Shown here piece after piece: positions 1 through 64,000 of a stretch of DNA of 64,000 bases. A program made the position numbers and the translations under genes. The stretch comes from Narcine bancroftii. Lineage: Eukaryota. The stretch is from the NCBI RefSeq assembly GCF_036971445.1, contig NC_091480.1, positions 11,594,001 through 11,658,000 on the forward strand, written 5' to 3'. Position 1 is the first letter of the stretch, and every line of letters begins with the position of its first letter. Under the pieces are notes generated by a model, which was given only the letters and a program-made list of their open reading frames with translations, was not told where the DNA came from and made no database searches.

Positions 1-81
1 TCTGATTTGTAATGTTTTTCTCCAATTTTTTTTTAGGGTTCTGTCACAATCCAGGGATTTTTCTCCAAGAAGTCTTTGAAT
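1..81 (-). pseudogene. REXO5: REXO5 pseudo-exon start (IQRLLGEKSLDCDRTLKK/LEKNITNQ vs VQRPVTELTLDCDTLVNELEGDSENQ)
   Basis: Acceptor mutated (ttttcaa); frameshift in an A-run; runs off the window. Confidence 0.75.
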
Positions 82-136
82 TTGAAAAGGTAGAATAAAC
101 TAGTTTTAATTATCTGTTATGTTATTTGGAACTATG

Positions 137-655
137 GGAGATTTGCCAAATTTGGAGTATTGTGTACAGTTTTGGTCACCTAACTACAGGAAAGATATCA
201 ATAAGATTGAAAGAGGGCAGAGATTTACTTGAATGTTGCCCAGACTTCAGGAGCTGAGTGACAGGGAAAGATTAAACAGTTTAGGACTTTTTTCCTTGGA
301 GTGTAGAAGAATGAGGGGAGATTTAATAGAGGTATTTAAAATTATGAAGGGTATAGGCAGTTAGGCTTTTTCCACTGAGGGTGGGTGAGATACAAACCAG
401 AGGATATGGATTAAGGGTGAAAGGGGAAATGTGTAGGGGGAACTTCTTGACACAAAGACTGGTGGAACAAGCTGCCAGCTGAAGTGGTGAATGCAGGCTC
501 AATGTTAACATTTAAGAAAAATTTGACAAGTACATGGATGGGACAGGTATGGAAGGCTATGGACCAGGTACAGGTCAATGGGATCAGGCAGAAAAATAAA
601 TCGGCACAGACTGGAAGGGCCAAAGGGCCTGGTTCTGTGCTGTAAAGTTCTATGG
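137..655 (+). mobile_element. CR1 LINE 3' fragment
   Basis: Typical CR1 C-terminal coding remnant and 3' tail. Confidence 0.7.
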
Positions 656-1584
656 AAAATGAGCTGTACTCTTCAATTAAGTTTAAACAGATGGGAAGAC
701 CATTCCTTTTAGTCCACATTCTTAGTGTTTTGGAGAAAGTGATCGAGATCGAGAGCACTAATTCTACAACTGAAAACTCCCTCTTTCATCTTAATCAGAG
801 ATAAGTAGATTATTTGTGTGGTAAGAAACAACGCTTGATGGAAAAAGTACATTTATCATGATTCTAATTAAAGCGTGGGTCCTTTGGAAGTTCATCAAAG
901 AATCCAGTTAAATACAAGGATCAGAAAACCATGCTGAGGGGTGAGGTAACACAAGCATCATTAGATTCATGTCAGAAGCATAGAGAGAGGAAGAAAAAAA
1001 AAACTTGTACCCAAGAAATTAACTTTTTTTTAAAAAAACAAAAGTTTACTCAAACTGCAACTACACTACAAAACTACAAAAACTCTACTCAGGACTGGAT
1101 CTAAACATACTATTTGCACAGATGGAATTCACAAGAAGCCGTAAATCACGTTAACTGCCTTCATGGAGGCTGCCTGACTTGCTGGAGCTTTATCAGCATT
1201 TTCTGGTTTTCATTGAGATTTTCAGCATCCCGTTTTAAATTTTAATATATATCCTACAATGGCCGATATTTTCCTCCTCAATTCCCATAAAAAAACGCAA
1301 GACAGTTAGAAATGATTAATTAATTAACGTGTCTACTCATCAATTTGAAATTTTAGCAATAATAAGTTTTAACTCCTAGTTCAAATTTTATAGAGAACAG
1401 ATGCAGTGAAAAAAGTGATCATATGCTTATGTTAAGTATAAAACTAGACAACATTTGAACTACTGTGCACAAGATAATTGATTCCTGTTCCCTTCATGTC
1501 CCGGGATTGTAGGTCAATTGGGTACAATTGGGTGGCAAGAGCTCGTGGGCTGAATGGGTCGAATGTATGTCTACATGAAATTAA

Positions 1585-1663
1585 ATGAATGAGAAATCCA
1601 GCTACAATGTTTCCATTTAATGCTGTCACTTTCGGGAACTCTGTATTGAATCCGCATGCAAGG
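1585..1663 (-). pseudogene. REXO5: REXO5 pseudo-exon (PCMRIQYRVPES/VTALNGNIVAGFLI vs PHLCIQYEVLEAAQLAIESLDGILVDGICI)
   Basis: Acceptor mutated (tttgtaa); internal frameshifting deletion; donor replaced by a SINE tail. Confidence 0.8.
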
Positions 1664-1831
1664 TTACAAAGGGAATGAAAAAGAAAAAGTCACAGAACAG
1701 CTTGATGTCCTTTTAAATCACTTCCTCATAATTTCATTCCCTTTGTTCTGGGCTAATAGGTATTGCTGGAAAATTATTATTTACAGAGCTCATTTCATTC
1801 TCAAGTTTTAAGTTGTATTTAGCAAATGAGG

Positions 1832-2143
1832 TCTTCTTTGGCTTGGCTTTGTAGACGAAGATTTATGGAGGGGTAATGTCCACGTCAGCTGCAGGCTCAT
1901 TTGTGGCTGACAAGTCCGATGCGGGACAGGCAGACACGGTTGCAAGGGAAAATTGGTGGGTTGGGTGTTGGGCTTTTCCTCCTTTGTCTTTTGTCAGAGA
2001 GGTGGGCTCTGCAGTATTCTTCAAAGGAGGTTGCTGCCCGCCGAACTGTGAGGCGCCAAGATGCACGGTTGGAGGTGATATCAGCCCACTGGCGGTGGTC
2101 AATGTGGCAGGCACCAAGAGATTTCTTTAGGCAGTCCTTGTAC
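1832..2143 (-). mobile_element. RTE-clade LINE 3' fragment
   Basis: Near-identical to the reverse complement of 13675-13995. Confidence 0.85.
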
Positions 2144-3604
2144 ATTAAGTTTAATACAGAAAACAGCAAGTTCTTACAAAAAGATAAAATTCAATGGATT
2201 TGACGAATCCTTTTCCCATAAAATTGCCCAAGGAACAAATGTTGGCCAAGAGATCAACACATTTTTCCTGCTCTCTTTTAAATAAACCTTTCCATAACGA
2301 ACCGAGAGTGAAACCTTGTTTACTGTTTCATCAAAAAGATTGCACCCTCAACAATGTCGCACTATACCAGCCTAGGTTTTGTACACCTGACTCAGACAAG
2401 AATGCCTTTCCCGGGAAATCAAATTAGCACCAGTAACATGAAGGGTGAATTCTGGGTAATGAATGCGATATGGACTAGCAGATCAGCTGCAACCTATTTG
2501 AGAAGATGACATTTTGGATCTAGTACGTTGCCACAGAAAAGGGTTGAATAATAATCTTTCTGTGAAGGGATCCCAAGGAAATGGTGACTATCTTGTATGA
2601 TAGGATTGTAAATTATGTTCATAAGTGATGCAGTTCAATCCAGAGTTTTTAATCTCAAGAAATAAAAATTGATAAACTGAAAAACTACACGAAGACAGCA
2701 TGTCAGCTGACAGTCAATAATGATCACAAAGTGAAAATACAGCATTAGCAACAAGTACAGAAATATTTTAAGGCATGAAAATAAACCAGGAAAAGTTTTC
2801 CAACCATATTATATTTAAGGAAAATGTTTACGATTCCACTGCAGCCCTGAGAACTTTCCACTATTCAGCAAATGATGAACAACAACAAACAAGAGGAAAA
2901 TAGAGAACAAGGCATCAACTGACAAGAAACAAAAGAAATCAGACTTTAAAAGCATCTGTCAGAAGGTACAAAGGAAAAGATTAATGAGACAAGCATGGGT
3001 TTGTTACAGCTGGGAGACAAGATAATTTATGGCAGACAGCGGCAGAACAATTAAACAATTCTTCAGGTCTGATTTCACAGAGGATACAAAAAAACTCGCA
3101 AGGGCAGTGGGATCTTGGTGCAGTGGTTGGTGCTGGTACTGCCTCAGAGACTTGGGTGCTCACAGTGTAGAGTTTTCATGCCCTACCCGTGGGCGTGTTC
3201 TGGTGCTTCAGTTTCTTCCGAAATCCTGAAGTTCTGCTGGTAGGTAGGTCGGTAAATTGGCTACTATAAATGTTCCCAAGTGCAGGCAGGTGAAAGGAGA
3301 AATGGAAATGAGGAGAGGGGGGTGATGATGATCCAGATGCAAAAGAAGAATGGGATTAGAGAGCAGGCAACACTAAAAAAATTTTACAGTACACAATGCA
3401 CTAGAAAGAATTACGGCTCCCAATACACATCATTACCCGAATTGGTCCCGGAATGCCAGAAGTACAGTTTAGACTGCAGGCATTCTGGGAATTTTAGTAG
3501 GTCCTTTTAAGGAAAAAAGACAGGACTGGAACGACCCCACACCCCACCCAATTCCGTCTCCGTGCTTTTTCGGGAAAAAGGAGAAAATGTCCTAGAATGA
3601 AGTG

Positions 3605-4700
3605 GCTGTGTAAAAAACATAATTAATAAATATGTCTAATGCCTTCTAAAATACTAACGTTTCTGATATGATTCCTGCAGATTGGAGAGTGGTAAATGTG
3701 AATTCACTATTTTAGAAAGGAGAGAGTTAGAAAACAGGAAACATGGACCTGTTAGCAACCAACAGCATTAGGGAAAACGCTACAAACAAAAAAATGTGAT
3801 ATCAAAACACTTTGCAAATAATATGATTGAGCAAAGTCAAATAGATTTATTGACACCCATCTACAGTAATCCCATTTTTCTTTTGCTTCCCAATCACCAA
3901 CACCCCTCCCCTCATTTCCATTTCTCCTTTCATGCTTGAATGCTTTGACGATATATCTGATAGATGATGGGAAACCAGTGGATGTGGAGCACTGGATTTT
4001 TCGGGCATCTTCCAATAAGGTTCCACACAGGAGGATGGTGAACAAGATTCAAGCACATGGAATTAACGACAGTATAATAGTGTGGGTTGAGAATTGGTCA
4101 ATATTGCTAGAAAACAGGTTCCTCTCAGACTGATCTTTGGGGTTCCACTGGGTCAGCCCTTAGACTCCAACTGTTTAAAATATTAATGATTAATTTTGCT
4201 GAGAGGACTAAATGTAATATTTCTAAGTTTATTGATGGTTTGAAACAAAGTCTGAGCTGCAAGGAGGATGCAAATAGCCGGTCCATATTTCTTGCAACTC
4301 ACAAGTATTTCCTGATGATAAGAGACGAGTTACCGTGAATATTTATTATCTATATTTTGTATTTATTCTTTTTGTAATTTATCATATACCACTATAGTTT
4401 TTTTCTTATGAAATACCTGTTTGGCTGCAACAAAAATTTTTGTACATATGTACATTGTTCAATGCATATGACAATAAACTCATTATCAGACTGGGAAACA
4501 ATATTTATAAGAAACTTGTTGTCCTTGTTTATCTCATTCAAAGCTAGCATACAATTATGAAGGTGAAAGCCATGTTGGTCTTTATTAGAAGTGGATTTGA
4601 AGACAAGGGTAAGGATCCTTATTACAATTATATAAGCACTCGTGAGACCACAACTGGAGTACTGTGTACAATTTGGGTCTATTTGCCTACAAATGGCTTT
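3605..4700 (+). mobile_element. Degraded CR1 RT fragments (continuing at ~6300-6550, interrupted by other repeats and the Hero element)
   Basis: DGKPVDVE..NKVPHRRMVNKIQAHGI matches CR1 RT. Confidence 0.6.
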
Positions 4701-4719
4701 ACAGAGCAGGTACATCAGC

Positions 4720-6230
4720 TCAGGAAGGATGCTGTGGACTTAAGAGCATCAACAGAACCACACTACCTGGCAAGTTGAAGCTCTGGTGTACGCATTTTGG
4801 GTTCTTTCCACACCTCATGTGGTCATTAACCCTGTATGAAGTTCCAGTCTCGAACATGGAAAAGCTGGAAAGACTGATCAACTCATACATAAGGAAGTGA
4901 CTTGGTCTTCCCAGGAGCCTTAGCAGCATAGGGCTTTAGGCAAAGGAGTCCTAGAGCTACCCATTTCCAGTCTTTCAGTGCGCAAAGGTAAGACTGGAGA
5001 TGATGTTAACAGAGGTGAGTGATCCATTTGTAGCTCAAGTTGCCGTCATCCTGGATAATGGAAGGAAATGTTCAAGCATAGGGATATCGTGGGGGGAGTG
5101 CAGCAAGGGAGGAACGGTTTTGGTCTTGGGGCAAGTACATCAGCCTGGAACAAGGCAGCTCCATCTCAGAAACAGAGGTTTGTGACGGAGGAGATATGTC
5201 GGCAGGAGGAGGCAGCAAGCTATGCAAAGGCTGTTGCTCAGGCAAGGCAAGGGCAATGGACAAGATGGGAGGTGGTGGAGAAAAGGAAGATCTCCTGGAA
5301 AGAGCTGTGGGAGATGGAGACAGAGCGAACTTTACTATCATGGCTCAGACAACGTCTTGCCATCGGCCATGAATCCTAGCCAGTGATGTGGAGAGGACCG
5401 TACATGCTCCCTCTGCCTGACACTAAAACATATCTTGATGGGCTGCAAGACCAGCCTCATTCAAGGCCGAAACATCTGGCATCACAACCAGGTGCTATGG
5501 TGCCTTGTAGCAGTGCTGGAAAATTGGCAGATGGGTGTCAATGCTCTCCCTCCCCCTTCATCCCACTGGCCATTAACAGCATTTGTCCGGGAAGTTGAGG
5601 GTTAAGCCAGAATCGCCATGTCAAGATTAGACTCCAGGAAGTTAGATGGAGCACATGATTGGAAGATGGCAGCAGACTTAGACCAGAGGCTCTGGTTCCA
5701 AAATGAAATCATGGAAACCAGTTTCAGACTTTTAGCAGACCTTGAGCTGTGGTCGGCCTCACTCCATCTCATTTACATCATTGAACTTACAATGCCCTGG
5801 GAGGATGAAGTGGAGAAGGCCTATAAGCGCAAGAAACTGAGGAACGCTGAGCTTGCAGCTGATGTGCAGCAACATGGCTGGAAGGCAAGGGTCCGACCGG
5901 TTGAAGTAGGCTGCAGGGCTGCAGAGGATTTGTAGCCACGTTGACATCAAGGCTACTCCAGAAGTTGGGAGTGTGATGAAAGATACACCGACAAGCAGTC
6001 AAAGATCTCTCCAGAGCTGTTGAAAAGGATAGTCAGTGTCTCTGGATGAGGAGAAAGGATTCTATCTGGGCCCCTGAGAGAGTGAACGGCATCTAGGATG
6101 TGAGGCTGGGATGCCGGAATTCACTGCTGAACCCTCCGGAGGTGTCGTGGGTCTATCAGCGAAACACTGAGGAAGGAGAACTTGATAACCCAGAAGATGC
6201 CACCACTCACATGGCTTTGCTGTAGAATCC
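4720..6230 (+). mobile_element. Decayed RLE-type non-LTR retrotransposon (Hero/R2-group), 3' half
   Basis: CSLC..KHILMGC knuckle; DLELWS..IIELTMPWED..AYKRKKLRNAEL..GWKARVRPVEVGCR restriction-like endonuclease; frameshifted. Confidence 0.8.
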
Positions 6231-6815
6231 AGGCAGCAAGTCTCAGGAGTGCAATAATGGATATTAACATCTAGTCCTACATAACATACCATATCTCTGG
6301 GGGAAATAATGTGAAGATTTACTAGACTTGTTCATGAGATACTAATTATGGCATATACAAAATACATATTAGGGCTCTCCAAGGTCAATCTGGAGAGTTT
6401 GTATCCCTTGGCTAAAGTCTCCAGAACTAGGAGACCATAATTCAAAGTAAGAAATGAACAATGAGGACAAATTTCTTGATTAAGAAGGTGATGAATCTTT
6501 GGAATTATTTTCCTTCAAGGACAATAGAGACTCAGTCAATTATTACATTCAGTGGACTGCAGCAACACACTGTCAAAGACTGCCCCCTTTGATCTGTTCC
6601 AAGGCAGGTGGCCAATATTCATGTGACCATCTGTCATTGCCAGGCAATTGCATTAACATCTAAGTACTTATAAACTGTAGTTCTTGAGAGAAGATTAATG
6701 TCTAAGCGACAGATATTTTAATCCAAGCAATCCTTTAGTTTAATATATTGGCTACAATTATTACATGAATTACTAATGCACAAGAGGCTACTCTTGCTTT
6801 AATTACTGTATGTAC

Positions 6816-6944
6816 CTTGTATGTTTCCATGGCAACGCTGAAGGAATTGATGGAACCACAATTTCTGAATGCTCTTTCAACAGACTTTCAACGGAAATCC
6901 TTACAGACCGGCCCAGCAAACACGTCTGACAATTTTTGTTTCAT
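6816..6944 (-). pseudogene. REXO5: REXO5 RRM exon (MKQKLSDVFAGPVCKDFR*KSVERAFRNCGSINSFSVAMETYK vs MRIKWTEISTVYAGPFSK..FVLETRQ)
   Basis: ctcttacag / gtacat; in-frame TGA and a 3-codon deletion. Confidence 0.85.
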
Positions 6945-8269
6945 CTGTAAGAGAAATTTGAAAATGGAAAATAGATAAGACGTGTCAAGGAAGCTTCTTT
7001 GATGAAAGGCAGTGATCTCTGAACAAATGTCATCAAATACTTTGATGAAGGGCTCAAGCCTGGAACATCGGTGATGTATCTTTATCTTTGCTACATAAAG
7101 GACACTGTTTGACCTGTTGAACTTCTCCAGCATCGTGAGTTTTTTACTTCATCCGCGGTGTCTACAGAATTTTGTGATTTACTTCTGAACAAATGACAAT
7201 CACAATGTTAACTTGCCTACCAAGAATTTTGGATTTGATGACAAAATTAGCATTTAACATCCATCATCAACTTCTCAATCAGTAAAGTTCTTCTGGTGAA
7301 TGAGAGGTGACACAGTAAATGCAGATGTAGATAGATCTCCTGTCTTGGAGTCAAGAACCAGGGATCACAATTTCAATATAAATAAGCTAGCCTTTCTGGA
7401 CAGAACTAAGAAGAAATACAGTAAAACCCCTGTTATCTGGAATTCAAGCAACCAGCAGCCTCAAGCAACTAGCCAATCCATGCAACTGGCAAATACCCTA
7501 GACATACCATTGACCAATTCCCTTAGGTGCTGGATACTGGAGGTTTTACTGCATCTTCATCCAGAAGGTGGCCAATATTCAAAATTCACCACTCAACAGA
7601 TCTGTAAAGACTCAGTCATTGAGTAAATTCAAAACATCTAAAAAAAGGTCTATTAAGGAAACCAATGGATAAGTACAAGAAAGTGCCTTGAGGGTAGAAG
7701 ATCAGCCATAATCTTATCAAATGGCAGATGAGCCACCAAGGGCTCAATGAACTCCTCATGCTTCAACTTATGCTCTTACCAGTGAAACAAAGATTATTTT
7801 GTCCAAAGCAGGACTTAGGGGTATTTTTCCATTTTTAAAAATCAGTTAAAAGCTAAAACATTCAATAATATTCTTTGAGGTAAAGGAATACCTATACAGC
7901 TTCAAGATATTCAAAATGACATTATGGTCAAAGAAACACAGTAAGTGCTGTAAAATAGATAATATGGTAACATTTTATGCACAGCAAGTTCCCACATAAC
8001 CAGAACATTAAAATGCATTGCAATGACTTGCCCTACATATTTCAACAGCACTTCTCAAGCACATGATCTCAACCAAGAACAAGGGCATGCAGTGAACAAA
8101 AGCATTACCTGTACTTTCCCCTTCAACTCGCACCATATCCAAACTTTGAATTACATCACAGATCTTTCATCATTGCATGGTCCATGTCCTGATCTAATAG
8201 TGTGTTGGGAGTACCTTCACCATAATGACTTCAGCGATTCTGGGTGGCAGCTCACCACCACTATTTTAG

Positions 8270-8550
8270 AACAGAGAACATTACAGCACAGTACAGGCCC
8301 CCAGCCCATGATATTGTGCCGACATATGGAAGCCTAGTCAACAATCTAATCTTATCCTAATTCATACCTATGATTTTCTCCATGTGCCTGAGTATTTTGA
8401 ATGCTCTCATTGTACCAGCCTCCACCACTAACCCCAGCAAAGCATTCGAGACACTTACCACTTCCTGAGTAAAAGACTTAGCCCTGACATCTCTCCTGAA
8501 TGTTCCTCCACTCACCTTAAACCTACATACTCTGGTATTTGCTACAATAC
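8270..8550 (-). mobile_element. CR1 LINE 3' fragment
   Basis: FRRDVRAKSFTQEVVSVSNAL motif. Confidence 0.6.
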
Positions 8551-8614
8551 CAGAGGGCATTCCAAATGATTGTCAATTGGGGATGGACAATAAATCCTGG
8601 CTTTGCCTGACTCT

Positions 8615-8683
8615 TCAGATTCCAAAGTCCTTACAGATCGGCCCAACATACACAATGCACATCTCCACCAACTTCTGTTTCAA
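8615..8683 (-). pseudogene. REXO5: REXO5 RRM exon, truncated duplicate (LKQKLVEMCIVYVGPICKDFGI*)
   Basis: ttctctgcag acceptor; paralogous to 6816-6944; similarity ends at repeat sequence. Confidence 0.7.
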
Positions 8684-9029
8684 CTGCAGAGAAATCTGAA
8701 AATATTATGAATAAGTGTCATTGGTATTGAGAAAGAAAGTGGATACGAGGCCAACCATCAGTTTAGAATGACTTTAATGGATGGTGGAGTTGGCTCAAAG
8801 TACTACACGAGTAACTCCTGCCCTTCATTTCTTATGTTTTTCCACATCATACTCCCACAGTGCTTCAGGGAAAGTGTTTCACTTCTTCCTATCAGTGATG
8901 ATGAAGGCATGTCAATATAATTTATGTCAGGATGGTGTTGGAAGAGGAACTTGCTGTCATCCTGTGTGTCTATTGTAAATGAAACAAGTTGCTCCAGTAG
9001 TGATCAGTAGTTCATTGTAGTCCACTTCA

Positions 9030-9660
9030 GAACTCCGATTGTGGATACATAACACCTCCTCACTTGCCAGGAAGGCACAACAGCGACTGAACTTCCCGAG
9101 AAGACTGAAGTGGGCAAGGCCACCATCCTGTCAAGTTTCTACAGGAGCTCTATCAAGAGTGTCCTGGCCAGCTGCATCACAGTGTGGTACGGTTTTTGCA
9201 AAGCATCGGATCAGAGGTCTATCACAGGACCATAAGAGCACCATAGAAGATTACTGAAATCTCCCTCCACCACCACCCCCCCTACCCCCAATATCAATGA
9301 GATTTACTGGGATCATTGTTTTAAGAGAGCTTGCAAAATCTGTAAGGACTCCTACCACTCCGCACACAGGATCTTTCAGCGACTCCTGATGGGAAAGAGA
9401 TGTAAAGTATTAGAGCCAGATCCAACAGGCGAAAGAACAGCTTCTTCCCATGGGCAGTGAGACTGCTGAATGACTAAAACAACTCCCCATGACTCTATTA
9501 TAATTTTAATAATATTAATGTTTAATATATGTATATAAGACATGCATATAAGTTTTGTGAATCTGTATTATTTGTCTGTATGTGTGAATGTACGATGGAC
9601 CAGAGAACACTGTTTTGTCAAGTTGTACTGTTACAATCAGATGACATATAATCATGAACT
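9030..9660 (+). mobile_element. Rex1/Babar-like LINE 3' fragment
   Basis: RKAQQRLNFPRRLK; shared tail. Confidence 0.6.
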
Positions 9661-9966
9661 TTTATTTGTAGCCACAATGGGTTGGCAATTAATTATATTT
9701 ATCTATTTCTATTGTGAATGCAGAAGGTACAATCTGTGGTGTAGGTTATAATAGTGCATTGAATTAATTGGACAGTATCCCCATTCCTTGATACATTGAA
9801 CACTGAGTCAGACAGGAGAGCCAGTGGGATGGCATCATTGCCAATTAACACCCAATATTGTCATACCTTTGTTCCCATATATCAATACACCGGAATTCTC
9901 TTCCCGATAGTGTTGTGGGAGAAGTATCATTACAAAGCTGAAATAAAGAGGCCCATACTGCCACTG

Positions 9967-10206
9967 CCAATGAGGGGAAAGACCCAGACTTCCAATGAGG
10001 GGAAAGGCCCAGACTTCCAATGAGGGGAAAGGCCCAGACTTCCAATGAGGGGAAAGGCCCAGACTTCCAATGAGGGGAAAAGCCCAGACTGCCAATGGGG
10101 GGGAAAGGCCCAGACTTCCAATGAGGGGAAAGGCCCAGACTTCCAATGAGGGGAAAGACCCAGACTTCCAATGAGGGGAAAGGGCCTGACTTCCAATGAG
10201 GGGAAA
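9967..10206. repeat. 25-bp minisatellite (ccaatgaggggaaaggcccagactt) x ~9.5
   Basis: Direct reading; period 25. Confidence 0.95.
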
Positions 10207-10601
10207 ACAAATCCCACACACAACTTTTATTAAAAATGTTATTAAAATCATGCAAGCAGCCAATAAATCTTTTCTGTACTGGGATGATGAAGATCACTTT
10301 AACATCTACTTACTTTGCTAATAACATAATTGAAAGCTGGAGTGGCCTCTTGAGGTTCAATAGTGAAAGCATATTGCTGTTCATAGCCAGATTAGACCAT
10401 CTGGCTCTATATATTTGATTCTGGAAGTCTTGTGAATAAAGAAAGGATGTAAATTATAAGAAAGTCACTCCATTCACTATTTAATAGACAAATTATTTCT
10501 CATAATTGACTGATATGTTTATGCACATAATTTCTCAAAAAGTGGTCTGATGGATTTCTACTACTAAACAATGACTGCACTGCTATTTCTGTCTGTCATA
10601 C

Positions 10602-10728
10602 CCTTTCATGCAGTTGTCTTATGTTGACTTTCATATATAGATCATTTTCAAATCTAGTCCACATAAGATGCGAAGTGAATTACACTTAAGGCAGTTGCTG
10701 GGATGTTGGCCTGAGTATACTGAACAAC
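10602..10728 (-). pseudogene. REXO5: REXO5 pseudo-exon (VVQYTQANIPATALSVIHF.. vs VLEQARVEIPLFPFSIVQF)
   Basis: ttctgcag / gtatga; 127 nt, frameshifted with stops. Confidence 0.7.
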
Positions 10729-11799
10729 CTGCAGAAAACATATTCCATGTATGTTCAGAGACAAAGTGTTACATCTTAAATTTTTTTTTATTAGCAAGGA
10801 GTAAAATCTTCTGATGGATGATCACAATCTAGTCCAATGTTTGAGACAGATTGTGATCATCTCAACTTTGCTCTACATTAATGTGAAAAACTATATGAAA
10901 AGGCAACCCTTCACTAAAGATTTCAATTGGCTTCATTTCTGAGGGAAGTTTCCTTGCCATAATTGTTTCATTTTATAGATGGAAAAAACAATGTGTTGGA
11001 GGCACTCAGTGGATTGAGTATCATTAGTGAGAGAAAAAGAAGTATCATATTTCAAGTTAGAATCCTTCAAGATCTGAAACGTCAACAATTATTTTTCTTC
11101 CACTGACACCACCAGCCCATTGAGTTCTTCCAGCAGATTGTGCTTTGATCCCGATTCCTACATCTGCAGTTTCCTGAGTCGCGGTTTGTAGGTCTGCTAC
11201 GCAGGGCTTCACAAGATGAGGAAACAGTAAACTAAATGCAACATAAAAACAAACTAATAGCATCCGTCAAATTAACGGAATGGCAATTTAGCAATCTATC
11301 TAATCAAAGAAACATTCACTCAGCACCAGTTCTCTGGACTCAGGCTAGTTGCTTGGAACCCTTTTGATTACTTCGCTTGGAAAACAGTGTATATTTCCCT
11401 AATCAAGTTTCTCCCATCCCACAGAATGTATATTTGTATAAGGATTGCTATTTTGCCCTCCTGACATTGAGTTTTTCAGCTTCCACACTGGGGTGGTTTA
11501 GTGCTTTCCTCTTCCCAACTCTGCCTACATATCTCTGATATCTTGGTTCTCTTCTTTGAGGTCATCTGGTCATCAACCTCTCCTGTTCCAATCATTGCTT
11601 TCCATTCTCTTCTTCAATTCTAGTTCCTGGCTTGGTCTATTAGCCCCTCCTTCCTTTTAACCCCTTTTACTCTCAGTATAGAACATGCCCAAGATGATTA
11701 TGCAATGCCACAAAAATGTGACTATAAAACATTATGCAAAACTTATTTTTACATAAGAAATGCTTTGTTTTTGAATGGAAAGGTATAAATTATACAGGC

Positions 11800-12640
11800 A
11801 CAATTCCAATGCCATCTACGAGTTTGCTGACGACACCACAATTCTCGGCAGAATCACAAACAGAAATGAGGAAGCGAACAGGAGGGAGGTAGATCAGCTC
11901 ACTGAATGGTGTAACAACAACAACTTTGCGCTCAGTGCCAGCAAAACCAAGATGATTATGTACTTCAGGAGGAAGTCAGGGGAACTCATTGAGGGCTCAG
12001 TAGAGGGTAAAGAACTTCAAATTCCTCGGTGTCAACATCTCTGAGCATCTGTCCTGGAGTGTCCACGTTGTTGCAATCACAAAGAAGGCTCTCCAGCGGC
12101 TATACTTTGTGAGGTGTCTGAGGAGATTTGGTAGGTCACCGAAGATTCCGAAAACTTCTACAGGTGCACTGGGGAGAGCACTCTGGCTGGTTGCATCACT
12201 GCCTGGTATGGAGGTGCCAACTCTCAGGACAAGAATAAATTCCAGAGGGATGTTAACTTCTCCTGCAACATCACAGGCACCAGACTTCACCCCATCGAGG
12301 ACGTCTACATGAAGCAGTGTCTTAAAAAAAGCAGCCTCTATCCTCAAAGACCCCCACCACCCAGGCCATGCCCACTTCACTCTGCTACCATCGGGGAAAA
12401 GATACAGGACCCTGAAGTCGAGCACTCAGCGGCACAAGGACAGCTTCTTTCCCACTGCCATCAGATTCCTGAATGATCAATGAATCAAAGACACTGCCTT
12501 ACTTTTCATGCAATTTTATTGTTAATATTATTTTATCTTTTATAGTTATGTCAAAAGATGGTTACATGTATGTTTACCCTATGATTCTGCCACAAAACAC
12601 CTAACCCTAACCCTAAACCTGTTCGTAACAATAAATCCTA
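11800..12640 (+). mobile_element. Rex1/Babar-like LINE 3' fragment
   Basis: IYEFADDTTILGRI RT motif; KKALQRLYFVRCLRRF. Confidence 0.75.
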
Positions 12641-13302
12641 ATTCTGTCCTAGCTGAATGTTAATCGTGCCAGTGGTATGAATGAAGGCTCAAAGCGAAGA
12701 AAAATTTAAACTTGAGCTCCCAAGAGTCAACTATTTTAACTCCCCCCCCAACCATTTCCACAATTACATGTCTGTCCTCAGGCTCATCATTGTTAGGGTG
12801 AGGCTAAGTATAAACTGGAGGACTGCCTTAAATCTAATGGCATTAACAATGTTTCCTAATTTTATGTCACCTCCACCTAATTTCTCTGTTTCCATCTCTT
12901 CTTCACCTACTTCTGTACTCATTTTTCCCCTCAAACTTTTCTCTTCCACCCTCTTCCTAATGATCTCTTCCTCTTTCTGTCTTTCCTCCTCTCACATCTT
13001 CTGTCCTATCACCTCTGGGCCATTCCCCCAGTTTCATTCCTCCTTTATATATGTGATTTTAAAAATCTAATGTTGATCAAGGGCTTAGACTAAAAACAAT
13101 GATTGACCATTTTGATCGATGGATGCGTTCTGACCTACTGAGTTCCTTCAGCAATTCTTTGACCGCTTCAACGAATTGTAGAGGGTTTAATTTGTTCCTT
13201 GTTTCCATGTCGAGAGCCAATATATCTTGGCTAATTATGATGGATGGAATGAACTTTTCTTGTGCGCAGAAATTGGAACAAATATGGCTTCACATTCTTT
13301 AC

Positions 13303-13404
13303 CTCCTTGTTGGTTTTACATTTAATTTTATGCCAAGCTTCACAGCTTTCTTTGTTCCTATCAGTATTACCTATTGATCACTTAGATACACTTGTTTCAG
13401 CAAA
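13303..13404 (-). pseudogene. REXO5: REXO5 pseudo-exon (SLLKQVYLSDQ*VILIG../..WHKIKCKTNKE vs SVLECLDSVGQKLLFL..IKCLSNKE)
   Basis: ccctctag / gtaaag splice sites; in-frame TAG plus a frameshift. Confidence 0.8.
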
Positions 13405-13423
13405 CTAGAGGGAAAAAATTACA

Positions 13424-13995
13424 GACCTACGGCTCCTAGAACGCTTCCACCAGCGTTGTCTCCGCTCCATCCTCAACGTTCATTGGAGCGCTTACATCCC
13501 TAACGTCGAAGTACTCGAGATGGCAGAGGCCGACAGCATCGAATCCACGCTGTTGAACATCCAGCTGCGCTGGGTGGGTCACGTCTCCAGAATGGAGGAC
13601 CATCGCCTTCCCAAGATCTTGTTATATGGCGAGCTCTCCACTGGCCACCGTGACAGAGGTGGACCAAAGAAGAGGTACAAGGACTGCCTAAAGAAATCTC
13701 TTGGTGCCTGCCACATTGACCACCGCCAGTGGGCTGATATCACCTCAAACCGTGCATCTTCGCACCTCACAGTTCGGCGGGCAGCAACCTCCTTTGAAGA
13801 AGACTGCAGAGCCCACCTCACTGACAAAAGACAAAGGAGGAAAAACCCAACACCCAACCCCAACCCACCAATTTTCCCTTGCAACCGCGTCTGCCTGTCC
13901 CGCATCGGACTTGTCAGCCACAAACAAGCCTGCAGCTGACGTGGACATTCACCCCCTCCATAAATCTTCGTCCGCGAAGCCAAGCCAAAGAAAAA
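13424..13995 (+). mobile_element. RTE-clade LINE, 5'-truncated 3' end
   Basis: LRWVGHVSRMEDHRLPKILLYGEL..KRYKDCLKKSL; shared 3' end with copies at 1832 and 41485. Confidence 0.85.
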
Positions 13996-14001
13996 CATGA
14001 G

Positions 14002-14210
14002 AACACAAGAAATACTGGAGGAACTCAGCAGGTCACACAGCACCCATAGGAGGTAAAGATATATCACCAATGTTTTGGGCCTATTGGTACCTTGAAGAAG
14101 GGCTGGGGCCTGAAACATTGTAAATAAATCTTTACCTCCTATGGGCGCTGTGTGACCTGCTGAGTTCCTCCAGCATTTCTGTGTCTTTACTGCAATCACT
14201 GCAGACTTTT
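14002..14210. repeat. Palindromic Penelope-derived terminal repeat pair (fold-back)
   Basis: ctggaggaactcagcaggtcacacagcacccataggaggtaaagat and its reverse complement about 60 nt later. Confidence 0.75.
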
Positions 14211-15696
14211 ATGTATCATTCCATAAGAAGACAAGTTTTTTTACTGAAGTCAAACATTTGCCTTGAGATATAAGCTTTTGTCTCAACAAAACTGCATCCA
14301 CATTGAATAATATGCCCATTTATCTTCTCAAATTTCATTAATATATTTTTATGTCATTAATAATCAATGCAGGTACATCCATCACAAATATCAACCAAAT
14401 AGAATGAACATATAGCAGCCAAGGTATTTAGATCTTTTTCAAGCCATAGTGTCAATAATGTTGGGTACAATACACTCTTTCCCTCACTGTTCTTACTCAA
14501 ACATTGCTTTCTAGTATTAATGTGGCAGAAATAGCAATAAAATAATTTCTTAAATAATTTAGACATACAGGCCATTTGGGCCCACAAGCCCAAGCTGCCC
14601 AATTACATCCAGTTGGCCTACAACTCCCAGTATGCTTTGAATGGTGGGAGGAAACTGAAGCACCTGGAGGAAATCAACGCAGGAGAACATACAACCTCCT
14701 TACAGGTAGCAGACAGCGCTGGATACGAACCTAAGTCACTGGCGCTGTAACAGTGTTGCGTTAACCTTGCCGCCCCTTATAAAGACTAATAAAATAAAAC
14801 AGATATTTTGTTGAAATATTAAATTATAATTTCTAATTAGAACACAATGTTCCTGTTAGATTTTAAATGTAATTAATTAATACCACCACTGTTTATTATT
14901 AAGCACCAAAGCTAAAAAAACCCAAAATGCAACCTGTCAGCATTTATTAGTTTTTAAGATGCAAAATATCTATTCTACTGGGAGATGATGGGGGACAAAG
15001 TAACAGGATCATGTTTCTGACAATAAATGATTAGAAATCCTATTTGGCAGATTCAGTAATTAGATGCACAATTAAGTAAATTGGCAGAAGTTCAGCTTCG
15101 ACAACTGACCTGGATGGACAAGATTCTGTTTGGGATTTTGTCCATGAAGCCCCCAGAGGACATTGCATCAGTCTTTTATCACTATAATGGTTCTGGTTAG
15201 ATAATTAGCCAAACAAAAACAATGTCATTAGTTCTCTCATGGGTAGCTTTATCTGGTTAAAATCCAATCATAACTCTGTACAATTTCAAGGTATTATTGG
15301 CCCTTGGCAACCAATATCTAAGATCTTTGGACTTTGGAAGAAAGAACATGTTCAGTTTACCCATGGGTTCAAAGTGCACATTCTATCAGCTGAGCCCAAG
15401 ACATGGAATTCTTGGTACTGCTGCTCAGGGAATTACTGAATCTGCCAAACAGGATATAATAAATAATTTTCATATAAGAACTTGTCATATTAAAAACTAA
15501 TATATGCTAAATGAATAATAAATGCTGAGAGGTTGCATTTTGTCGTTTCCACCCCCCCCCCTCCCCGACCAATGTTAGGGCAGGTAGCTATCCAAAAGAA
15601 ATGAGATGGTCTGTTTTTGAGGGCTAACCAGTGAGTAGTCTGCACTGAAGAATTTGCATTTCTTTTCACCTTGTTTAAAAATGATCCAACATTTAC

Positions 15697-15905
15697 AGTA
15701 AACCTCCGTTATCTTGAATTCAAGCAACCAGCAAACAAAAAATCATGGTAAATAAAGAGGCAAAAATGTGGAAGTTTCAAATTGGCACACCCTAGTGGTT
15801 TGTTCACCAATCACACAGCACGCAACCTCAAGCAACCAGAAATTCACTTATCCGGCATCTACCAATCCCCATAAGTGGTGGATATCGGACCGGGGTTTTT
15901 TACTG
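15697..15905. mobile_element. Tc1/mariner (Tigger-like) MITE; related copies 7419-7551 and 38982-39750
   Basis: TA|CAGTAAA..TTTACTG|TA termini; shared internal tcaagcaacc motifs. Confidence 0.65.
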
Positions 15906-16241
15906 TATTTGGAAGTAACAGAAGAGACTTGTGTTGGTGAAAGAATGGGTTTAGCAGAAATGTATTATCCAAAGTTCCTCCTCTCAGAGCTGAGACCAAT
16001 GAATTGAGGACCACGCTTTCCCATTAGGTGGTATATTCATGCAGAGGTAATAGAATTAAACACAGGAAAACAATATGAAATCGTACTAGGCTTTGCAATG
16101 TCATGTGACCTGGAAAGCTGATGAGGTTCTCAGAAGAAAGTAACAAAAGTGTGAATGCTATTAGAATTGATAAATGTCATGAACTAACTTGTCATGGTGC
16201 ATCCATCCATCCTTCTGCAACTTGTGCTCAGCTTGCTTGAC

Positions 16242-16335
16242 CTTTTCCCCTGACTTCTGGTTTCAGGCTGTGGTATGATATCATCTCCCATTGGCTGCCA
16301 AGCTTGGAAATTTTCCAGGCTCTGCTCTCTGCTAT
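16242..16335 (-). pseudogene. REXO5: REXO5 pseudo-exon (IAE/QSLENFQ.. vs human IAELNLEAL)
   Basis: ttgcttacag acceptor; 2-nt AG duplication causes a frameshift; 3' boundary uncertain. Confidence 0.55.
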
Positions 16336-16629
16336 CTGTAAGCAAAGTGTTTGCTGAATTCTTTATTCATAACAGATGAAAACAAACTGTGCTCTGAAAA
16401 TAAAGATATACAAAGAAAAAAAGCCCCGTCTTTTTATCCAGTGGAGTTGTTTTGTGAAAACTGAGCTTATCAAATCGACGACATTCCCTCAAATTTATTT
16501 AACAAAGCTATCAGTCTCCCAGCATCTGCTGCCAAATGCAATGACATAGAGTTCAACAAAAACGTGACAGTTTTAAGCAGCTACACATGAAGGTTCTGGA
16601 AGAGCAGATTTCACTTAGAGACATTTTAT

Positions 16630-17050
16630 GGTATAAGCAGAATCAAAATTTATTGTCATGAACATGTCACAAAATTCATTGCTTTAGGGCAGCATTAGAA
16701 TGCAAACATTTATATAAACCACCTTACAGAATAAGTAAAAATAGTGTAAGAAAAAGAAACAGACGAAGTAATGCAGTGCCTATAGTTCATTGTGCCTTCA
16801 GGAATCTGACGGCAGAGGGGAAGAAGCTGTCCTTGTGCTGCTGAGTGGTCGTTTTCAGGCTCCTGTACTTTTTTCCCGATGGTAGCAGAGTGAAGATGGC
16901 ATGGCCTGGATGGTACAGTTACTTGAGGATACAGGTTGCTTTCTTAAGACACTGCGTCAAGTAGATGTCCTCGAAGGAATGAAGACCAGTGCCTGTGATG
17001 TCACAGGCCAAATGAACAATGCTCTGGAGTTTTTTCTTGTCCTGAGCAAT
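16630..17050 (-). mobile_element. Rex1/Babar-like LINE 3' fragment
   Basis: Reverse-complement similarity to 12220-12640. Confidence 0.65.
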
Positions 17051-17371
17051 ACTTGAAGCACAATGTTAGCAGCAGTTGTGTCTGTGGAACACCTTGACAG
17101 TCGTCGGACCAGAACAGAGAATGCTGGGGTCACCCAAGTTGTTATAAATTGCAATTCGCAGTTGGTTAAAATTATTCTAGCCAATCAATAGCATGACTTC
17201 TTGCAAAGGAGTTCTGATAATGGAGAAAACATAACAAACTCCACATTGCTTGAATGATCTATACACACTTGTGCTCTCTAACCAGCCTCACTTTTGTGCT
17301 GTATAATTCTTTGATCAAGTAAAACAGGACACTTACATTATGGTCTGCATTTTTAAGATTAAGAGAACACG

Positions 17372-17585
17372 TGGCACGGCTAGCACCATGCCATCAAAGC
17401 GCCAATGACTCTGGTTCAAATCAGCGTTGTCTGTAAGGAGTTTGTACGCTCTCCATGTTGTGTGTGGGTTTCCTCCAGGCGTTCTGGGTTCCTTCCACCC
17501 GTCAAAATGCATGGGACTTGTGGGTTAATTGGGTGGCACAGGCTCGTGGGCCGGAAGGGCCTGTTACCGTGCTGTATGTCTGAAT
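17372..17585 (+). mobile_element. V-SINE/HE1-like SINE; other copies ~14560-14775(-), 28240-28460(-), 31725-31930(-), 43710-43940(-)
   Basis: ggagtttgtacg..gtgggtttcctcc core and gaagggcctgttaccgtgctgtat tail. Confidence 0.6.
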
Positions 17586-17919
17586 TTAAATTTATTCATG
17601 TAACGTTGAGAAACACTGAGGATGATGTGGGGTGGAGGGGATTACTGTGGAGATATTAAATATATCTTTACTTCAGTCTTCAGACAAAAACATTACTCCG
17701 TAACACTACACCAACCATTAAAAATCTGTCTGCACTACTGAATTAGCACATTTTTGCACTACTGCAATTGTGAATATATATCTATCTTTATATTGATTAC
17801 CATTTTTTCCCTCATGATGTGTTAATTTAATTTATATGTATTGTTTGTACATTTTACAAACCAGTGTAGCTGTAGCATAAAAGAATTTTGTAGCTTCTGA
17901 AGATTGTATTGATGTCAGA

Positions 17920-18600
17920 ATCAGAATTTATTGTCATGAAATTCTGTGCAAATGTACATGTTATAACCATCTAACAACATTACGATAAGAAAAGTAGTGC
18001 ATGAAACGTAAGTCAGTGTCTTTGCTTCAGGATTCTGATGGCTGAAGCTGTTCTTGAGCCGTTCAGTGCTCGTCTTTAGGCTCCTGTACCTTTTTCCCAA
18101 TGGTAGCAGAGTGAAAAGGGCATGGCCTGGATGGTGGGGTCCTTGTGGAAAGAGGCTGCTTTTTTAAGACACCATGTCCTTGATGGAGTGAACTCTGGTG
18201 CCTGCTATGTCACAGGCCATTAATGACCCTCTGGAGTTTATTCTTGTCCTGAGAGTTGGCACCTCCATACCAGGTAGTGATGCAACCAGCCAGAATGGTC
18301 CACCTGTAGAGGTTTACGAGAGTCTTCGGTGACATACCAAATCTCTGGCGAGCCTTGTTTGTGATTGCATCAACGTGGAGACAACAGGACAGATCCTCAG
18401 AGATGTTAACATCCAGGAATTTGAAGTTCTTAACCCTCTCCATTACTGAGCTCTCAATGAGGACTGGGTTGTTTTCCAAACTTCCTCCTGAAGTCCACAA
18501 TCATCTCGATTTTGCTGGCATCGAGCGCAAGGTGGTTGTTGTTACACCATTTAATAAGCTGATCTCTCTCCCTCTTTAAGTCTCCTCATTCCCAATGGAG
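17920..18600 (-). mobile_element. Rex1/Babar-like LINE 3' fragment
   Basis: Reverse-complement similarity to 11880-12640. Confidence 0.7.
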
Positions 18601-19129
18601 ATTCTGTGGGTGATTTTTAACATCATAAGCTTTAATCAAAACTTTTCTGACAATTTCGCTGAATGTTAAGTTTAATTATCAGAAACTATTTCCCAGTTTT
18701 TATAAAATTACACTATTTTTGGGCAATACTAATATTAAAATTTCTGATACTGATATGCTTTACTGTTACTTGAAATTACTGAAATAACCTGGCATTTTTA
18801 AGTACATTTGTGGTTCTATTACTCTAATACCAATGGCTTTAGAGTCAGTCATATGGCACAGAACAGGCCCTTCAGCCCATCTGATCCATGCTGTTCAACT
18901 TGGCATTCTGGGCTTGTACTTGCTTGCATTTGGTCCACATCCTTCCGATCCTTTCCTAGCGATTTATCTCTCCAAACGTGTTTTTTATCATCACTTTGAC
19001 CCTTTGCCAAAACCTGACCTGAAATGTTAACTCTGTTTCTCTTTTAACAGATGCTGCCTCACCTGCTGAATGTTTTCTGTTTTACTTCAGATTTTCGTCC
19101 TCTGCAGACATTTGAATTTTATTAAAGTA

Positions 19130-19790
19130 AAATACAATGCTGGAGAAACTCAGCAGGTCAAATAGTGTACTTGATTTGACAAAGATAGATACATAACCAT
19201 AGTTCAGGCTTAAGCCCTTCATCGAGGTACGAGCAAAATGTAGCCAAGTGCCTACAGGGGAGGGAGGGGCACATCACCAAACAAGGGGAGGGGGGATGGA
19301 TCTGTGAATGGAGAGGGACGGGGGTGGAGAGGAAGAGGAAATGAGACAGAGGGATAGGGAAGAGAGGAAGAATGGGGAATGATCTGGCAGAACATCCATC
19401 TGGCTGGAGAGTGGTAAGATAGAAAATTAGGTATATGGCCATGGACAGACATGTCAGCACAGGTGTGGGGTGTAGAATTGAAATGGTTGAACACTGGGAG
19501 ATCCCTGTCATTGATGTGGACAAAGGTGCTCAGTGAAGCGATCTCCGAGTCTGTGTCCAGTTTCTCCGACGTAGAGAAGGCCACAGCAGGAGTACCGGAT
19601 GTAATAATGACTCCCGCAGATACGCAAGTGAAATGTTGGGACTGGGAGACCACTTGATTAAGGGCTCAGTCCTGAAATGTTGGTTATGTATCTTTATCTT
19701 TGCTATATAAACGGTTGGATGTGCTGAGTACCTCCAGCATTGTGTTTTTACTTCAATCACAGTGTCTGCAGGCTTTCGTGTTTTACTTCC
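19130..19790 (-). mobile_element. Penelope-like element remnant (GIY-YIG fragment flanked by pLTR-type repeats)
   Basis: HFTCVSAGVI..YVGETG remnant; LPVFNHFNS; terminal repeats with hammerhead-like cores. Confidence 0.65.
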
Positions 19791-20739
19791 ATTTGAATCA
19801 TATTCCCAGCCTGGAAGACTGTGTGCATCCGATCCTCGAATATCAGCAGGAGGAGCGAGGGCCAGAACACCAACATCGGGGAACTGGGGATGAGGGCAAA
19901 GACATGAGGCTTCAGATGTTGAAATTTGGAGCAAAAAAAAATCCAAACTGCTGGAGGAACTCAGGGGGTCAATCAGCATCCAATCAACCAAGATGAGAAA
20001 CCCAACAATTGCTGACCTGCCAGGTAGATTGTAAGACGGTTATCTGGTTTCCCCATTCAGGAAGAGGGAAAAGTTAAAGAAAATCTGGAAATCTAAAATA
20101 AAAACAGAATAAGCTGCAAATCAGACACCAGGTTCTTCAGATGCTGAAATCTCAGCAGGTCCTACAAGTCCACAGTAATGGAGAAAATTGATTCCCACAC
20201 ACCCCGAGCCAGTGATAGGAGAAAGATTTGGCCACTCAGCCCTTCAATATGATCATGTCTGATTGGTCTTAGCCTCATTTCCAGTTTTGTGACTCTTCTT
20301 TCAAGTCACGAGGTTTTAAAAATGGATTTTGCTCCTTTTAATTACCGGCAAGATAGAGAGATGTAATTTTCAGGTCAATGGCTTCCAATGGTTTGAACAC
20401 GAGTCTGTGTGACTGCAGAGGCTCCAGGAGTGCTGGAGGTGAACCTACGGACAGTTGTTGACTCTGAAGGGATTCTCTTCATCATTAGGGGTGCCGGGCA
20501 ATGCTCATTGTGACTTTTTATTTGCCCGACAGCAGACCAAAGTTGAAATACATTCTTACGTTTGTATTACATGACAATAACAGGAACCTTAAACACTGGT
20601 ACCCATGCAAGAGAGAGTAATGAAGTGGTACAGTCAGCAATGTCTCTTCAAAAAACCAACCTGAATACTCCCCTCTCGGATTAAACCCCTCACTCCTCCT
20701 CCCTTCACAACTCCCCACCCCCCCCCACTCATACACTCT

Positions 20740-21830
20740 CAAGTCAAGTCACCTTTATTTGTCATTCATACCACGCTCACACAATAAAGACGTGTTAGCA
20801 TTTCTCCACGATCACGGAGCATATTTACAAAAATATAAGTTAAGATTAAAGTTAAACACATTAAAATATTAAGATGTATATTGTAAGAATCCCAGTACCA
20901 AGGTCCTCTATGCAGAGAATTCAGGAATCTGATGGCCTGGAAAAACTGTTGCCCAATCTAGTTGTATGGGTCCTGGTGCTGCAGTAGTTCGTACTAGATG
21001 GCAGAAGGGTGATCAGTTTACTTGAGGGGGTATGGGGAGTCCTTCACAATGCTTATTGCCTTTTGCCTATATCAAGCATTGTAGATGTCCCTCATGGGAG
21101 GAAGGGAAGCCTTTTCCTCTGACTTCACTATCCTCTGCAGTGTTTTGCTCTCCAAGGTGGCACAACTTCCAAACCAGGAGATGATGCAGTTGCACAGGAT
21201 ACTCTCGATACATCCTCTGTAGAACGTAGTGAGGATGAGAGTGGGAGATGAACTTTCCTCAGCCTTCGCAGGGCTTTCTTGGATATGGAGCTGATGTTAA
21301 GGGACCAGGTAACATTCTCCACCAGGTGCATTAATGCACCCCCAGGAATTTGATCCTCCTGACGACCTCAACTGTGGAGCCATCAATGGTCAGCGGAGTG
21401 GCCTGTTGAGGTTGAAAACCATCTTTTTTTTTTAAACATTCAGATACAGGTTGTTGGCTCTGCACCAGTCCACTACTCACTCCTCATTCTTACTAATCAG
21501 GCCCACATGTTTGTGTTGTCAGCAAACTTGATGATGTGGTTCGAGCTGCGTTTAACTGCACAGTTGTGGGTTAGGAGAGTGAACAACAGTGGACCAAGTA
21601 TTTAGCCCTGGGCCCCCCACTGAGCTCAGCATGACGGTCTTGGAGGTGCAGTTTCCGATCTGGAATGCCTGAAGTCTCCCCGACAGCAAGTCTAGAATCC
21701 AATTGCAGAGGGACGGGTTTAGACCCAGTAGGTTCAACTATTGATGTATGATTGTGTTGAGGGCCGAGCTGAAGTCAATAAACAGTATTTGAACATATGA
21801 GTCTTTGTTTTCCAGCTGGGTGAGGGCTAG
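20740..21830 (-). mobile_element. Rex1/Babar-like LINE fragment
   Basis: [17 protein letters not shown]; [14 protein letters not shown] motifs. Confidence 0.75.
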
Positions 21831-21849
21831 GTGTTGGGCTAGGTGAGGG

Positions 21850-22235
21850 CTAGGTGCACCCCCAGTGCACTCCCCTTCCCTCAGCTTTCCCCTTCTCCCT
21901 GCGCACAACCCCCTCCCTGTGTACCCCCTCCTCCCCATTCACAAACCTCTCCCTGCACACCCCCCCTTCCCTGCACACCCCCCTTCCCTGCACACCCCCC
22001 CTTTCCCTGTATACCCCCCTCTCCCTGCACACCCCCCCTCTCCCTGCACACTCCCCCTCCCTGCACACTCCCCCCCTCCCTGCACCCCCCTTGCACACCT
22101 CCCTCTACTCCCCCCTCCCTGCACCCCCCTTGCACACCTCCCTCTACTCCCCCCTCCCTGCACACACCCCCCTTGCACACCTCCCTCCACCCTCCCTCTC
22201 CCTCCACTCCCTCCCTGCACACACTCCCTCCCCAA
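21850..22235. repeat. C-rich low-complexity minisatellite (ccctgcacaccccc variants)
   Basis: Direct reading. Confidence 0.9.
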
Positions 22236-22570
22236 CGAAGCCGCGCGCCAAGCCACCCAGCCCCTCACACTCACCCTGGCTCCCCGGTTACGTCACCGCC
22301 TGACGTCCCGCCTCCTGCCTCTCCCAGTCATCAACGAATCACCGCCGAGCGCGGCCACGGTGACGTCACGGCGGGCGGCGGTTTGAAATCCCAGCGTCGC
22401 CCTCACCCAGAGTGAAGGGAGGGGGTCGGTTCCCAGCGTTTCCGCCCTGCGGCTGAAGTGCATGATGAACACGAAGCAACTGGCCGAGTACGTGCGGCGT
22501 CCAGCGCGCCGGGGCCGCGTGGTCAAGCCCGGCAATGCGCTGCTGGGCCTCAACTCCCGGACGAAGGGCC
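22230..22570. promoter_or_regulatory. CpG-island bidirectional promoter ERI2/REXO5 with CRE/ATF sites and a CHR element
   Basis: CpG-dense; TTACGTCA 22288-22295, TGACGT 22301, TGACGTCA 22361-22368; GGCGG next to TTTGAA (22382-22387); minus-strand donor AGG|GTGAGT at 22275. Confidence 0.75.
22462..22487 (+). CDS. ERI2: ERI2 coding exon 1 (MMNTKQLAE)
   Basis: ATG in CpG island; donor GA|gtacgt; resembles human MATKRLAR. Confidence 0.85.
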
Positions 22571-25500
22571 GGGCCGGGCCGGGCCAGGCCAGACCAGACC
22601 AGACCAGACCGGGACGGGCCGGGCAGGGCCGGGGTGGGGCGGGCCAGACCAGACCAGGACGGGCTGGGCCGGACCAGGACAGGACAGGACAGGACAGGAC
22701 GGGCCGGGCCGGGGTGGGCCTGACCAGACCAGCACGGGCTGGGCTGGGCCGGGGTGGGGCGGGCCAGACCAGACCAGGACGGGCTGGGCTGGGCTGGGCC
22801 GGGCCGGGCCGGGCCAGACCAGACCAGACCATGCCATGCCATGCCAGGCTGGGCTGGGATGCAGGTGTCTGCAACTAGGACAGAAGTGCCATCAGATCAG
22901 TGAAAGCATATTGCTGGAGACTCTCAGCAGCTCCAATGGTGCAGCTCAGGTGCAACCAAGGTTTTGGGCAGGAGTCCAACACTTTCCCCTGCCAAAGGCC
23001 GAAGCGTTGCTTGGGTTTGGACCCTCAAGGTTGAAACATTGGCCATCATGTATCTCCCTCTACCATTTGCGTTTTTGCTTCAACCACGGTGTCTGCACAA
23101 CAAAACGGGTGCTTGGATCGGGAGCCGGACCCTCCATAATATGCTGGAATAGCTTCTTGATGAAGGGCCCAGGACCGAATTGTTGGTTTGCGACCTGCCT
23201 CCTCTCCCTGGAGATGCTGTGTGACCTGCTGAGCTTCTTCAGCACTTTCCGGTCCAGTGCGAGCCGGTTGACTCTCACTCAATGGGTCGATGAGCATCAG
23301 AAGTAAAACACAAAAGTCTGTGGGCACTGTGGTTGAAGTAAAAATTGCAGTGCCTGTGTGGTGCGCTGTTAGCTAGAATCAGACACACACACACACGCAC
23401 AAGGTAAAGACTGTACAACAGGCTTTAAACCACAAAGACTTCCACAGAGCCAGGCTGCCAGTGGGTGCAGCAACTCTGAGTGAGGCCGGTGCAGGCTTAG
23501 ATCCCAGAGGGTGATTGACACCCGACAGGGTGGGGCTTGATCCCTTCAGGCCGACTGATTGACAGCCGGCCAGGTGCTGTCCTGTCCCCTTACACTCCTG
23601 CAGGTACAGAGGTTGCCCCCTGCAGTAGGCCGGTGGTGTACCACCACAGCTTGAGAAACTCAGCAACTTGACGTAGCAAAGTACGTAACCAATGTTTCGG
23701 GCTTGAGCCCTTCATCAAGTTGGCCATTCTTGAAGAAAGGTTATTTTCTTTTCCCAACTGATGCTACTGAGTTCCTCGACCAGATTTATTTTTGCACAAA
23801 ACTGATGGTGATTATTCAGATTCAGGATTGTTTTTTTTTTAAAAAGTGGTCATTAGATTGCATTTGGGAAGGATTTTGCTGTCCTTAGCAAGGCTGTCTT
23901 TGTGTGATTGGAGCAGGTTAGCAGTGTTGGGTTTTGCAAGCCTCGCCATTCAAAAAAGGTTTCCTTGCCAGTGATGTTCTCATCCTGTGGATAGATTGGA
24001 TTTGTGGAGATGTGACCCTGGCTCCTCACTTTTGGAAGTGTGCAAGGGTAATAGTGTTAGATTGTTACTATTTATTAAATATGGAATATATTTGATTTAA
24101 TGATTTATGCTTTGTGCTGAGTGAGGGACACACGCAGAAGGGAAAGAAATATCTGTTGCCTTCCGTGGCTGCTGCCTGACCCACTGAGTTTCCCCAACAT
24201 CATCTGTGTTGCTAAACAAATATCTTGATCTTCATTAACGTCCATTAACTTTCATTTCGTTTCCTGGGCTGCTGAAGTTTTGCATATTCTTCCACAGGTG
24301 GGGTAGAAGCTCGACGGGATGGTTAGATGACTAGTTAGTCATTTATGATGAGTTCTGGACCTGAGGTATCCTATGTCGATCAAAAGTGTGTAGCTACTGG
24401 AAATCAGAAATTAAGGAAATCAGAAATAAAGGTGAAAATACTCAGTTGATCAGGTAGCATATGTGAAAAAAGAAGCAAGGTCCATGTTTTGGGTTGAAGG
24501 CACTTTGTTACAGGGTTCTCAATGCCATTGGTTTGAGTTGTTGCAGCTAATGTTATTGAATCAAGCTTTGAGAGTATTGTTGCATTGTTTCCTCTGTCTG
24601 CCTCATATTGCTGTCATCTTGTGCTGTGACAGTACTTTTAGTTGGGCTTCAGTTTCAACACTGGTGACCAGCATGTGAACAAGATGTCCTCCCCATTAAA
24701 GCCTCTAGGGGATGTTGGCCTCGGAAATGTCAACAAGCCCTTTTCACACTGACTTACCAGTAAATTGGCTATTTGACGAACTGGTTAAAGAAGCTGTTTT
24801 TCTGTTCACACTGGACTACTGTTAATCAGTTCTCTGTGCCCTATCACACTCACCACCAGGCATCTCATGGCAGAGGGGTGCCTATCCTCCACTAATTGGT
24901 TCCAGGAGAACCCCCCACCATCCCTTTCACATTGGACTGACCAGTACACAGGTGTCAAATCACCCTAGGGGTGATTCACCCTACCCAGGCAGTCCAACCC
25001 TGGGGTGATCCATGAAAGTTACATTGGCACTTTAACCTGTACATTGGCAGTTACTTACTGAGATAAAGTGCCAGTGTGAATGGGACTAATTGGCTTATTT
25101 GTCCTGCCAATGGATTTGGAGGGTTTTGCAGAAATATTCTGGGTGATATCTTTTTAGTGCTTTGAGCTGCCTATTGTTGGTTATCCATGTCTTAAACAAG
25201 GATCCCTGCTGCCTGGTCGACCATCAATTTTGTGGAATTTTTGATCATTAAATAATCTTGCTTGAACAAAAAGGCTGTGCTGCTACATTGAAAATGTGCT
25301 TTGAGTGGTGGCTGCTGATGTATGGGAGTTGGTACATGTTTTTCAGTGTCAGGTAGGTTCTGGACTTGTGTTGTAGATCTGGAGCTGGTTGGTACTTTTT
25401 GTATCATGAATATTAGATGCAAGACCCAAACTGTTGTGCCTCAGTGACTTGGATAATGAATGTTATATACAAGGCGCATTCTCTCGCTACAGTGACTTGG

Positions 25501-28500
25501 GGGTTGAATATGAATATCTTAGCATCATTTGTGTACTGTGAATCGACAACTGGAGTTGAGCAATGTTCCTGCCTCTTTCAGATTTTGAAAGAGGTAAACA
25601 CAAAATTTTGAAGTTGAATTTACTATGGAACCAAAGATGAACAAAAATACAAAGTACATTGTACATTTTTTGTTTTGATATTTCCTTGGAGGAAAAAATA
25701 CTAAATGGTAGTATGAGAAATCTAGAAATTGCCTTTGTGTGCTTAAAAAGCTGTCCTGTACTTTGAGAACCATATGCCTTATCTAGTGTCACTATCAGCT
25801 CAAAGCGTTATATGTTTTCAATTGTTTACAATTTTATTTCCTTCTGAGACAGTCTTCCGGTATTGATTAATTGCCCAATTTTGTGTTTAACTAGTCCTGT
25901 GTCAATCCTTGGAACTGTGGAAGAGAAAGTTCTGTACCAGATGCTCCGTTCTCTTCATGTTCATTGTTTACTTTCTTTTGTCAAAGTGATTCCATATCTC
26001 TCTAAGAAATGTTCATATGGCAGGGAATGGCAATGGCATCATATTCTATAATCCCACCTGGAGTAAAATTATGATTGCATTAACATTTAAATGTGTAAAA
26101 ACCTGAGTTATAAATTTGTTGAAATTAATCTACCACTTTGGCGCTTTTTTTCTCTCTTTCCCCCCAATTTTATTTGTACAAGTACGTAATCTTTTACTAT
26201 ATTTTCTCTAGGCAACTTGGCTTAATAAGAAAACAGTCATCAACGTCTGTTGAAGGCAACAAAAATCCGAAGTCTAGTAAGTGTGGAAATGTGTATTCTG
26301 TTGTAGAAAGTCCAGATAAAGCATAATCCTAAATTGAAGTTAAACAGGAAAGTCTGCAGATGCTGTGATTGTAGTTTAACATATAAAAGTGCTGGAGAAA
26401 CTCACCAGGTCACACAGTGTTCTTTATGGCAAAGATACATCACCAGCACTCACCCTGAGTCTGAAATGTTGCTAAAGTGGTTAAAGTTAATGTACCTTTT
26501 CCTTTAAGAATGCACATTGACCTGCTGAGTTTCTCAACATTTTTATCCAAAATTGAAGACCAGTTAGTATATGATGGGAAAAACTAGATCGAGATGAGCA
26601 GATGTGATTTAATTGTCTTTTGAATTTGTGTATTATATTCTTAATTTTGGCAATAAAAGTTCATGAGTGTATTTATAAATAGAAATGGCCTGCAGAAACA
26701 TGGTGCTTTCTGTTCTCCCCCACCTGCATTGTGTGCTGATGACAATTTTGTAAGAATGATGTGTACATAAATAATATAATTGAGGGCAAGGGAATTTAAA
26801 ATAGTGGAATTGATGATGTATGTGTTTTAGAATTTTTTTGTTCTATATGTATTGTTCTCTATATGTAGTCATAATCACAGAACAGGTCCTTTTGGTCCAA
26901 CTTGTCCATGAATTTGAATTTTGAATTTGATCATATAGATTGTGCTAGCAAGATGGAGACAAAACTTGTGCCAATGTCAGTTATTTGAAAGTTCTTTTAA
27001 TATAAAATTATTATTTTGACTTTTTTTGCCAATTGGAAGTATCTATGCAAACTACTTAAAGGAACTGCCATTGGTGAAAGCTGTTCCATTTTATAAACTA
27101 ATATTGCAGATATATAACTGATCCCTGAATACTGGGCAAATCAGATAGTAGATTACACACACTAATCTGGAATTATTTGCTCTTTGCAGATCAGTATTTT
27201 TCATACCTAATTATCATTGATTTTGAGTCCACCTGTTGGAAAAATGGCAGGTCTCATTATCGTCCAGAAATAAGTGAGTATATATCCAAACAGACACCCA
27301 TTCTCTTGTCATGGGGCTTTGCACGTTGGGGAGAATTCTTTAGAGTTTCTAAATTCTTAAATTTTTCAATGCAGAAAATTGCAGTGATTTTAATTTCTCC
27401 AGTGTCGATGGCTATGCCTTTAGATGTTTCTTAATCTTTCTCTGACCAAGTTTGGCTACCTGTCCTTTGAAGCTTCATATTAAAATGTGATTAATTGTGT
27501 CAGTTTTGTGCTAACTAAATGTATCTGATTTTGATGAGGCTTGCTTAAATTTGGAGCAAAATATTTACTTCCATTCTTTATGCAATCTAGTTGAATTTCC
27601 TGCAGTATTGCTCAACACTTCCAGTGGAGAGATTGAAGTTGAATTTCACCAATATGTTCAGCCTCAGGAACATCCAATCCTATCGGAGTTTTGCATGGAA
27701 CTAACTGGCATTAAGCAGGTATTGTGTTCAATTCTCATCTTTTCTCTCCTGCCCTCCTAACCACGTCCCCTCGTGGCCACTTGGTTGTTGGTCTGTGCTC
27801 CTGCCCCTTCTTATCTCCTCTCCCCACCTTTATATTCATGCACCTGCCTGGTTTTTACTCAGGCCTTGACTGAGGGCTCAGGGCCGAAATGTTGGTGATG
27901 CATCTTTGGCTGCAATGGATGCTGCAGGACCTGCTGAGTTTCTCCAGTTTGTGTATTAACTTTTTTGTGCAATACTTGGTTATGTTATCTGAGATGCATA
28001 GAACGATTTTAAAAGTGGTGTCTGGCCCAATAAAACTTGGTGTTTCTTCAGTGTGGGCCATGAACTTTAGTAGCTTGGGTCAGCAAAGAGGTCATTTATG
28101 GGAATTTGAATTTAAAAAAAACCTAATCAGTTCATTATTTTGGTGGCTTGTATTTGGACTGACTGGTTGGCTGAATGGTTTGAGAAATTGCATCATTGCC
28201 CGGTAAGAGTCAATTGGAATATTAAATTCTTATTCAGAGATATAGCATGGTAATAGGCCCTTCCGGCCCACTCTGCCGAAATACATTTCTGTGATCAATT
28301 AACCTCCTAACCCTATACATCTTTAAAGGTGGGAGGAAACTGAGCACCCAGAGGAAACTCATGTGGTCATGGGAAAGCATAGAAACTCCTTGCAGTTGGT
28401 AGCAGATTCGAAGCTGGGTTTCTGGCGCTTTTGTAGCATTGAGCTAACTGCAACAGTTACCGTGTCACCACTTTAGCATAGGAGAAGGCCACTCCGATAT

Positions 28501-31500
28501 AAAACCTACGACTCAAGGACCTCGCTGCCACGTCCCAGCTTGCTTGGCCACGGCACACGAACCATGGGTGTAAAGGGTGGGGCCAATACTGTGCACACTG
28601 CACTCCACCTAAAAGCTCCTTTGCGCAGGCCCGAGGACATGTCCACGTCCTCCCCCTCCACTTTAGCAGAATCACAGAAAGGTTACACCAGTGGTTCTCA
28701 ACCTTTTTCTTTCAACTTGCATACTACTTTAAGTAATCCCTCTGCCATAGGTGCTCTGTGTAAGGGTTTGCTTAAGGTGGTATGTGGGTGGAAAGAAAGA
28801 GTTTGAAAACCACTGTTTTAGTTGCACTTAATGGACTCATGTGCACAGTTTCATAACTCCAAAGGAAATGGGCCAGTGACAATTTTTATCAGGCTAAATA
28901 TTTCGGTAACAATTGGGTCTAGAGCAGTGGTTCTCAACCTTCCCACTCACATTCCACCTTAAGGAATCCCTTACTAATCACAGAGTACCTATGGCATAGG
29001 GAATACTTAAAGTGGGATGTGGAAGAAGGTTTAAACTTGATGAAATATCTCCCTCTAGTGTGCATTTGTGGAATTGAATAGAGCCTACATAGGAATTAGC
29101 AAGTTCACTATTATCACCTTTCAACATTTTCAGTGGCAGGTTGAAGCTGGAATTCCTCTTGCAATATGTCTTTCACAATTTTCCCGCTGGATTTGGAAAC
29201 TGCAGCAGGAGAAGAACATTGTTTTTGTGGAGGAGCGATCTCAACACTGCCATCCTGGCTTGAAACCCTGCGCTTTTGTTACTTGGTCAGGTACTCTCTG
29301 CTTTTGTTACTTGGTCAGGTACTCTCTGCTTTTGTTACTTGGTCAGGTACTCTCTGTTTTGTTACTTGGTCAGGTACTCTCTGCTTTTGTTACTTGGTCA
29401 GGTACTCTCTGCTTTTGTTACTTGGTCAGGTACTCTCTGCTTTTGTTACTTGGTCAGGTACTCTCTGCTTTTGTTACTTGGTCAGGTACTCTCTGCTTTT
29501 GTTACTTGGTCAGGTACTCTCTGCTTTTGTTACTTGGTCAGGTACTCTCTGCTTTTGTTACTTGGTCAGGTACTCTCTGCTTTGTTACTTGGTCTGGTAC
29601 TCTCTGCTTTTGTTGGTGAGTTTAAGCCATTTAGCTAATTGAACAAAGAAAAGCTGCACTGAAATTTTAGTCAACTAAATTATAAACACCAAACATAGTT
29701 TGGTTGATTGGAATAAAAATAGAAAATTCTGAAGATATCCATCAGGTCAGGGAGCATCTGTGGAGAGAGAGAAAAACATAGATAATGTTTCGGGTTAATG
29801 AGCCTATACTAGATTTTCAGTATTTGGCATTTTTATTTAATTTTAGCTGCTTTGGTTATAGTTTAAAAACTAACTTCTTGACCATTAACCTACTATAGGT
29901 ACAATAGTTTGCATTCAGCTTTGATTCATTTGGAGAATTTTTGCTCTGTAGAAGGTGTAATTTCAAGCTTCAACCCAAAGACTGGCATCTAAGCTGACAA
30001 TACAGTGAGGTATCTTGTTTTCAAATTGTATTAAATGAAGGGTTGATTTGTTTTCCGAGGTCATAAACAATTCCATGACACCATTTCAAAGAAATTATCC
30101 TGTTGAATGGCTGGATCCCTGTAGCTTTCCACCACTTTTTTTAAAAAATAGCTTGTTCCTCCTTTTTGCCCATCAGTTTTCACTACCTGTCTGCATTACC
30201 CTCACAATCTTTTGCACCTCTATGTGAGACCATATCATTTTGTGACATCTTGAGATCTTAAGTGATTCAACAAGAATACATTTTTTTTATTTTCCCCTCT
30301 TTTATTATTTTTATGTTTTGGTCTAGGAAGAGCACAGAAGTGTGAAAAATTCTTTGCATCTTTTTCCAGTAAGGTTCTGTGAAAATCAAAATATTGTCGA
30401 AGCTGGAAATCAAAAATGCAGCTATCTGCTCTTTGATCTGAAATGCTAACACTAAGTCTTTTCACAGCTCCTTCTTGACCTGCTGAGTGTTTCCAATATT
30501 TTCTTTTATTTAACACTAATGTTGTGGTTTAATTTTAGACATGAAATGATTTCTTCCATGCTGGTGTTTTTTTTGCGTCATAAGATTTGTTGAGTTGGCA
30601 ATACTTCTGCAGGGATAGCCAGCAGGTTGTGAACTGGACTTGTGACTACAGTGTATGTTATTCTCTCACCAGATTGGGATCTGGGAGTGTGCCTGCACTA
30701 TGAATGTAAAAGGAAACAACTCCTAAAACCAAATATTTTGAACAGTTGGATTGATCTCCGAGCAACTTACAAGGTACGCCATCAAGACGGGAAATTGTTT
30801 TAGCCATTGTTGGAATTTCCAGCAGAAATGTATAGGGTAGTCAGCATCCACACAGAGAAGGCTGGTTACTGATTGGTTATAACCTCTGAATTGAAGGCTG
30901 ATTGATAATCTGGATTTTCGATGAAAGTTGGGAAAGAAAATTGGGATAAAATTAGAAGAATGGTTAAACAGCTACTTCAGCATTTGCAAGTAGGTAAATT
31001 GGGTTTAATGACCTACAAACATTATCACTGACAATTAAAAGATGACTTTAATGATCACTGGTAAAATAACTGGAGCAACATTAAAAGAATACAAGAAGAG
31101 CAGTGTGAAATATTTCTGAGAGGTTCCATAAACAAAAAGGAAAAACCTGTAAAGGGGAAAGGAAATTGCAAATTTTACTGATCTGAACTTGCGACCAAAA
31201 TATACCAGAGAAACTCACCAGGAGGGAAAGAAGGCCAAAACACAGCCTTCAGTTTCAATCAGTATTGTTTTGCTGATTGACTTCAACTCAAAATAACAAA
31301 ACACTTCCTTTTCTAGAACACAGGTGGATCTTGTTACATTTATATTGGGAGAAATGGCTGAATTCTGAGGTCATCAAGTCAATGTTCTTATCATACCTTA
31401 ATTTTATGTGTGTTTATGTTAAAACTTATTGAGAAGTGTGAAAAATCAAAAATTGAAGCTGTTGCAACAGGAAAGATGAGGGAAATGTGGAAGTGAATCT

Positions 31501-34500
31501 CCGAAGGAGTCTTGGCTTTTTATAGTTCTCTCCATTTATGCTTTTTTAATTGTCTTGCACAATTACATGTGGTACTTGTAATCCCTGAAACATCTACAAT
31601 GAGCTTGGTGCATTTTAGAAATAATTTTCAGTCAAAGGGTGTCTAATGTGCAGTATTTGAGGGCCAACCCTAGCTGATGGGTGTGCATTTATTTTCACTG
31701 CCATTTGTACAGATTTTAAATGTTTAGACATACAGCATGGTAACAGGCCCACGAGTCTGTGCTGTCCAATTATACCCAATTGACCTATTGCCACTAGAAA
31801 GTTTTGAATGTTGGGAGGAAACCCACCAGACATGGGAAGAACATACAAACTTCTTGCTGGCAGCACAGAATTTGAACCTCTGTCCTGATCGTTGGTGCTG
31901 TAACAGCGTTACGCTAACCGTGTGGCCCTGTTTGTTCAAATTGTATCTTCATAAATAAATTATGATGAGTTGTGCATTTGTTTTTTTTGTTTGCACCTTC
32001 AGTGGTATCGAGTTTTCTGTGGGGAATTATTCTAAATGACTTGTGTTTGTGTAACAGACATTCTATAACCGAAAGCCAAAAGGTTTAAATGGAGCTTTGC
32101 AAGATCTGGGCATTGTCTTTTCAGGACGTGAACACTCTGGTAGGTGATGCACATTGCATTGCTGTAAGCTTTTACTAGTTGTGTTTAAGTGGAACAGAGT
32201 GACTGGATTTGGTGTTCTGTTCCTGAGTATGTTGGGCTACTATCCTAACTTGATTGACCTACCTTGGTAATATCAGACCTTATCTTTTCCAATAAAAATA
32301 ATTCAATCTAACTTTGTTTTCCCACCCTCAACAGCTTTTTGAGGACAAGTATTCCAAATGTACAGTACATTTGCTGTGAAGAAGAGCTTCATGAATGGCT
32401 TAGATATAATTTTAAAGTCGTACCCTTTCATTCTGAAACACTAAAGACTGAAGACACTGTGATTGTAGTAAAAACACAGAAATGCTGGAGGAACTCAGCA
32501 GGTCTTGCAGCATTCATAGGAGGTAAAGATGCAGTATATAGCTTACATTTCAGGCCTGAGCCCTTTTAAGAAGCAAGTTAAAAAGGAGACAGGCATACCA
32601 TGAAGAAGGCCTCAGGCCCGAAATGTTGGTTTAATATCTTTAACTCCTGTGGATGCTGTGAGACCTGCTGAGGCTGGGGTGGGCAACCTTTTAATTTTTT
32701 AATTTAAACATACAGCACAGTAACAGGCCATTTCAGCCTACATGTATGTACTGGGGGGGAGTATGTTAATTGGCCAGCACAGACTCATGGGCTGAAATGG
32801 CCTGTTACAGTGATGTATGTATATTTTAAAAATTAAATTTTATGTTAAAACTTATTGAGAAGTGTGAAAAATCCAAGTGTGAAAAATACCAATTTTTTTT
32901 TTTGGTACCCCTTCCATTCAATTCACTGCACCAGTAGAATTGTGCCTCTTTTGCTATCCTAACCAAATTCTCTGTCATCTTAAAAACTGTACCTCCCACT
33001 TCATCGCTGAATGAAAATTCAAACTTCTGCTGTTTTTTAAAAAAAAAAACAACACTTCAAGGTCGAGCAGTATCGGAGGGGAAAAGAATTGTTGGTGTTT
33101 CTGGTCAAGCACTTGCCATCAGGAGTGGAGAGGAAATGTAATTTTGTGAGATCAACAGCCTCCAGATGTATGGTAAAGCAGCAGACAGTAGTCGGGTTTT
33201 CCAGGAAAATAAAATGTATAAATAAATGTAAAATATATTGGAACAAGCAGGACACATTTTCATCCAATACGTTTTAATTGCCTGAAATTCAGTAACAAAT
33301 ACATGTTGTATATTTCTGTAAACCTAGCCAAAGTATTTTCCTGTAAAGGTTACCACTTGGCTTCATAAAATGAGTAATTCTTCTTGACATGTATTTAAGA
33401 AAGTCTTAATTGATGTAAAGTAGAATAGAATGTTTTGAGTTCTCATTTTCTGGTAATCGTTTGAAAATGTGACTGTTCAAGGCTTAGATGATGCCCGGAA
33501 CACTGCTAATCTTGCCTGGCAAATGATGAGTGATGGCTGTACCATGCAAGTCACTAAATCATTGGACAGGGTGAGTGACAATTGGTGAGTGCTGCACTTT
33601 CATCTGACAGATCTTTTGTGATAACATCTGAGGATGTTGCATGAGATTCTATCAATGTTCAGAATCAGAGAATCTCAGGATAATTCCCACTTTTGTGGTA
33701 TTTTTTCCAGGTTGCTCCCGTGAGAAATCAAAACACAGGCTTATCGACTGTAAACTCTCTTCCAAGTGGCAAAACCTCACAAGTTGGTCTCTCTTCTAAA
33801 GACCCTGACAATGGGACAAGAGCAAGCTTAATTTCTGAAAATGGTTATCATAGAAGACAGATCTCTGAAAACAACCAGATGAACACTCGCCGTGGGCACG
33901 AAATCACAGTTGAACAACAGAAACCAGTTTTGCCAACTTTGACTAAATCTGCAAGGCAACACTTGGGGACCATTGATTGTAGAAAAGGCTGTGATGCAAA
34001 TGGTCATTATCAGAGTATTCTATCTCCCAGGACTCTAATCAATGGGCTTTGTACTTCCACTGATCATGCTAAAGGACAGAATCCGCAAGTTTATGTGAAC
34101 AACAGTATTAAAAATCTAATTTCACTTGGTGTTGAAGAATCTAAACCCAACGAGAGTGTAGGCAACCTGTTGCTTGTGTCCACCACTATTGACTCGGTCA
34201 CTAGTCCCTCTGATTTGGATGTTAGTTGTTCAGAGTCTGAAGTGCCCTGGGAATACTGGGATGATTCTGCCATCTTACCGCTATCAGGTAATGATTGCGC
34301 AGAAGACTGCGGAGAACAATGGCAAAACTGTAAAGAATCAAGTTTCGTTGAAGTGGAGTACACGCCACTTCGAGATTCATCTCCAGACAGAAAGGATGAC
34401 AAATTGACAGAAGCCAAAAAGCATCAGGAAGTGGTGCATAGGAGCTTTCAAACACTATGTGATACAGCTGAAGTTGGGAAGCAAGCAAAAGATTGGCCTA

Positions 34501-35084
34501 TCTTAAAAGTATCTCGGGTGGAAGTTCCCAATGCCCAGTCCAGTCTTTTCAATGTTGGCACTAAATCTTTGCTGCCTTCTGTTCTGTCCTTCCAACCAAA
34601 TAACTATTTGCATGTTGGTTTTAAAAGAAAAGAAAGCCATTCAAGTCCCTTTAAAAAACCTATTTCCAAGAAGCAATCATTCACTATATTTTCAGACGAA
34701 AACTCATCATGTAATTGTTCTGTATCCTCAGTTGATAAGGCAGATTCGAGAGTTGTTCTTTCAACCAAGTGTTCCTACTTACCACAGTGGAAATTGAATG
34801 GTGACAAGATTACTCCTCCACTGTGTGACTGTGGTCTTAGAACTAAGAGGCTTACTGTGTCTAAACCAGGGCCAAATCAAGGGAAAGTCTTCTATTCCTG
34901 TGTGATGGGGAAAAGAAAAGCTGACAGTACCAAGGGTTGTGGATACTTCAAGTGGGAGTGGGCATTGAAGAAGGAGAAAGCCACTTCAGCCCCCTCTGCT
35001 ATTAATTTTGGTACAGGCTCATCTGGAGTCTTTCCTCCTTCCCAAAGGAAACATTTAGGCCTCCGATTTTCTTTCCGGAATTAA
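22462..35084 (+). CDS. ERI2: ERI1 exoribonuclease family member 2 (DEDDh 3'-5' exonuclease + GRF zinc finger); 9 coding exons: 22462-22487, 26212-26276, 27190-27273, 27591-27718, 29134-29290, 30673-30773, 32058-32139, 33482-33570, 33711-35084; 2106 nt, 701 aa
   Basis: Spliced translation MMNTKQLAEQLGLIRKQ..YLIIIDFESTCW..EFPAVLLNTSSGEI..CAFVTWSDWDLGVCL..GREHSGLDDARNTA..PPLCDCG..GPNQGKVFYSC matches vertebrate ERI2. All introns are GT-AG, phases are consistent and there are no stops. Confidence 0.96.
22567..22858. repeat. Compound pentamer repeat (GGGCC/GGGCT/AGACC/GGACA/CCATG)
   Basis: Direct reading; start of ERI2 intron 1. Confidence 0.9.
23357..23648 (-). mobile_element. Solo LTR (292 bp) in ERI2 intron 1
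   Basis: TGTGGTG..CACCACA termini; 5-bp TSD gcctg/gcttg; interrupts an older repeat. Confidence 0.65.
26212..26276 (+). CDS. ERI2: ERI2 coding exon 2 (QLGLIRKQSSTSVEGNKNPKS)
   Basis: ttttctctag acceptor, gtaagt donor; QLGLIR motif. Confidence 0.92.
27190..27273 (+). CDS. ERI2: ERI2 coding exon 3 (ExoI motif IIDFESTCW)
   Basis: tttgcag / gtgagt; DxE catalytic motif. Confidence 0.95.
27591..27718 (+). CDS. ERI2: ERI2 coding exon 4 (EFPAVLLNT..ELTGIKQ)
   Basis: ctag / gtattg; near-identical to ERI2 family sequence. Confidence 0.95.
28690..29030. mobile_element. hAT-like MITE, tandem units
   Basis: cagtggttctcaacct at 28690 and 28925; aaaaccactg at ~28815. Confidence 0.55.
29134..29290 (+). 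CDS. ERI2: ERI2 coding exon 5 (WQVEAGIPL..CAFVTWS)
   Basis: ttttcag acceptor; first of ~12 tandem donor copies CAG|gtactc. Confidence 0.9.
29272..29614. repeat. 28-bp minisatellite (gcttttgttacttggtcaggtactctct) x 12 spanning the ERI2 exon 5 donor
   Basis: Direct reading; two units are 27 bp. Confidence 0.97.
30673..30773 (+). CDS. ERI2: ERI2 coding exon 6 (DWDLGVCL..WIDLRATYK)
   Basis: ctcaccag / gtacgc; ExoII aspartate. Confidence 0.95.
32058..32139 (+). CDS. ERI2: ERI2 coding exon 7 (TFYNRKPKGLNGAL..GREHS)
   Basis: taacag / gtaggt; catalytic His. Confidence 0.95.
33482..33570 (+). CDS. ERI2: ERI2 coding exon 8 (GLDDARNTANLAWQMMSDGC..)
   Basis: ttcaag / gtgagt; ExoIII aspartate. Confidence 0.95.
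33711..35084 (+). CDS. ERI2: ERI2 terminal coding exon (long linker + GRF zinc finger)
   Basis: ttttccag acceptor; 457-codon open frame with CDCG..GPNQGKVFYSC..CGYFKW; TAA stop. Confidence 0.95.
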   Translation, partial: VAPVRNQNTGLSTVNSLPSGKTSQVGLSSKDPDNGTRASLISENGYHRRQISENNQMNTRRGHEITVEQQKPVLPTLTKSARQHLGTIDCRKGCDANGHYQSILSPRTLINGLCTSTDHAKGQNPQVYVNNSIKNLISLGVEESKPNESVGNLLLVSTTIDSVTSPSDLDVSCSESEVPWEYWDDSAILPLSGNDCAEDCGEQWQNCKESSFVEVEYTPLRDSSPDRKDDKLTEAKKHQEVVHRSFQTLCDTAEVGKQAKDWPILKVSRVEVPNAQSSLFNVGTKSLLPSVLSFQPNNYLHVGFKRKESHSSPFKKPISKKQSFTIFSDENSSCNCSVSSVDKADSRVVLSTKCSYLPQWKLNGDKITPPLCDCGLRTKRLTVSKPGPNQGKVFYSCVMGKRKADSTKGCGYFKWEWALKKEKATSAPSAINFGTGSSGVFPPSQRKHLGLRFSFRN

Positions 35085-35499
35085 CAATGTAATTTTATTT
35101 CTGCATTGATTTCTATTTATAAAGCAGCAAATTATTTTGGACTGAAGAAAGGTTGATGTAGAGCAGTGCAATGATTTTAAAAATTCACTCAAACTATCTT
35201 GATTAGACTTTTTCTCCTCTGAATGTATATAAATTTTAAACAATCTTTCATGGGAACCTGTCAAAGATTTCCATCCAGTTTCCTTTGGACCTTTTTTCTG
35301 AAGCCATGAGAGTGTTTAGATTTATTTCATGGCCATTAAATGTGCCATCCACATGTCAAAATGAGGAAGTGCTAATTAATTTGGAGTAGAAATTGCAATT
35401 GTCCACATTCTGGTTTGTGTGTGTATATCTTCTATATCATCTCACTTTCATTTCCTACCACTATCTTTTTTAGTAATTTTCACTATCTTTGTACTCTGT

Positions 35500-35550
35500 G
35501 ACTCTTAATAAAACTAAACTTTCAAGAATATAATTTTTTAATAAAAACAG
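35500..35550 (+). terminator. Candidate ERI2 polyadenylation signals (two AATAAA)
   Basis: AATAAA at ~35507 and ~35540, about 420-460 nt after the stop; actual use not verifiable. Confidence 0.4.
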
Positions 35551-37392
35551 CATACAAAGAAACATCAGTGTAAACAATTTGAAATTCTCATGCATGTCGT
35601 TTTTCTGCTGTGTAATGTTCCAATGGTGGAAAATGATTGGCAACTAAAAATCATGAGCAAGTTCAGTTGTGGTGAATCTAAATTTGTACTTTTGATTATC
35701 ACTGGCTTATTAAATCTAACGGTAACCAAGTTCTTGATTATTGTTATCCAAAATGCCAACTTTTTTTTTGAGGGAAGTAAAATAATGTTCAATAGAATGT
35801 CTCATTCCATGATTCTCATTTTGTCTGCTTTTAAATGTTTTAATATTTCAATGTCATTATTATACTCTTATTTGTGCATTCCTTAAAGTAACTGCATTGC
35901 AAAAATTGTCAAGTTATTTGCAACACTGGAACTTGTTCAAGTGGTTTATAATAAATTACTATACAAGTAGTTATAGAAGAAGCATTTGATTATACAGATG
36001 CCTTTTTATGCAAGCCTTTAGCTGAATCAGTCTCACAAATTAAGCCTGCTGGAGCTCTGCTCATATTAGGAGTACAGGGTTTGCTGAATTTTTTTTAAAA
36101 AAAAAGGTAGTTTACTGCATAATGTATCGATTCCTGAAGCACAGATGGGCATGTAGCAGTCTTGAGTTCATGCCATTTATTCATTTAGTGGTGTTGCTTG
36201 TATGTCTGTTGACAGCCTTTAAAAGGAAAGCTCTCTTTGTATGCCAGAAAGAAAACTATCTCCTATCACAAAAGGAGAAATATGGGCAGCCAAAATTTGC
36301 ACTGGCAAAACTTTCTGTGGAGAGATGTTTGATAAATTTGGATTATCTGCAGATGTCTGTTCAGGTTAAGTGGTGCATCTTTTATTTCTGCATAACCACA
36401 TTTTCTTGTAGGAAATGGGAGCCAGTTGTGTGGTCTGGAGAAGCAGGCCTCAGAAGGGCAACATGCTTTTGATACCTAGGTCAAGCACACCTGTATAATT
36501 TCTCTTCAATTGATACCAAAAGTTTACTAATTCATGCATCAAATGCACACAGAAGCTTGTGGAAGGTGTACCTGTGGAAATTGGCCTCCTTCGCCACTTC
36601 GGAACCCACACAACTGGTTAAACATATCATCCTTTTTTCCAAGAAAACAATCAGTGATTGCTCACAGAATACTAAATGTACAGAATTAATTTTCACAATT
36701 TGCAATAAGAGAATTGGAATATGGACTGTTTGCATAACTAGTTATAGTACTTTTGGATATTGGTACATTTTTCCTTTGAGTACATTATGTAAATGCATTT
36801 GCAGTGTAAGATGAAAGCATTTGGGAAAACCTGTTTGCTTTGACTCTTCCAGCCACATCACATCTTTGGTGTACATTGTGTGACTGATGTCTGTCTTACA
36901 TGGGAATGGAATTCAGTCTTTTTTAATCTCTCCTGTGAGACAAGAATCCATTTGCAACATTTCACAACTTATCAGAGTTGGACTGAAATTTAACTTTTTA
37001 AATATTACAAAAAAAGTATATGAATCTCTTTCAGTTAGATTTAACAAAGCCAATGTGTCATTTCCTAGATTGTACTGATTACAACATGAGCTGTTCAATA
37101 TTTTGAACTTGAATAATGGGACATACTTAAAGACTTTTATCTACTTCATACAGAGTATGAGAATGTCACTTTCGACACAGAAGGTAAAAGCAGTAGCTGC
37201 ATCATTCTTCAGCGAGATGCCACAGCAGGTAAAAGGACACCAAAAACTATAACTCTTTCTTTTTGAATAAAGCTGTTGCACTTTATAAGACTGGGCAAAA
37301 ACTCTGCTAAAACCTACAAGATGGTGTTCAAATTATTGGTTGAATACAAAAGCAAAAATTGATTCCATTCTATGATGTAAAAAGAAAATGAT

Positions 37393-37478
37393 TTAAATCT
37401 TAATGTTTTCCCATTCTTTCTTTCTTAATTCTTCGGATTTTTCCACTCAGTTTTCGGTAGTTGCTTCACAAATTCAAT
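37393..37478 (-). pseudogene. ACSM3: ACSM3 last exon (IEFVKQLPKT/SGKIR/ELRKKEWENIKI*)
   Basis: Two small frameshifting deletions in the PKTxSGK motif region. Confidence 0.9.
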
Positions 37479-37601
37479 CTGAAGAAACAAAAATAGTCAA
37501 TATGTCACTAGTAAAATTTTGACACATTGTACAGTACAACTCCAATGATCTAAAATCCTCATTTATCAGCTGAACTGACCTCAGGTTGGAAAAATAAATT
37601 C

Positions 37602-37800
37602 ACTTGACGTGAAATTAGAATGAAAATGGTCCTTGTTTCAGTTAACTTCTGCCCCTCTTTCCATTTTTTCTTTACCTTCCCTTATTGACTCTTCTCTCCA
37701 ACTTGACATGAAATTAGAATGAAAATGGTCCTTGTTTCAGTTAACTTCCGCCCCTCTTTCCATTTTTTCTTTACCTTCCCTTATTGACTCTTCTCTCCAA
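37602..37800. repeat. 99-bp tandem duplication
   Basis: acttgac.tgaaattagaatg..ctcttctctcca twice, 2 mismatches seen. Confidence 0.9.
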
Positions 37801-38745
37801 CTCTCCCTCTCAAACTGCGTGCCACTGTCTCCAGCCACAAGTGGTTGGAAGAATCCCTTATCCCAGCAGAATCACTTGTCCTGGGACCATCATGGAGAAT
37901 GGCCTCCCGGGCAGCAGAGGGGACCTCAGGGTCAGTGACATTCATTTCCCTTCCCTCCCTCCACAGCACACGAACTCCAAATCCTCTCATCAGCCTACTA
38001 CCATACGCACACCAGACTCCTCAGTGTGTGTAGGCCTAGGGGAGGATTCGCGGTTGGGAGCTCTAGTGACTGGAGAGACGGGAACTTGCCAGTGAGTGTT
38101 CCACCGGCCCGGGAAGACTCCATAGGAATTAATGGCAGCGTTGGGGACATGTTGGGGATTGACTTTAGCCAGCATTTTTTTTTGGTGAGAATTAAACATT
38201 TTAATGGTTAAAAAGCCTTCCCTTGTTGCTTAAGCATGTCATTTGCTGTTGCGATTGTGCTGTTTTTTTTTAAAAAATGACCAGTTCTCCAAAAAAAATC
38301 ATTTATCTAACATAGGCATGGTCCCGACCATTTCACAATAAAGTTAAATATTTGAAATAAAGCAAATTCCAATAATTTTTTTCCATTCAATTACATAATT
38401 TCAGCCCTTGCATATCTAGATGAAAGAATCTGAATTAAATTTCAAGAGAGCCCCAAATATTTTCTCATGTGTAAATGCTTCTGTTGCAAAGATAACATTA
38501 CAAAACTGCCTCTTCCATCCACATCTGATGGAGATGGATCCATGATGTGCATACCATGAGTGTTTTGGGTTTTTAATACACAAATATGGCAGTATCTAAA
38601 AACTAATTTAGAATAAAAGTGCATAATATTACGACAACTTGTGGTCATTCACTACTCCATCTTGATTACTATACTTGAGAACTATGGATCAGCTATTGGT
38701 TAAACTGCCATTCCGAATAAGAAAGCTAAGAGGCAGAATATAGAC

Positions 38746-38865
38746 CTTCCTTGGATATTTATATGGTGCTGTGATTTTCTTAACATAGTCCTGTAATTCT
38801 TTAATTAACTTGTCAGGATCGTGTGAAGTGTAAGTAGGAGTTAGAATGACAAATGCCTTCACAAT
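38746..38865 (-). pseudogene. ACSM3: ACSM3 exon ([19 protein letters not shown])
   Basis: 120 nt open frame, AG/GT intact. Confidence 0.93.
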
Positions 38866-38981
38866 CTTAAAAGAAAAAAAGTTATTTTAAAAAGGAAATA
38901 TTAAAAATATATCAAGTACAGCTATGGGAATCATAAATAGATGCATCAATGAAAAGTAATTTTGCATTTGATTTTAAATTA

Positions 38982-39750
38982 CAGTGAAACCCCTGGTATC
39001 CAGAATGCAAGCAACTGGTAAAAAAAGGAAATTACATTTAAAAAAAAATTAAAATAAGAATAAAATAGGTTAAAAATATGCAAGTTTAAAATTGTAAATG
39101 TTCTCTGAAGTATCTATATAAAAAAAAAAAAAAATTGCAGTTACAATGACTTGTAGTCATTCACTACTCTATTTAGATTTCTATCCTGATGAACTATATA
39201 TTGGATATTAGTGAAGATGGGAGCAAGTATTCAGCCAGTGGAGGGCCTTGGTCTTGCTTTGCTCATCGCAGCTGTTTGAATAAAGTTGTGTAAAACAGCA
39301 AATGGTATCGCCCAGGATGAACAGCTGGTTGATACCGTTCGCTGTTTGGGTAACTCTCAAAGTGTCTCCTTATCCCTGCTTAGTAAGAGTTGCCCTGGTT
39401 GGAAGATTTATCTGTAAACTTTGGAGTGAGGTTAATTATCTATATATAATGTCATTGTTTGTCTTTTGGGTGGCTCTGTAGAAGGGAAGGATCCTGCAGA
39501 TGCAGTGATGATCAAATGTTTTCCAATAATGTGAATGAAAATAAAGTGAACTGTTTTAGGTTTATATATTCATGCAAGTGCAGTTTGTTCAGTGTATGTA
39601 TAGGACAGTGTTTTTGGTCTTTTAAATTGTTTATTCTTAATACAGGTGTATTAGTTGAGTGTTTTCAGAGGAAGTCTCAAGCAACCGGAAAGTACACTTA
39701 TCCAGCATTTACCAATCCCCACAGATGCCAGAAACAAGGGGTTTTAATGT
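38982..39750. mobile_element. Longer non-autonomous Tc1/mariner element of the same family
   Basis: tacagtgaaacccctggtatcc .. ggggttttaatgta. Confidence 0.55.
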
Positions 39751-41104
39751 AGTTATATTAAAGGAGATGAAAGACAAAGTAGCAGGTTTTTAACCCAAAA
39801 GTGTCCTTGGAATTAAACCAAAAACACTCTTATAAACTCTCTCTCTGTGCCCAAGAGTGTGTGGGAGCTAAAAGACGAGTTGACATGCATTAAGAGTGAA
39901 ATGAGTTTAACAAGTGTGACCAGAAGTTACCCACTCAGGAAATAAACAAGTAAACATTTTACTCAATGTTCAATGCGTTATTGTTAAGACTTAGAAAAAG
40001 TAAGCCACGGGTTCTTCATTCTGTAAGATCTAGACCTTGGTCCTACTTTCCTGGCTTTAATTCTGCCTCTGCATGCAAAATGCCAAAGATTGACAAGCCA
40101 AAGAATAAATTCCTCTTCTTCGCTGTCTTAAATAAAATTTTAAGATTGCCCCATAAGGAGAAATATCGTCTCAGCATCTACCCTATTAAGATGCTTGGAA
40201 TATGAATGAAGTAAGATCATCACTTGCTGTTCAAAGCTCTAAGAAGCAGCGGCTCAAACTTTTCCTTTCAAGACTGCTTCATTCCAGGAATCAATCTTTT
40301 CTGAATACCCACAAATACACATCTTCAGCTCATCAATGTCCTTCAGCAAAACTTCCCCTTGTTTCTACTCCATCCTCTGCAGTTAACGGTAACATTCTTT
40401 TTGCTTTCTTCATTACTTGTTCCTTCTGTTTGCATGCTTTCCACATTTTGTTCATTCACGTACACCCAGATTTTTGTGTTGTGCAGAATTTGCCTATTTA
40501 AAAAATGTTCCGTTTTACTTGTTCATTTCAATTTCCCCAGTGGCTTCTTTCTTTTTTGTTGCCTCCCAATCCTTGCAGCCTCCTGGTACTGTTCACAAAA
40601 CTTGTTTTCCCACCCATCTTTGTACTATCTTCAAATGTAGTTATAAAATACTTGATTTCTTCTTTTGAGTGAATAATATTGATTGTAAATAACTGAAACT
40701 TCAACTCTGATGCCAATGCCAACTGAAAAATGACCAAGTTATCGCCACTCTCTGGTTTCTGTGGGATAGCCAATCCTCTAGTAAGGCTAACCTATCTCCA
40801 CTTGTTCAATAACCTACTGTATATGGCACGGTACTGAAACCAAACCGTTTGTATCTACTGGTTTTCATTTAATTATCCCTGTTTGTTACTTGCTCAAACA
40901 CTCTAATACATTTGTCCAACATTATTTCCTTTTAATTAAACCACAAAGAATGCTTAATTGTATTTTAATTTTCTGAAATTTCTGCCATGACTTTCTTAAT
41001 GGAATGCATTAGCAACTCCTGCTAATTATCATTTAAGCTTGGCAAAACAAAACTATTTAGTAAATGATGAGCTGTTGATTAAATGAGTAGATTTCATGAC
41101 TCAC

Positions 41105-41204
41105 TTCTCTAATGGGATCAGGACCTGCTAAACGCAGCAGACTCCGCCACTGCTGGATGTTCTATTAAAATGTATTTTCTAACTCAAATGGTCCAATACG
41201 GTAC
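41105..41204 (-). pseudogene. ACSM3: ACSM3 exon (YRIGPFELENT/LIEHPAVAESAAFS/PDPIRE)
   Basis: Two 1-nt insertions; donor gtgagt. Confidence 0.9.
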
Positions 41205-41484
41205 CTTAAGCGTAATTTAAAAAAAAAAATTAAGGGGTCACAAAAGTTTAATTATTCAACATTTCTTAAGATTTTTTCTTCTAACCACTTATATAGAACT
41301 TGTTTTTGGAAGCTGCAAAGATCCTGCTGTAAATTAAATCTCCAGCTCTTAATGTTGATTTTGTTTTGAATATTTATTGTTTTTTTAAAAATTCAATTAA
41401 GTATTTAGGATGTAATTATTTTGTAGTTTTAAAACAAAGTATCTCTTCAGGCTGCAGCAAAACATTTTGCAGCGTGTACATTGT

Positions 41485-42022
41485 TCTTCTTTGGCTTGGC
41501 TTCGCGGACGAAGATTTATGGAGGGGGTAAAAAGTCCACGTCAGCTGCAGGCTCGTTTGTGGCTGACCAGTCCGATGCGGGACAGGCAGACACGATTGCA
41601 GCGGTTGCAAGGGAAAATTTTGGTTGGTTGGGGTTGGGTGTTGGGTTTTTCCTCCTTTGCCTTTTGTCAGTGAGGTGGGCTCTGCGGTCTTCTTCAAAGG
41701 AGGCTGCTGCCCGCCAAACTGTGAGGCGCCAAGATGCACGGTTTGAGGCGTTATCAGCCCACTGGCGGTGGTCAATGTGGCAGGCATCAAGAGATTTCTT
41801 TAGGCAGTCCTTGTACCTTTTCTTTGGTGCACCTCTGTCACGGTGGCCAGTGGAGAGCTCGCCATATAATACGATCTTGGGAAGGCGATGGTCCTCCATT
41901 CTGGAGACGTGACCCATCCAGCGCAGCTGGATCTTCAGCAGCGTGGACTCGATGCTGTCGACCTCTGCCATCTCGAGTACCTCGACGTTAGGGGTGTGAG
42001 CGCTCCAATGGATGTTGAGGAT
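41485..42022 (-). mobile_element. RTE-clade LINE 3' fragment with TSD tgtacattgt (41475-41484 / 42025-42034)
   Basis: Same family as above; flanking direct repeat visible. Confidence 0.85.
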
Positions 42023-42400
42023 ATTGTACATTGTACAATATGACAATAAAACCCATTTTACAGTGTGTGTACATTGTACAATATGACAATAAAACCCATT
42101 TTACAGCGTGTGTACATTGTACAATATGACAATAAAACCCATTTTACAGCGTGTGTACATTGTACAATATGACAATAAAACCCATTTTACAGCGTGTGTA
42201 CATTGTACAATATGACAATAAACCCCATTTTACAGCGTGTGTACATTGTACAATATGACAATAAACCCCATTTTACAGCGTGTGTACATTGTACAATATG
42301 ACATTAAACCCCATTTTACAGCGTGTGTACATTGTACAATATGACAATAAACCCCATTTTACAGCGTGTGTACATTGTACAATATGACAATAAACCCCAT
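42023..42400. repeat. 43-bp minisatellite x ~9
   Basis: attgtacaatatgacaataaaacccattttacagcgtgtgtac; period 43. Confidence 0.95.
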
Positions 42401-42942
42401 TATCATTCAGTTAACAAAATTCCTTCAATTCGTCTTTCTGATAAAAATGTAATGACTACAAAACTAACTTCCAATAATTGTCTGATAATTACTGTTCTAA
42501 ATGTTTTGCTATTTGATTTTATATTTTTATTCTTGCTATATTAACTAATGGAGAACATCATATTTACTATCCAGTTCAAAATAGCTCCAAAATAACTATT
42601 CCATGGAATAATAATTTGAGTTACCCAAATAATGAATTGTCAACTGTACAAGCAATTTCCAGTTATTAGTTTCTTCTTACCCTTTCTACATATATTTTGT
42701 ATCCAACTAGACATCTGACTAGACCAAGCAAGGATGGAAATTATCATCTTTGGTTAATGTGATTCATTTTGTTTGGAACTTGGTTGTTTGATTTTTGTTG
42801 TTGTGGGGAAAAAATATTTTAGAATATTTTGTAAAATCAAATGCATAAGGATTCTCTTGTATTGTAAAGTACAATACAACTGTCAAACCTCAAATACACA
42901 ACAGTGGAACTGATTATATAGGGTAATATTGGATAACTGTAC

Positions 42943-43070
42943 CCAGATGATAAAATTATATCATCTGCTCTTCCCATAAACCAGATGTATCCATCCTCAT
43001 CCACTTGACCACGGTCTCCAGTCAGATAGTAGTCTCCTCGAATGGTTGCAGCAGTTTGTTTTGGCTGATC
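42943..43070 (-). pseudogene. ACSM3: ACSM3 exon ([32 protein letters not shown])
   Basis: 128 nt open frame but acceptor CAG->CAT. Confidence 0.93.
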
Positions 43071-44491
43071 ATGGCAACACATAAATAAGGCAGCTCAAAA
43101 GTTCAAAAGCAATTCAATAATTATTTAAAACAATTCTCTAGTTGTTTAAAAAAACAACAAGCCCCTTTCAGATGACTTATTATTACAAATGTAGAGCAAA
43201 AAGTGTGCTTAAGATGGTGTTCAGTCAATTTAAAAGTTTGAATTTGAGCAAAATTTAATACTCAATGAAGCAGAGGAAAGTTTAGGGGAGATGTCAGAGG
43301 GTGGTGGGTGCCTGGAATGCACTGCTCGAGGTGGAAGAAGAGGGTCATACAAAAGGGATATTTAAAAGACTTGGATGCAAAAGTAAAATGGACAGATGAG
43401 CTATGAGGGTGGGAAGGGTTAGGTCGATAGTAGATTGGGTACACAGGTATACCCCACTTTATGAAGGTGGAGCATTCTTGAGAAACAGTTGTAAATTGAA
43501 AATTCGTAAAGCAAAGACCCATTGGAGGCAATTTTTGTAAAAGCGAAAATCCATTATAATTTCTTAGTAAAAGCAAACACAGGTTTCTTTGTTTAAGCAA
43601 ATGTTCAAAGTGGGGTTGATCTATATATAGGTTGACACAACAGCATTGGCTGAAGGACCTGCACTGTTCTCTGTACTAAAGACCATCTCAAATCTATTAT
43701 TTACCATAATTTAGATATGTATCGTGGTAACAGGCCATTTAGGCCCATGAGGTTGTGCTGCCCAATTTAAACCTAATTAATCTTCAACACCCAATTAATC
43801 TACACCCCTGGTACGTTTCAAATGGTGGGAGGAATCCAGTGCCCCCAAAGAAAACCCAAATAGACTCTGGGAGAACGTACAAACTCCTTGGACAGTGCAG
43901 GATTCGAACCCTGGTCCCAAATCACTGGTGCCGTAAAGGCCTTTATCTTTGTTGTTTATGATACTCTGGATACTTCATGTTCCTTTTCTTTTGCGCAACT
44001 ATTTCACACAAGTATATTTTAGTTCTTGTAATCTTCCCCGCACATATCCTCACATTCACAAAAGGTTCTTTAGCACCCTTCTATCCCCTGCTTAAAAAAA
44101 AAAGAGCCTGGTCAAATTTTTAAATATTGAACTAGTCGCAAGAATTCTTTTGAGATTACAACATGGTAGGCATGTGTTAAATGCACAAGATCTCTTTCTT
44201 GTCTAATCTGTGTCCCAACAATAACTCTGTCAGGTCAGGTTGGCTTCTTGATAGGATTCAATTGTCAATTCAATGCAAATCGAAAGAGTTCATTTTCCTA
44301 GATTCAATATTTCAATTGAGTGTGTTGCCTAAATATTATTATAGGTCCACTGCATTATCCATCATTGTTTAAATTGGTTTGCTAAATCAAAACATATTGC
44401 ATTAATCAATCAATAAAAGGTATGATACAATAAAATAAGACTGGGACAATTGGAATATTTTAAAATAATACTTGGAATAGGATTACCGTAC

Positions 44492-44577
44492 AATGTATTA
44501 TGAAAATAGGCAGAAGGGTTTAACAGACTTCATGTTCACCTTCCAGGAGGAAGCACATTGCAATTCTCATCTATGAC
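44492..44577 (-). pseudogene. ACSM3: ACSM3 exon (VIDENCNVLPPG../KPFCLFS*YI)
   Basis: 86 nt, shortened by frameshifting deletions, plus TAA. Confidence 0.85.
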
Positions 44578-45574
44578 CTGAAATGAAAATGACAAATATT
44601 CTGAAAAGGTATGATTGATTCAGAAATAATCTGTTATGGGATCACCAATAAAATTTGTTTGATCTTTCAAGTTGAAATGTACTGTAGAGAATTGTACTTT
44701 TATTCTTGCCCTGATCCCTATTACTGTTCCAAGATAAAAAAATTTTTTTTTGTACATGGAAGTTTTTCATTTATTTGCTCTGTCAAGGCAGGCAAAGAGG
44801 TACCGCATATACTGCACCACTACCAAGAAAGAGAAGAAAATGAGAGTCCCAACAGAGACATCTAGAGTCCATGGATCCTGCCACCTCCTGCGCTCCCATA
44901 ATCCCTAAAGATGTAATTTCCTGACCAGCGGAGAATGCAAGCTTGAGGCACCTCAGATATCTCCTTGACCTCCTAGTTCTGAACTCCGAAAACTATTAGA
45001 AAGTCATCAATGCCTGAGGCTCTTCAGGAGTCGTGCTTGCCATGGGAACCTTCAAGAATCATGGACCCGATACCTAGCTTCCACAGGCTGTTCACTGACA
45101 ATCTGCAGCCTGGTGTGAATCCTTCATTTGCCAAGCCCTGCTGCTGTCATCCCTATCTGGCAAGGCCCCCTCTCAGTGAATCCAGACAGAAATTTTAAAA
45201 ATATAATTTACCTTAGCCTTTTTTTTTTAAATACCCACTCTTGTTTCTCAGGTTCTCTGGAAAATTTGGTACCTTGTGGGATTTCTCTAGTTCAGGGGTG
45301 GCCAACCTTTTAATTTCGACATCCACCATGGTAACAGGCCATTTCGGCCCACAAGTACATTCCAGGGGTGTACGTATGAACTACCTACGACATAACCCTC
45401 TATTTTTTGCTCAGCTCAATGTCCCTATCTAATAGTCTCTTAAAGATCCTGTTGTACTTTCCTCCATCACCGTTGTCAACTGAGCATCCTCTGCTCCCAC
45501 CACTGATTGTGTGAAGCAAAGTTTATCCTTTCTTTAACATAAAATAAAACCTGTCAATCAAGTTAAGTACATAC

Positions 45575-45698
45575 AGTTTCTGTCTGTCCATATCCTTCAT
45601 AGATGTCCAAGCCAGTCTACTCTTTCCACATTTCCATCACCTCAGGGTTAATGGGTTCACCAGCACTCGCGCAGTGCTGGAGATTTTTTAATTTATAC
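45575..45698 (-). pseudogene. ACSM3: ACSM3 exon (HCASAGEPINPEV..KE*TGLDIYEGYGQTET)
   Basis: 124 nt; in-frame TAG; YGQTE motif. Confidence 0.93.
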
Positions 45699-46910
45699 CT
45701 AATTTGGAGAAATAAAAGTCAGGCCAAGCGATGTAGACTTCATTTTTACATCAGTCTAATTGTCTCTGAGATCAGTCTAAAGAGACCTGACAAGGAAAAG
45801 AGAATAAATCCACAATTTCTTTTCAGTACATTATGAACCTGAAGGCACCCATAACTGCATTGGAAAATGGCAGCGCTGTCACTAGTGCGGACCCAAGGGG
45901 AGCGAGGAGCAGACATTCAGTGCTCCCGCAAGGTCCAACTGCCATCAGCTCTGTACAGTCTTTGAAAGGAGCTGACAGTAGTTTTATTTAAAATCCCGTG
46001 ACCACGGGGCCTGCACCCAAGATGGCAGGGCCTATGATCAACAGTCATGGGGTTTCAGATTCCAGGGGAGCGGAGGACTGGCGCAGGGCACCAGAAAATG
46101 GGGAGTCTATCCCCTGTCTGAAAAGGAGAAGCAGAGGAGACGACCCAGGGGGCACTGACCACGGTGGCAGACCCGTGAGGGGGGTCTGCGGCCCAAAGAC
46201 CAATGGAGGCTGTGGGCTGCTGGAGACTGCCGTCAGGAGATTCGCGCTGGACTGCTGGAGACCAGCTGGAAACTGGGTGAAGGGGTATCAGTTATCAGAA
46301 ATTAATGATAGAATAATGAAAAACGATAGGTAAAATATTTTATCTACAGCAATACGAGTATACGAGCTTTTATTGACAACAGAACCAGAATCATTTAATT
46401 CACATCTCAGATTTCAAATGTATTGTCAAAGAGTACATACACGACATCACATACAACCCAGAGATTCTTTTTCCTGTGGGCGAGGCAGAATTATCACTTA
46501 TTGCTAGTGCAGTAAAACAACTGTTACACAACATACACATGCAAATAAAGAAAGAAATGCAAACAAAGTGACTGTGCAATACAGAGAGGAGAAATCAAAT
46601 CAATGAAGTGCAAAGATAAGAATCCCTAAATGGCCTATAAAAAGGTTTCTGGCCATGATTCAAGCGTGTCACCATGTGAGTGGCAAGCTCATCAGTATGG
46701 AGACAATAAATAGACGGTAAATACAAGAAAAATAGCTTATGAACCAATTATTTGGAACAAGAAAACATTTAATATTTGTCATTTAGGCTTAAGCTTTAAT
46801 TAAAACTACAACAATTTTTTTTGTGATTAAGTTACTCTTAGATTTCAGATTTTATATTGCTTAATGATTTTTATTCTCCACACAAATAGTACACAAATTT
46901 GTTTTCTGAC

Positions 46911-47054
46911 CTTCCGTTCACTGACAGGCCTATTTCTAAGCTTCCATGGGTGTGAAGTGTCATTTTAGGAGCACCAGAGGTTCCACAAGTGAAGAAAATC
47001 GTCAATGGATCTGAGCTCTTGGTCTTTGCACATTTGTGATCAGATGATGCATTT
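46911..47054 (-). pseudogene. ACSM3: ACSM3 exon with AMP-binding P-loop (IFFTCGTSGAPK)
   Basis: 144 nt, open frame, AG/GT intact; the conserved TSG reads TCG. Confidence 0.92.
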
Positions 47055-47943
47055 CTTAAGAACTGAAATTAAGACTCTTGTCAAACATAACTTTTCCCCA
47101 AACAAATTTACAGTTTAATCTATAAAGTGCATCTAAAGTGGTCAAATATTCCTATGCTCTGAAACAAAGTATAATCAACCAAAGAATAATGATATACAGA
47201 CTTAGAATGTGATACCAGGCCAGATGATGGAAGAATTAGTGAAAGACATACATCAGAAGAAGCATCTTAAGAAGGAGAGACAAGTAAGAGGCGGATACCT
47301 CAGAGACAGGAATCCACAGCCACAGGGCAATGAAGCTGAAATCAGAGCTGCAATGCAGTGATTAAGATCTTGAATGCCCAAAAAGCTAGAATCAGTGGTA
47401 AGATTTATTGAACACGTCTTATTTAACTTTAGATGTGACCATTCCAGTGAACTCATATGCACGACATCAAATTATGGGCATCAAAACATTTGGATAACGA
47501 TGTTTTTGATGACCATAATTTTGTGTCGTGCATTGGAGTTCACTGGAATGGTCAAAATTAGAGTCAAATAAGACATGAAGATTTTAGCAGAAGATGAGCT
47601 GAAGCAGGAGTGGAGAGTGTTTATATTATGGAGTTGAGAATAAGGTTAAGAAAGACTGCAGACGCTGAGGTCAAGTGCAATACACAAAATGATGGAGATA
47701 CTCAGCAGGTCAAGCAACATCTATAGGAAGTAACCAACATTGCCCAAGAGCTGGAAATAGGTCCTGTTTGTAAATGAAAATATATAGGGACAAAAATATA
47801 GTTGTGCCAAAACCATGTTTGAAAATGGCCTAGCTCAACTTCACACAATATTTTCAAATTCAGATTTATTGTCAGAGTACATACATGACATCACATTCTT
47901 TTTCCTGTGGGCGAGGCACTTATTGGTAATCCAAATAAAAACT

Positions 47944-48530
47944 TGTATTGGGAAGGGCTGTGGCTTTCATATGACAGCACTGCCCCAACCGAGTTGCCAA
48001 TCAAGGTTTGGTTCCGCCCCACCCATTAGTGCACACCTTTTTGTTGGCCACATGTAAATTACCTGGACTCCACTCTCCAGTCTGCCTGTACTTAGCCTTG
48101 GGTCATTGGCTGTCATAATTAGATTAACCCTCCTGCCACTGAGCTATTGGCCCCCAGTAAATGATGTAGGCTTGTCCCTCCAGCACTATAAAGGTGCCAT
48201 GTGCTGCTTGTTCTCTCTTTTGCCAGTTTGGGACCACCCTGCTTCACTTCAGGCCTAGAAATGTGGAAGGGTGCTGGAGAAACTGTTGGTAAGATGTGCA
48301 CTGTTAAAAGGGTTGGGAGCATTTAATTAGTGTCCCTTGTAGCAAGAGCCGTGTCTGCACTGAGTCAGGGGGCGGGGGGCGGGGGTCATAGTGATTTTTA
48401 CCAGTTCATTGTGTGAGTGTGTAGAGAGGTTTGCCTAACGTATCGATCCTGTTGTCCCATTTCCATCCCTACAATGAACTTGTGCTTTGCACTTTGATCT
48501 GGTTCTTAACCTGTGGGACCCACACAAACC
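47944..48530 (+). mobile_element. Possible solo LTR
   Basis: TG start, TATAAA at ~48187, interrupts a repeat; termini uncertain. Confidence 0.3.
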
Positions 48531-50121
48531 CGAACAACAAAACTGTACATAATGTACACATGTAACTACATAAAGATATTTAAATATAAAGAAATATAAA
48601 TAAACTGTGCAACACCGAGAATCATTTTAAAAAATCAATAAAGTGCCAAAGTAAGAGTCCTTAAATAAGTTGGGAATGATCGTCAAGGAACTAAAGCTAA
48701 TAATTAAAGTCATTACTTCGAGAAAATTTCTGCTGAAGCTCTGTTGAATAAGCAGCGTGACAAATTTGAAATAATGTAGTGCAGAGAGCTGTCTGAAAGA
48801 AAGAATTGAGTATCCTCAGAGCACATATGGCACCTGACACTGCAATGTCATATAAATGAAAAATAGAAAGGAGCTGTGTATTATTCTCCTGGGAATTCCA
48901 TACTTGGCAAGATTGGAAGGGTAGAAAAATTATGACAAGTGATTCTCTAGGTATCATTGGATTTATAAAAGGCATCAAATTTTTTTAAAAACTCTATAAA
49001 ACAAAATACTCTATCCAATTTATTAGTTTGCAATTGATAAGTACTTTAGGTCTATTGTGCAGAGTTCTTTGATTCCCCCAATTAAGAAAGAACACAAATA
49101 TAAGCAGAAATTCAAACTTATAAAAGAGAAGGCTTTAAGCTTTTTGAGTGAAACAAAAATTAGAAATGCTAGAAGAAAATAAGTTGACCATAAGTATGAG
49201 GTGTGACAAGCTTTGTTTTACTCCACCAAGTAAATGGTATGAATTAAATTATTTTGGGGGCATGGTGCACAGGATTAAATTTATCAAAGTGGAGCAGACC
49301 TCTCGCCAGAGTGCAGGCACTGATGGCTTCAGGGGTGGGGGGGGGGGGTTGTTTAGGAAGTTTAAAGGAGAGCAGGCAGCTGGATATGGGGAGTCAAGTA
49401 GAGGTGACTTCATTGAAGGAAATGTCATGATACTTGACCACTCCCTGTCTCTGAAAGGACTTTCTTACCCTTGATTTCTCTTTTTACATGATGCCAGATC
49501 ATGGCAACTCTTTGCTAGCATTTAAGTAGCACATAAATAGCAATGTATTTCAGTCACATGACAGTAATAAATCACATCTAAATCCAGTATCAGTTGCAAG
49601 GAATATACCAATTTCTGGTTCAGTATAATTCTACCACAAGCAATCCCTCTATTTTCATCCTCACAAACCTCTTTGGTCTTATCTGAAGCCTTCTATTCCC
49701 GGAATTTCTTTCCTACAACAGGCCAGCTCTCTGGAGAGTAAGCTTCATAAGAGGTCTTGCTTTATCATGTTTCCCAACATTTCTAGGCTGATGAAAGTCA
49801 TCCACATTTCCCTTTCTATTTTCTAAATATATAAACTTCGTAAATAAGTTTTGTATTGTGAAATAAGGCAAATTGTTGGTTCAATTTTGTCCAGTTTTTG
49901 CACAATATTATTTTTATCACGTTTTCTAAATCTTTAAGGAGATTGATTCATAATGATGTTCTAATTAATGAAAATGACTTTACTAATAACCAATTTGTAA
50001 TTAGTGGACTGTTTTATAGCTATTGTTTTAATTTGTAATATTCATACATATATGTGAAATGCATTTCTTCTGAGGTCATGAAGCTCAACTCATTTTAAAA
50101 TGGACACATGCAAGTACAAAT

Positions 50122-50329
50122 CCGTAAAGTTCACGGAAGCTCATCTATCCTTCTTTGTATTTATTTGTTTTGGTCACCTTTGATTTGAGAGATGGACACT
50201 TAGACATCACTGACTCTACTGAGTCTGCCAGCATGTCATTTGTAATGATGCATTTTGCTTTGGAGTCCTGCAACCTGTGTAAAATGTCTCTGGCAGGAAG
50301 CTGACTTGTTCCAGGGATCAATACAGTAC
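50122..50329 (-). pseudogene. ACSM3: ACSM3 exon (GTVLIPGTSQL..KEG*MSFRELY)
   Basis: 208 nt; Trp->TAG; donor GT->AT. Confidence 0.92.
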
Positions 50330-51853
50330 CTGGAAAAATAACACAAAGGTTGATGCCTTATTATTTGTAGCATGTAATGAAAAGTTATTTAATAACTCAC
50401 ATTTGAAATGATTTATGGAAACAAGCTTGCACATGTATGATCAGGAGGAAAAATGATACAGATGTTGGAAAGAAGATACTAGACCTACTCAGCAACATCA
50501 GTGGTTTGAGACAGAGACAGTTAATGTTTCAAATCTATTGCTTGAAAAAGTTATAGATGTGATGTTTTCAACAAATATAAATGTAGGGAAGAGGAAAGGG
50601 GCGCAATACACTACTAATTTAATCAACAACAAAATAAATATTGCCTTTTATCCCTGAAAATAAAATGGGAACCTGGGCTATGATTAATTGTTGATAATTA
50701 TTTAATTGGTGATGACAGGCCATTTTTTGTTATTTTGTTAATGAAAAATATTATTTCCATTGGTCATTTCAATTCAAGATATCTTTTCCTGGCAGTCCTT
50801 TGTACTGAGAAAAGAAAAGTCCTTTGAGAAAAGAAATATTTTCTGGGATTTTCCATTGTGCCAATACTGAACAATTGCATTACAGATTAAAAGTCTACTA
50901 TGTTCTAGAGTGGATTAAAGTCAACCATTTGAGATTACTTTTGCATTGTCCACTCTAGTCAATGTCCTTTCCATGCTGTTCCTAGCCATTTCACAAATAG
51001 ACTGGCCTGGTCAGTCTTTCCAATTGATTAAAATTCTCTAGCCATGACAGAATCCTTGTCAATCTTCTCTGCACCCTCTAGTACAACTACATTCTTCCTG
51101 CAGTGTTATATTCAGAATAGAGTGGTGGTACTCATTTTATGCAGATCTGACATGATCTCTTTATTCTTGCATTTCATGCCTTATCCAGTGAAGGTTAGTA
51201 TCCCACATCCCTTCCAAACAATCTTATTTATATATCCTACTTTCTTCATAGAATAATAAACACGCTCTTCAAGATCCCCCTTGAATTTATTTGTCTGTTT
51301 GTCGTCAAACGTGTTATTCTTGAAATTAAATTTAATTTGCCATTTTGTGCCTTTGTAGTTTTCCTGCCATCTACAACTTTTTCCTCATCATTAACCACAC
51401 GGCCATTTTTGTGTCATAATTAAAGTTCTTAATCATGACCCTTAACTGTGTGTGTAAGACACTCTCTTCATTCTAATCTGCAAATTGAACTGTGGATTGC
51501 ATGAGTGTGCCTGCTGTGGACTAAATAGTTGCATAAGGCTATACATTTGGGAGCTAAAACTCTAAGTGTGAAAGCAGTAAACATGACAAAGTTCATGATG
51601 TCATGGAATTTCTTTATGCATTGCTCTCGGTTGTGAGGATACTCACTTCAAGTGCCAATTTCTGCTGTAACCTCCTTTTCATTTACAAATTAGATGCTTC
51701 ATCATTGACCTTTTTTCAATTGCAAGTCAGAAGTATAAATGTTCACCAATTATTACAAATGGTTTAAATCAATCATCCTAGGTCTTAATGCAGCCAACAA
51801 GTATCTTTTAAAAGATATTTGTCTTAATGCACTATCCAGTTTGATGCACTTGC

Positions 51854-52064
51854 CTGTTCTCATGCATGCCACGTTCAGAAGCCACCATTCTGGAATGGTG
51901 GACGGGATAACCATAACTCAATCATTTAATTGTAGACTACATGCATCAGACAAGATGTTGGCCACCTTCTTAGAGTGCAGTCCAAGGTCTTGGAAGCTCC
52001 ATTTCACTTCTTGTCCCCTTCAACCACACCACCACAAAGCAGGGGTTGAACCTCGGCTCCCAGC
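51854..52064 (-). pseudogene. ACSM3: ACSM3 exon (AGSRGSTPALWWCG*RGQEVKWSF..ND*VMVI..PEWWLLNVACMRT)
   Basis: 211 nt; two in-frame TGA; GC donor. Confidence 0.92.
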
Positions 52065-52927
52065 CTATTAGTAGATGCACAATGAATGCACAAGCAAAAT
52101 CTTAAGATTGAGAAGGACAAGAACTGCAGACGTTGGAATCGATGCAATGATGAGAAGCTGGGCCGGATGAACTCAGTGGGCCGGACAGTATCCATGGAGA
52201 GAAATGGTCAGTTTTGGCTTGCGCTCTTTACCAACAAAGTGGGATATCAAGCATTACAAAGTTGGGAGAGGTGGGGGAAAGAGGCCAAGAGGTGATATGA
52301 TGCCAGGCAAAAAACAGTGGGAGAAGTGAAGAAAAAAAAAATAAGGGGAGGAGACCACTGCTGTTGGTGCTGGGGGAAGTTTGAAAGAAAAGTGAGAATG
52401 GGAACAAATACCTCCCTATACCACTCCTCCCCCTGCCCCCACTCCTTTTCCATGCTTGCCATCTCCCCTTCTCACTTTAGTCTCGATAAAGAAACATTGA
52501 CGAACCATTTTTCTCTGGATGGTGCCTTACCTGCTCAGCTTCCCCAGTTTCTCAATGTTTGCTCAAAATCTTATGGTTGTCTGATGAACAGGAAATCTCA
52601 GTGATACATTTGATCAAAAACATGTTTAGAGGGTTCGTCCTTTAAACAAACTTTCTAATTATCGACATTGCAAAACTTGTGGATTTTGTCCTGAAATTCG
52701 GTGCAGCAATGTGTCATCACTTTCACTGTTTTAACAGAATGTGAATTAACTTGTGTTTTCTGTAACATTTTGTAAATAGGAAAATTACATTTGTCTCCGC
52801 TGCTAGTTATCACATGATGTCTCAGCCAGTTATCAAACCTTTAAAAATATTACACCAACAATCTAATTTGACGAATTTAATGGAATATTCAAATCTTGGA
52901 TCACGTATCATGTATGAACTACGATAC

Positions 52928-53139
52928 CTTTTCCATTTCACTCCACTTACCAAAGACATCACTTACAAAATTGAAATATTCTGGTACTTGTGTTTTGTAC
53001 TCCTGTTTCATCGATTCATAGTCTGTGAAATTTTTAGGGTCATTCTTATTGTTTGAGAAGAATAGTTTTACTTGCATCTTCAGTGTGCCGAAAACTCCTC
53101 AGCTGCAACTGGACATGCGAGATGAATTGACACTTCTTG
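52928..53139 (-). pseudogene. ACSM3: ACSM3 first coding exon (MSSCS*GVFG..KNFTDYESMKQEYKTQVPEYFNFVSDVFGKWSEMEK)
   Basis: Donor gtatcg; TGA in the presequence region. Confidence 0.85.
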
Positions 53140-53799
53140 CTGGTAAATTCAGCATGTGAAATGAAATGTATAGGACACTCATTTTGTACCAGGACAGCCA
53201 ATGGACACAATAAAGCTAGAACAACAGACATAAACCAATGATAAGCAATGATGATTTGTAAGAACATAGAGGTTGAACAAGAAATTTATACATTAATTAT
53301 TAAATCAATCAGGCCACTGATGTACAATATTGGGTGCCACTCCAAAATTCAAATTCCGTATGTGCACGTCATTTGTACTTTGGTTCAAACATGCTTATCT
53401 CAGTAAGTAATCCTTTACTAACTACAAGATGCCATAGATGCTCTGTGGTTAGTTAGGGATTACTTAACGTGGTATGTGAATGGGGAAAAAAAGGCTGAGA
53501 AACACTGTCCCATTCACTTCTATCCCCCATAAAGCAGAACTCGAGACTCTCCACTTCTTCCTGGTCAACAGACCTAACCAGTCCCCCTCTGCTATCTCCC
53601 TCCTCCGACTGGCTGAACCCTCAATAACTTCTCCTTTGGCTCACCCACTTCCTCCACGTGGGTCGCATTATTGTTTTATATTCAGAAGTCACATTTGTAG
53701 TTGCACTAGAGGGTGGAGCAAACCGTGCTGCAAGCCTACACAGGCAAAGTTCCTCATTGATCACAGGGACGCCTCAAGGATGTTGGCTTAGTTCCTTGC

Positions 53800-54700
53800 T
53801 CTACTACCTATACATATGATTCGCACCCAAGTTGATCTCCAATGCTAAGGACACCACCATTGGTGGCCAAATGAGTTAGAATACATGATGGAGGTCAAGA
53901 ATCTGACCGTGTGGTGCTAGAACATTATCTTACCCTTGATGTTGGTCAACAAGATTAAGGAGTTTATTGTGGATTTTCGGTTGGCAAAACTGAGGTACCA
54001 CACACTTGTCTGCATTGACGAGAGCATTGAAGAGGGTTGGAGTACAGAAGTATCAGAGCCACCACCCCCAGGCTGAGGAACAGCTTCTTCCTATGGGCAG
54101 TGAGAATACTGAATGACCAAAAGGAACTGCTCATCCTAAATGTCCAAGACTCTCATATACTTGAAACAATATTTATTTATTTACCTATTTGTCTTGATGA
54201 AATACATATCCTGCTTATGTATTGCTTGTCTTGGTTGTGTGCCTACGTGTTTTGCCCCAAGTCCAGAGAACTTGGGTTGTACTTGTACAATCAGATGACA
54301 ATAACCTTGACTTGAGAATCTTCAAGTGCATGGGAGTCCACTATCAGAAAGGTCCTCCTGGAGCCAGCACATTGAGGCAACCAAGAAGACACACTAACAC
54401 CTCTACCTTCTGAGGAGACTTGGCAAACATCTCAAAGTGCACTGTCGAAAGGATAGTGACTGTAACATTACAGCCTGGTTTGGTTATTTGAGGGTCCAGG
54501 AACACAGGCTACAGAAAACATTGGCAAGTTCATTGCATGCTCCAATCTCCCATTCTTGATCCTTGTGAGATGCTGCCTCAAGAAGGCAGCCAACATCATA
54601 TATGACCCCCAACCACCTTGTCACAACCTCTTCTCACTGCTCTCTTTCGGAAGAAGGTCCAGAAAGCTGAAGTCCCATGGGAGGCTGCAGCATGTAATGC
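53800..54700 (+). mobile_element. Degraded nested Rex1/Babar-like LINE fragments
   Basis: RATTPRLRNSFF tail motif and related remnants. Confidence 0.5.
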
Positions 54701-55189
54701 TTTCATTGCATCTGTAACTTGTGCATAGGTCTATGAAAATAAAATTAATTCTTGCCACCTATTGTGGGTGTTGATCCGTTGTGAGTGAGGGCGCGACATT
54801 AGAACTCCAATGTCATTCTGCCAGTTGACATTAGCCGTGTCCTAAACTTCTAAATGTGAACGATTTGACTGAAACAGATGGTAAATTCTAGGCAACGGAC
54901 TTTGGGGGAAACAGCAAGGTTTCGTAGAGTGGGTAGAACAAGAAAGTCTGCAGCTGCTGGGGTCGAGCGCAAACGTGCTGCAGAAGCTCAGCAGGTCTGT
55001 GCACAAAGTGGATTGGGGACGCAGTCCTTCGGAGAGGGACACCTCTCGAACAAGGTGGGAGCGTCTTCTTCTCGTCAGATTGGAACAGGATTGCCTAGTT
55101 TTGTGGAGAATGCAGTGCGAGAAATAAGCCAGATTTAGTTGACGAACCAGCCAGATGATCTGGCGCCTGAAGCAAAGAAGGTGTTCTCT

Positions 55190-55572
55190 CTGTGGGATAG
55201 CACGCAGTCGGTGGGCTGAACGGTCGGATCGATCGTCTGCGAGCACTCGGGTCTGCCACTTCTTCCCTTTGTGAGAACGTTTGGATTATTTAACGATGTA
55301 ATTGCTTTAACACCCTTCCTGCCCAAGAATCCCGTGCCGCCCCAACTCAGACAGCGACCATCCCCGCCCCCCTTCACCTTCACCTTCACCTGCGCTGCTT
55401 CTGGCCAGTCTCCGCCTTGCTCGACGTGACCTGGCGTGACGTCGCCGCTCGGAGCCTGCGCCAACCGCCGATCTCGCGGGGCGCATGCGCACTGGCGGCG
55501 GCAGCTCGAGCGCGGGACCTGGCGAGTTGCGATGGCGTCGGACGCTGCCCTGGCTGCACGAAGAGCCTGAGA
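55190..55572. promoter_or_regulatory. CpG island / probable promoter upstream of the ACSM3 pseudogene
   Basis: CpG-dense; NRF1-type GCGCATGCGC 55481-55490; GTGACGTC ~55436; GC box; minus-strand CAG|gtgaag donor ~55390. Confidence 0.65.
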
Positions 55573-55573
55573 A

Positions 55574-55712
55574 TGGGATGGGGGGGGGGGGGGGGGATAT
55601 GGGAGGATATGGGATGGGGGTATTTGGGATGGGGATATGGGATGGGGGATATAGGATTGGGGGGGATGGGGGATATAGGATTGGGGGGGATGGGGGATAT
55701 GGGATGGGGGGA
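55574..55712. repeat. G-rich repeat (GGGGATATGGGAT variants, long G run)
   Basis: Direct reading. Confidence 0.9.
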
Positions 55713-56253
55713 TTTCCACCTTCTCCACTCCAGCAAACAGTATAAAAGCTAGTCAGGCAGCATTGGTGGAGGGAAGTGAAGGTGTTCACTGCAAAAGAAA
55801 AGGAATGTCTTCTTATCATTGCACAGACTGCACTTGGGGCAAAAACTCTTTCCTTCCACCCACTTTAAGTCATCCCTCTGCCATAGGTGCTCTGTCATTA
55901 GTTAGGGATGACTTAAAGTGGTATGGGTGGGGGGAAAAAAGGTTGATAACCACTGCTCTAGACCCAATAGTTACTGAAATATTTTGCTTGAGAAAAATTG
56001 TCACTGGCCTATTTCCTTTGGAGTTACAAATTTTTAAGACCATCCAGACTCCTCAATGACAAACTCCGACTCATTTAAGGATTCTTACTGATTTTCTTTT
56101 TGTTCTCTCTGTATTGCACAGTCAGTTTATTTATATTTCTTTATCTGTTTAAATTTCTTTACAGTTTATATATTTTTTGGCACTACCAATAAGTGGTAAT
56201 ACTGCTAGACCTCCAGGGATAAAGAGAAGTTATCTCAGGGTTGTATGTGATGC

Positions 56254-56572
56254 TGTAGCTAGCTGCCACAGGCTACGGCTCCGCGGAGCCTATAGCGCAG
56301 GGGAAGTAATAGCTGTATGCAGGTTGGCCCAGAAAGAACGGCACGAACCCCTGTTGAGTAGAGTTACCACTGAGCTTTATTGGGCTCACAGCCCTGCTTG
56401 TATTCTCAAGATAAGAGGCACGGTCAAAGCCCCCTCAGTGCTGATTGGTGAATTTACGATCCGCTATCCAGTTAGGTGCCTTTAGTTGTGGCCCATTGGA
56501 GGGCAGTGCTTGCAGGCCTCGTGCAGCCTGCTGGATCATCATGCTTGTGTGGCACTGCGAGGGGCCGCCACA
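56254..56572 (-). mobile_element. Probable solo LTR
   Basis: TGTAGC..GCCACA termini; interrupts a LINE-tail repeat; AATAAA on the minus strand; TSD imperfect. Confidence 0.45.
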
Positions 56573-56645
56573 CTGTCACATATGTACTCTGATAATAAAT
56601 CTGATGAAACCGTGCACATAACAAATCAATTAGATACACTTAAAA

Positions 56646-56776
56646 CAGTGGTTTTCAAAACTTTTCTTTCCACTCACATACTACCTTAAGTAATCCCTTA
56701 CTAATCACAGAGCACCTATGGCATAGGGATTATTTAAGGTGGTATGTGAATGGAAAGAAAAAGTTGGAAAACCACT
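56646..56776. mobile_element. hAT-like palindromic MITE; related copies 28690-29030, 53400-53500, 55840-56030
   Basis: CAGTGGTT..AACCACTG termini; internal inverted repeat. Confidence 0.6.
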
Positions 56777-57199
56777 GAGCTCGAGGAATTAGTGGGTTGA
56801 GCAGCATTTGTGGAAGGAAGAGATAGGGTCCATGTGTTACCCCGTTCCTGCATCAGGATTTTGGGTGTAAAGGGGAGATGTTTTCTCTTGCAGTTCGTTA
56901 TGCTCCCATCCCCTCCCACCAGACAGAAAAGGAATTGAATTACTCATTAGTATCAATGAGATTGTCATCTCATTAGTCTCTGTGGCCAACCACATCATCC
57001 TTTGTCATCGCTCCCAACTGAAATAGAATCTCACCATTAACCAAATCTACACTGTCCCATGTATCCTCCTCTGCCATTTCTGCCACCTACTACTACATGA
57101 TCCCACACCAAGACATATTCTCCTCTCCACCTTCTACAGGGATCACTCCTTCCATGACTCCCTCGTCCACGCCTCCCTCCTGCTGCCTTTCTCCTAGCT

Positions 57200-57920
57200 C
57201 TGACCCCCTTTTCTCTCTGTCTCATTTCACAGAATGAAACTCAATTCTCAGGTCTCCCCTTATCAGATCGTCCTCCTTGGCAACCACCCTGTGACCGCAG
57301 GAGCTACTCCACTTGCGCCCACACAATTTCAAAGCCCCAAACAGTCTTTCCAAGTGAAACAACACGTCATTTGTGAGTCTGCAAGGTATTCTACTACATC
57401 TGGTGCTCCCATTATGGTGTCCGTACATCGGACAGACTGGAGCTTTGAGGAACATCTCGGTTCTGTCTACCATAATAGTATGGATCTCCCAGTGGCCATT
57501 CCATTTCAATTCCCTGTCTCACCTCTTGCTGACATGTCTATCCATGGTCTCATGCACTGCCAGACTGAGACCACAAATTGGAGGAACAACACCTCATCTT
57601 CAGTCTGGGCACTCTTCAACTGGATGGCATTAACATCAACTTCTCTGGTTTCAGTTAAACCACCCCCCCCCCCCCACTTTGCCTTTCTTCCATCTCTGAC
57701 CCTCTATCTCCTTTCACAGAGCCAAACTCAATTCTCATCTCTCCTCTTATCAGATCCAATTAACACCTTTTGTTGGTCTGGACTTCTCCCCCAGCCAGCC
57801 TTCAGTCTCTTCTGATGCCTTCCTGTTCTTTGCTTGTTCCTTGAAGAAGGGCTTGGGCCCGAAATGTCAGTAATACCTCCTTTACCTCTAGCTGAGTTCC
57901 TCCAGCATTTCTGTGTGTTT
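57200..57920 (+). mobile_element. Penelope-like element remnant (GIY-YIG fragment + terminal repeat)
   Basis: PKQSFQVKQHVICES..YIGQT; hammerhead-like core at 57841. Confidence 0.65.
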
Positions 57921-58239
57921 TTATAAATCTTCCCTTCTGGACCCATTTCTGCTCAATGAAGGGACTATGCTTGACCTGGCACTCTCCCTACAACTGCAGA
58001 AGGTGCGACATTTTTTGTTACACCACCCTACCCACTCCTTTGTATCAACCATCTTCTCTCTCCATTTTCAGTCCTGATGCAGTTTTTGACCTAAAATGTC
58101 AATACTACTTCCCCCTCCCTGCCCCCACCCAAATAAATGCTGTTTAATTCTACTTGGGTTCCTATGACAGTTTGCTTTTTTATGCAGAGGCCACTCAGAA
58201 ACAAGGGTTCTATTTTGTGGGTTCTAAGTTGATTCTATT

Positions 58240-58925
58240 ATGTACCCTATCCACCCATGACTGCGTGATCAAACATAGCTCCCACTCCAGGGTGTCTAAA
58301 AATGATGAAACAGAGAACAGGAGATGTGGAAGAACTTGAATTTGGTTCCAGGATAACCAACTCCTTCAATGATACCAAGACCAAATTGCTGCTATCGACT
58401 TCAGGAAGAAGAGCGGAGCCCAGTCCCTAGTCCAAATCATTGATGCTGATCTGAAGATAGTGGACAGATTTAAGTTCCTGGAGGTAAACATCTCCGTTTG
58501 TATTGATCTGCCCACGTCGAAGCAATGGTCAAGAAAGTGTACAGGGGACTTGACTTCCCCTGATGCCTGAGGAAATTTGTCATGTCATTAGCCTCCCTTA
58601 ACCAACTTCCAACATTGAAAGCATCAGATCAGGATGCATCACTGTATGGTCTAGGAACTTCTCAGTCCATGACCACAAGAAACTGCAGTGGGATGTGAAT
58701 GTGGCTCAGTCCATCATACATCCCATCAACTCTAGTTGTAACTCCAGCTGTCTTGGAAAAGCAGCCAACATATTAAAAGACCTTCCCTGAACAGACTTTC
58801 ATTCCCACCCCCACTTTCTCCCCCAACCCCATCACAAAGAAGATTCACATTCGTAAGTATGAGATGACACACGACCACATTGAAGAACAATTTATTTCCT
58901 GCCATTATCAGACTCCTGAATGAAT
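58240..58925 (+). mobile_element. Degraded Rex1/Babar-like LINE fragment
   Basis: IDFRKK..FKFL remnants; similar to 11800-12480. Confidence 0.5.
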
Positions 58926-60488
58926 AGTAAAATTATGTTGCCTTTGCTTTGTACCAACTGATTTTCCTCAGTAACTCCAGTACAATCCTTGAGATGTTTC
59001 CTTTGCAAAACACCCCCTTTCACTGCATTCTTGATACATGTGACCATAAACTTGAACACCAACTTACCATGACCAATGTGGGTTCACTGCAGATGAGGTG
59101 GACATGCCCAATGGGACTGATGGACCAAAAGGGTGGGTAGGTATGGGATGTCCTCTTTTTGCTGTTCAAGACTTCCATGTATACAGGACGTATGGACTCA
59201 ACATCCTTGGTACCTCACCAATTATTCTGCTGGCAAAATTTGTAAAAATAGAATCAGCAGTGTGACAAACCACGAGGAGGACACAAATGATTTATAAAGA
59301 GTTGGAGATCGATTAAGAGAGAGGTCAAAAATGTGCGAGTATAGTGTCGATAAATGTAAAAAGCCACAAGAATTTGTAGCAAAATGAGATTTGGGAAGTC
59401 CTCTTACATGAAATGTGTAAAAATGACCATACAGGCACAGCAATCATTGCAAAGACAAATAAGAGTGATGGCTTTTATTTCCAGGGTTTTTGAATATAAA
59501 GATTGGCAAGTCTTAATAAATTTTACAAGGGGCAAGTGAGACCAGATCCAAAGCACAGTAAAGCCGGCACCTTTATGGATTGGTAGATGTTGCGTATTTG
59601 TATTTTCCAGTGCCTTGAATCTTATTCTTACAATGCTTAACTGATACCCCTGCATTAAGAATAAACAGTTTTAAAGACAAAAATACTACACTTGACTTGC
59701 TTTGAACAGACTTAAGTTGCATGAATATATAAACTTTAAGTCATTTTGCAGGGAATGTAATCTGTCCTCTTCATGTCGATCCATTCTCATCCAGAGTCCC
59801 ACACTGCTCTTCCAGGTAAAGCAGTGGTTCACTTGCACTTTTTCCGATTCAGTGTAATGCATTTGATGTTGACATGACTGGGGGAAATCCAATACAGATT
59901 GTCCCCAATTTGTGAACCATCTGCATGCAGTTAATAGGGTAACCCTGACCTTCCAGTTATTAGTTATTTTAATTCTTCAAGTCAATCCCAATCTGACCCT
60001 CTGCCCTGTTATCATTTTCTATCTTGGCATATTGCAGCCTTTCAGACTCTTTCAAATTAATTAGTTTTTGAGATGACACTTTGCATCACAACTTTGTTGT
60101 CTTTCTGTCTTGTGATTCTCGTTTTCCTTCTGAATCATTACTCCATTTCTCTTTTTCATGGCCTGCTGAGTGTGTTAAACATATTTTATTCGGTAACTTG
60201 CCTTATGGGGTGCTCGTCAAAATCCAACAAGCAGAGAAAGGGCATGAAACCAATTTGGATGATAATTTACACGACTGTGAAGAATGAATGGGTTGGTGAG
60301 CCGCCGGGGGCAGAGGGTGGGATTGCCCTCCAGGTCACTGGCAGATTCTCATTGGGCTGAAATGTTTTGGGATTGACTGAAAGCTGGGAAGGTCAGATCT
60401 ATATTTTCAATGCAGATTCTTCATCGGACTGACTACGTGGGGAATGAAAGACAGTTTTTAGTTTTCAATGGAATAATTGGGTACAACT

Positions 60489-63400
60489 TGTCATGATAAT
60501 GAATATGCATGAGATGTATGCAGATAGAGGTTGAGGTATTAACCTGACCGGAAGTGAGAGGGCATGCAAGCGTTGTATGCAGGCGCGAAATGGTGGAATA
60601 ATGGAAGCAGAGAAATAAAGACACGCTGATGTTCAACAGGTAAATCATGTGTTGATGGTGTTATCAATTTCACATTTCAGGCCATAAATGTGACATTGGC
60701 GATGAGGAGAAACATTTTGGATTTTGAATCCGTGGCTTTGAGCTGGAACGTTTCATCATGGCAGTCACTGGAGCTGAATTTCTAGCACTTCGCGGTGTTC
60801 CTCATTTTGACACGACAGGCGATGCAAGCACTGTAAGTGTGAAGTGGAAGGCATGGCTTGAAGAGTTCGAAGCTTACACCGACAGTCATGGCCTATTCCT
60901 CGATGGGAGTACGGCAGAGCAGAAAACGCAGTGGAGGGCGTTACTTCTCTTCACCGCAGGACCTGCAGTTTGGGAAACTTTTAAGACGCTTTTGAATACT
61001 GGAAGGAAGGAGGAATACCAGAAAGCTGTAGATGCATTGAATGCACACTGAATGCCACATTTCAACACCATTTGTTTCGCAAAACAAAACAGGAAGATGG
61101 GGAAACGGTCGCCCAGTACGTGACGAGATTGCAAGAACTGGCTGTTGGATGGAATTACGTGGCAGCTGATTTGGACAACCAGTTATTGGATCAAGTCGTG
61201 CAGCACTGCAGATCAGACAAACTCAGAAGGCGATTGCTGGAAAAAGGGGGTGAGTTGAAACTTACCAATGCTTAGCAATTGCTGCTGCATTAGAAGCTGT
61301 TGAGGGGCAATTTCATACCATGAAATTGAAAGACAACTCAAGCCAGCCCAGTAAGGACAAAGTTGGTCAAAAAGTAAATAGGCTCTCGCATAGCCATAGC
61401 CAGCCAAGAAATATGCTGACACGTGACTTGGAGTGTTACAGATGTGGAGACAGAGGTCATTTTGGAAAAGACCCATGCTGCCCAGCAAAAGGCAAAGTTT
61501 GTAGAAAGTGTGGAGGGAAAGACCACTTTGCAAAGAAGTGCAAAAACAAGTCAAATGCAAACCAGAATGGGAAGAGTACAGCTTCTCAGGGCAAAGCTTG
61601 GGGGAAAGGAAAGTCTCTGAAAAGAAAGGCAATTATGGACAGAGAAAGCAAGGCACTTTTCGCCATGTAGAAGGTGACCCAGAAAGTGACGATGATGACG
61701 ACAACCAGGATGGGCAGAAATACTATCAGTTTACATTGAATGATGACCATCATGAGAAAGTCCTGGTGATAATTGGTGGTGTGACAGTTCCGGTCATTGT
61801 AGACTCAGGCAGTGACAGTAATGTAATTGACCAACACTTATGGGAGAAATTGAAAAAAAAAAGATAATTTGTACATCAAAGAAGTGTTCAAAGAAACTGT
61901 ATCCATACACAGCAACCAAGCCATTGCAGACCATTGAATGTTTCACTGCGACTGTTGAAGTTGTCATAGACGAGAGGGGAGAACCATTGCTGAGTAGACG
62001 CACGGCGCAAGATCTGGCAATACTTCATATTGGAGCTCATGTCAATTCAGTTCAGTCATACGAGGATATGAAGCAAGAATTCCCCGCAGTTTTCCAGGGA
62101 GTAGGAAAGCTGAAAGGTCGACAACTAAAGCTAGCAGTGGACAAAACGGTCAAACCCAAGGCGCAACCAGTGCGCAGAACCCCATTTGGACTTCGTGGGA
62201 AAGTTGAGGCCAAAATCAAAGAGTTGATTGAGCAAGACATTATTGAACCTGTAGAACATTCAATGCAATGTGTCAGCCCAGTAGTGAACGTGCCCAAACC
62301 AAATGGTGACATGAGACTGTGTGTTGATATGAGGATGACCAATGAAGCTATAATTCAAGAACGACACCTCATACCAACAGTAGAAGAAGTACTCCAGGAG
62401 TTAACAACCAGTCAGGTGTTCTCAAAAATCGCTTTAAAATGGGGCTATCATCAACTAGAGCTGGACCCAGATTCCAGGGACGTGACAACATTTGTGACTC
62501 ACTGTGGATTGTACTGGTACAAGAGGCTATCGTTTGGCATCAATGCAGCTCCTGAGATCTACCAGTACGAAATCCATTGAGTGATTCAAGGCATTCCTGG
62601 AGTCGCCAACATTTCTGATGACATCATAGTCCATGTGGCTACACAGGAAGAGCATGACAGATGGTTGAGGATTGTGCTATCCAGAGTACAGGGGACAGGC
62701 CTTGCGGTGAATGGAGACAAGTGCCAGTTCGGTGTCTCAGAGATGGACTTCATGGGACACAGGCTTACACGGGAAGGACTGAACCCAGCTGATGCTAAGG
62801 TGAAAGCTGTTGCCGATGCACGTGAACCTCAGAATGCAACGGAGATGAGGAGTTTCTTGGGATTGGTCAATTATTGCGCAAAGTTCATCCCTAACTTTGC
62901 TACACTGGGAGAACCACTGAGGAAATTAACCAGGGAAGGTGTACCATTCCATTTTGGCCCTGAGCAGAAGGAAGCATTCACAGCTCTGAAATAAAATCTG
63001 ATGAATGCCGATACTCTTGGGTATTATGATCCAGATGCACCAACCAAAGTCATAGCGGATGCTAGCCCTGTTGGTTTAGGAGCCATGTTGGTCCAGACGC
63101 ATGATGAGGGACCAAGAATCATTGCCTTTGCCAGCAGATCTTTGACAGACGTTGAAAGGAGATATTCTCAGACAGAGAAAGAAGCACTCTGACTTGTATG
63201 GGCCTGCGAGAGATTCCATGCATATTTGTATGGCATTGAATTTGAATTCATCACGGACCATAAACCATTGGAGGTGATCTACACCGCCAGGTCCAAACCG
63301 TGTGCCAGGATAGAATGATGGGTGCTCAGACTCCAACCGTATAAGTACGGAGTAGTCCACATTGCTGGAAAAGCGAACATTGCTGATCCGCTGTCCAGAT

Positions 63401-64000
63401 TGTTGAAAGATGGATGCCCACAATCCAAGTCAGAACTGGGGACAGAAGCAGAGAGCTTTGTACACTTCGTAGCTGTCCAGTCGACACCGGGAGCTGTGAC
63501 AATGAGGGAAGTCGAGAGAGAGTCCGAACATGACCCAGAACTCATGGAAGTTAGAGAATGTATCCAAAGTGGACAATGGGACAAGTGCACTCACAAGGCA
63601 TATGTTCCCATTAGAGACGAACTTTGTTGCATCAGGCAGTGTGTGTTGAGGGGTTGTAGATTGGTGATACCACAGAGGTTGAGACTGAAGATCGTATCAT
63701 TAGCTCATGAAGGACACCTAGATATTGTGGGTACCAAGCAAAACCTCAGGAGTAAAGTATGGTGGCCAGGTTGTGATAAAGATGTGGAGAAATTCGTCAA
63801 AACCTGCCATGGGTGTCATCTCACAAGTAGGAGTAATCCCCCAGAGCTGATCTGGAGTACGCAACTCCCGACAGGACCGTGGATCGATGTAGCTGTTGAT
63901 TTTCTCGGACCTTTACCAACAGGCGAGTTAATCATGGTAGTGGTGGATTACTACAGCAGATACTATGAGTACTCTGTGATGAGGTCAACGACCACAGAAA
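60489..64000 (+). mobile_element. Decayed Ty3/Gypsy LTR retrotransposon (Mag-like): 5' LTR ~60489-60695, PBS 60697-60708, gag from 60758, PR, RT, RNase H, integrase; cut by the window edge
   Basis: TGTCA..TGACA LTR with AATAAA; PBS TGGCGATGAGGA; two zinc knuckles; IVDSGSD protease; RT motifs (LCVDMR, ISDDII); RNase H ADASPVGLG; integrase HHCC and VDFLGPL; multiple stops and frameshifts. Confidence 0.92.

Follow-up and report, generated by a model that had tools for sequence, protein, structure and literature searches.

Vertebrate REXO5, also named NEF-sp, is described as a DEDDh exonuclease that combines an AlkP fold with a pair of RRMs (PMC12129344, PMC5558908). Mouse knockouts of the gene are viable and fertile (PMC5558908), but its dispensability is not universal, since the fly Rexo5 is reported to be essential, trimming the ends of rRNA and snoRNA (PMC13215694). 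In human cells, REXO5 has further been linked to R-loop control (PMC11436357). In the titles and abstract openings of the papers listed, no vertebrate lineage is reported to lack REXO5, and supplementary gene-loss tables may already include such a loss. A loss of this kind compares with unitary pseudogenes, unprocessed and in place, of which a primate set is reported (PMC2864566). Gene losses described in cetaceans include that of ACSM3 (PMC6760925), and some lncRNAs have been presented as fossils of lost coding genes, for example a lncRNA divergent from DPH5 (PMC5577775), with a further precedent in PMC10195156.

Here we describe a 64,000-nt stretch of the electric ray Narcine bancroftii (hereafter the window), which holds a broken REXO5 beside an intact ERI2. 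The remnant resembles vertebrate REXO5, such as that of the sawfish Pristis (P0013), in its sequence identity (72% over 209 residues), its exon order, its position beside ERI2 and its placement among batoids; unlike it, the remnant has neither an open frame nor a DEDDh domain, its RRM1 is broken and RRM2 lies beyond the window. With unitary pseudogenes the locus shares an intron-containing relic at the ancestral position, several independent lesions and intact sister lineages. It differs from the primate and cetacean cases in that it belongs to an electric ray, its 5′ half has apparently been deleted and the genes on either side of an intact ERI2 are both broken, and its single-copy status is a likelihood drawn from Narcine-labelled proteins of 446–1420 aa. 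As in the lncRNAs that are gene fossils, the lost gene has a living neighbour with which it shares a divergent promoter, and a new exon and splicing of a transcript are hinted at, whereas the RNA here is a candidate known from contigs that enter the window at 3263.

Exon remnants of REXO5

The initial annotation had described colinear minus-strand exon remnants of REXO5, and for the six exons, as for the identity of the gene, tblastn and exon alignment bear this out. The six segments are colinear with residues 398–638 of the Pristis protein (151 of the 209 aligned positions identical), 16335, 13404, 10728, 6944, 1663 and 81 are all REXO5 exon starts on the minus strand, the best match is REXO5, and in the tree the remnant groups with REXO5 orthologues. 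As a lone query against 1.84 billion proteins, the 6944 exon had a single match (E 1.9e-7), with the source name "RNA exonuclease 5-like"; a first homologue search with a 43-aa exon as query gave no match, Pfam assigned no family to either copy of RRM1, and the best hit of the PDB search had an E of only 1.1. In tblastn with REXO5 at the locus, as had been proposed, six matches (66.2, 64.7, 38.1, 35.0, 30.8, and 30.4 bits) exceeded all 40 shuffled or reversed windows, whose best scores were 20.8–29.6 bits, and the exon at 81 (28.9 bits) exceeded 39 of them. Taken singly, the halves of the 1663 exon (24.6 and 22.7 bits) fall within the null range, and the exon is assigned because of its colinearity and a linked E of about 0.02. 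The remnant lies upstream of ERI2 on the opposite strand, so that the expected head-to-head arrangement, found in human as well, is seen in the window; the 3′ third of the gene, including RRM2, falls beyond the left edge.

In each of the six exons there is at least one lesion, be it a stop, a frameshift or a broken splice site, as had been claimed. The first exon remnant (16189–16335, minus strand like all that follow; aa 398–453) has gained 2 nt near 16326 and lost 3 nt at 16234 and about 19 nt at its 3′ end, net −20 nt, with an intact AG acceptor and a GT donor whose position is inferred. AG and GT are intact in the next three, namely 13303–13404 (aa 453–493; TAG at 13373 and a 19-nt deletion), 10602–10728 (aa 494–535; TAG at 10656 and one extra nucleotide at about 10650) and 6816–6944, the first half of RRM1 (aa 536–581; a 9-nt deletion at 6923 and TGA at 6890). 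The acceptors at 1663 and 81, previously given as changes from AG to AA, read TAA and AA; the exon at 1588–1663 (aa 582–611) moreover has a 14-nt deletion and no GT at the expected donor, and the one at 1–81 (aa 613–638), which runs past the window edge, has two extra nucleotides inside an A run (homopolymer). Across 16 modelled splice combinations the longest ATG frame is 66 aa, and the twin RRMs are not in an open frame, the RRM1 exons containing a TGA, deletions and dead acceptors. A protein consisting of RRMs alone was ruled out, since the TGA in the RRM1 exon is in frame and the two acceptors after it are dead. At 8600–8683 on the minus strand (26.7 bits), part of the RRM1 exon (aa 536–563) occurs a second time together with its upstream intron end; this duplicate retains the 9 nt deleted from the 6944 copy, has a TGA at 8617 and is covered by an X5 contig (8271–9085) with 0 differences.

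Reads were expected to confirm the lesions, and among the pieces listed they do so exactly for four of the six exons of this intron-containing locus: contigs of the DNA run X1, which may be the same sample as the assembly, cover 15854–16662, 10154–11144, 6264–7066, and 763–1860, spanning the exons at 16335, 10728, 6944, and 1663 with 0 differences and 0 gaps, and the exons at 13404 and 81 have no cover among these pieces. A piece from another sample (X8, 1598–1836) also shows 0 differences, the AA acceptor at 1663 included. Run X6 (organism B) gave 0 differences in five of eight listed pieces, the other three being repeat-like, and none of its listed pieces lies over a REXO5 lesion. The initial picture of the remnant was thus correct for the six exons and incomplete in that it overlooked the absence of the 5′ half from the window, the 8683 duplicate, the broken ACSM-family neighbour and the entry point at 3263.

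The ERI2 promoter and a candidate transcript

ERI2 (22455–35084, plus strand) is intact, its last exon being 100% identical to a Narcine bancroftii protein. On its far side from REXO5 lies an ACSM-family gene (37400–53060, minus strand, outer limits approximate), presumably ACSM3 by human synteny, so that ERI2 sits between two broken genes. In the assembly sequence this gene shows stops (TGA at 52022 and 51920, TAG at 45619) and frame breaks near 44540, 41170, and 37450. In the GC-rich ERI2 promoter, a GTGAGT donor and a GC peak mark a putative old non-coding first exon of REXO5 (22275–22360, minus strand). At the other end of the remnant, contigs from two runs that are possibly RNA, X5 (depth 287) and X8 (depth 13.9), come into the window at 3263, next to an AG, where the DNA run X1 is continuous (2117–4364). 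The segment that follows a pyrimidine tract and this AG (2686–3263, minus strand) has no similarity to REXO5 and is a candidate new non-coding exon, and the entry hints at a spliced non-coding transcript.

The relic could be conceived as an lncRNA with a function, transcribed divergently from the ERI2 promoter and spliced from old REXO5 exons plus a new terminal exon (3263–2686), a reading that we regard as unlikely. Contigs of both X5 and X8, two samples of one study, cross into the window exactly at the AG at 3263, and the depth of 287 stands against 5–17 in the other X5 contigs listed; precedents are described in PMC5577775 and PMC10195156. Moreover, the four REXO5 exons that lie upstream of 3263 retain all eight of their splice sites (one donor being inferred), and the three scorable sites downstream are all broken (Fisher p 0.006, post hoc), but eight intact splice sites are expected by chance in 17% of cases at such divergence. 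The two runs are, however, presumed rather than known to be RNA, their contigs carry no strand, and any REXO5 exons in use would lie in the upstream parts of these contigs (1106 nt in X5, 279 nt in X8), beyond the pieces listed. The X5 depth of 5.0 over 10006–10672 also argues against the 10728 exon being part of the abundant form, and transcription is by itself not function. No RNA record is listed over 6600–16500, which speaks neither for nor against a transcript. A further reading, similarly improbable, holds that electric rays lost REXO5 and the ACSM-family gene alike and retained the relic, spliced as a divergent lncRNA with a new terminal exon, because its transcription or splicing supports the promoter shared with ERI2.

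The catalytic half and the orthologues of sharks and rays

The exons for residues 1–397, including the whole DEDDh domain (aa 242–386 in the REXO5 protein P0003), would be expected on the minus strand of 16336–22274, and none is detectable there on either strand. By tblastn these residues leave no trace anywhere in the window, and no 5′ exon was found on either strand of 16336–22460, the plus strand being where an inversion would appear, or on the minus strand of 1–16335. Their best scores of 35–37 are at shuffle level (30–50 in 12 shuffles), and the same scoring method gives the listed REXO5 remnants 81–154. The catalytic 5′ half appears to have been deleted rather than to have decayed.

In the protein collection, full-length REXO5 is present in 20 other species (12 sharks and 8 rays or skates), and the whale shark has a partial one only; intact orthologues thus exist in the sister lineages. 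The homologue search covered proteins of 446–1420 aa, and in that range the collection contains Narcine ERI2 and no full-length REXO5 labelled Narcine. Likewise, none of the 63 members of 15 shark and ray REXO5 clusters bears the Narcine label, 12 of them, all in the skate cluster, being without a species name. REXO5 and ERI2 are listed on equal-sized contigs in all 12 elasmobranch species for which both are recorded, a comparison of shared contigs and not of orientation. Within the range of 446–1420 aa, the absence among Narcine-labelled proteins and the 20 intact species support the lineage-specific loss that had been suggested. The electric-ray lineage likely lost REXO5, because only broken fragments remain beside ERI2, without the active-site part.

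That REXO5 moved or was duplicated instead, so that an intact or shortened copy works elsewhere in the genome and the present locus is an abandoned parent, is very improbable. The 5′ exons are indeed absent and not visibly decayed, local duplication occurred here at least once (8683), and an N-terminal product of roughly 400 aa would be below the 446-aa limit of the search. Against this, no full-length Narcine REXO5 occurs among the proteins of 446–1420 aa in the collection, although it includes Narcine ERI2 from an NCBI annotation, and the N-terminal half alone would be unlikely to fold like its parent, since the nuclease is described as embedded in an AlkP domain that is discontinuous and depends on C-terminal strands (PMC12129344). 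Finally, an assembly or base-calling artefact inside a functional gene is most improbable and largely refuted by the read-derived contigs: one lesion does fall within an A run and no listed piece covers two of the exons, but in four exons 0-difference contigs cross stops, deletions and the AA acceptor, the lesions include 9–19 nt deletions and point stops, and the adjoining ERI2 keeps an open 456-aa exon.

Decay of the locus and a probable life without REXO5

The remnant is altered at 17 of 75 columns that are invariant among 15 intact proteins, two of the 17 changes bordering the 9-nt deletion and possibly being alignment artefacts. With the order left out, intact rays change at 1 of 76 columns in Pristis, 8–9 of 83–84 in stingrays and 5–8 of 84–86 in skates, and the remnant at 17–20 of the same columns; seven of the eight comparisons have p<0.05, the exception being Mobula (p 0.06). 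Selection is thus relaxed at the protein level, which is the level of this comparison rather than that of dN/dS. The remnant groups with batoids (bootstrap 100), and its placement among the ray orders has a bootstrap of only 48–53. Its total branch of 0.28 is not much longer than would be expected of a functional ray gene evolving fast; the loss cannot be dated from branch length alone, and PMC13546158 contains no dates.

The locus is best read as an old in-place (unitary) pseudogene of a dispensable gene, arising from relaxed selection. Very probably, REXO5 was broken in place beside ERI2, likely as the sole copy, and was lost long ago in this manner. The 5′ exons may have been lost by deletion from the interval that separates the shared promoter from the 16335 exon, in an event that would have spared the promoter still needed by ERI2. 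The rest of the gene would then have drifted neutrally, by roughly 0.1 substitutions per site, gathering indels, repeats and one partial exon duplication, and other 3′ exonucleases likely take over the function, as has been proposed for the knockout mice. The promoter probably still fires in its old direction, giving a spliced non-coding RNA without a selected role.

The breakage of REXO5 is real and its likely loss fairly ordinary, the kind of event being common. A lineage living without REXO5 would point to long-term dispensability of the gene in vertebrates, and the reading of the relic as a lncRNA, if true, would likewise make electric rays vertebrates that have long lived as natural REXO5 knockouts. 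The electric ray would be a natural knockout in which to ask which nuclease trims the ends of 5S and 28S rRNA.

REXO5 remnants upstream of ERI2

Six segments resembling REXO5, designated by their start positions as exons 16335, 13404, 10728, 6944, 1663, and 81, are found upstream of ERI2 on the minus strand of the window. Over its last exon, ERI2 matches at 100% identity a protein labelled as that of the electric ray Narcine bancroftii. Alignment to 13 shark and ray REXO5 proteins has placed all six colinearly with residues 398-638 of the sawfish (Pristis) protein, with 151 of 209 positions identical. Six individual hits outscore all 40 shuffled or reversed windows, exon 81 outscores 39 of the 40, and exon 1663 was assigned from colinearity; this ordered alignment bears out the six REXO5-like remnants proposed in the initial annotation. 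Exon 6944 (43 codons, with X at the stop) gave exactly one match among 1.84 billion proteins (E 1.9e-7), which its source labels RNA exonuclease 5-like and which contains RNase_T and two RRM stretches. Judged from sequence, the locus is REXO5 by descent; as an enzyme, it lacks within the window both defining features of REXO5, the DEDDh domain and intact twin RRMs in an open frame.

The claim that each exon carries a lesion also holds, the alignments revealing stops, frameshifts, and splice-site changes: +2, -3, and about -19 nt in exon 16335; TAG and -19 nt in exon 13404; TAG and +1 nt in exon 10728; a 9-nt deletion and TGA in exon 6944; acceptor TAA, -14 nt, and no donor in exon 1663; acceptor AA and +2 nt in exon 81. 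The longest product among 16 modelled splice combinations is 66 aa. The suggested check of these lesions in reads succeeded for four of the six exons, over which contigs of the DNA run X1 are identical to the window (no piece listed spans 13404 or 81); X1 is possibly the assembly's own sample, and the match thus speaks to the base calls rather than to whether the lesions are fixed in the species. X8, a second sample, shares the acceptor change of exon 1663.

Missing 5′ half and neighboring sequence

Several features had been overlooked initially. Residues 1-397 of REXO5, including DEDDh, gave nothing above shuffle level in 16336-22460 on both strands or in 1-16335 on the minus strand, and nothing by tblastn in the whole window. 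Because exon 16335 and a GTGAGT donor within the promoter of ERI2 lie only about 6 kb apart, with visibly repeat-rich sequence between them, deletion would be the simplest reading of this absence. A second overlooked feature is that the RRM1 exon has been partially duplicated (8683-8600, minus strand), as part of a segment (8600-8790, minus strand) that includes the end of the preceding intron. The duplicate retains the 9 nt missing from the main copy, exon 6944, and the duplication therefore likely predates that deletion. A fragment at ~13425-13990, which we take to be LINE-like, stops some 20 nt short of the exon 13404 acceptor, and similar pieces occur at ~1850-2140 and ~41500-42020.

On the other side of ERI2 lies a broken ACSM-family gene (37400-53060, minus strand), likewise overlooked, with in-frame stops (TGA 52022, TGA 51920, TAG 45619) in exons aligning to human ACSM2A and frame breaks near 44540, 41170, 41130, and 37450; the motifs expected in its middle exons were not found. 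A second GC-rich promoter-like island lies upstream of it (~55200-55600), and ~60700-63000 is, from its ORFs, presumably a fragmented LTR-retrotransposon-like gag/pol region. Short tandem repeat arrays are visible by eye at ~9960-10200, ~29200-29600, and ~42050-42400. In ERI2, the exon encoding the first catalytic motif (27186-27281, plus strand) is intact, present in isoform X1 (P0173) and absent from isoform X2 (P0158). Loss of ACSM3 has been described in cetaceans (PMC6760925).

Orthologues and age of the probable loss

The best 15 of at least 120 listed REXO5 clusters consist of sharks and rays. All 63 of their members were covered, representing 21 named species, 20 with full-length REXO5 and the whale shark with a partial one; 12 of the 63 are skate-cluster entries without a species name. 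Each of the other three ray orders is present, and none of the 63 is labelled Narcine in this search of proteins of 446-1420 aa, by which a further copy elsewhere in the genome is unlikely. The lineage-specific loss first proposed is consistent with this distribution and likely. Wherever both REXO5 and ERI2 are recorded (12 of 12 species), the two are listed on contigs of equal length, which shows a common chromosome but does not imply adjacency. The remnant clusters with rays (bootstrap 100), its order-level placement among them being weak; three tetrapod and lungfish outgroups were included in one tree and dropped from a second. By the tests applied, the genome-wide copy test apart, the locus is a unitary pseudogene.

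Of 75 columns that do not vary across 15 intact proteins, the remnant alters 17. When one order is withheld at a time, intact rays alter 1-11% of invariant columns versus 22-24% for the remnant (p<0.05 in 7 of 8 comparisons). In neutral substitutions per site the change corresponds roughly to 0.11 (0.07-0.18), and as amino-acid distance to 0.26 (0.15-0.41); since the entire Narcine branch measures 0.30 in the poorly conserved ERI2 linker, the loss is likely old, spanning much of the electric-ray branch. A preprint places the electric-ray crown at ~154 Mya and the split of N. bancroftii and N. brasiliensis at 6.3 Mya (10.1101/2024.11.04.621869).

Possible transcription of the relic and probable cause of the loss

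Contigs of X5 and X8, runs guessed to be RNA from two samples of one study, enter the window at 3263, directly after a pyrimidine tract and AG, a point overlooked before, and suggest a candidate new exon (2686-3263, minus strand); the X1 DNA contig is uninterrupted there. By eye, its first 130 nt resemble a decayed SINE. X5 also gives near-continuous exact contigs (depth 8-17) across intronic 7157-10012. That the relic now serves as a functional spliced lncRNA, a reading compatible with loss of the protein, draws on the splice sites upstream of 3263 being intact in 8 of 8 cases versus 3 of 3 broken downstream (p 0.006, post hoc), but eight intact sites are expected by chance 17% of the time, and we consider such a function improbable. 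Gene-fossil lncRNAs at divergent promoters are a known kind (PMC5577775, PMC10195156).

Loss of REXO5 through relaxed selection is the most likely account, and we favor it with considerable confidence. Mouse REXO5 knockouts are described as viable and fertile, the authors proposing cover by other nucleases (PMC5558908), and fly Rexo5 as essential (PMC13215694). No report of a REXO5 loss of this kind was found among the literature titles and abstract starts listed. Relaxed selection on a dispensable REXO5 would have led to its loss, with ERI2 retaining the shared promoter and the relic probably still transcribed; the broken REXO5 locus in this electric ray is real, and its likely loss of an ordinary kind.

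What the first reader, a model, noticed from the sequence alone, without database searches (positions are those of the whole stretch)
29272..29621. Minisatellite that multiplies the ERI2 exon-5 splice donor inside the nuclease domain
Seen: the last 19 nt of exon 5 plus the first 9 nt of the intron form a 28-bp unit repeated 12 times. This gives 11 identical CAG|gtactc donors (29290, 29318, 29346, 29373, 29401, 29429, 29457, 29485, 29513, 29541, 29569), a variant CTG|gtac at 29596, and a better-consensus TTG|GTGAGT at 29615. The coding frame stays open through the array. Donors at 29401, 29485, 29569 and 29596 are in frame and would insert 37, 65, 93 or 102 hydrophobic residues just before the ExoII DWD motif. 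All others, including 29615, frameshift. The 9-bp microhomology gcttttgtt on both sides of the original junction explains the origin by slippage. Inference: copy number could act as a heritable dial on the fraction of functional ERI2 mRNA through donor competition and NMD.
Basis: partly seen in the sequence, partly recalled or inferred. Interest (0 to 1): 0.75.

Follow-up and report, generated by a model that had tools for sequence, protein, structure and literature searches.

The report
Repeated splice donor in ray ERI2
A 28-base piece spanning the end of ERI2 exon 5 and the start of its intron is repeated 12 times in an electric ray, but the spliced RNA assembled so far uses only the first splice signal, so the extra copies are likely silent, as in a repeat type already known from human genes and lancelets.

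Summary
The array is real as described: 12 units of 28 bp at 29272-29614, giving 11 CAG|GTACTC donors, one CTG variant and a TTG|GTGAGT site; the frame arithmetic is right. The 'dial' reading is not supported. In 2 of 2 RNA-type runs laid (one study), the spliced contig joins the first donor (29290) to exon 6; no contig showed a later CAG donor. Both RefSeq isoforms use the first donor, and 0 of 100 protein hits carry array-coded sequence. A relative about 93% alike has one copy, with the short match already nearly present (8 of 9) and no GT at the 29615 position, which fits slippage. This is a new member of a known kind: human F7 intron 7, CBS, ABCA7 and amphioxus 'mirage' repeats. In F7 only the most upstream donor is used. 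The scan has noted the same kind on other DNA several times. Open: length polymorphism, minor leak hidden by NMD or by assembly, and use of the 29596 and 29615 sites, which were only indirectly tested.

The parts
29134..29290 (+). ERI2 exon 5 (157 nt), ends after codon Ser153 + 1 base, inside the exonuclease domain
   Evidence: Exact exon chain for P0076; Pfam RNase_T 38-225; spliced contigs in X5 and X6
29272..29614 (+). Minisatellite, 12 units of 28 bp (19 exon + 9 intron bases; two units are 27 bp) plus a 9-base partial copy
   Evidence: unit contig and exit contig in X5
29288..29296 (+). Authentic donor CAG|GTACTC, the one used
   Evidence: Loose ends at 29290 read as exon 6 in X5 (depth 287.1) and X6 (depth 15); RefSeq X1 and X2
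29316..29575 (+). Ten further identical CAG|GTACTC pseudo-donors (29318 to 29569)
   Evidence: Sequence; no contig with exon 6 letters behind 29318 in 2 RNA-type runs
29594..29602 (+). Variant pseudo-donor CTG|GTACTC, weakest U1 pairing (-4.1 kcal/mol)
   Evidence: the T at 29595 is unresolved in X5
29613..29621 (+). Cryptic TTG|GTGAGT site, stronger U1 pairing (-9.2 against -7.1 kcal/mol); absent in the relative; read through unspliced in X5
30673..30773 (+). ERI2 exon 6, starts in Asp154 of the SDWD motif
22462..35084 (+). ERI2 coding span, nine exons, intact 701-aa product

Best explanation
This is a minisatellite that copies the ERI2 exon 5/intron 5 boundary 12 times, likely born by slippage at a 9-base match, and its extra donors are likely silent because the assembled mRNA splices at the first one. 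Shown: the array, its presence in a second sample, the single-copy state in a relative, and first-donor splicing in two RNA-type runs and two RefSeq isoforms. Inferred: a first duplication between the exon's GCTTTTGTT and the near-identical intronic word 28 bases on, then expansion. Inferred from the F7 experiments: the most upstream functional donor wins by position (scanning or exon definition; exon 5 is 157 nt at the first donor, 185-482 nt at the others), so the array leaves with intron 5 and copy number matters little. It persists as a tolerated by-product in a genome with other young minisatellites.
For:: X5 contig (1684 nt, depth 287.1) and X6 contig (2947 nt, depth 15) run exon 4 - exon 5 - 29290 - exon 6 without a break; unspliced exit contig depth 10.2, 3.4% of the sum. 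Unit depth 53.2 x 28 = 1490 word counts, against 2570 expected from the unspliced RNA alone, leaving no excess for later donors; ceilings if all of it were spliced RNA: 23% (second donor) or 7% (first in-frame donor); 0 of 75 and 0 of 25 hits cover more than 43% of the exon-plus-array translation; the residues across the junction (C119-L133 of P0001 apart from one position) are invariant in 17 of 17 ERI2 proteins, with no insertion. X10 single copy. PMC1557585: in F7 only the most upstream of identical donors is used, even against TGG/gtgagt (consensus value 91). PMC3087553: mirages do not disturb regular splicing. Three other near-perfect tandem repeats lie in this window.
Against: Contigs drop rare variants and their depth is a poor measure, as the tool states; both RNA-type runs come from one study and 2 of 4 were laid. 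NMD would deplete 8 of the 12 alternative forms. The laid stretch held only two units, so the 29596 and 29615 sites were seen only indirectly. The 29615 site pairs better with U1 than the used donor. In CBS, the 6-16 gene (intro of PMC1557585) and ABCA7 (PMC5954066) the next one or two copies are used to some extent. One single-copy relative does not by itself fix the direction of change. RefSeq models lean on protein homology as well as RNA.
Confidence: 0.76

Rival explanations
1. Small leak: the second (and perhaps third) donor is used in a few percent of transcripts, the frameshifted products are cleared by NMD, and the effect on ERI2 level is minor, as in CBS and ABCA7.
For: The used donor is only moderately strong (-7.1 kcal/mol, fourth of eight ERI2 donors from the weak end is -7.5; range -3.2 to -10.9). 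Donors 29318 and 29346 give stops 241 and 218 nt before the last junction. Retention of one unit is reported for ABCA7 (PMC5954066 passages) and use of two pseudo-sites for CBS (intro of PMC1557585). Contigs cannot show rare forms.
Against: No loose end at 29318 in 2 RNA-type runs; no spare unit depth in X5; X6 holds no unit contig at all. A leak to the nearest copy need not depend on copy number.
Confidence: 0.17
2. One reading: donors compete broadly, and unit number sets the share of functional ERI2 mRNA, with most wrong forms hidden by NMD.
For: Eleven identical donors and one stronger site exist; 8 of 12 alternatives would be NMD targets; X5 unit depth is 5.2 times the intron contig's where the window predicts 9, a weak hint at another length.
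Against: Under broad competition four in-frame forms would escape NMD and be abundant; ceiling in X5 is 7% for the shortest and none is in protein records. F7 minigenes show no competition (PMC1557585 sections 6, 9). Length polymorphism is not shown.
Confidence: 0.04
3. Different origin (my own first idea): TTG|GTGAGT at 29615 is the remnant of the ancestral donor, and CAG|GTACTC was created by duplicating the exon end plus GT.
For: Removing nine bases from an exon end followed by GTGAGT would give the observed last partial unit; 29615 is the better consensus.
Against: Organism C aligns through 16 intron bases of the GTACTC type to 29306 and has no GT at the position matching 29616. Up to 3 differences near the ends of that alignment are not listed by the tool.
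Confidence: 0.03
4. The array is an assembly artefact.
Against: X5, from another sample, holds all 28 cyclic 31-mers and an exit contig matching the window's last two units in length; X9 (organism B) holds a 58-base unit contig at depth 3.3.
Confidence: 0.01

Closest known systems
Human F7 intron 7 minisatellite (37 bp, 5-9 copies); Borensztajn et al. 2006, PMC1557585 (read: abstract, introduction, sections 6, 9 and 12)
   Same: First unit spans the exon-intron boundary; identical pseudo-donors follow; only the most upstream donor is seen used; a GTGAGT-type stronger downstream site did not compete in their minigenes.
   Different: Here 19 of 28 bases are exonic (4 of 37 in F7), spacing is 28 nt, there are 12 copies, the host is a cartilaginous fish, and a natural stronger site closes the array. 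Polymorphism is shown for F7, not here.
Human CBS intron 13 31-bp VNTR, c.1444_1467+7(16_21) (PMC2630376 passages; intro of PMC1557585; the primary papers by Yang 2000 and Lievers 2001 were not read)
   Same: Mostly exonic unit (24 exon + 7 intron bases by its name) repeated into the intron; closest in anatomy.
   Different: In CBS two pseudo-sites are also used and a link to enzyme activity is reported (title in a reference list); no such use was seen here.
Amphioxus 'mirage' minisatellites (Adh3, globins BflGb6 and BflGb9); PMC3087553 (passages)
   Same: [quoted passage not shown]
   Different: Mirages show length and somatic instability, untested here; globin units are about 150-160 bp.
Human ABCA7 intron 18 25-bp VNTR; PMC5954066 (passages)
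   Same: Each unit begins with a donor GT; retention of one unit frameshifts and would trigger NMD.
   Different: ABCA7 alleles range up to kilobases and length is tied to splicing changes; here neither retention nor length variation was shown.

Membership tests
Boundary-spanning minisatellites (F7 IVS7 type, 'mirages') | First unit spans an authentic exon-intron boundary | tested here: met
   Unit 29272-29299 straddles donor 29290, which is used in RNA and RefSeq
Boundary-spanning minisatellites (F7 IVS7 type, 'mirages') | Head-to-tail copies repeat the splice signal inside the intron | tested here: met
   12.3 copies, 98% matches, 11 identical donors
Boundary-spanning minisatellites (F7 IVS7 type, 'mirages') | Regular splicing at the authentic site is kept | tested here: met
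   2 of 2 RNA-type runs laid, contigs only, one study; 2 of 2 RefSeq isoforms
Boundary-spanning minisatellites (F7 IVS7 type, 'mirages') | Copy number varies among individuals (VNTR) | tested here: inconclusive
   31-mer contigs collapse the array; the depth ratio 5.2 against 9 expected is only a hint
Boundary-spanning minisatellites (F7 IVS7 type, 'mirages') | Pseudo-donors work when the first is inactivated | not testable with these tools
   Needs minigenes
Splicing-modulating VNTRs (CBS, ABCA7 type) | Downstream copies are used as donors in mRNA | tested here: inconclusive
   None seen in 2 runs or 100 protein hits, but contigs drop rare forms and NMD may hide them
Splicing-modulating VNTRs (CBS, ABCA7 type) | Splicing or expression changes with repeat length | not testable with these tools
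   No genotyped individuals with RNA
ERI2 (DEDDh exonuclease with GRF zinc finger) | RNase_T domain plus GRF zinc finger, orthology to named ERI2 | tested here: met
   Pfam PF00929 and PF06839; human ERI2 structure 7n8v, E 4.9e-112; exact match to RefSeq ERI2

The most novel reading that the evidence does not exclude
The ray array is a polymorphic, length-dependent splice leak: longer alleles divert a measurable share of ERI2 pre-mRNA to nearby copies or to the lineage-specific GTGAGT site, NMD clears the products, and ERI2 dose varies heritably. It would be a CBS/ABCA7-like expression dial in a cartilaginous fish with the pre-expansion state preserved in a relative.
Probability: 0.07. Interest if true: 0.45.

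Novelty: new member of a known kind. Interest (0 to 1): 0.17.

Why it matters
As it stands it is one more example that position beats strength in 5' splice-site choice, now in a cartilaginous fish: 11 identical donors and a stronger one, and the first is used. Its modest extra value is that a relative keeps the single-copy state with the short match, so the birth of the repeat can be read. If the dial were true it would add a non-human case of a repeat tuning gene dose through splicing, a mechanism already published for human genes.

Tried and rejected
No whole genome was held, so no genome-wide base rate of such arrays could be computed. No run is on record as RNA ('no RNA holder listed'); X5 and X6 are treated as cDNA because their contigs join exons 4, 5 and 6. 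My idea that GTGAGT was the ancestral donor was rejected. I first read the last unit in X5 as CAG, an allele differing from the window, because the tool lists no other letter there; the contig breakpoints fit the window's CTG better (0 cyclic 31-mers on the exit path with CTG, 4 with CAG), so I do not claim polymorphism. RNA structure does not explain donor choice: the region folds no better than shuffles (z -1.07, 15 of 100 as good) and all 13 donors have low, unordered accessibility. No Rfam match in 26000-36000. X9 holds only the unit contig without flank at depth 3.3: it may be a relative's locus or trace DNA, and is not used as evidence of age. Searches used wrong exon coordinates; their per-exon and per-donor protein lengths were discarded and redone (the shuffle, hydropathy, 31-mer count and the U1 values for 29290, 29318, 29596 and 29615 do not depend on them). 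A recalled human case (a UPF3A VNTR with a donor in each unit) was not found in two searches and is not relied on. PMC10078293 passages gave nothing specific. Searches for a published description of this locus (20 of 24 and 20 of 779 papers listed) showed none among those listed.

Full report
Observation. It has ten 28-mers, two 27-mers (29356, 29579) and a 9-base partial copy, with CAG|GTACTC at 11 places from 29290 to 29569, CTG|GTACTC at 29596 and TTG|GTGAGT at 29615. The unit has no stop codon in any + frame, but neither do 7441 of 20000 shuffled units, so the open frame carries no weight.

Gene. Exon 5 translated matches a RefSeq protein named ERI2 of Narcine bancroftii, an electric ray, at 100%. 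Its cluster has two members, isoforms X1 (701 aa) and X2 (673 aa). A chain of nine exons with AG/GT ends and donor 29290 translates exactly to X1. The junction falls between Ser153 and Asp154, inside the Pfam exonuclease domain (38-225), in a stretch that is nearly all invariant in 17 of 17 vertebrate ERI2 proteins aligned, none with an insertion. Asp156 aligns with the SWD aspartate of human ERI1; that this is the ExoII catalytic residue is recalled, not tested. The four in-frame donors would add 37, 65, 93 or 102 mostly hydrophobic residues there; the other eight give stops 218-271 nt before the last junction and would be predicted NMD targets.

Which donor is used. Eleven runs hold the region, none on record as RNA, four guessed to be RNA, all four from one study. 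I laid 4 of the 11 (X5, X6, X9, X10) on 29040-29327, which holds exon 5 and two units. X5 and X6 each give one long contig with exon 4 letters before exon 5 and exon 6 letters directly behind 29290 (depth 287.1 and 15). No contig has exon 6 letters behind 29318. X5 also has a 58-base contig of the repeat unit (depth 53.2) and a 743-base contig (depth 10.2) that leaves the array through the short last unit and reads on unspliced through the 29615 site into the intron. The unspliced form is 3.4% of the sum of the two depths. It carries 252 cyclic 31-mers per molecule in the window's layout, which predicts 2570 counts against 1490 seen, so nothing is left over for spliced RNA from later donors; if all unit depth were spliced RNA the ceilings would be 23% for the second donor and 7% for the first in-frame donor. 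These figures lean on contig depth, which the tool warns is a poor measure, and contigs drop rare forms. The 29596 and 29615 sites lay outside the laid stretch and were seen only through the unbroken exit contig. Two protein searches with the exon-plus-array translation found 75 and 25 hits, none covering more than 43% of the query (each scored the best 8000 candidates).

Origin. X10 (organism C) has one 707-base contig aligned from 29043 to 29306 with 16 other letters and 4 gap bases; it then continues with 30 letters that match window 29613-29642 at 22 of 30, the single best of 127,942 positions on both strands, the next best being 19. So this relative has one copy, a GTACTC-type donor (up to 3 differences near the alignment ends are unlisted), 8 of the 9 bases of the short match, and no GT at the 29616 position. 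At the other seven ERI2 donors the longest word shared by exon end and intron start is 4-6 bases, against 9 here. One relative does not prove the direction, though expansion is the simpler reading. X9 (organism B) holds only a 58-base unit contig at depth 3.3, which I cannot place.

Why the first donor. By U1 pairing the used donor scores -7.1 kcal/mol (ERI2 donors range from -3.2 to -10.9), 29596 -4.1 and 29615 -9.2 (the U1 motif is recalled). Strength therefore does not explain the choice, nor does folding (z -1.07). Position does, by analogy: in F7 minigenes only the most upstream functional donor was used, pseudo-sites with consensus value up to 91 (TGG/gtgagt) did not compete, and only perfect sites did (PMC1557585, sections 6, 9, 12). 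Exon 5 would grow from 157 to 185-482 nt at later donors. This step is inferred, not tested in the ray.

Comparison. The introduction of PMC1557585 lists boundary-spanning minisatellites in F7, LAMIN B2 and PDGF (first donor only) and in CBS and 6-16 (two further sites also used). PMC3087553 (passages) describes amphioxus 'mirages' that leave splicing undisturbed. PMC5954066 (passages) reports retention of one unit in ABCA7. PMC2630376 (passages) gives the CBS unit as 24 exon plus 7 intron bases, close to the 19 plus 9 here. No supplements were read. I found the F7 paper by my own search; the mirage lead came from the scan's earlier notes, which list seven similar arrays on other DNA, including a shark EMILIN1 case. 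Searches for this locus in print showed none among the papers listed. The window holds three other near-perfect tandem repeats with units of 25, 43 and 99 bases, so such expansions are common here.

Verdict. Real feature, correctly described, with its birth readable from a relative; a new member of a known kind, most likely silent (0.76). A small leak remains possible (0.17); a true dial is unlikely (0.04). Interest 0.17.

Noticed in passing
window 27190-27273: RefSeq isoform X2 (P0001) skips exon 3 in frame (84 nt, 28 aa), which removes the DFE motif at 41-43 (ExoI by recall); it would be a catalytically dead form. This is the annotated alternative splicing of the gene, not the array.
   Followed up: partly
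window 32139 and 33479-33487: The main X5 contig ends 183 bases behind 29290, exactly exon 6 plus exon 7 (101 + 82), which hints at a branch there. Exon 8 has two AG acceptors 6 nt apart; the second would drop Gly-Leu from HSGLDD.
   Followed up: no
window 29595: T in the window's last unit; the tool lists no difference from the CAG unit in X5, but contig breakpoints favour T. Unresolved.
   Followed up: partly
window 9963-10206, 42025-42401, 37602-37802: Other near-perfect tandem repeats: 25 bp x 9.7, 43 bp x 8.8, 99 bp x 2; not checked against exons.
   Followed up: no
window 22566-22827 and 21889-22232: G+C-rich pentamer repeat at the start of ERI2 intron 1 and a C-rich repeat upstream of the promoter region.
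   Followed up: no
window 29217 (run X10): Organism C lacks three bases of exon 5, in frame, in the variable part.
   Followed up: no
proteins P0078, P0079 (cluster of P0002): Many transcript-derived skate ERI2 records are a 251-aa form ending after exon 8 and a separate 451-aa C-terminal part, which suggests frequent retention of the short intron 8.
   Followed up: no
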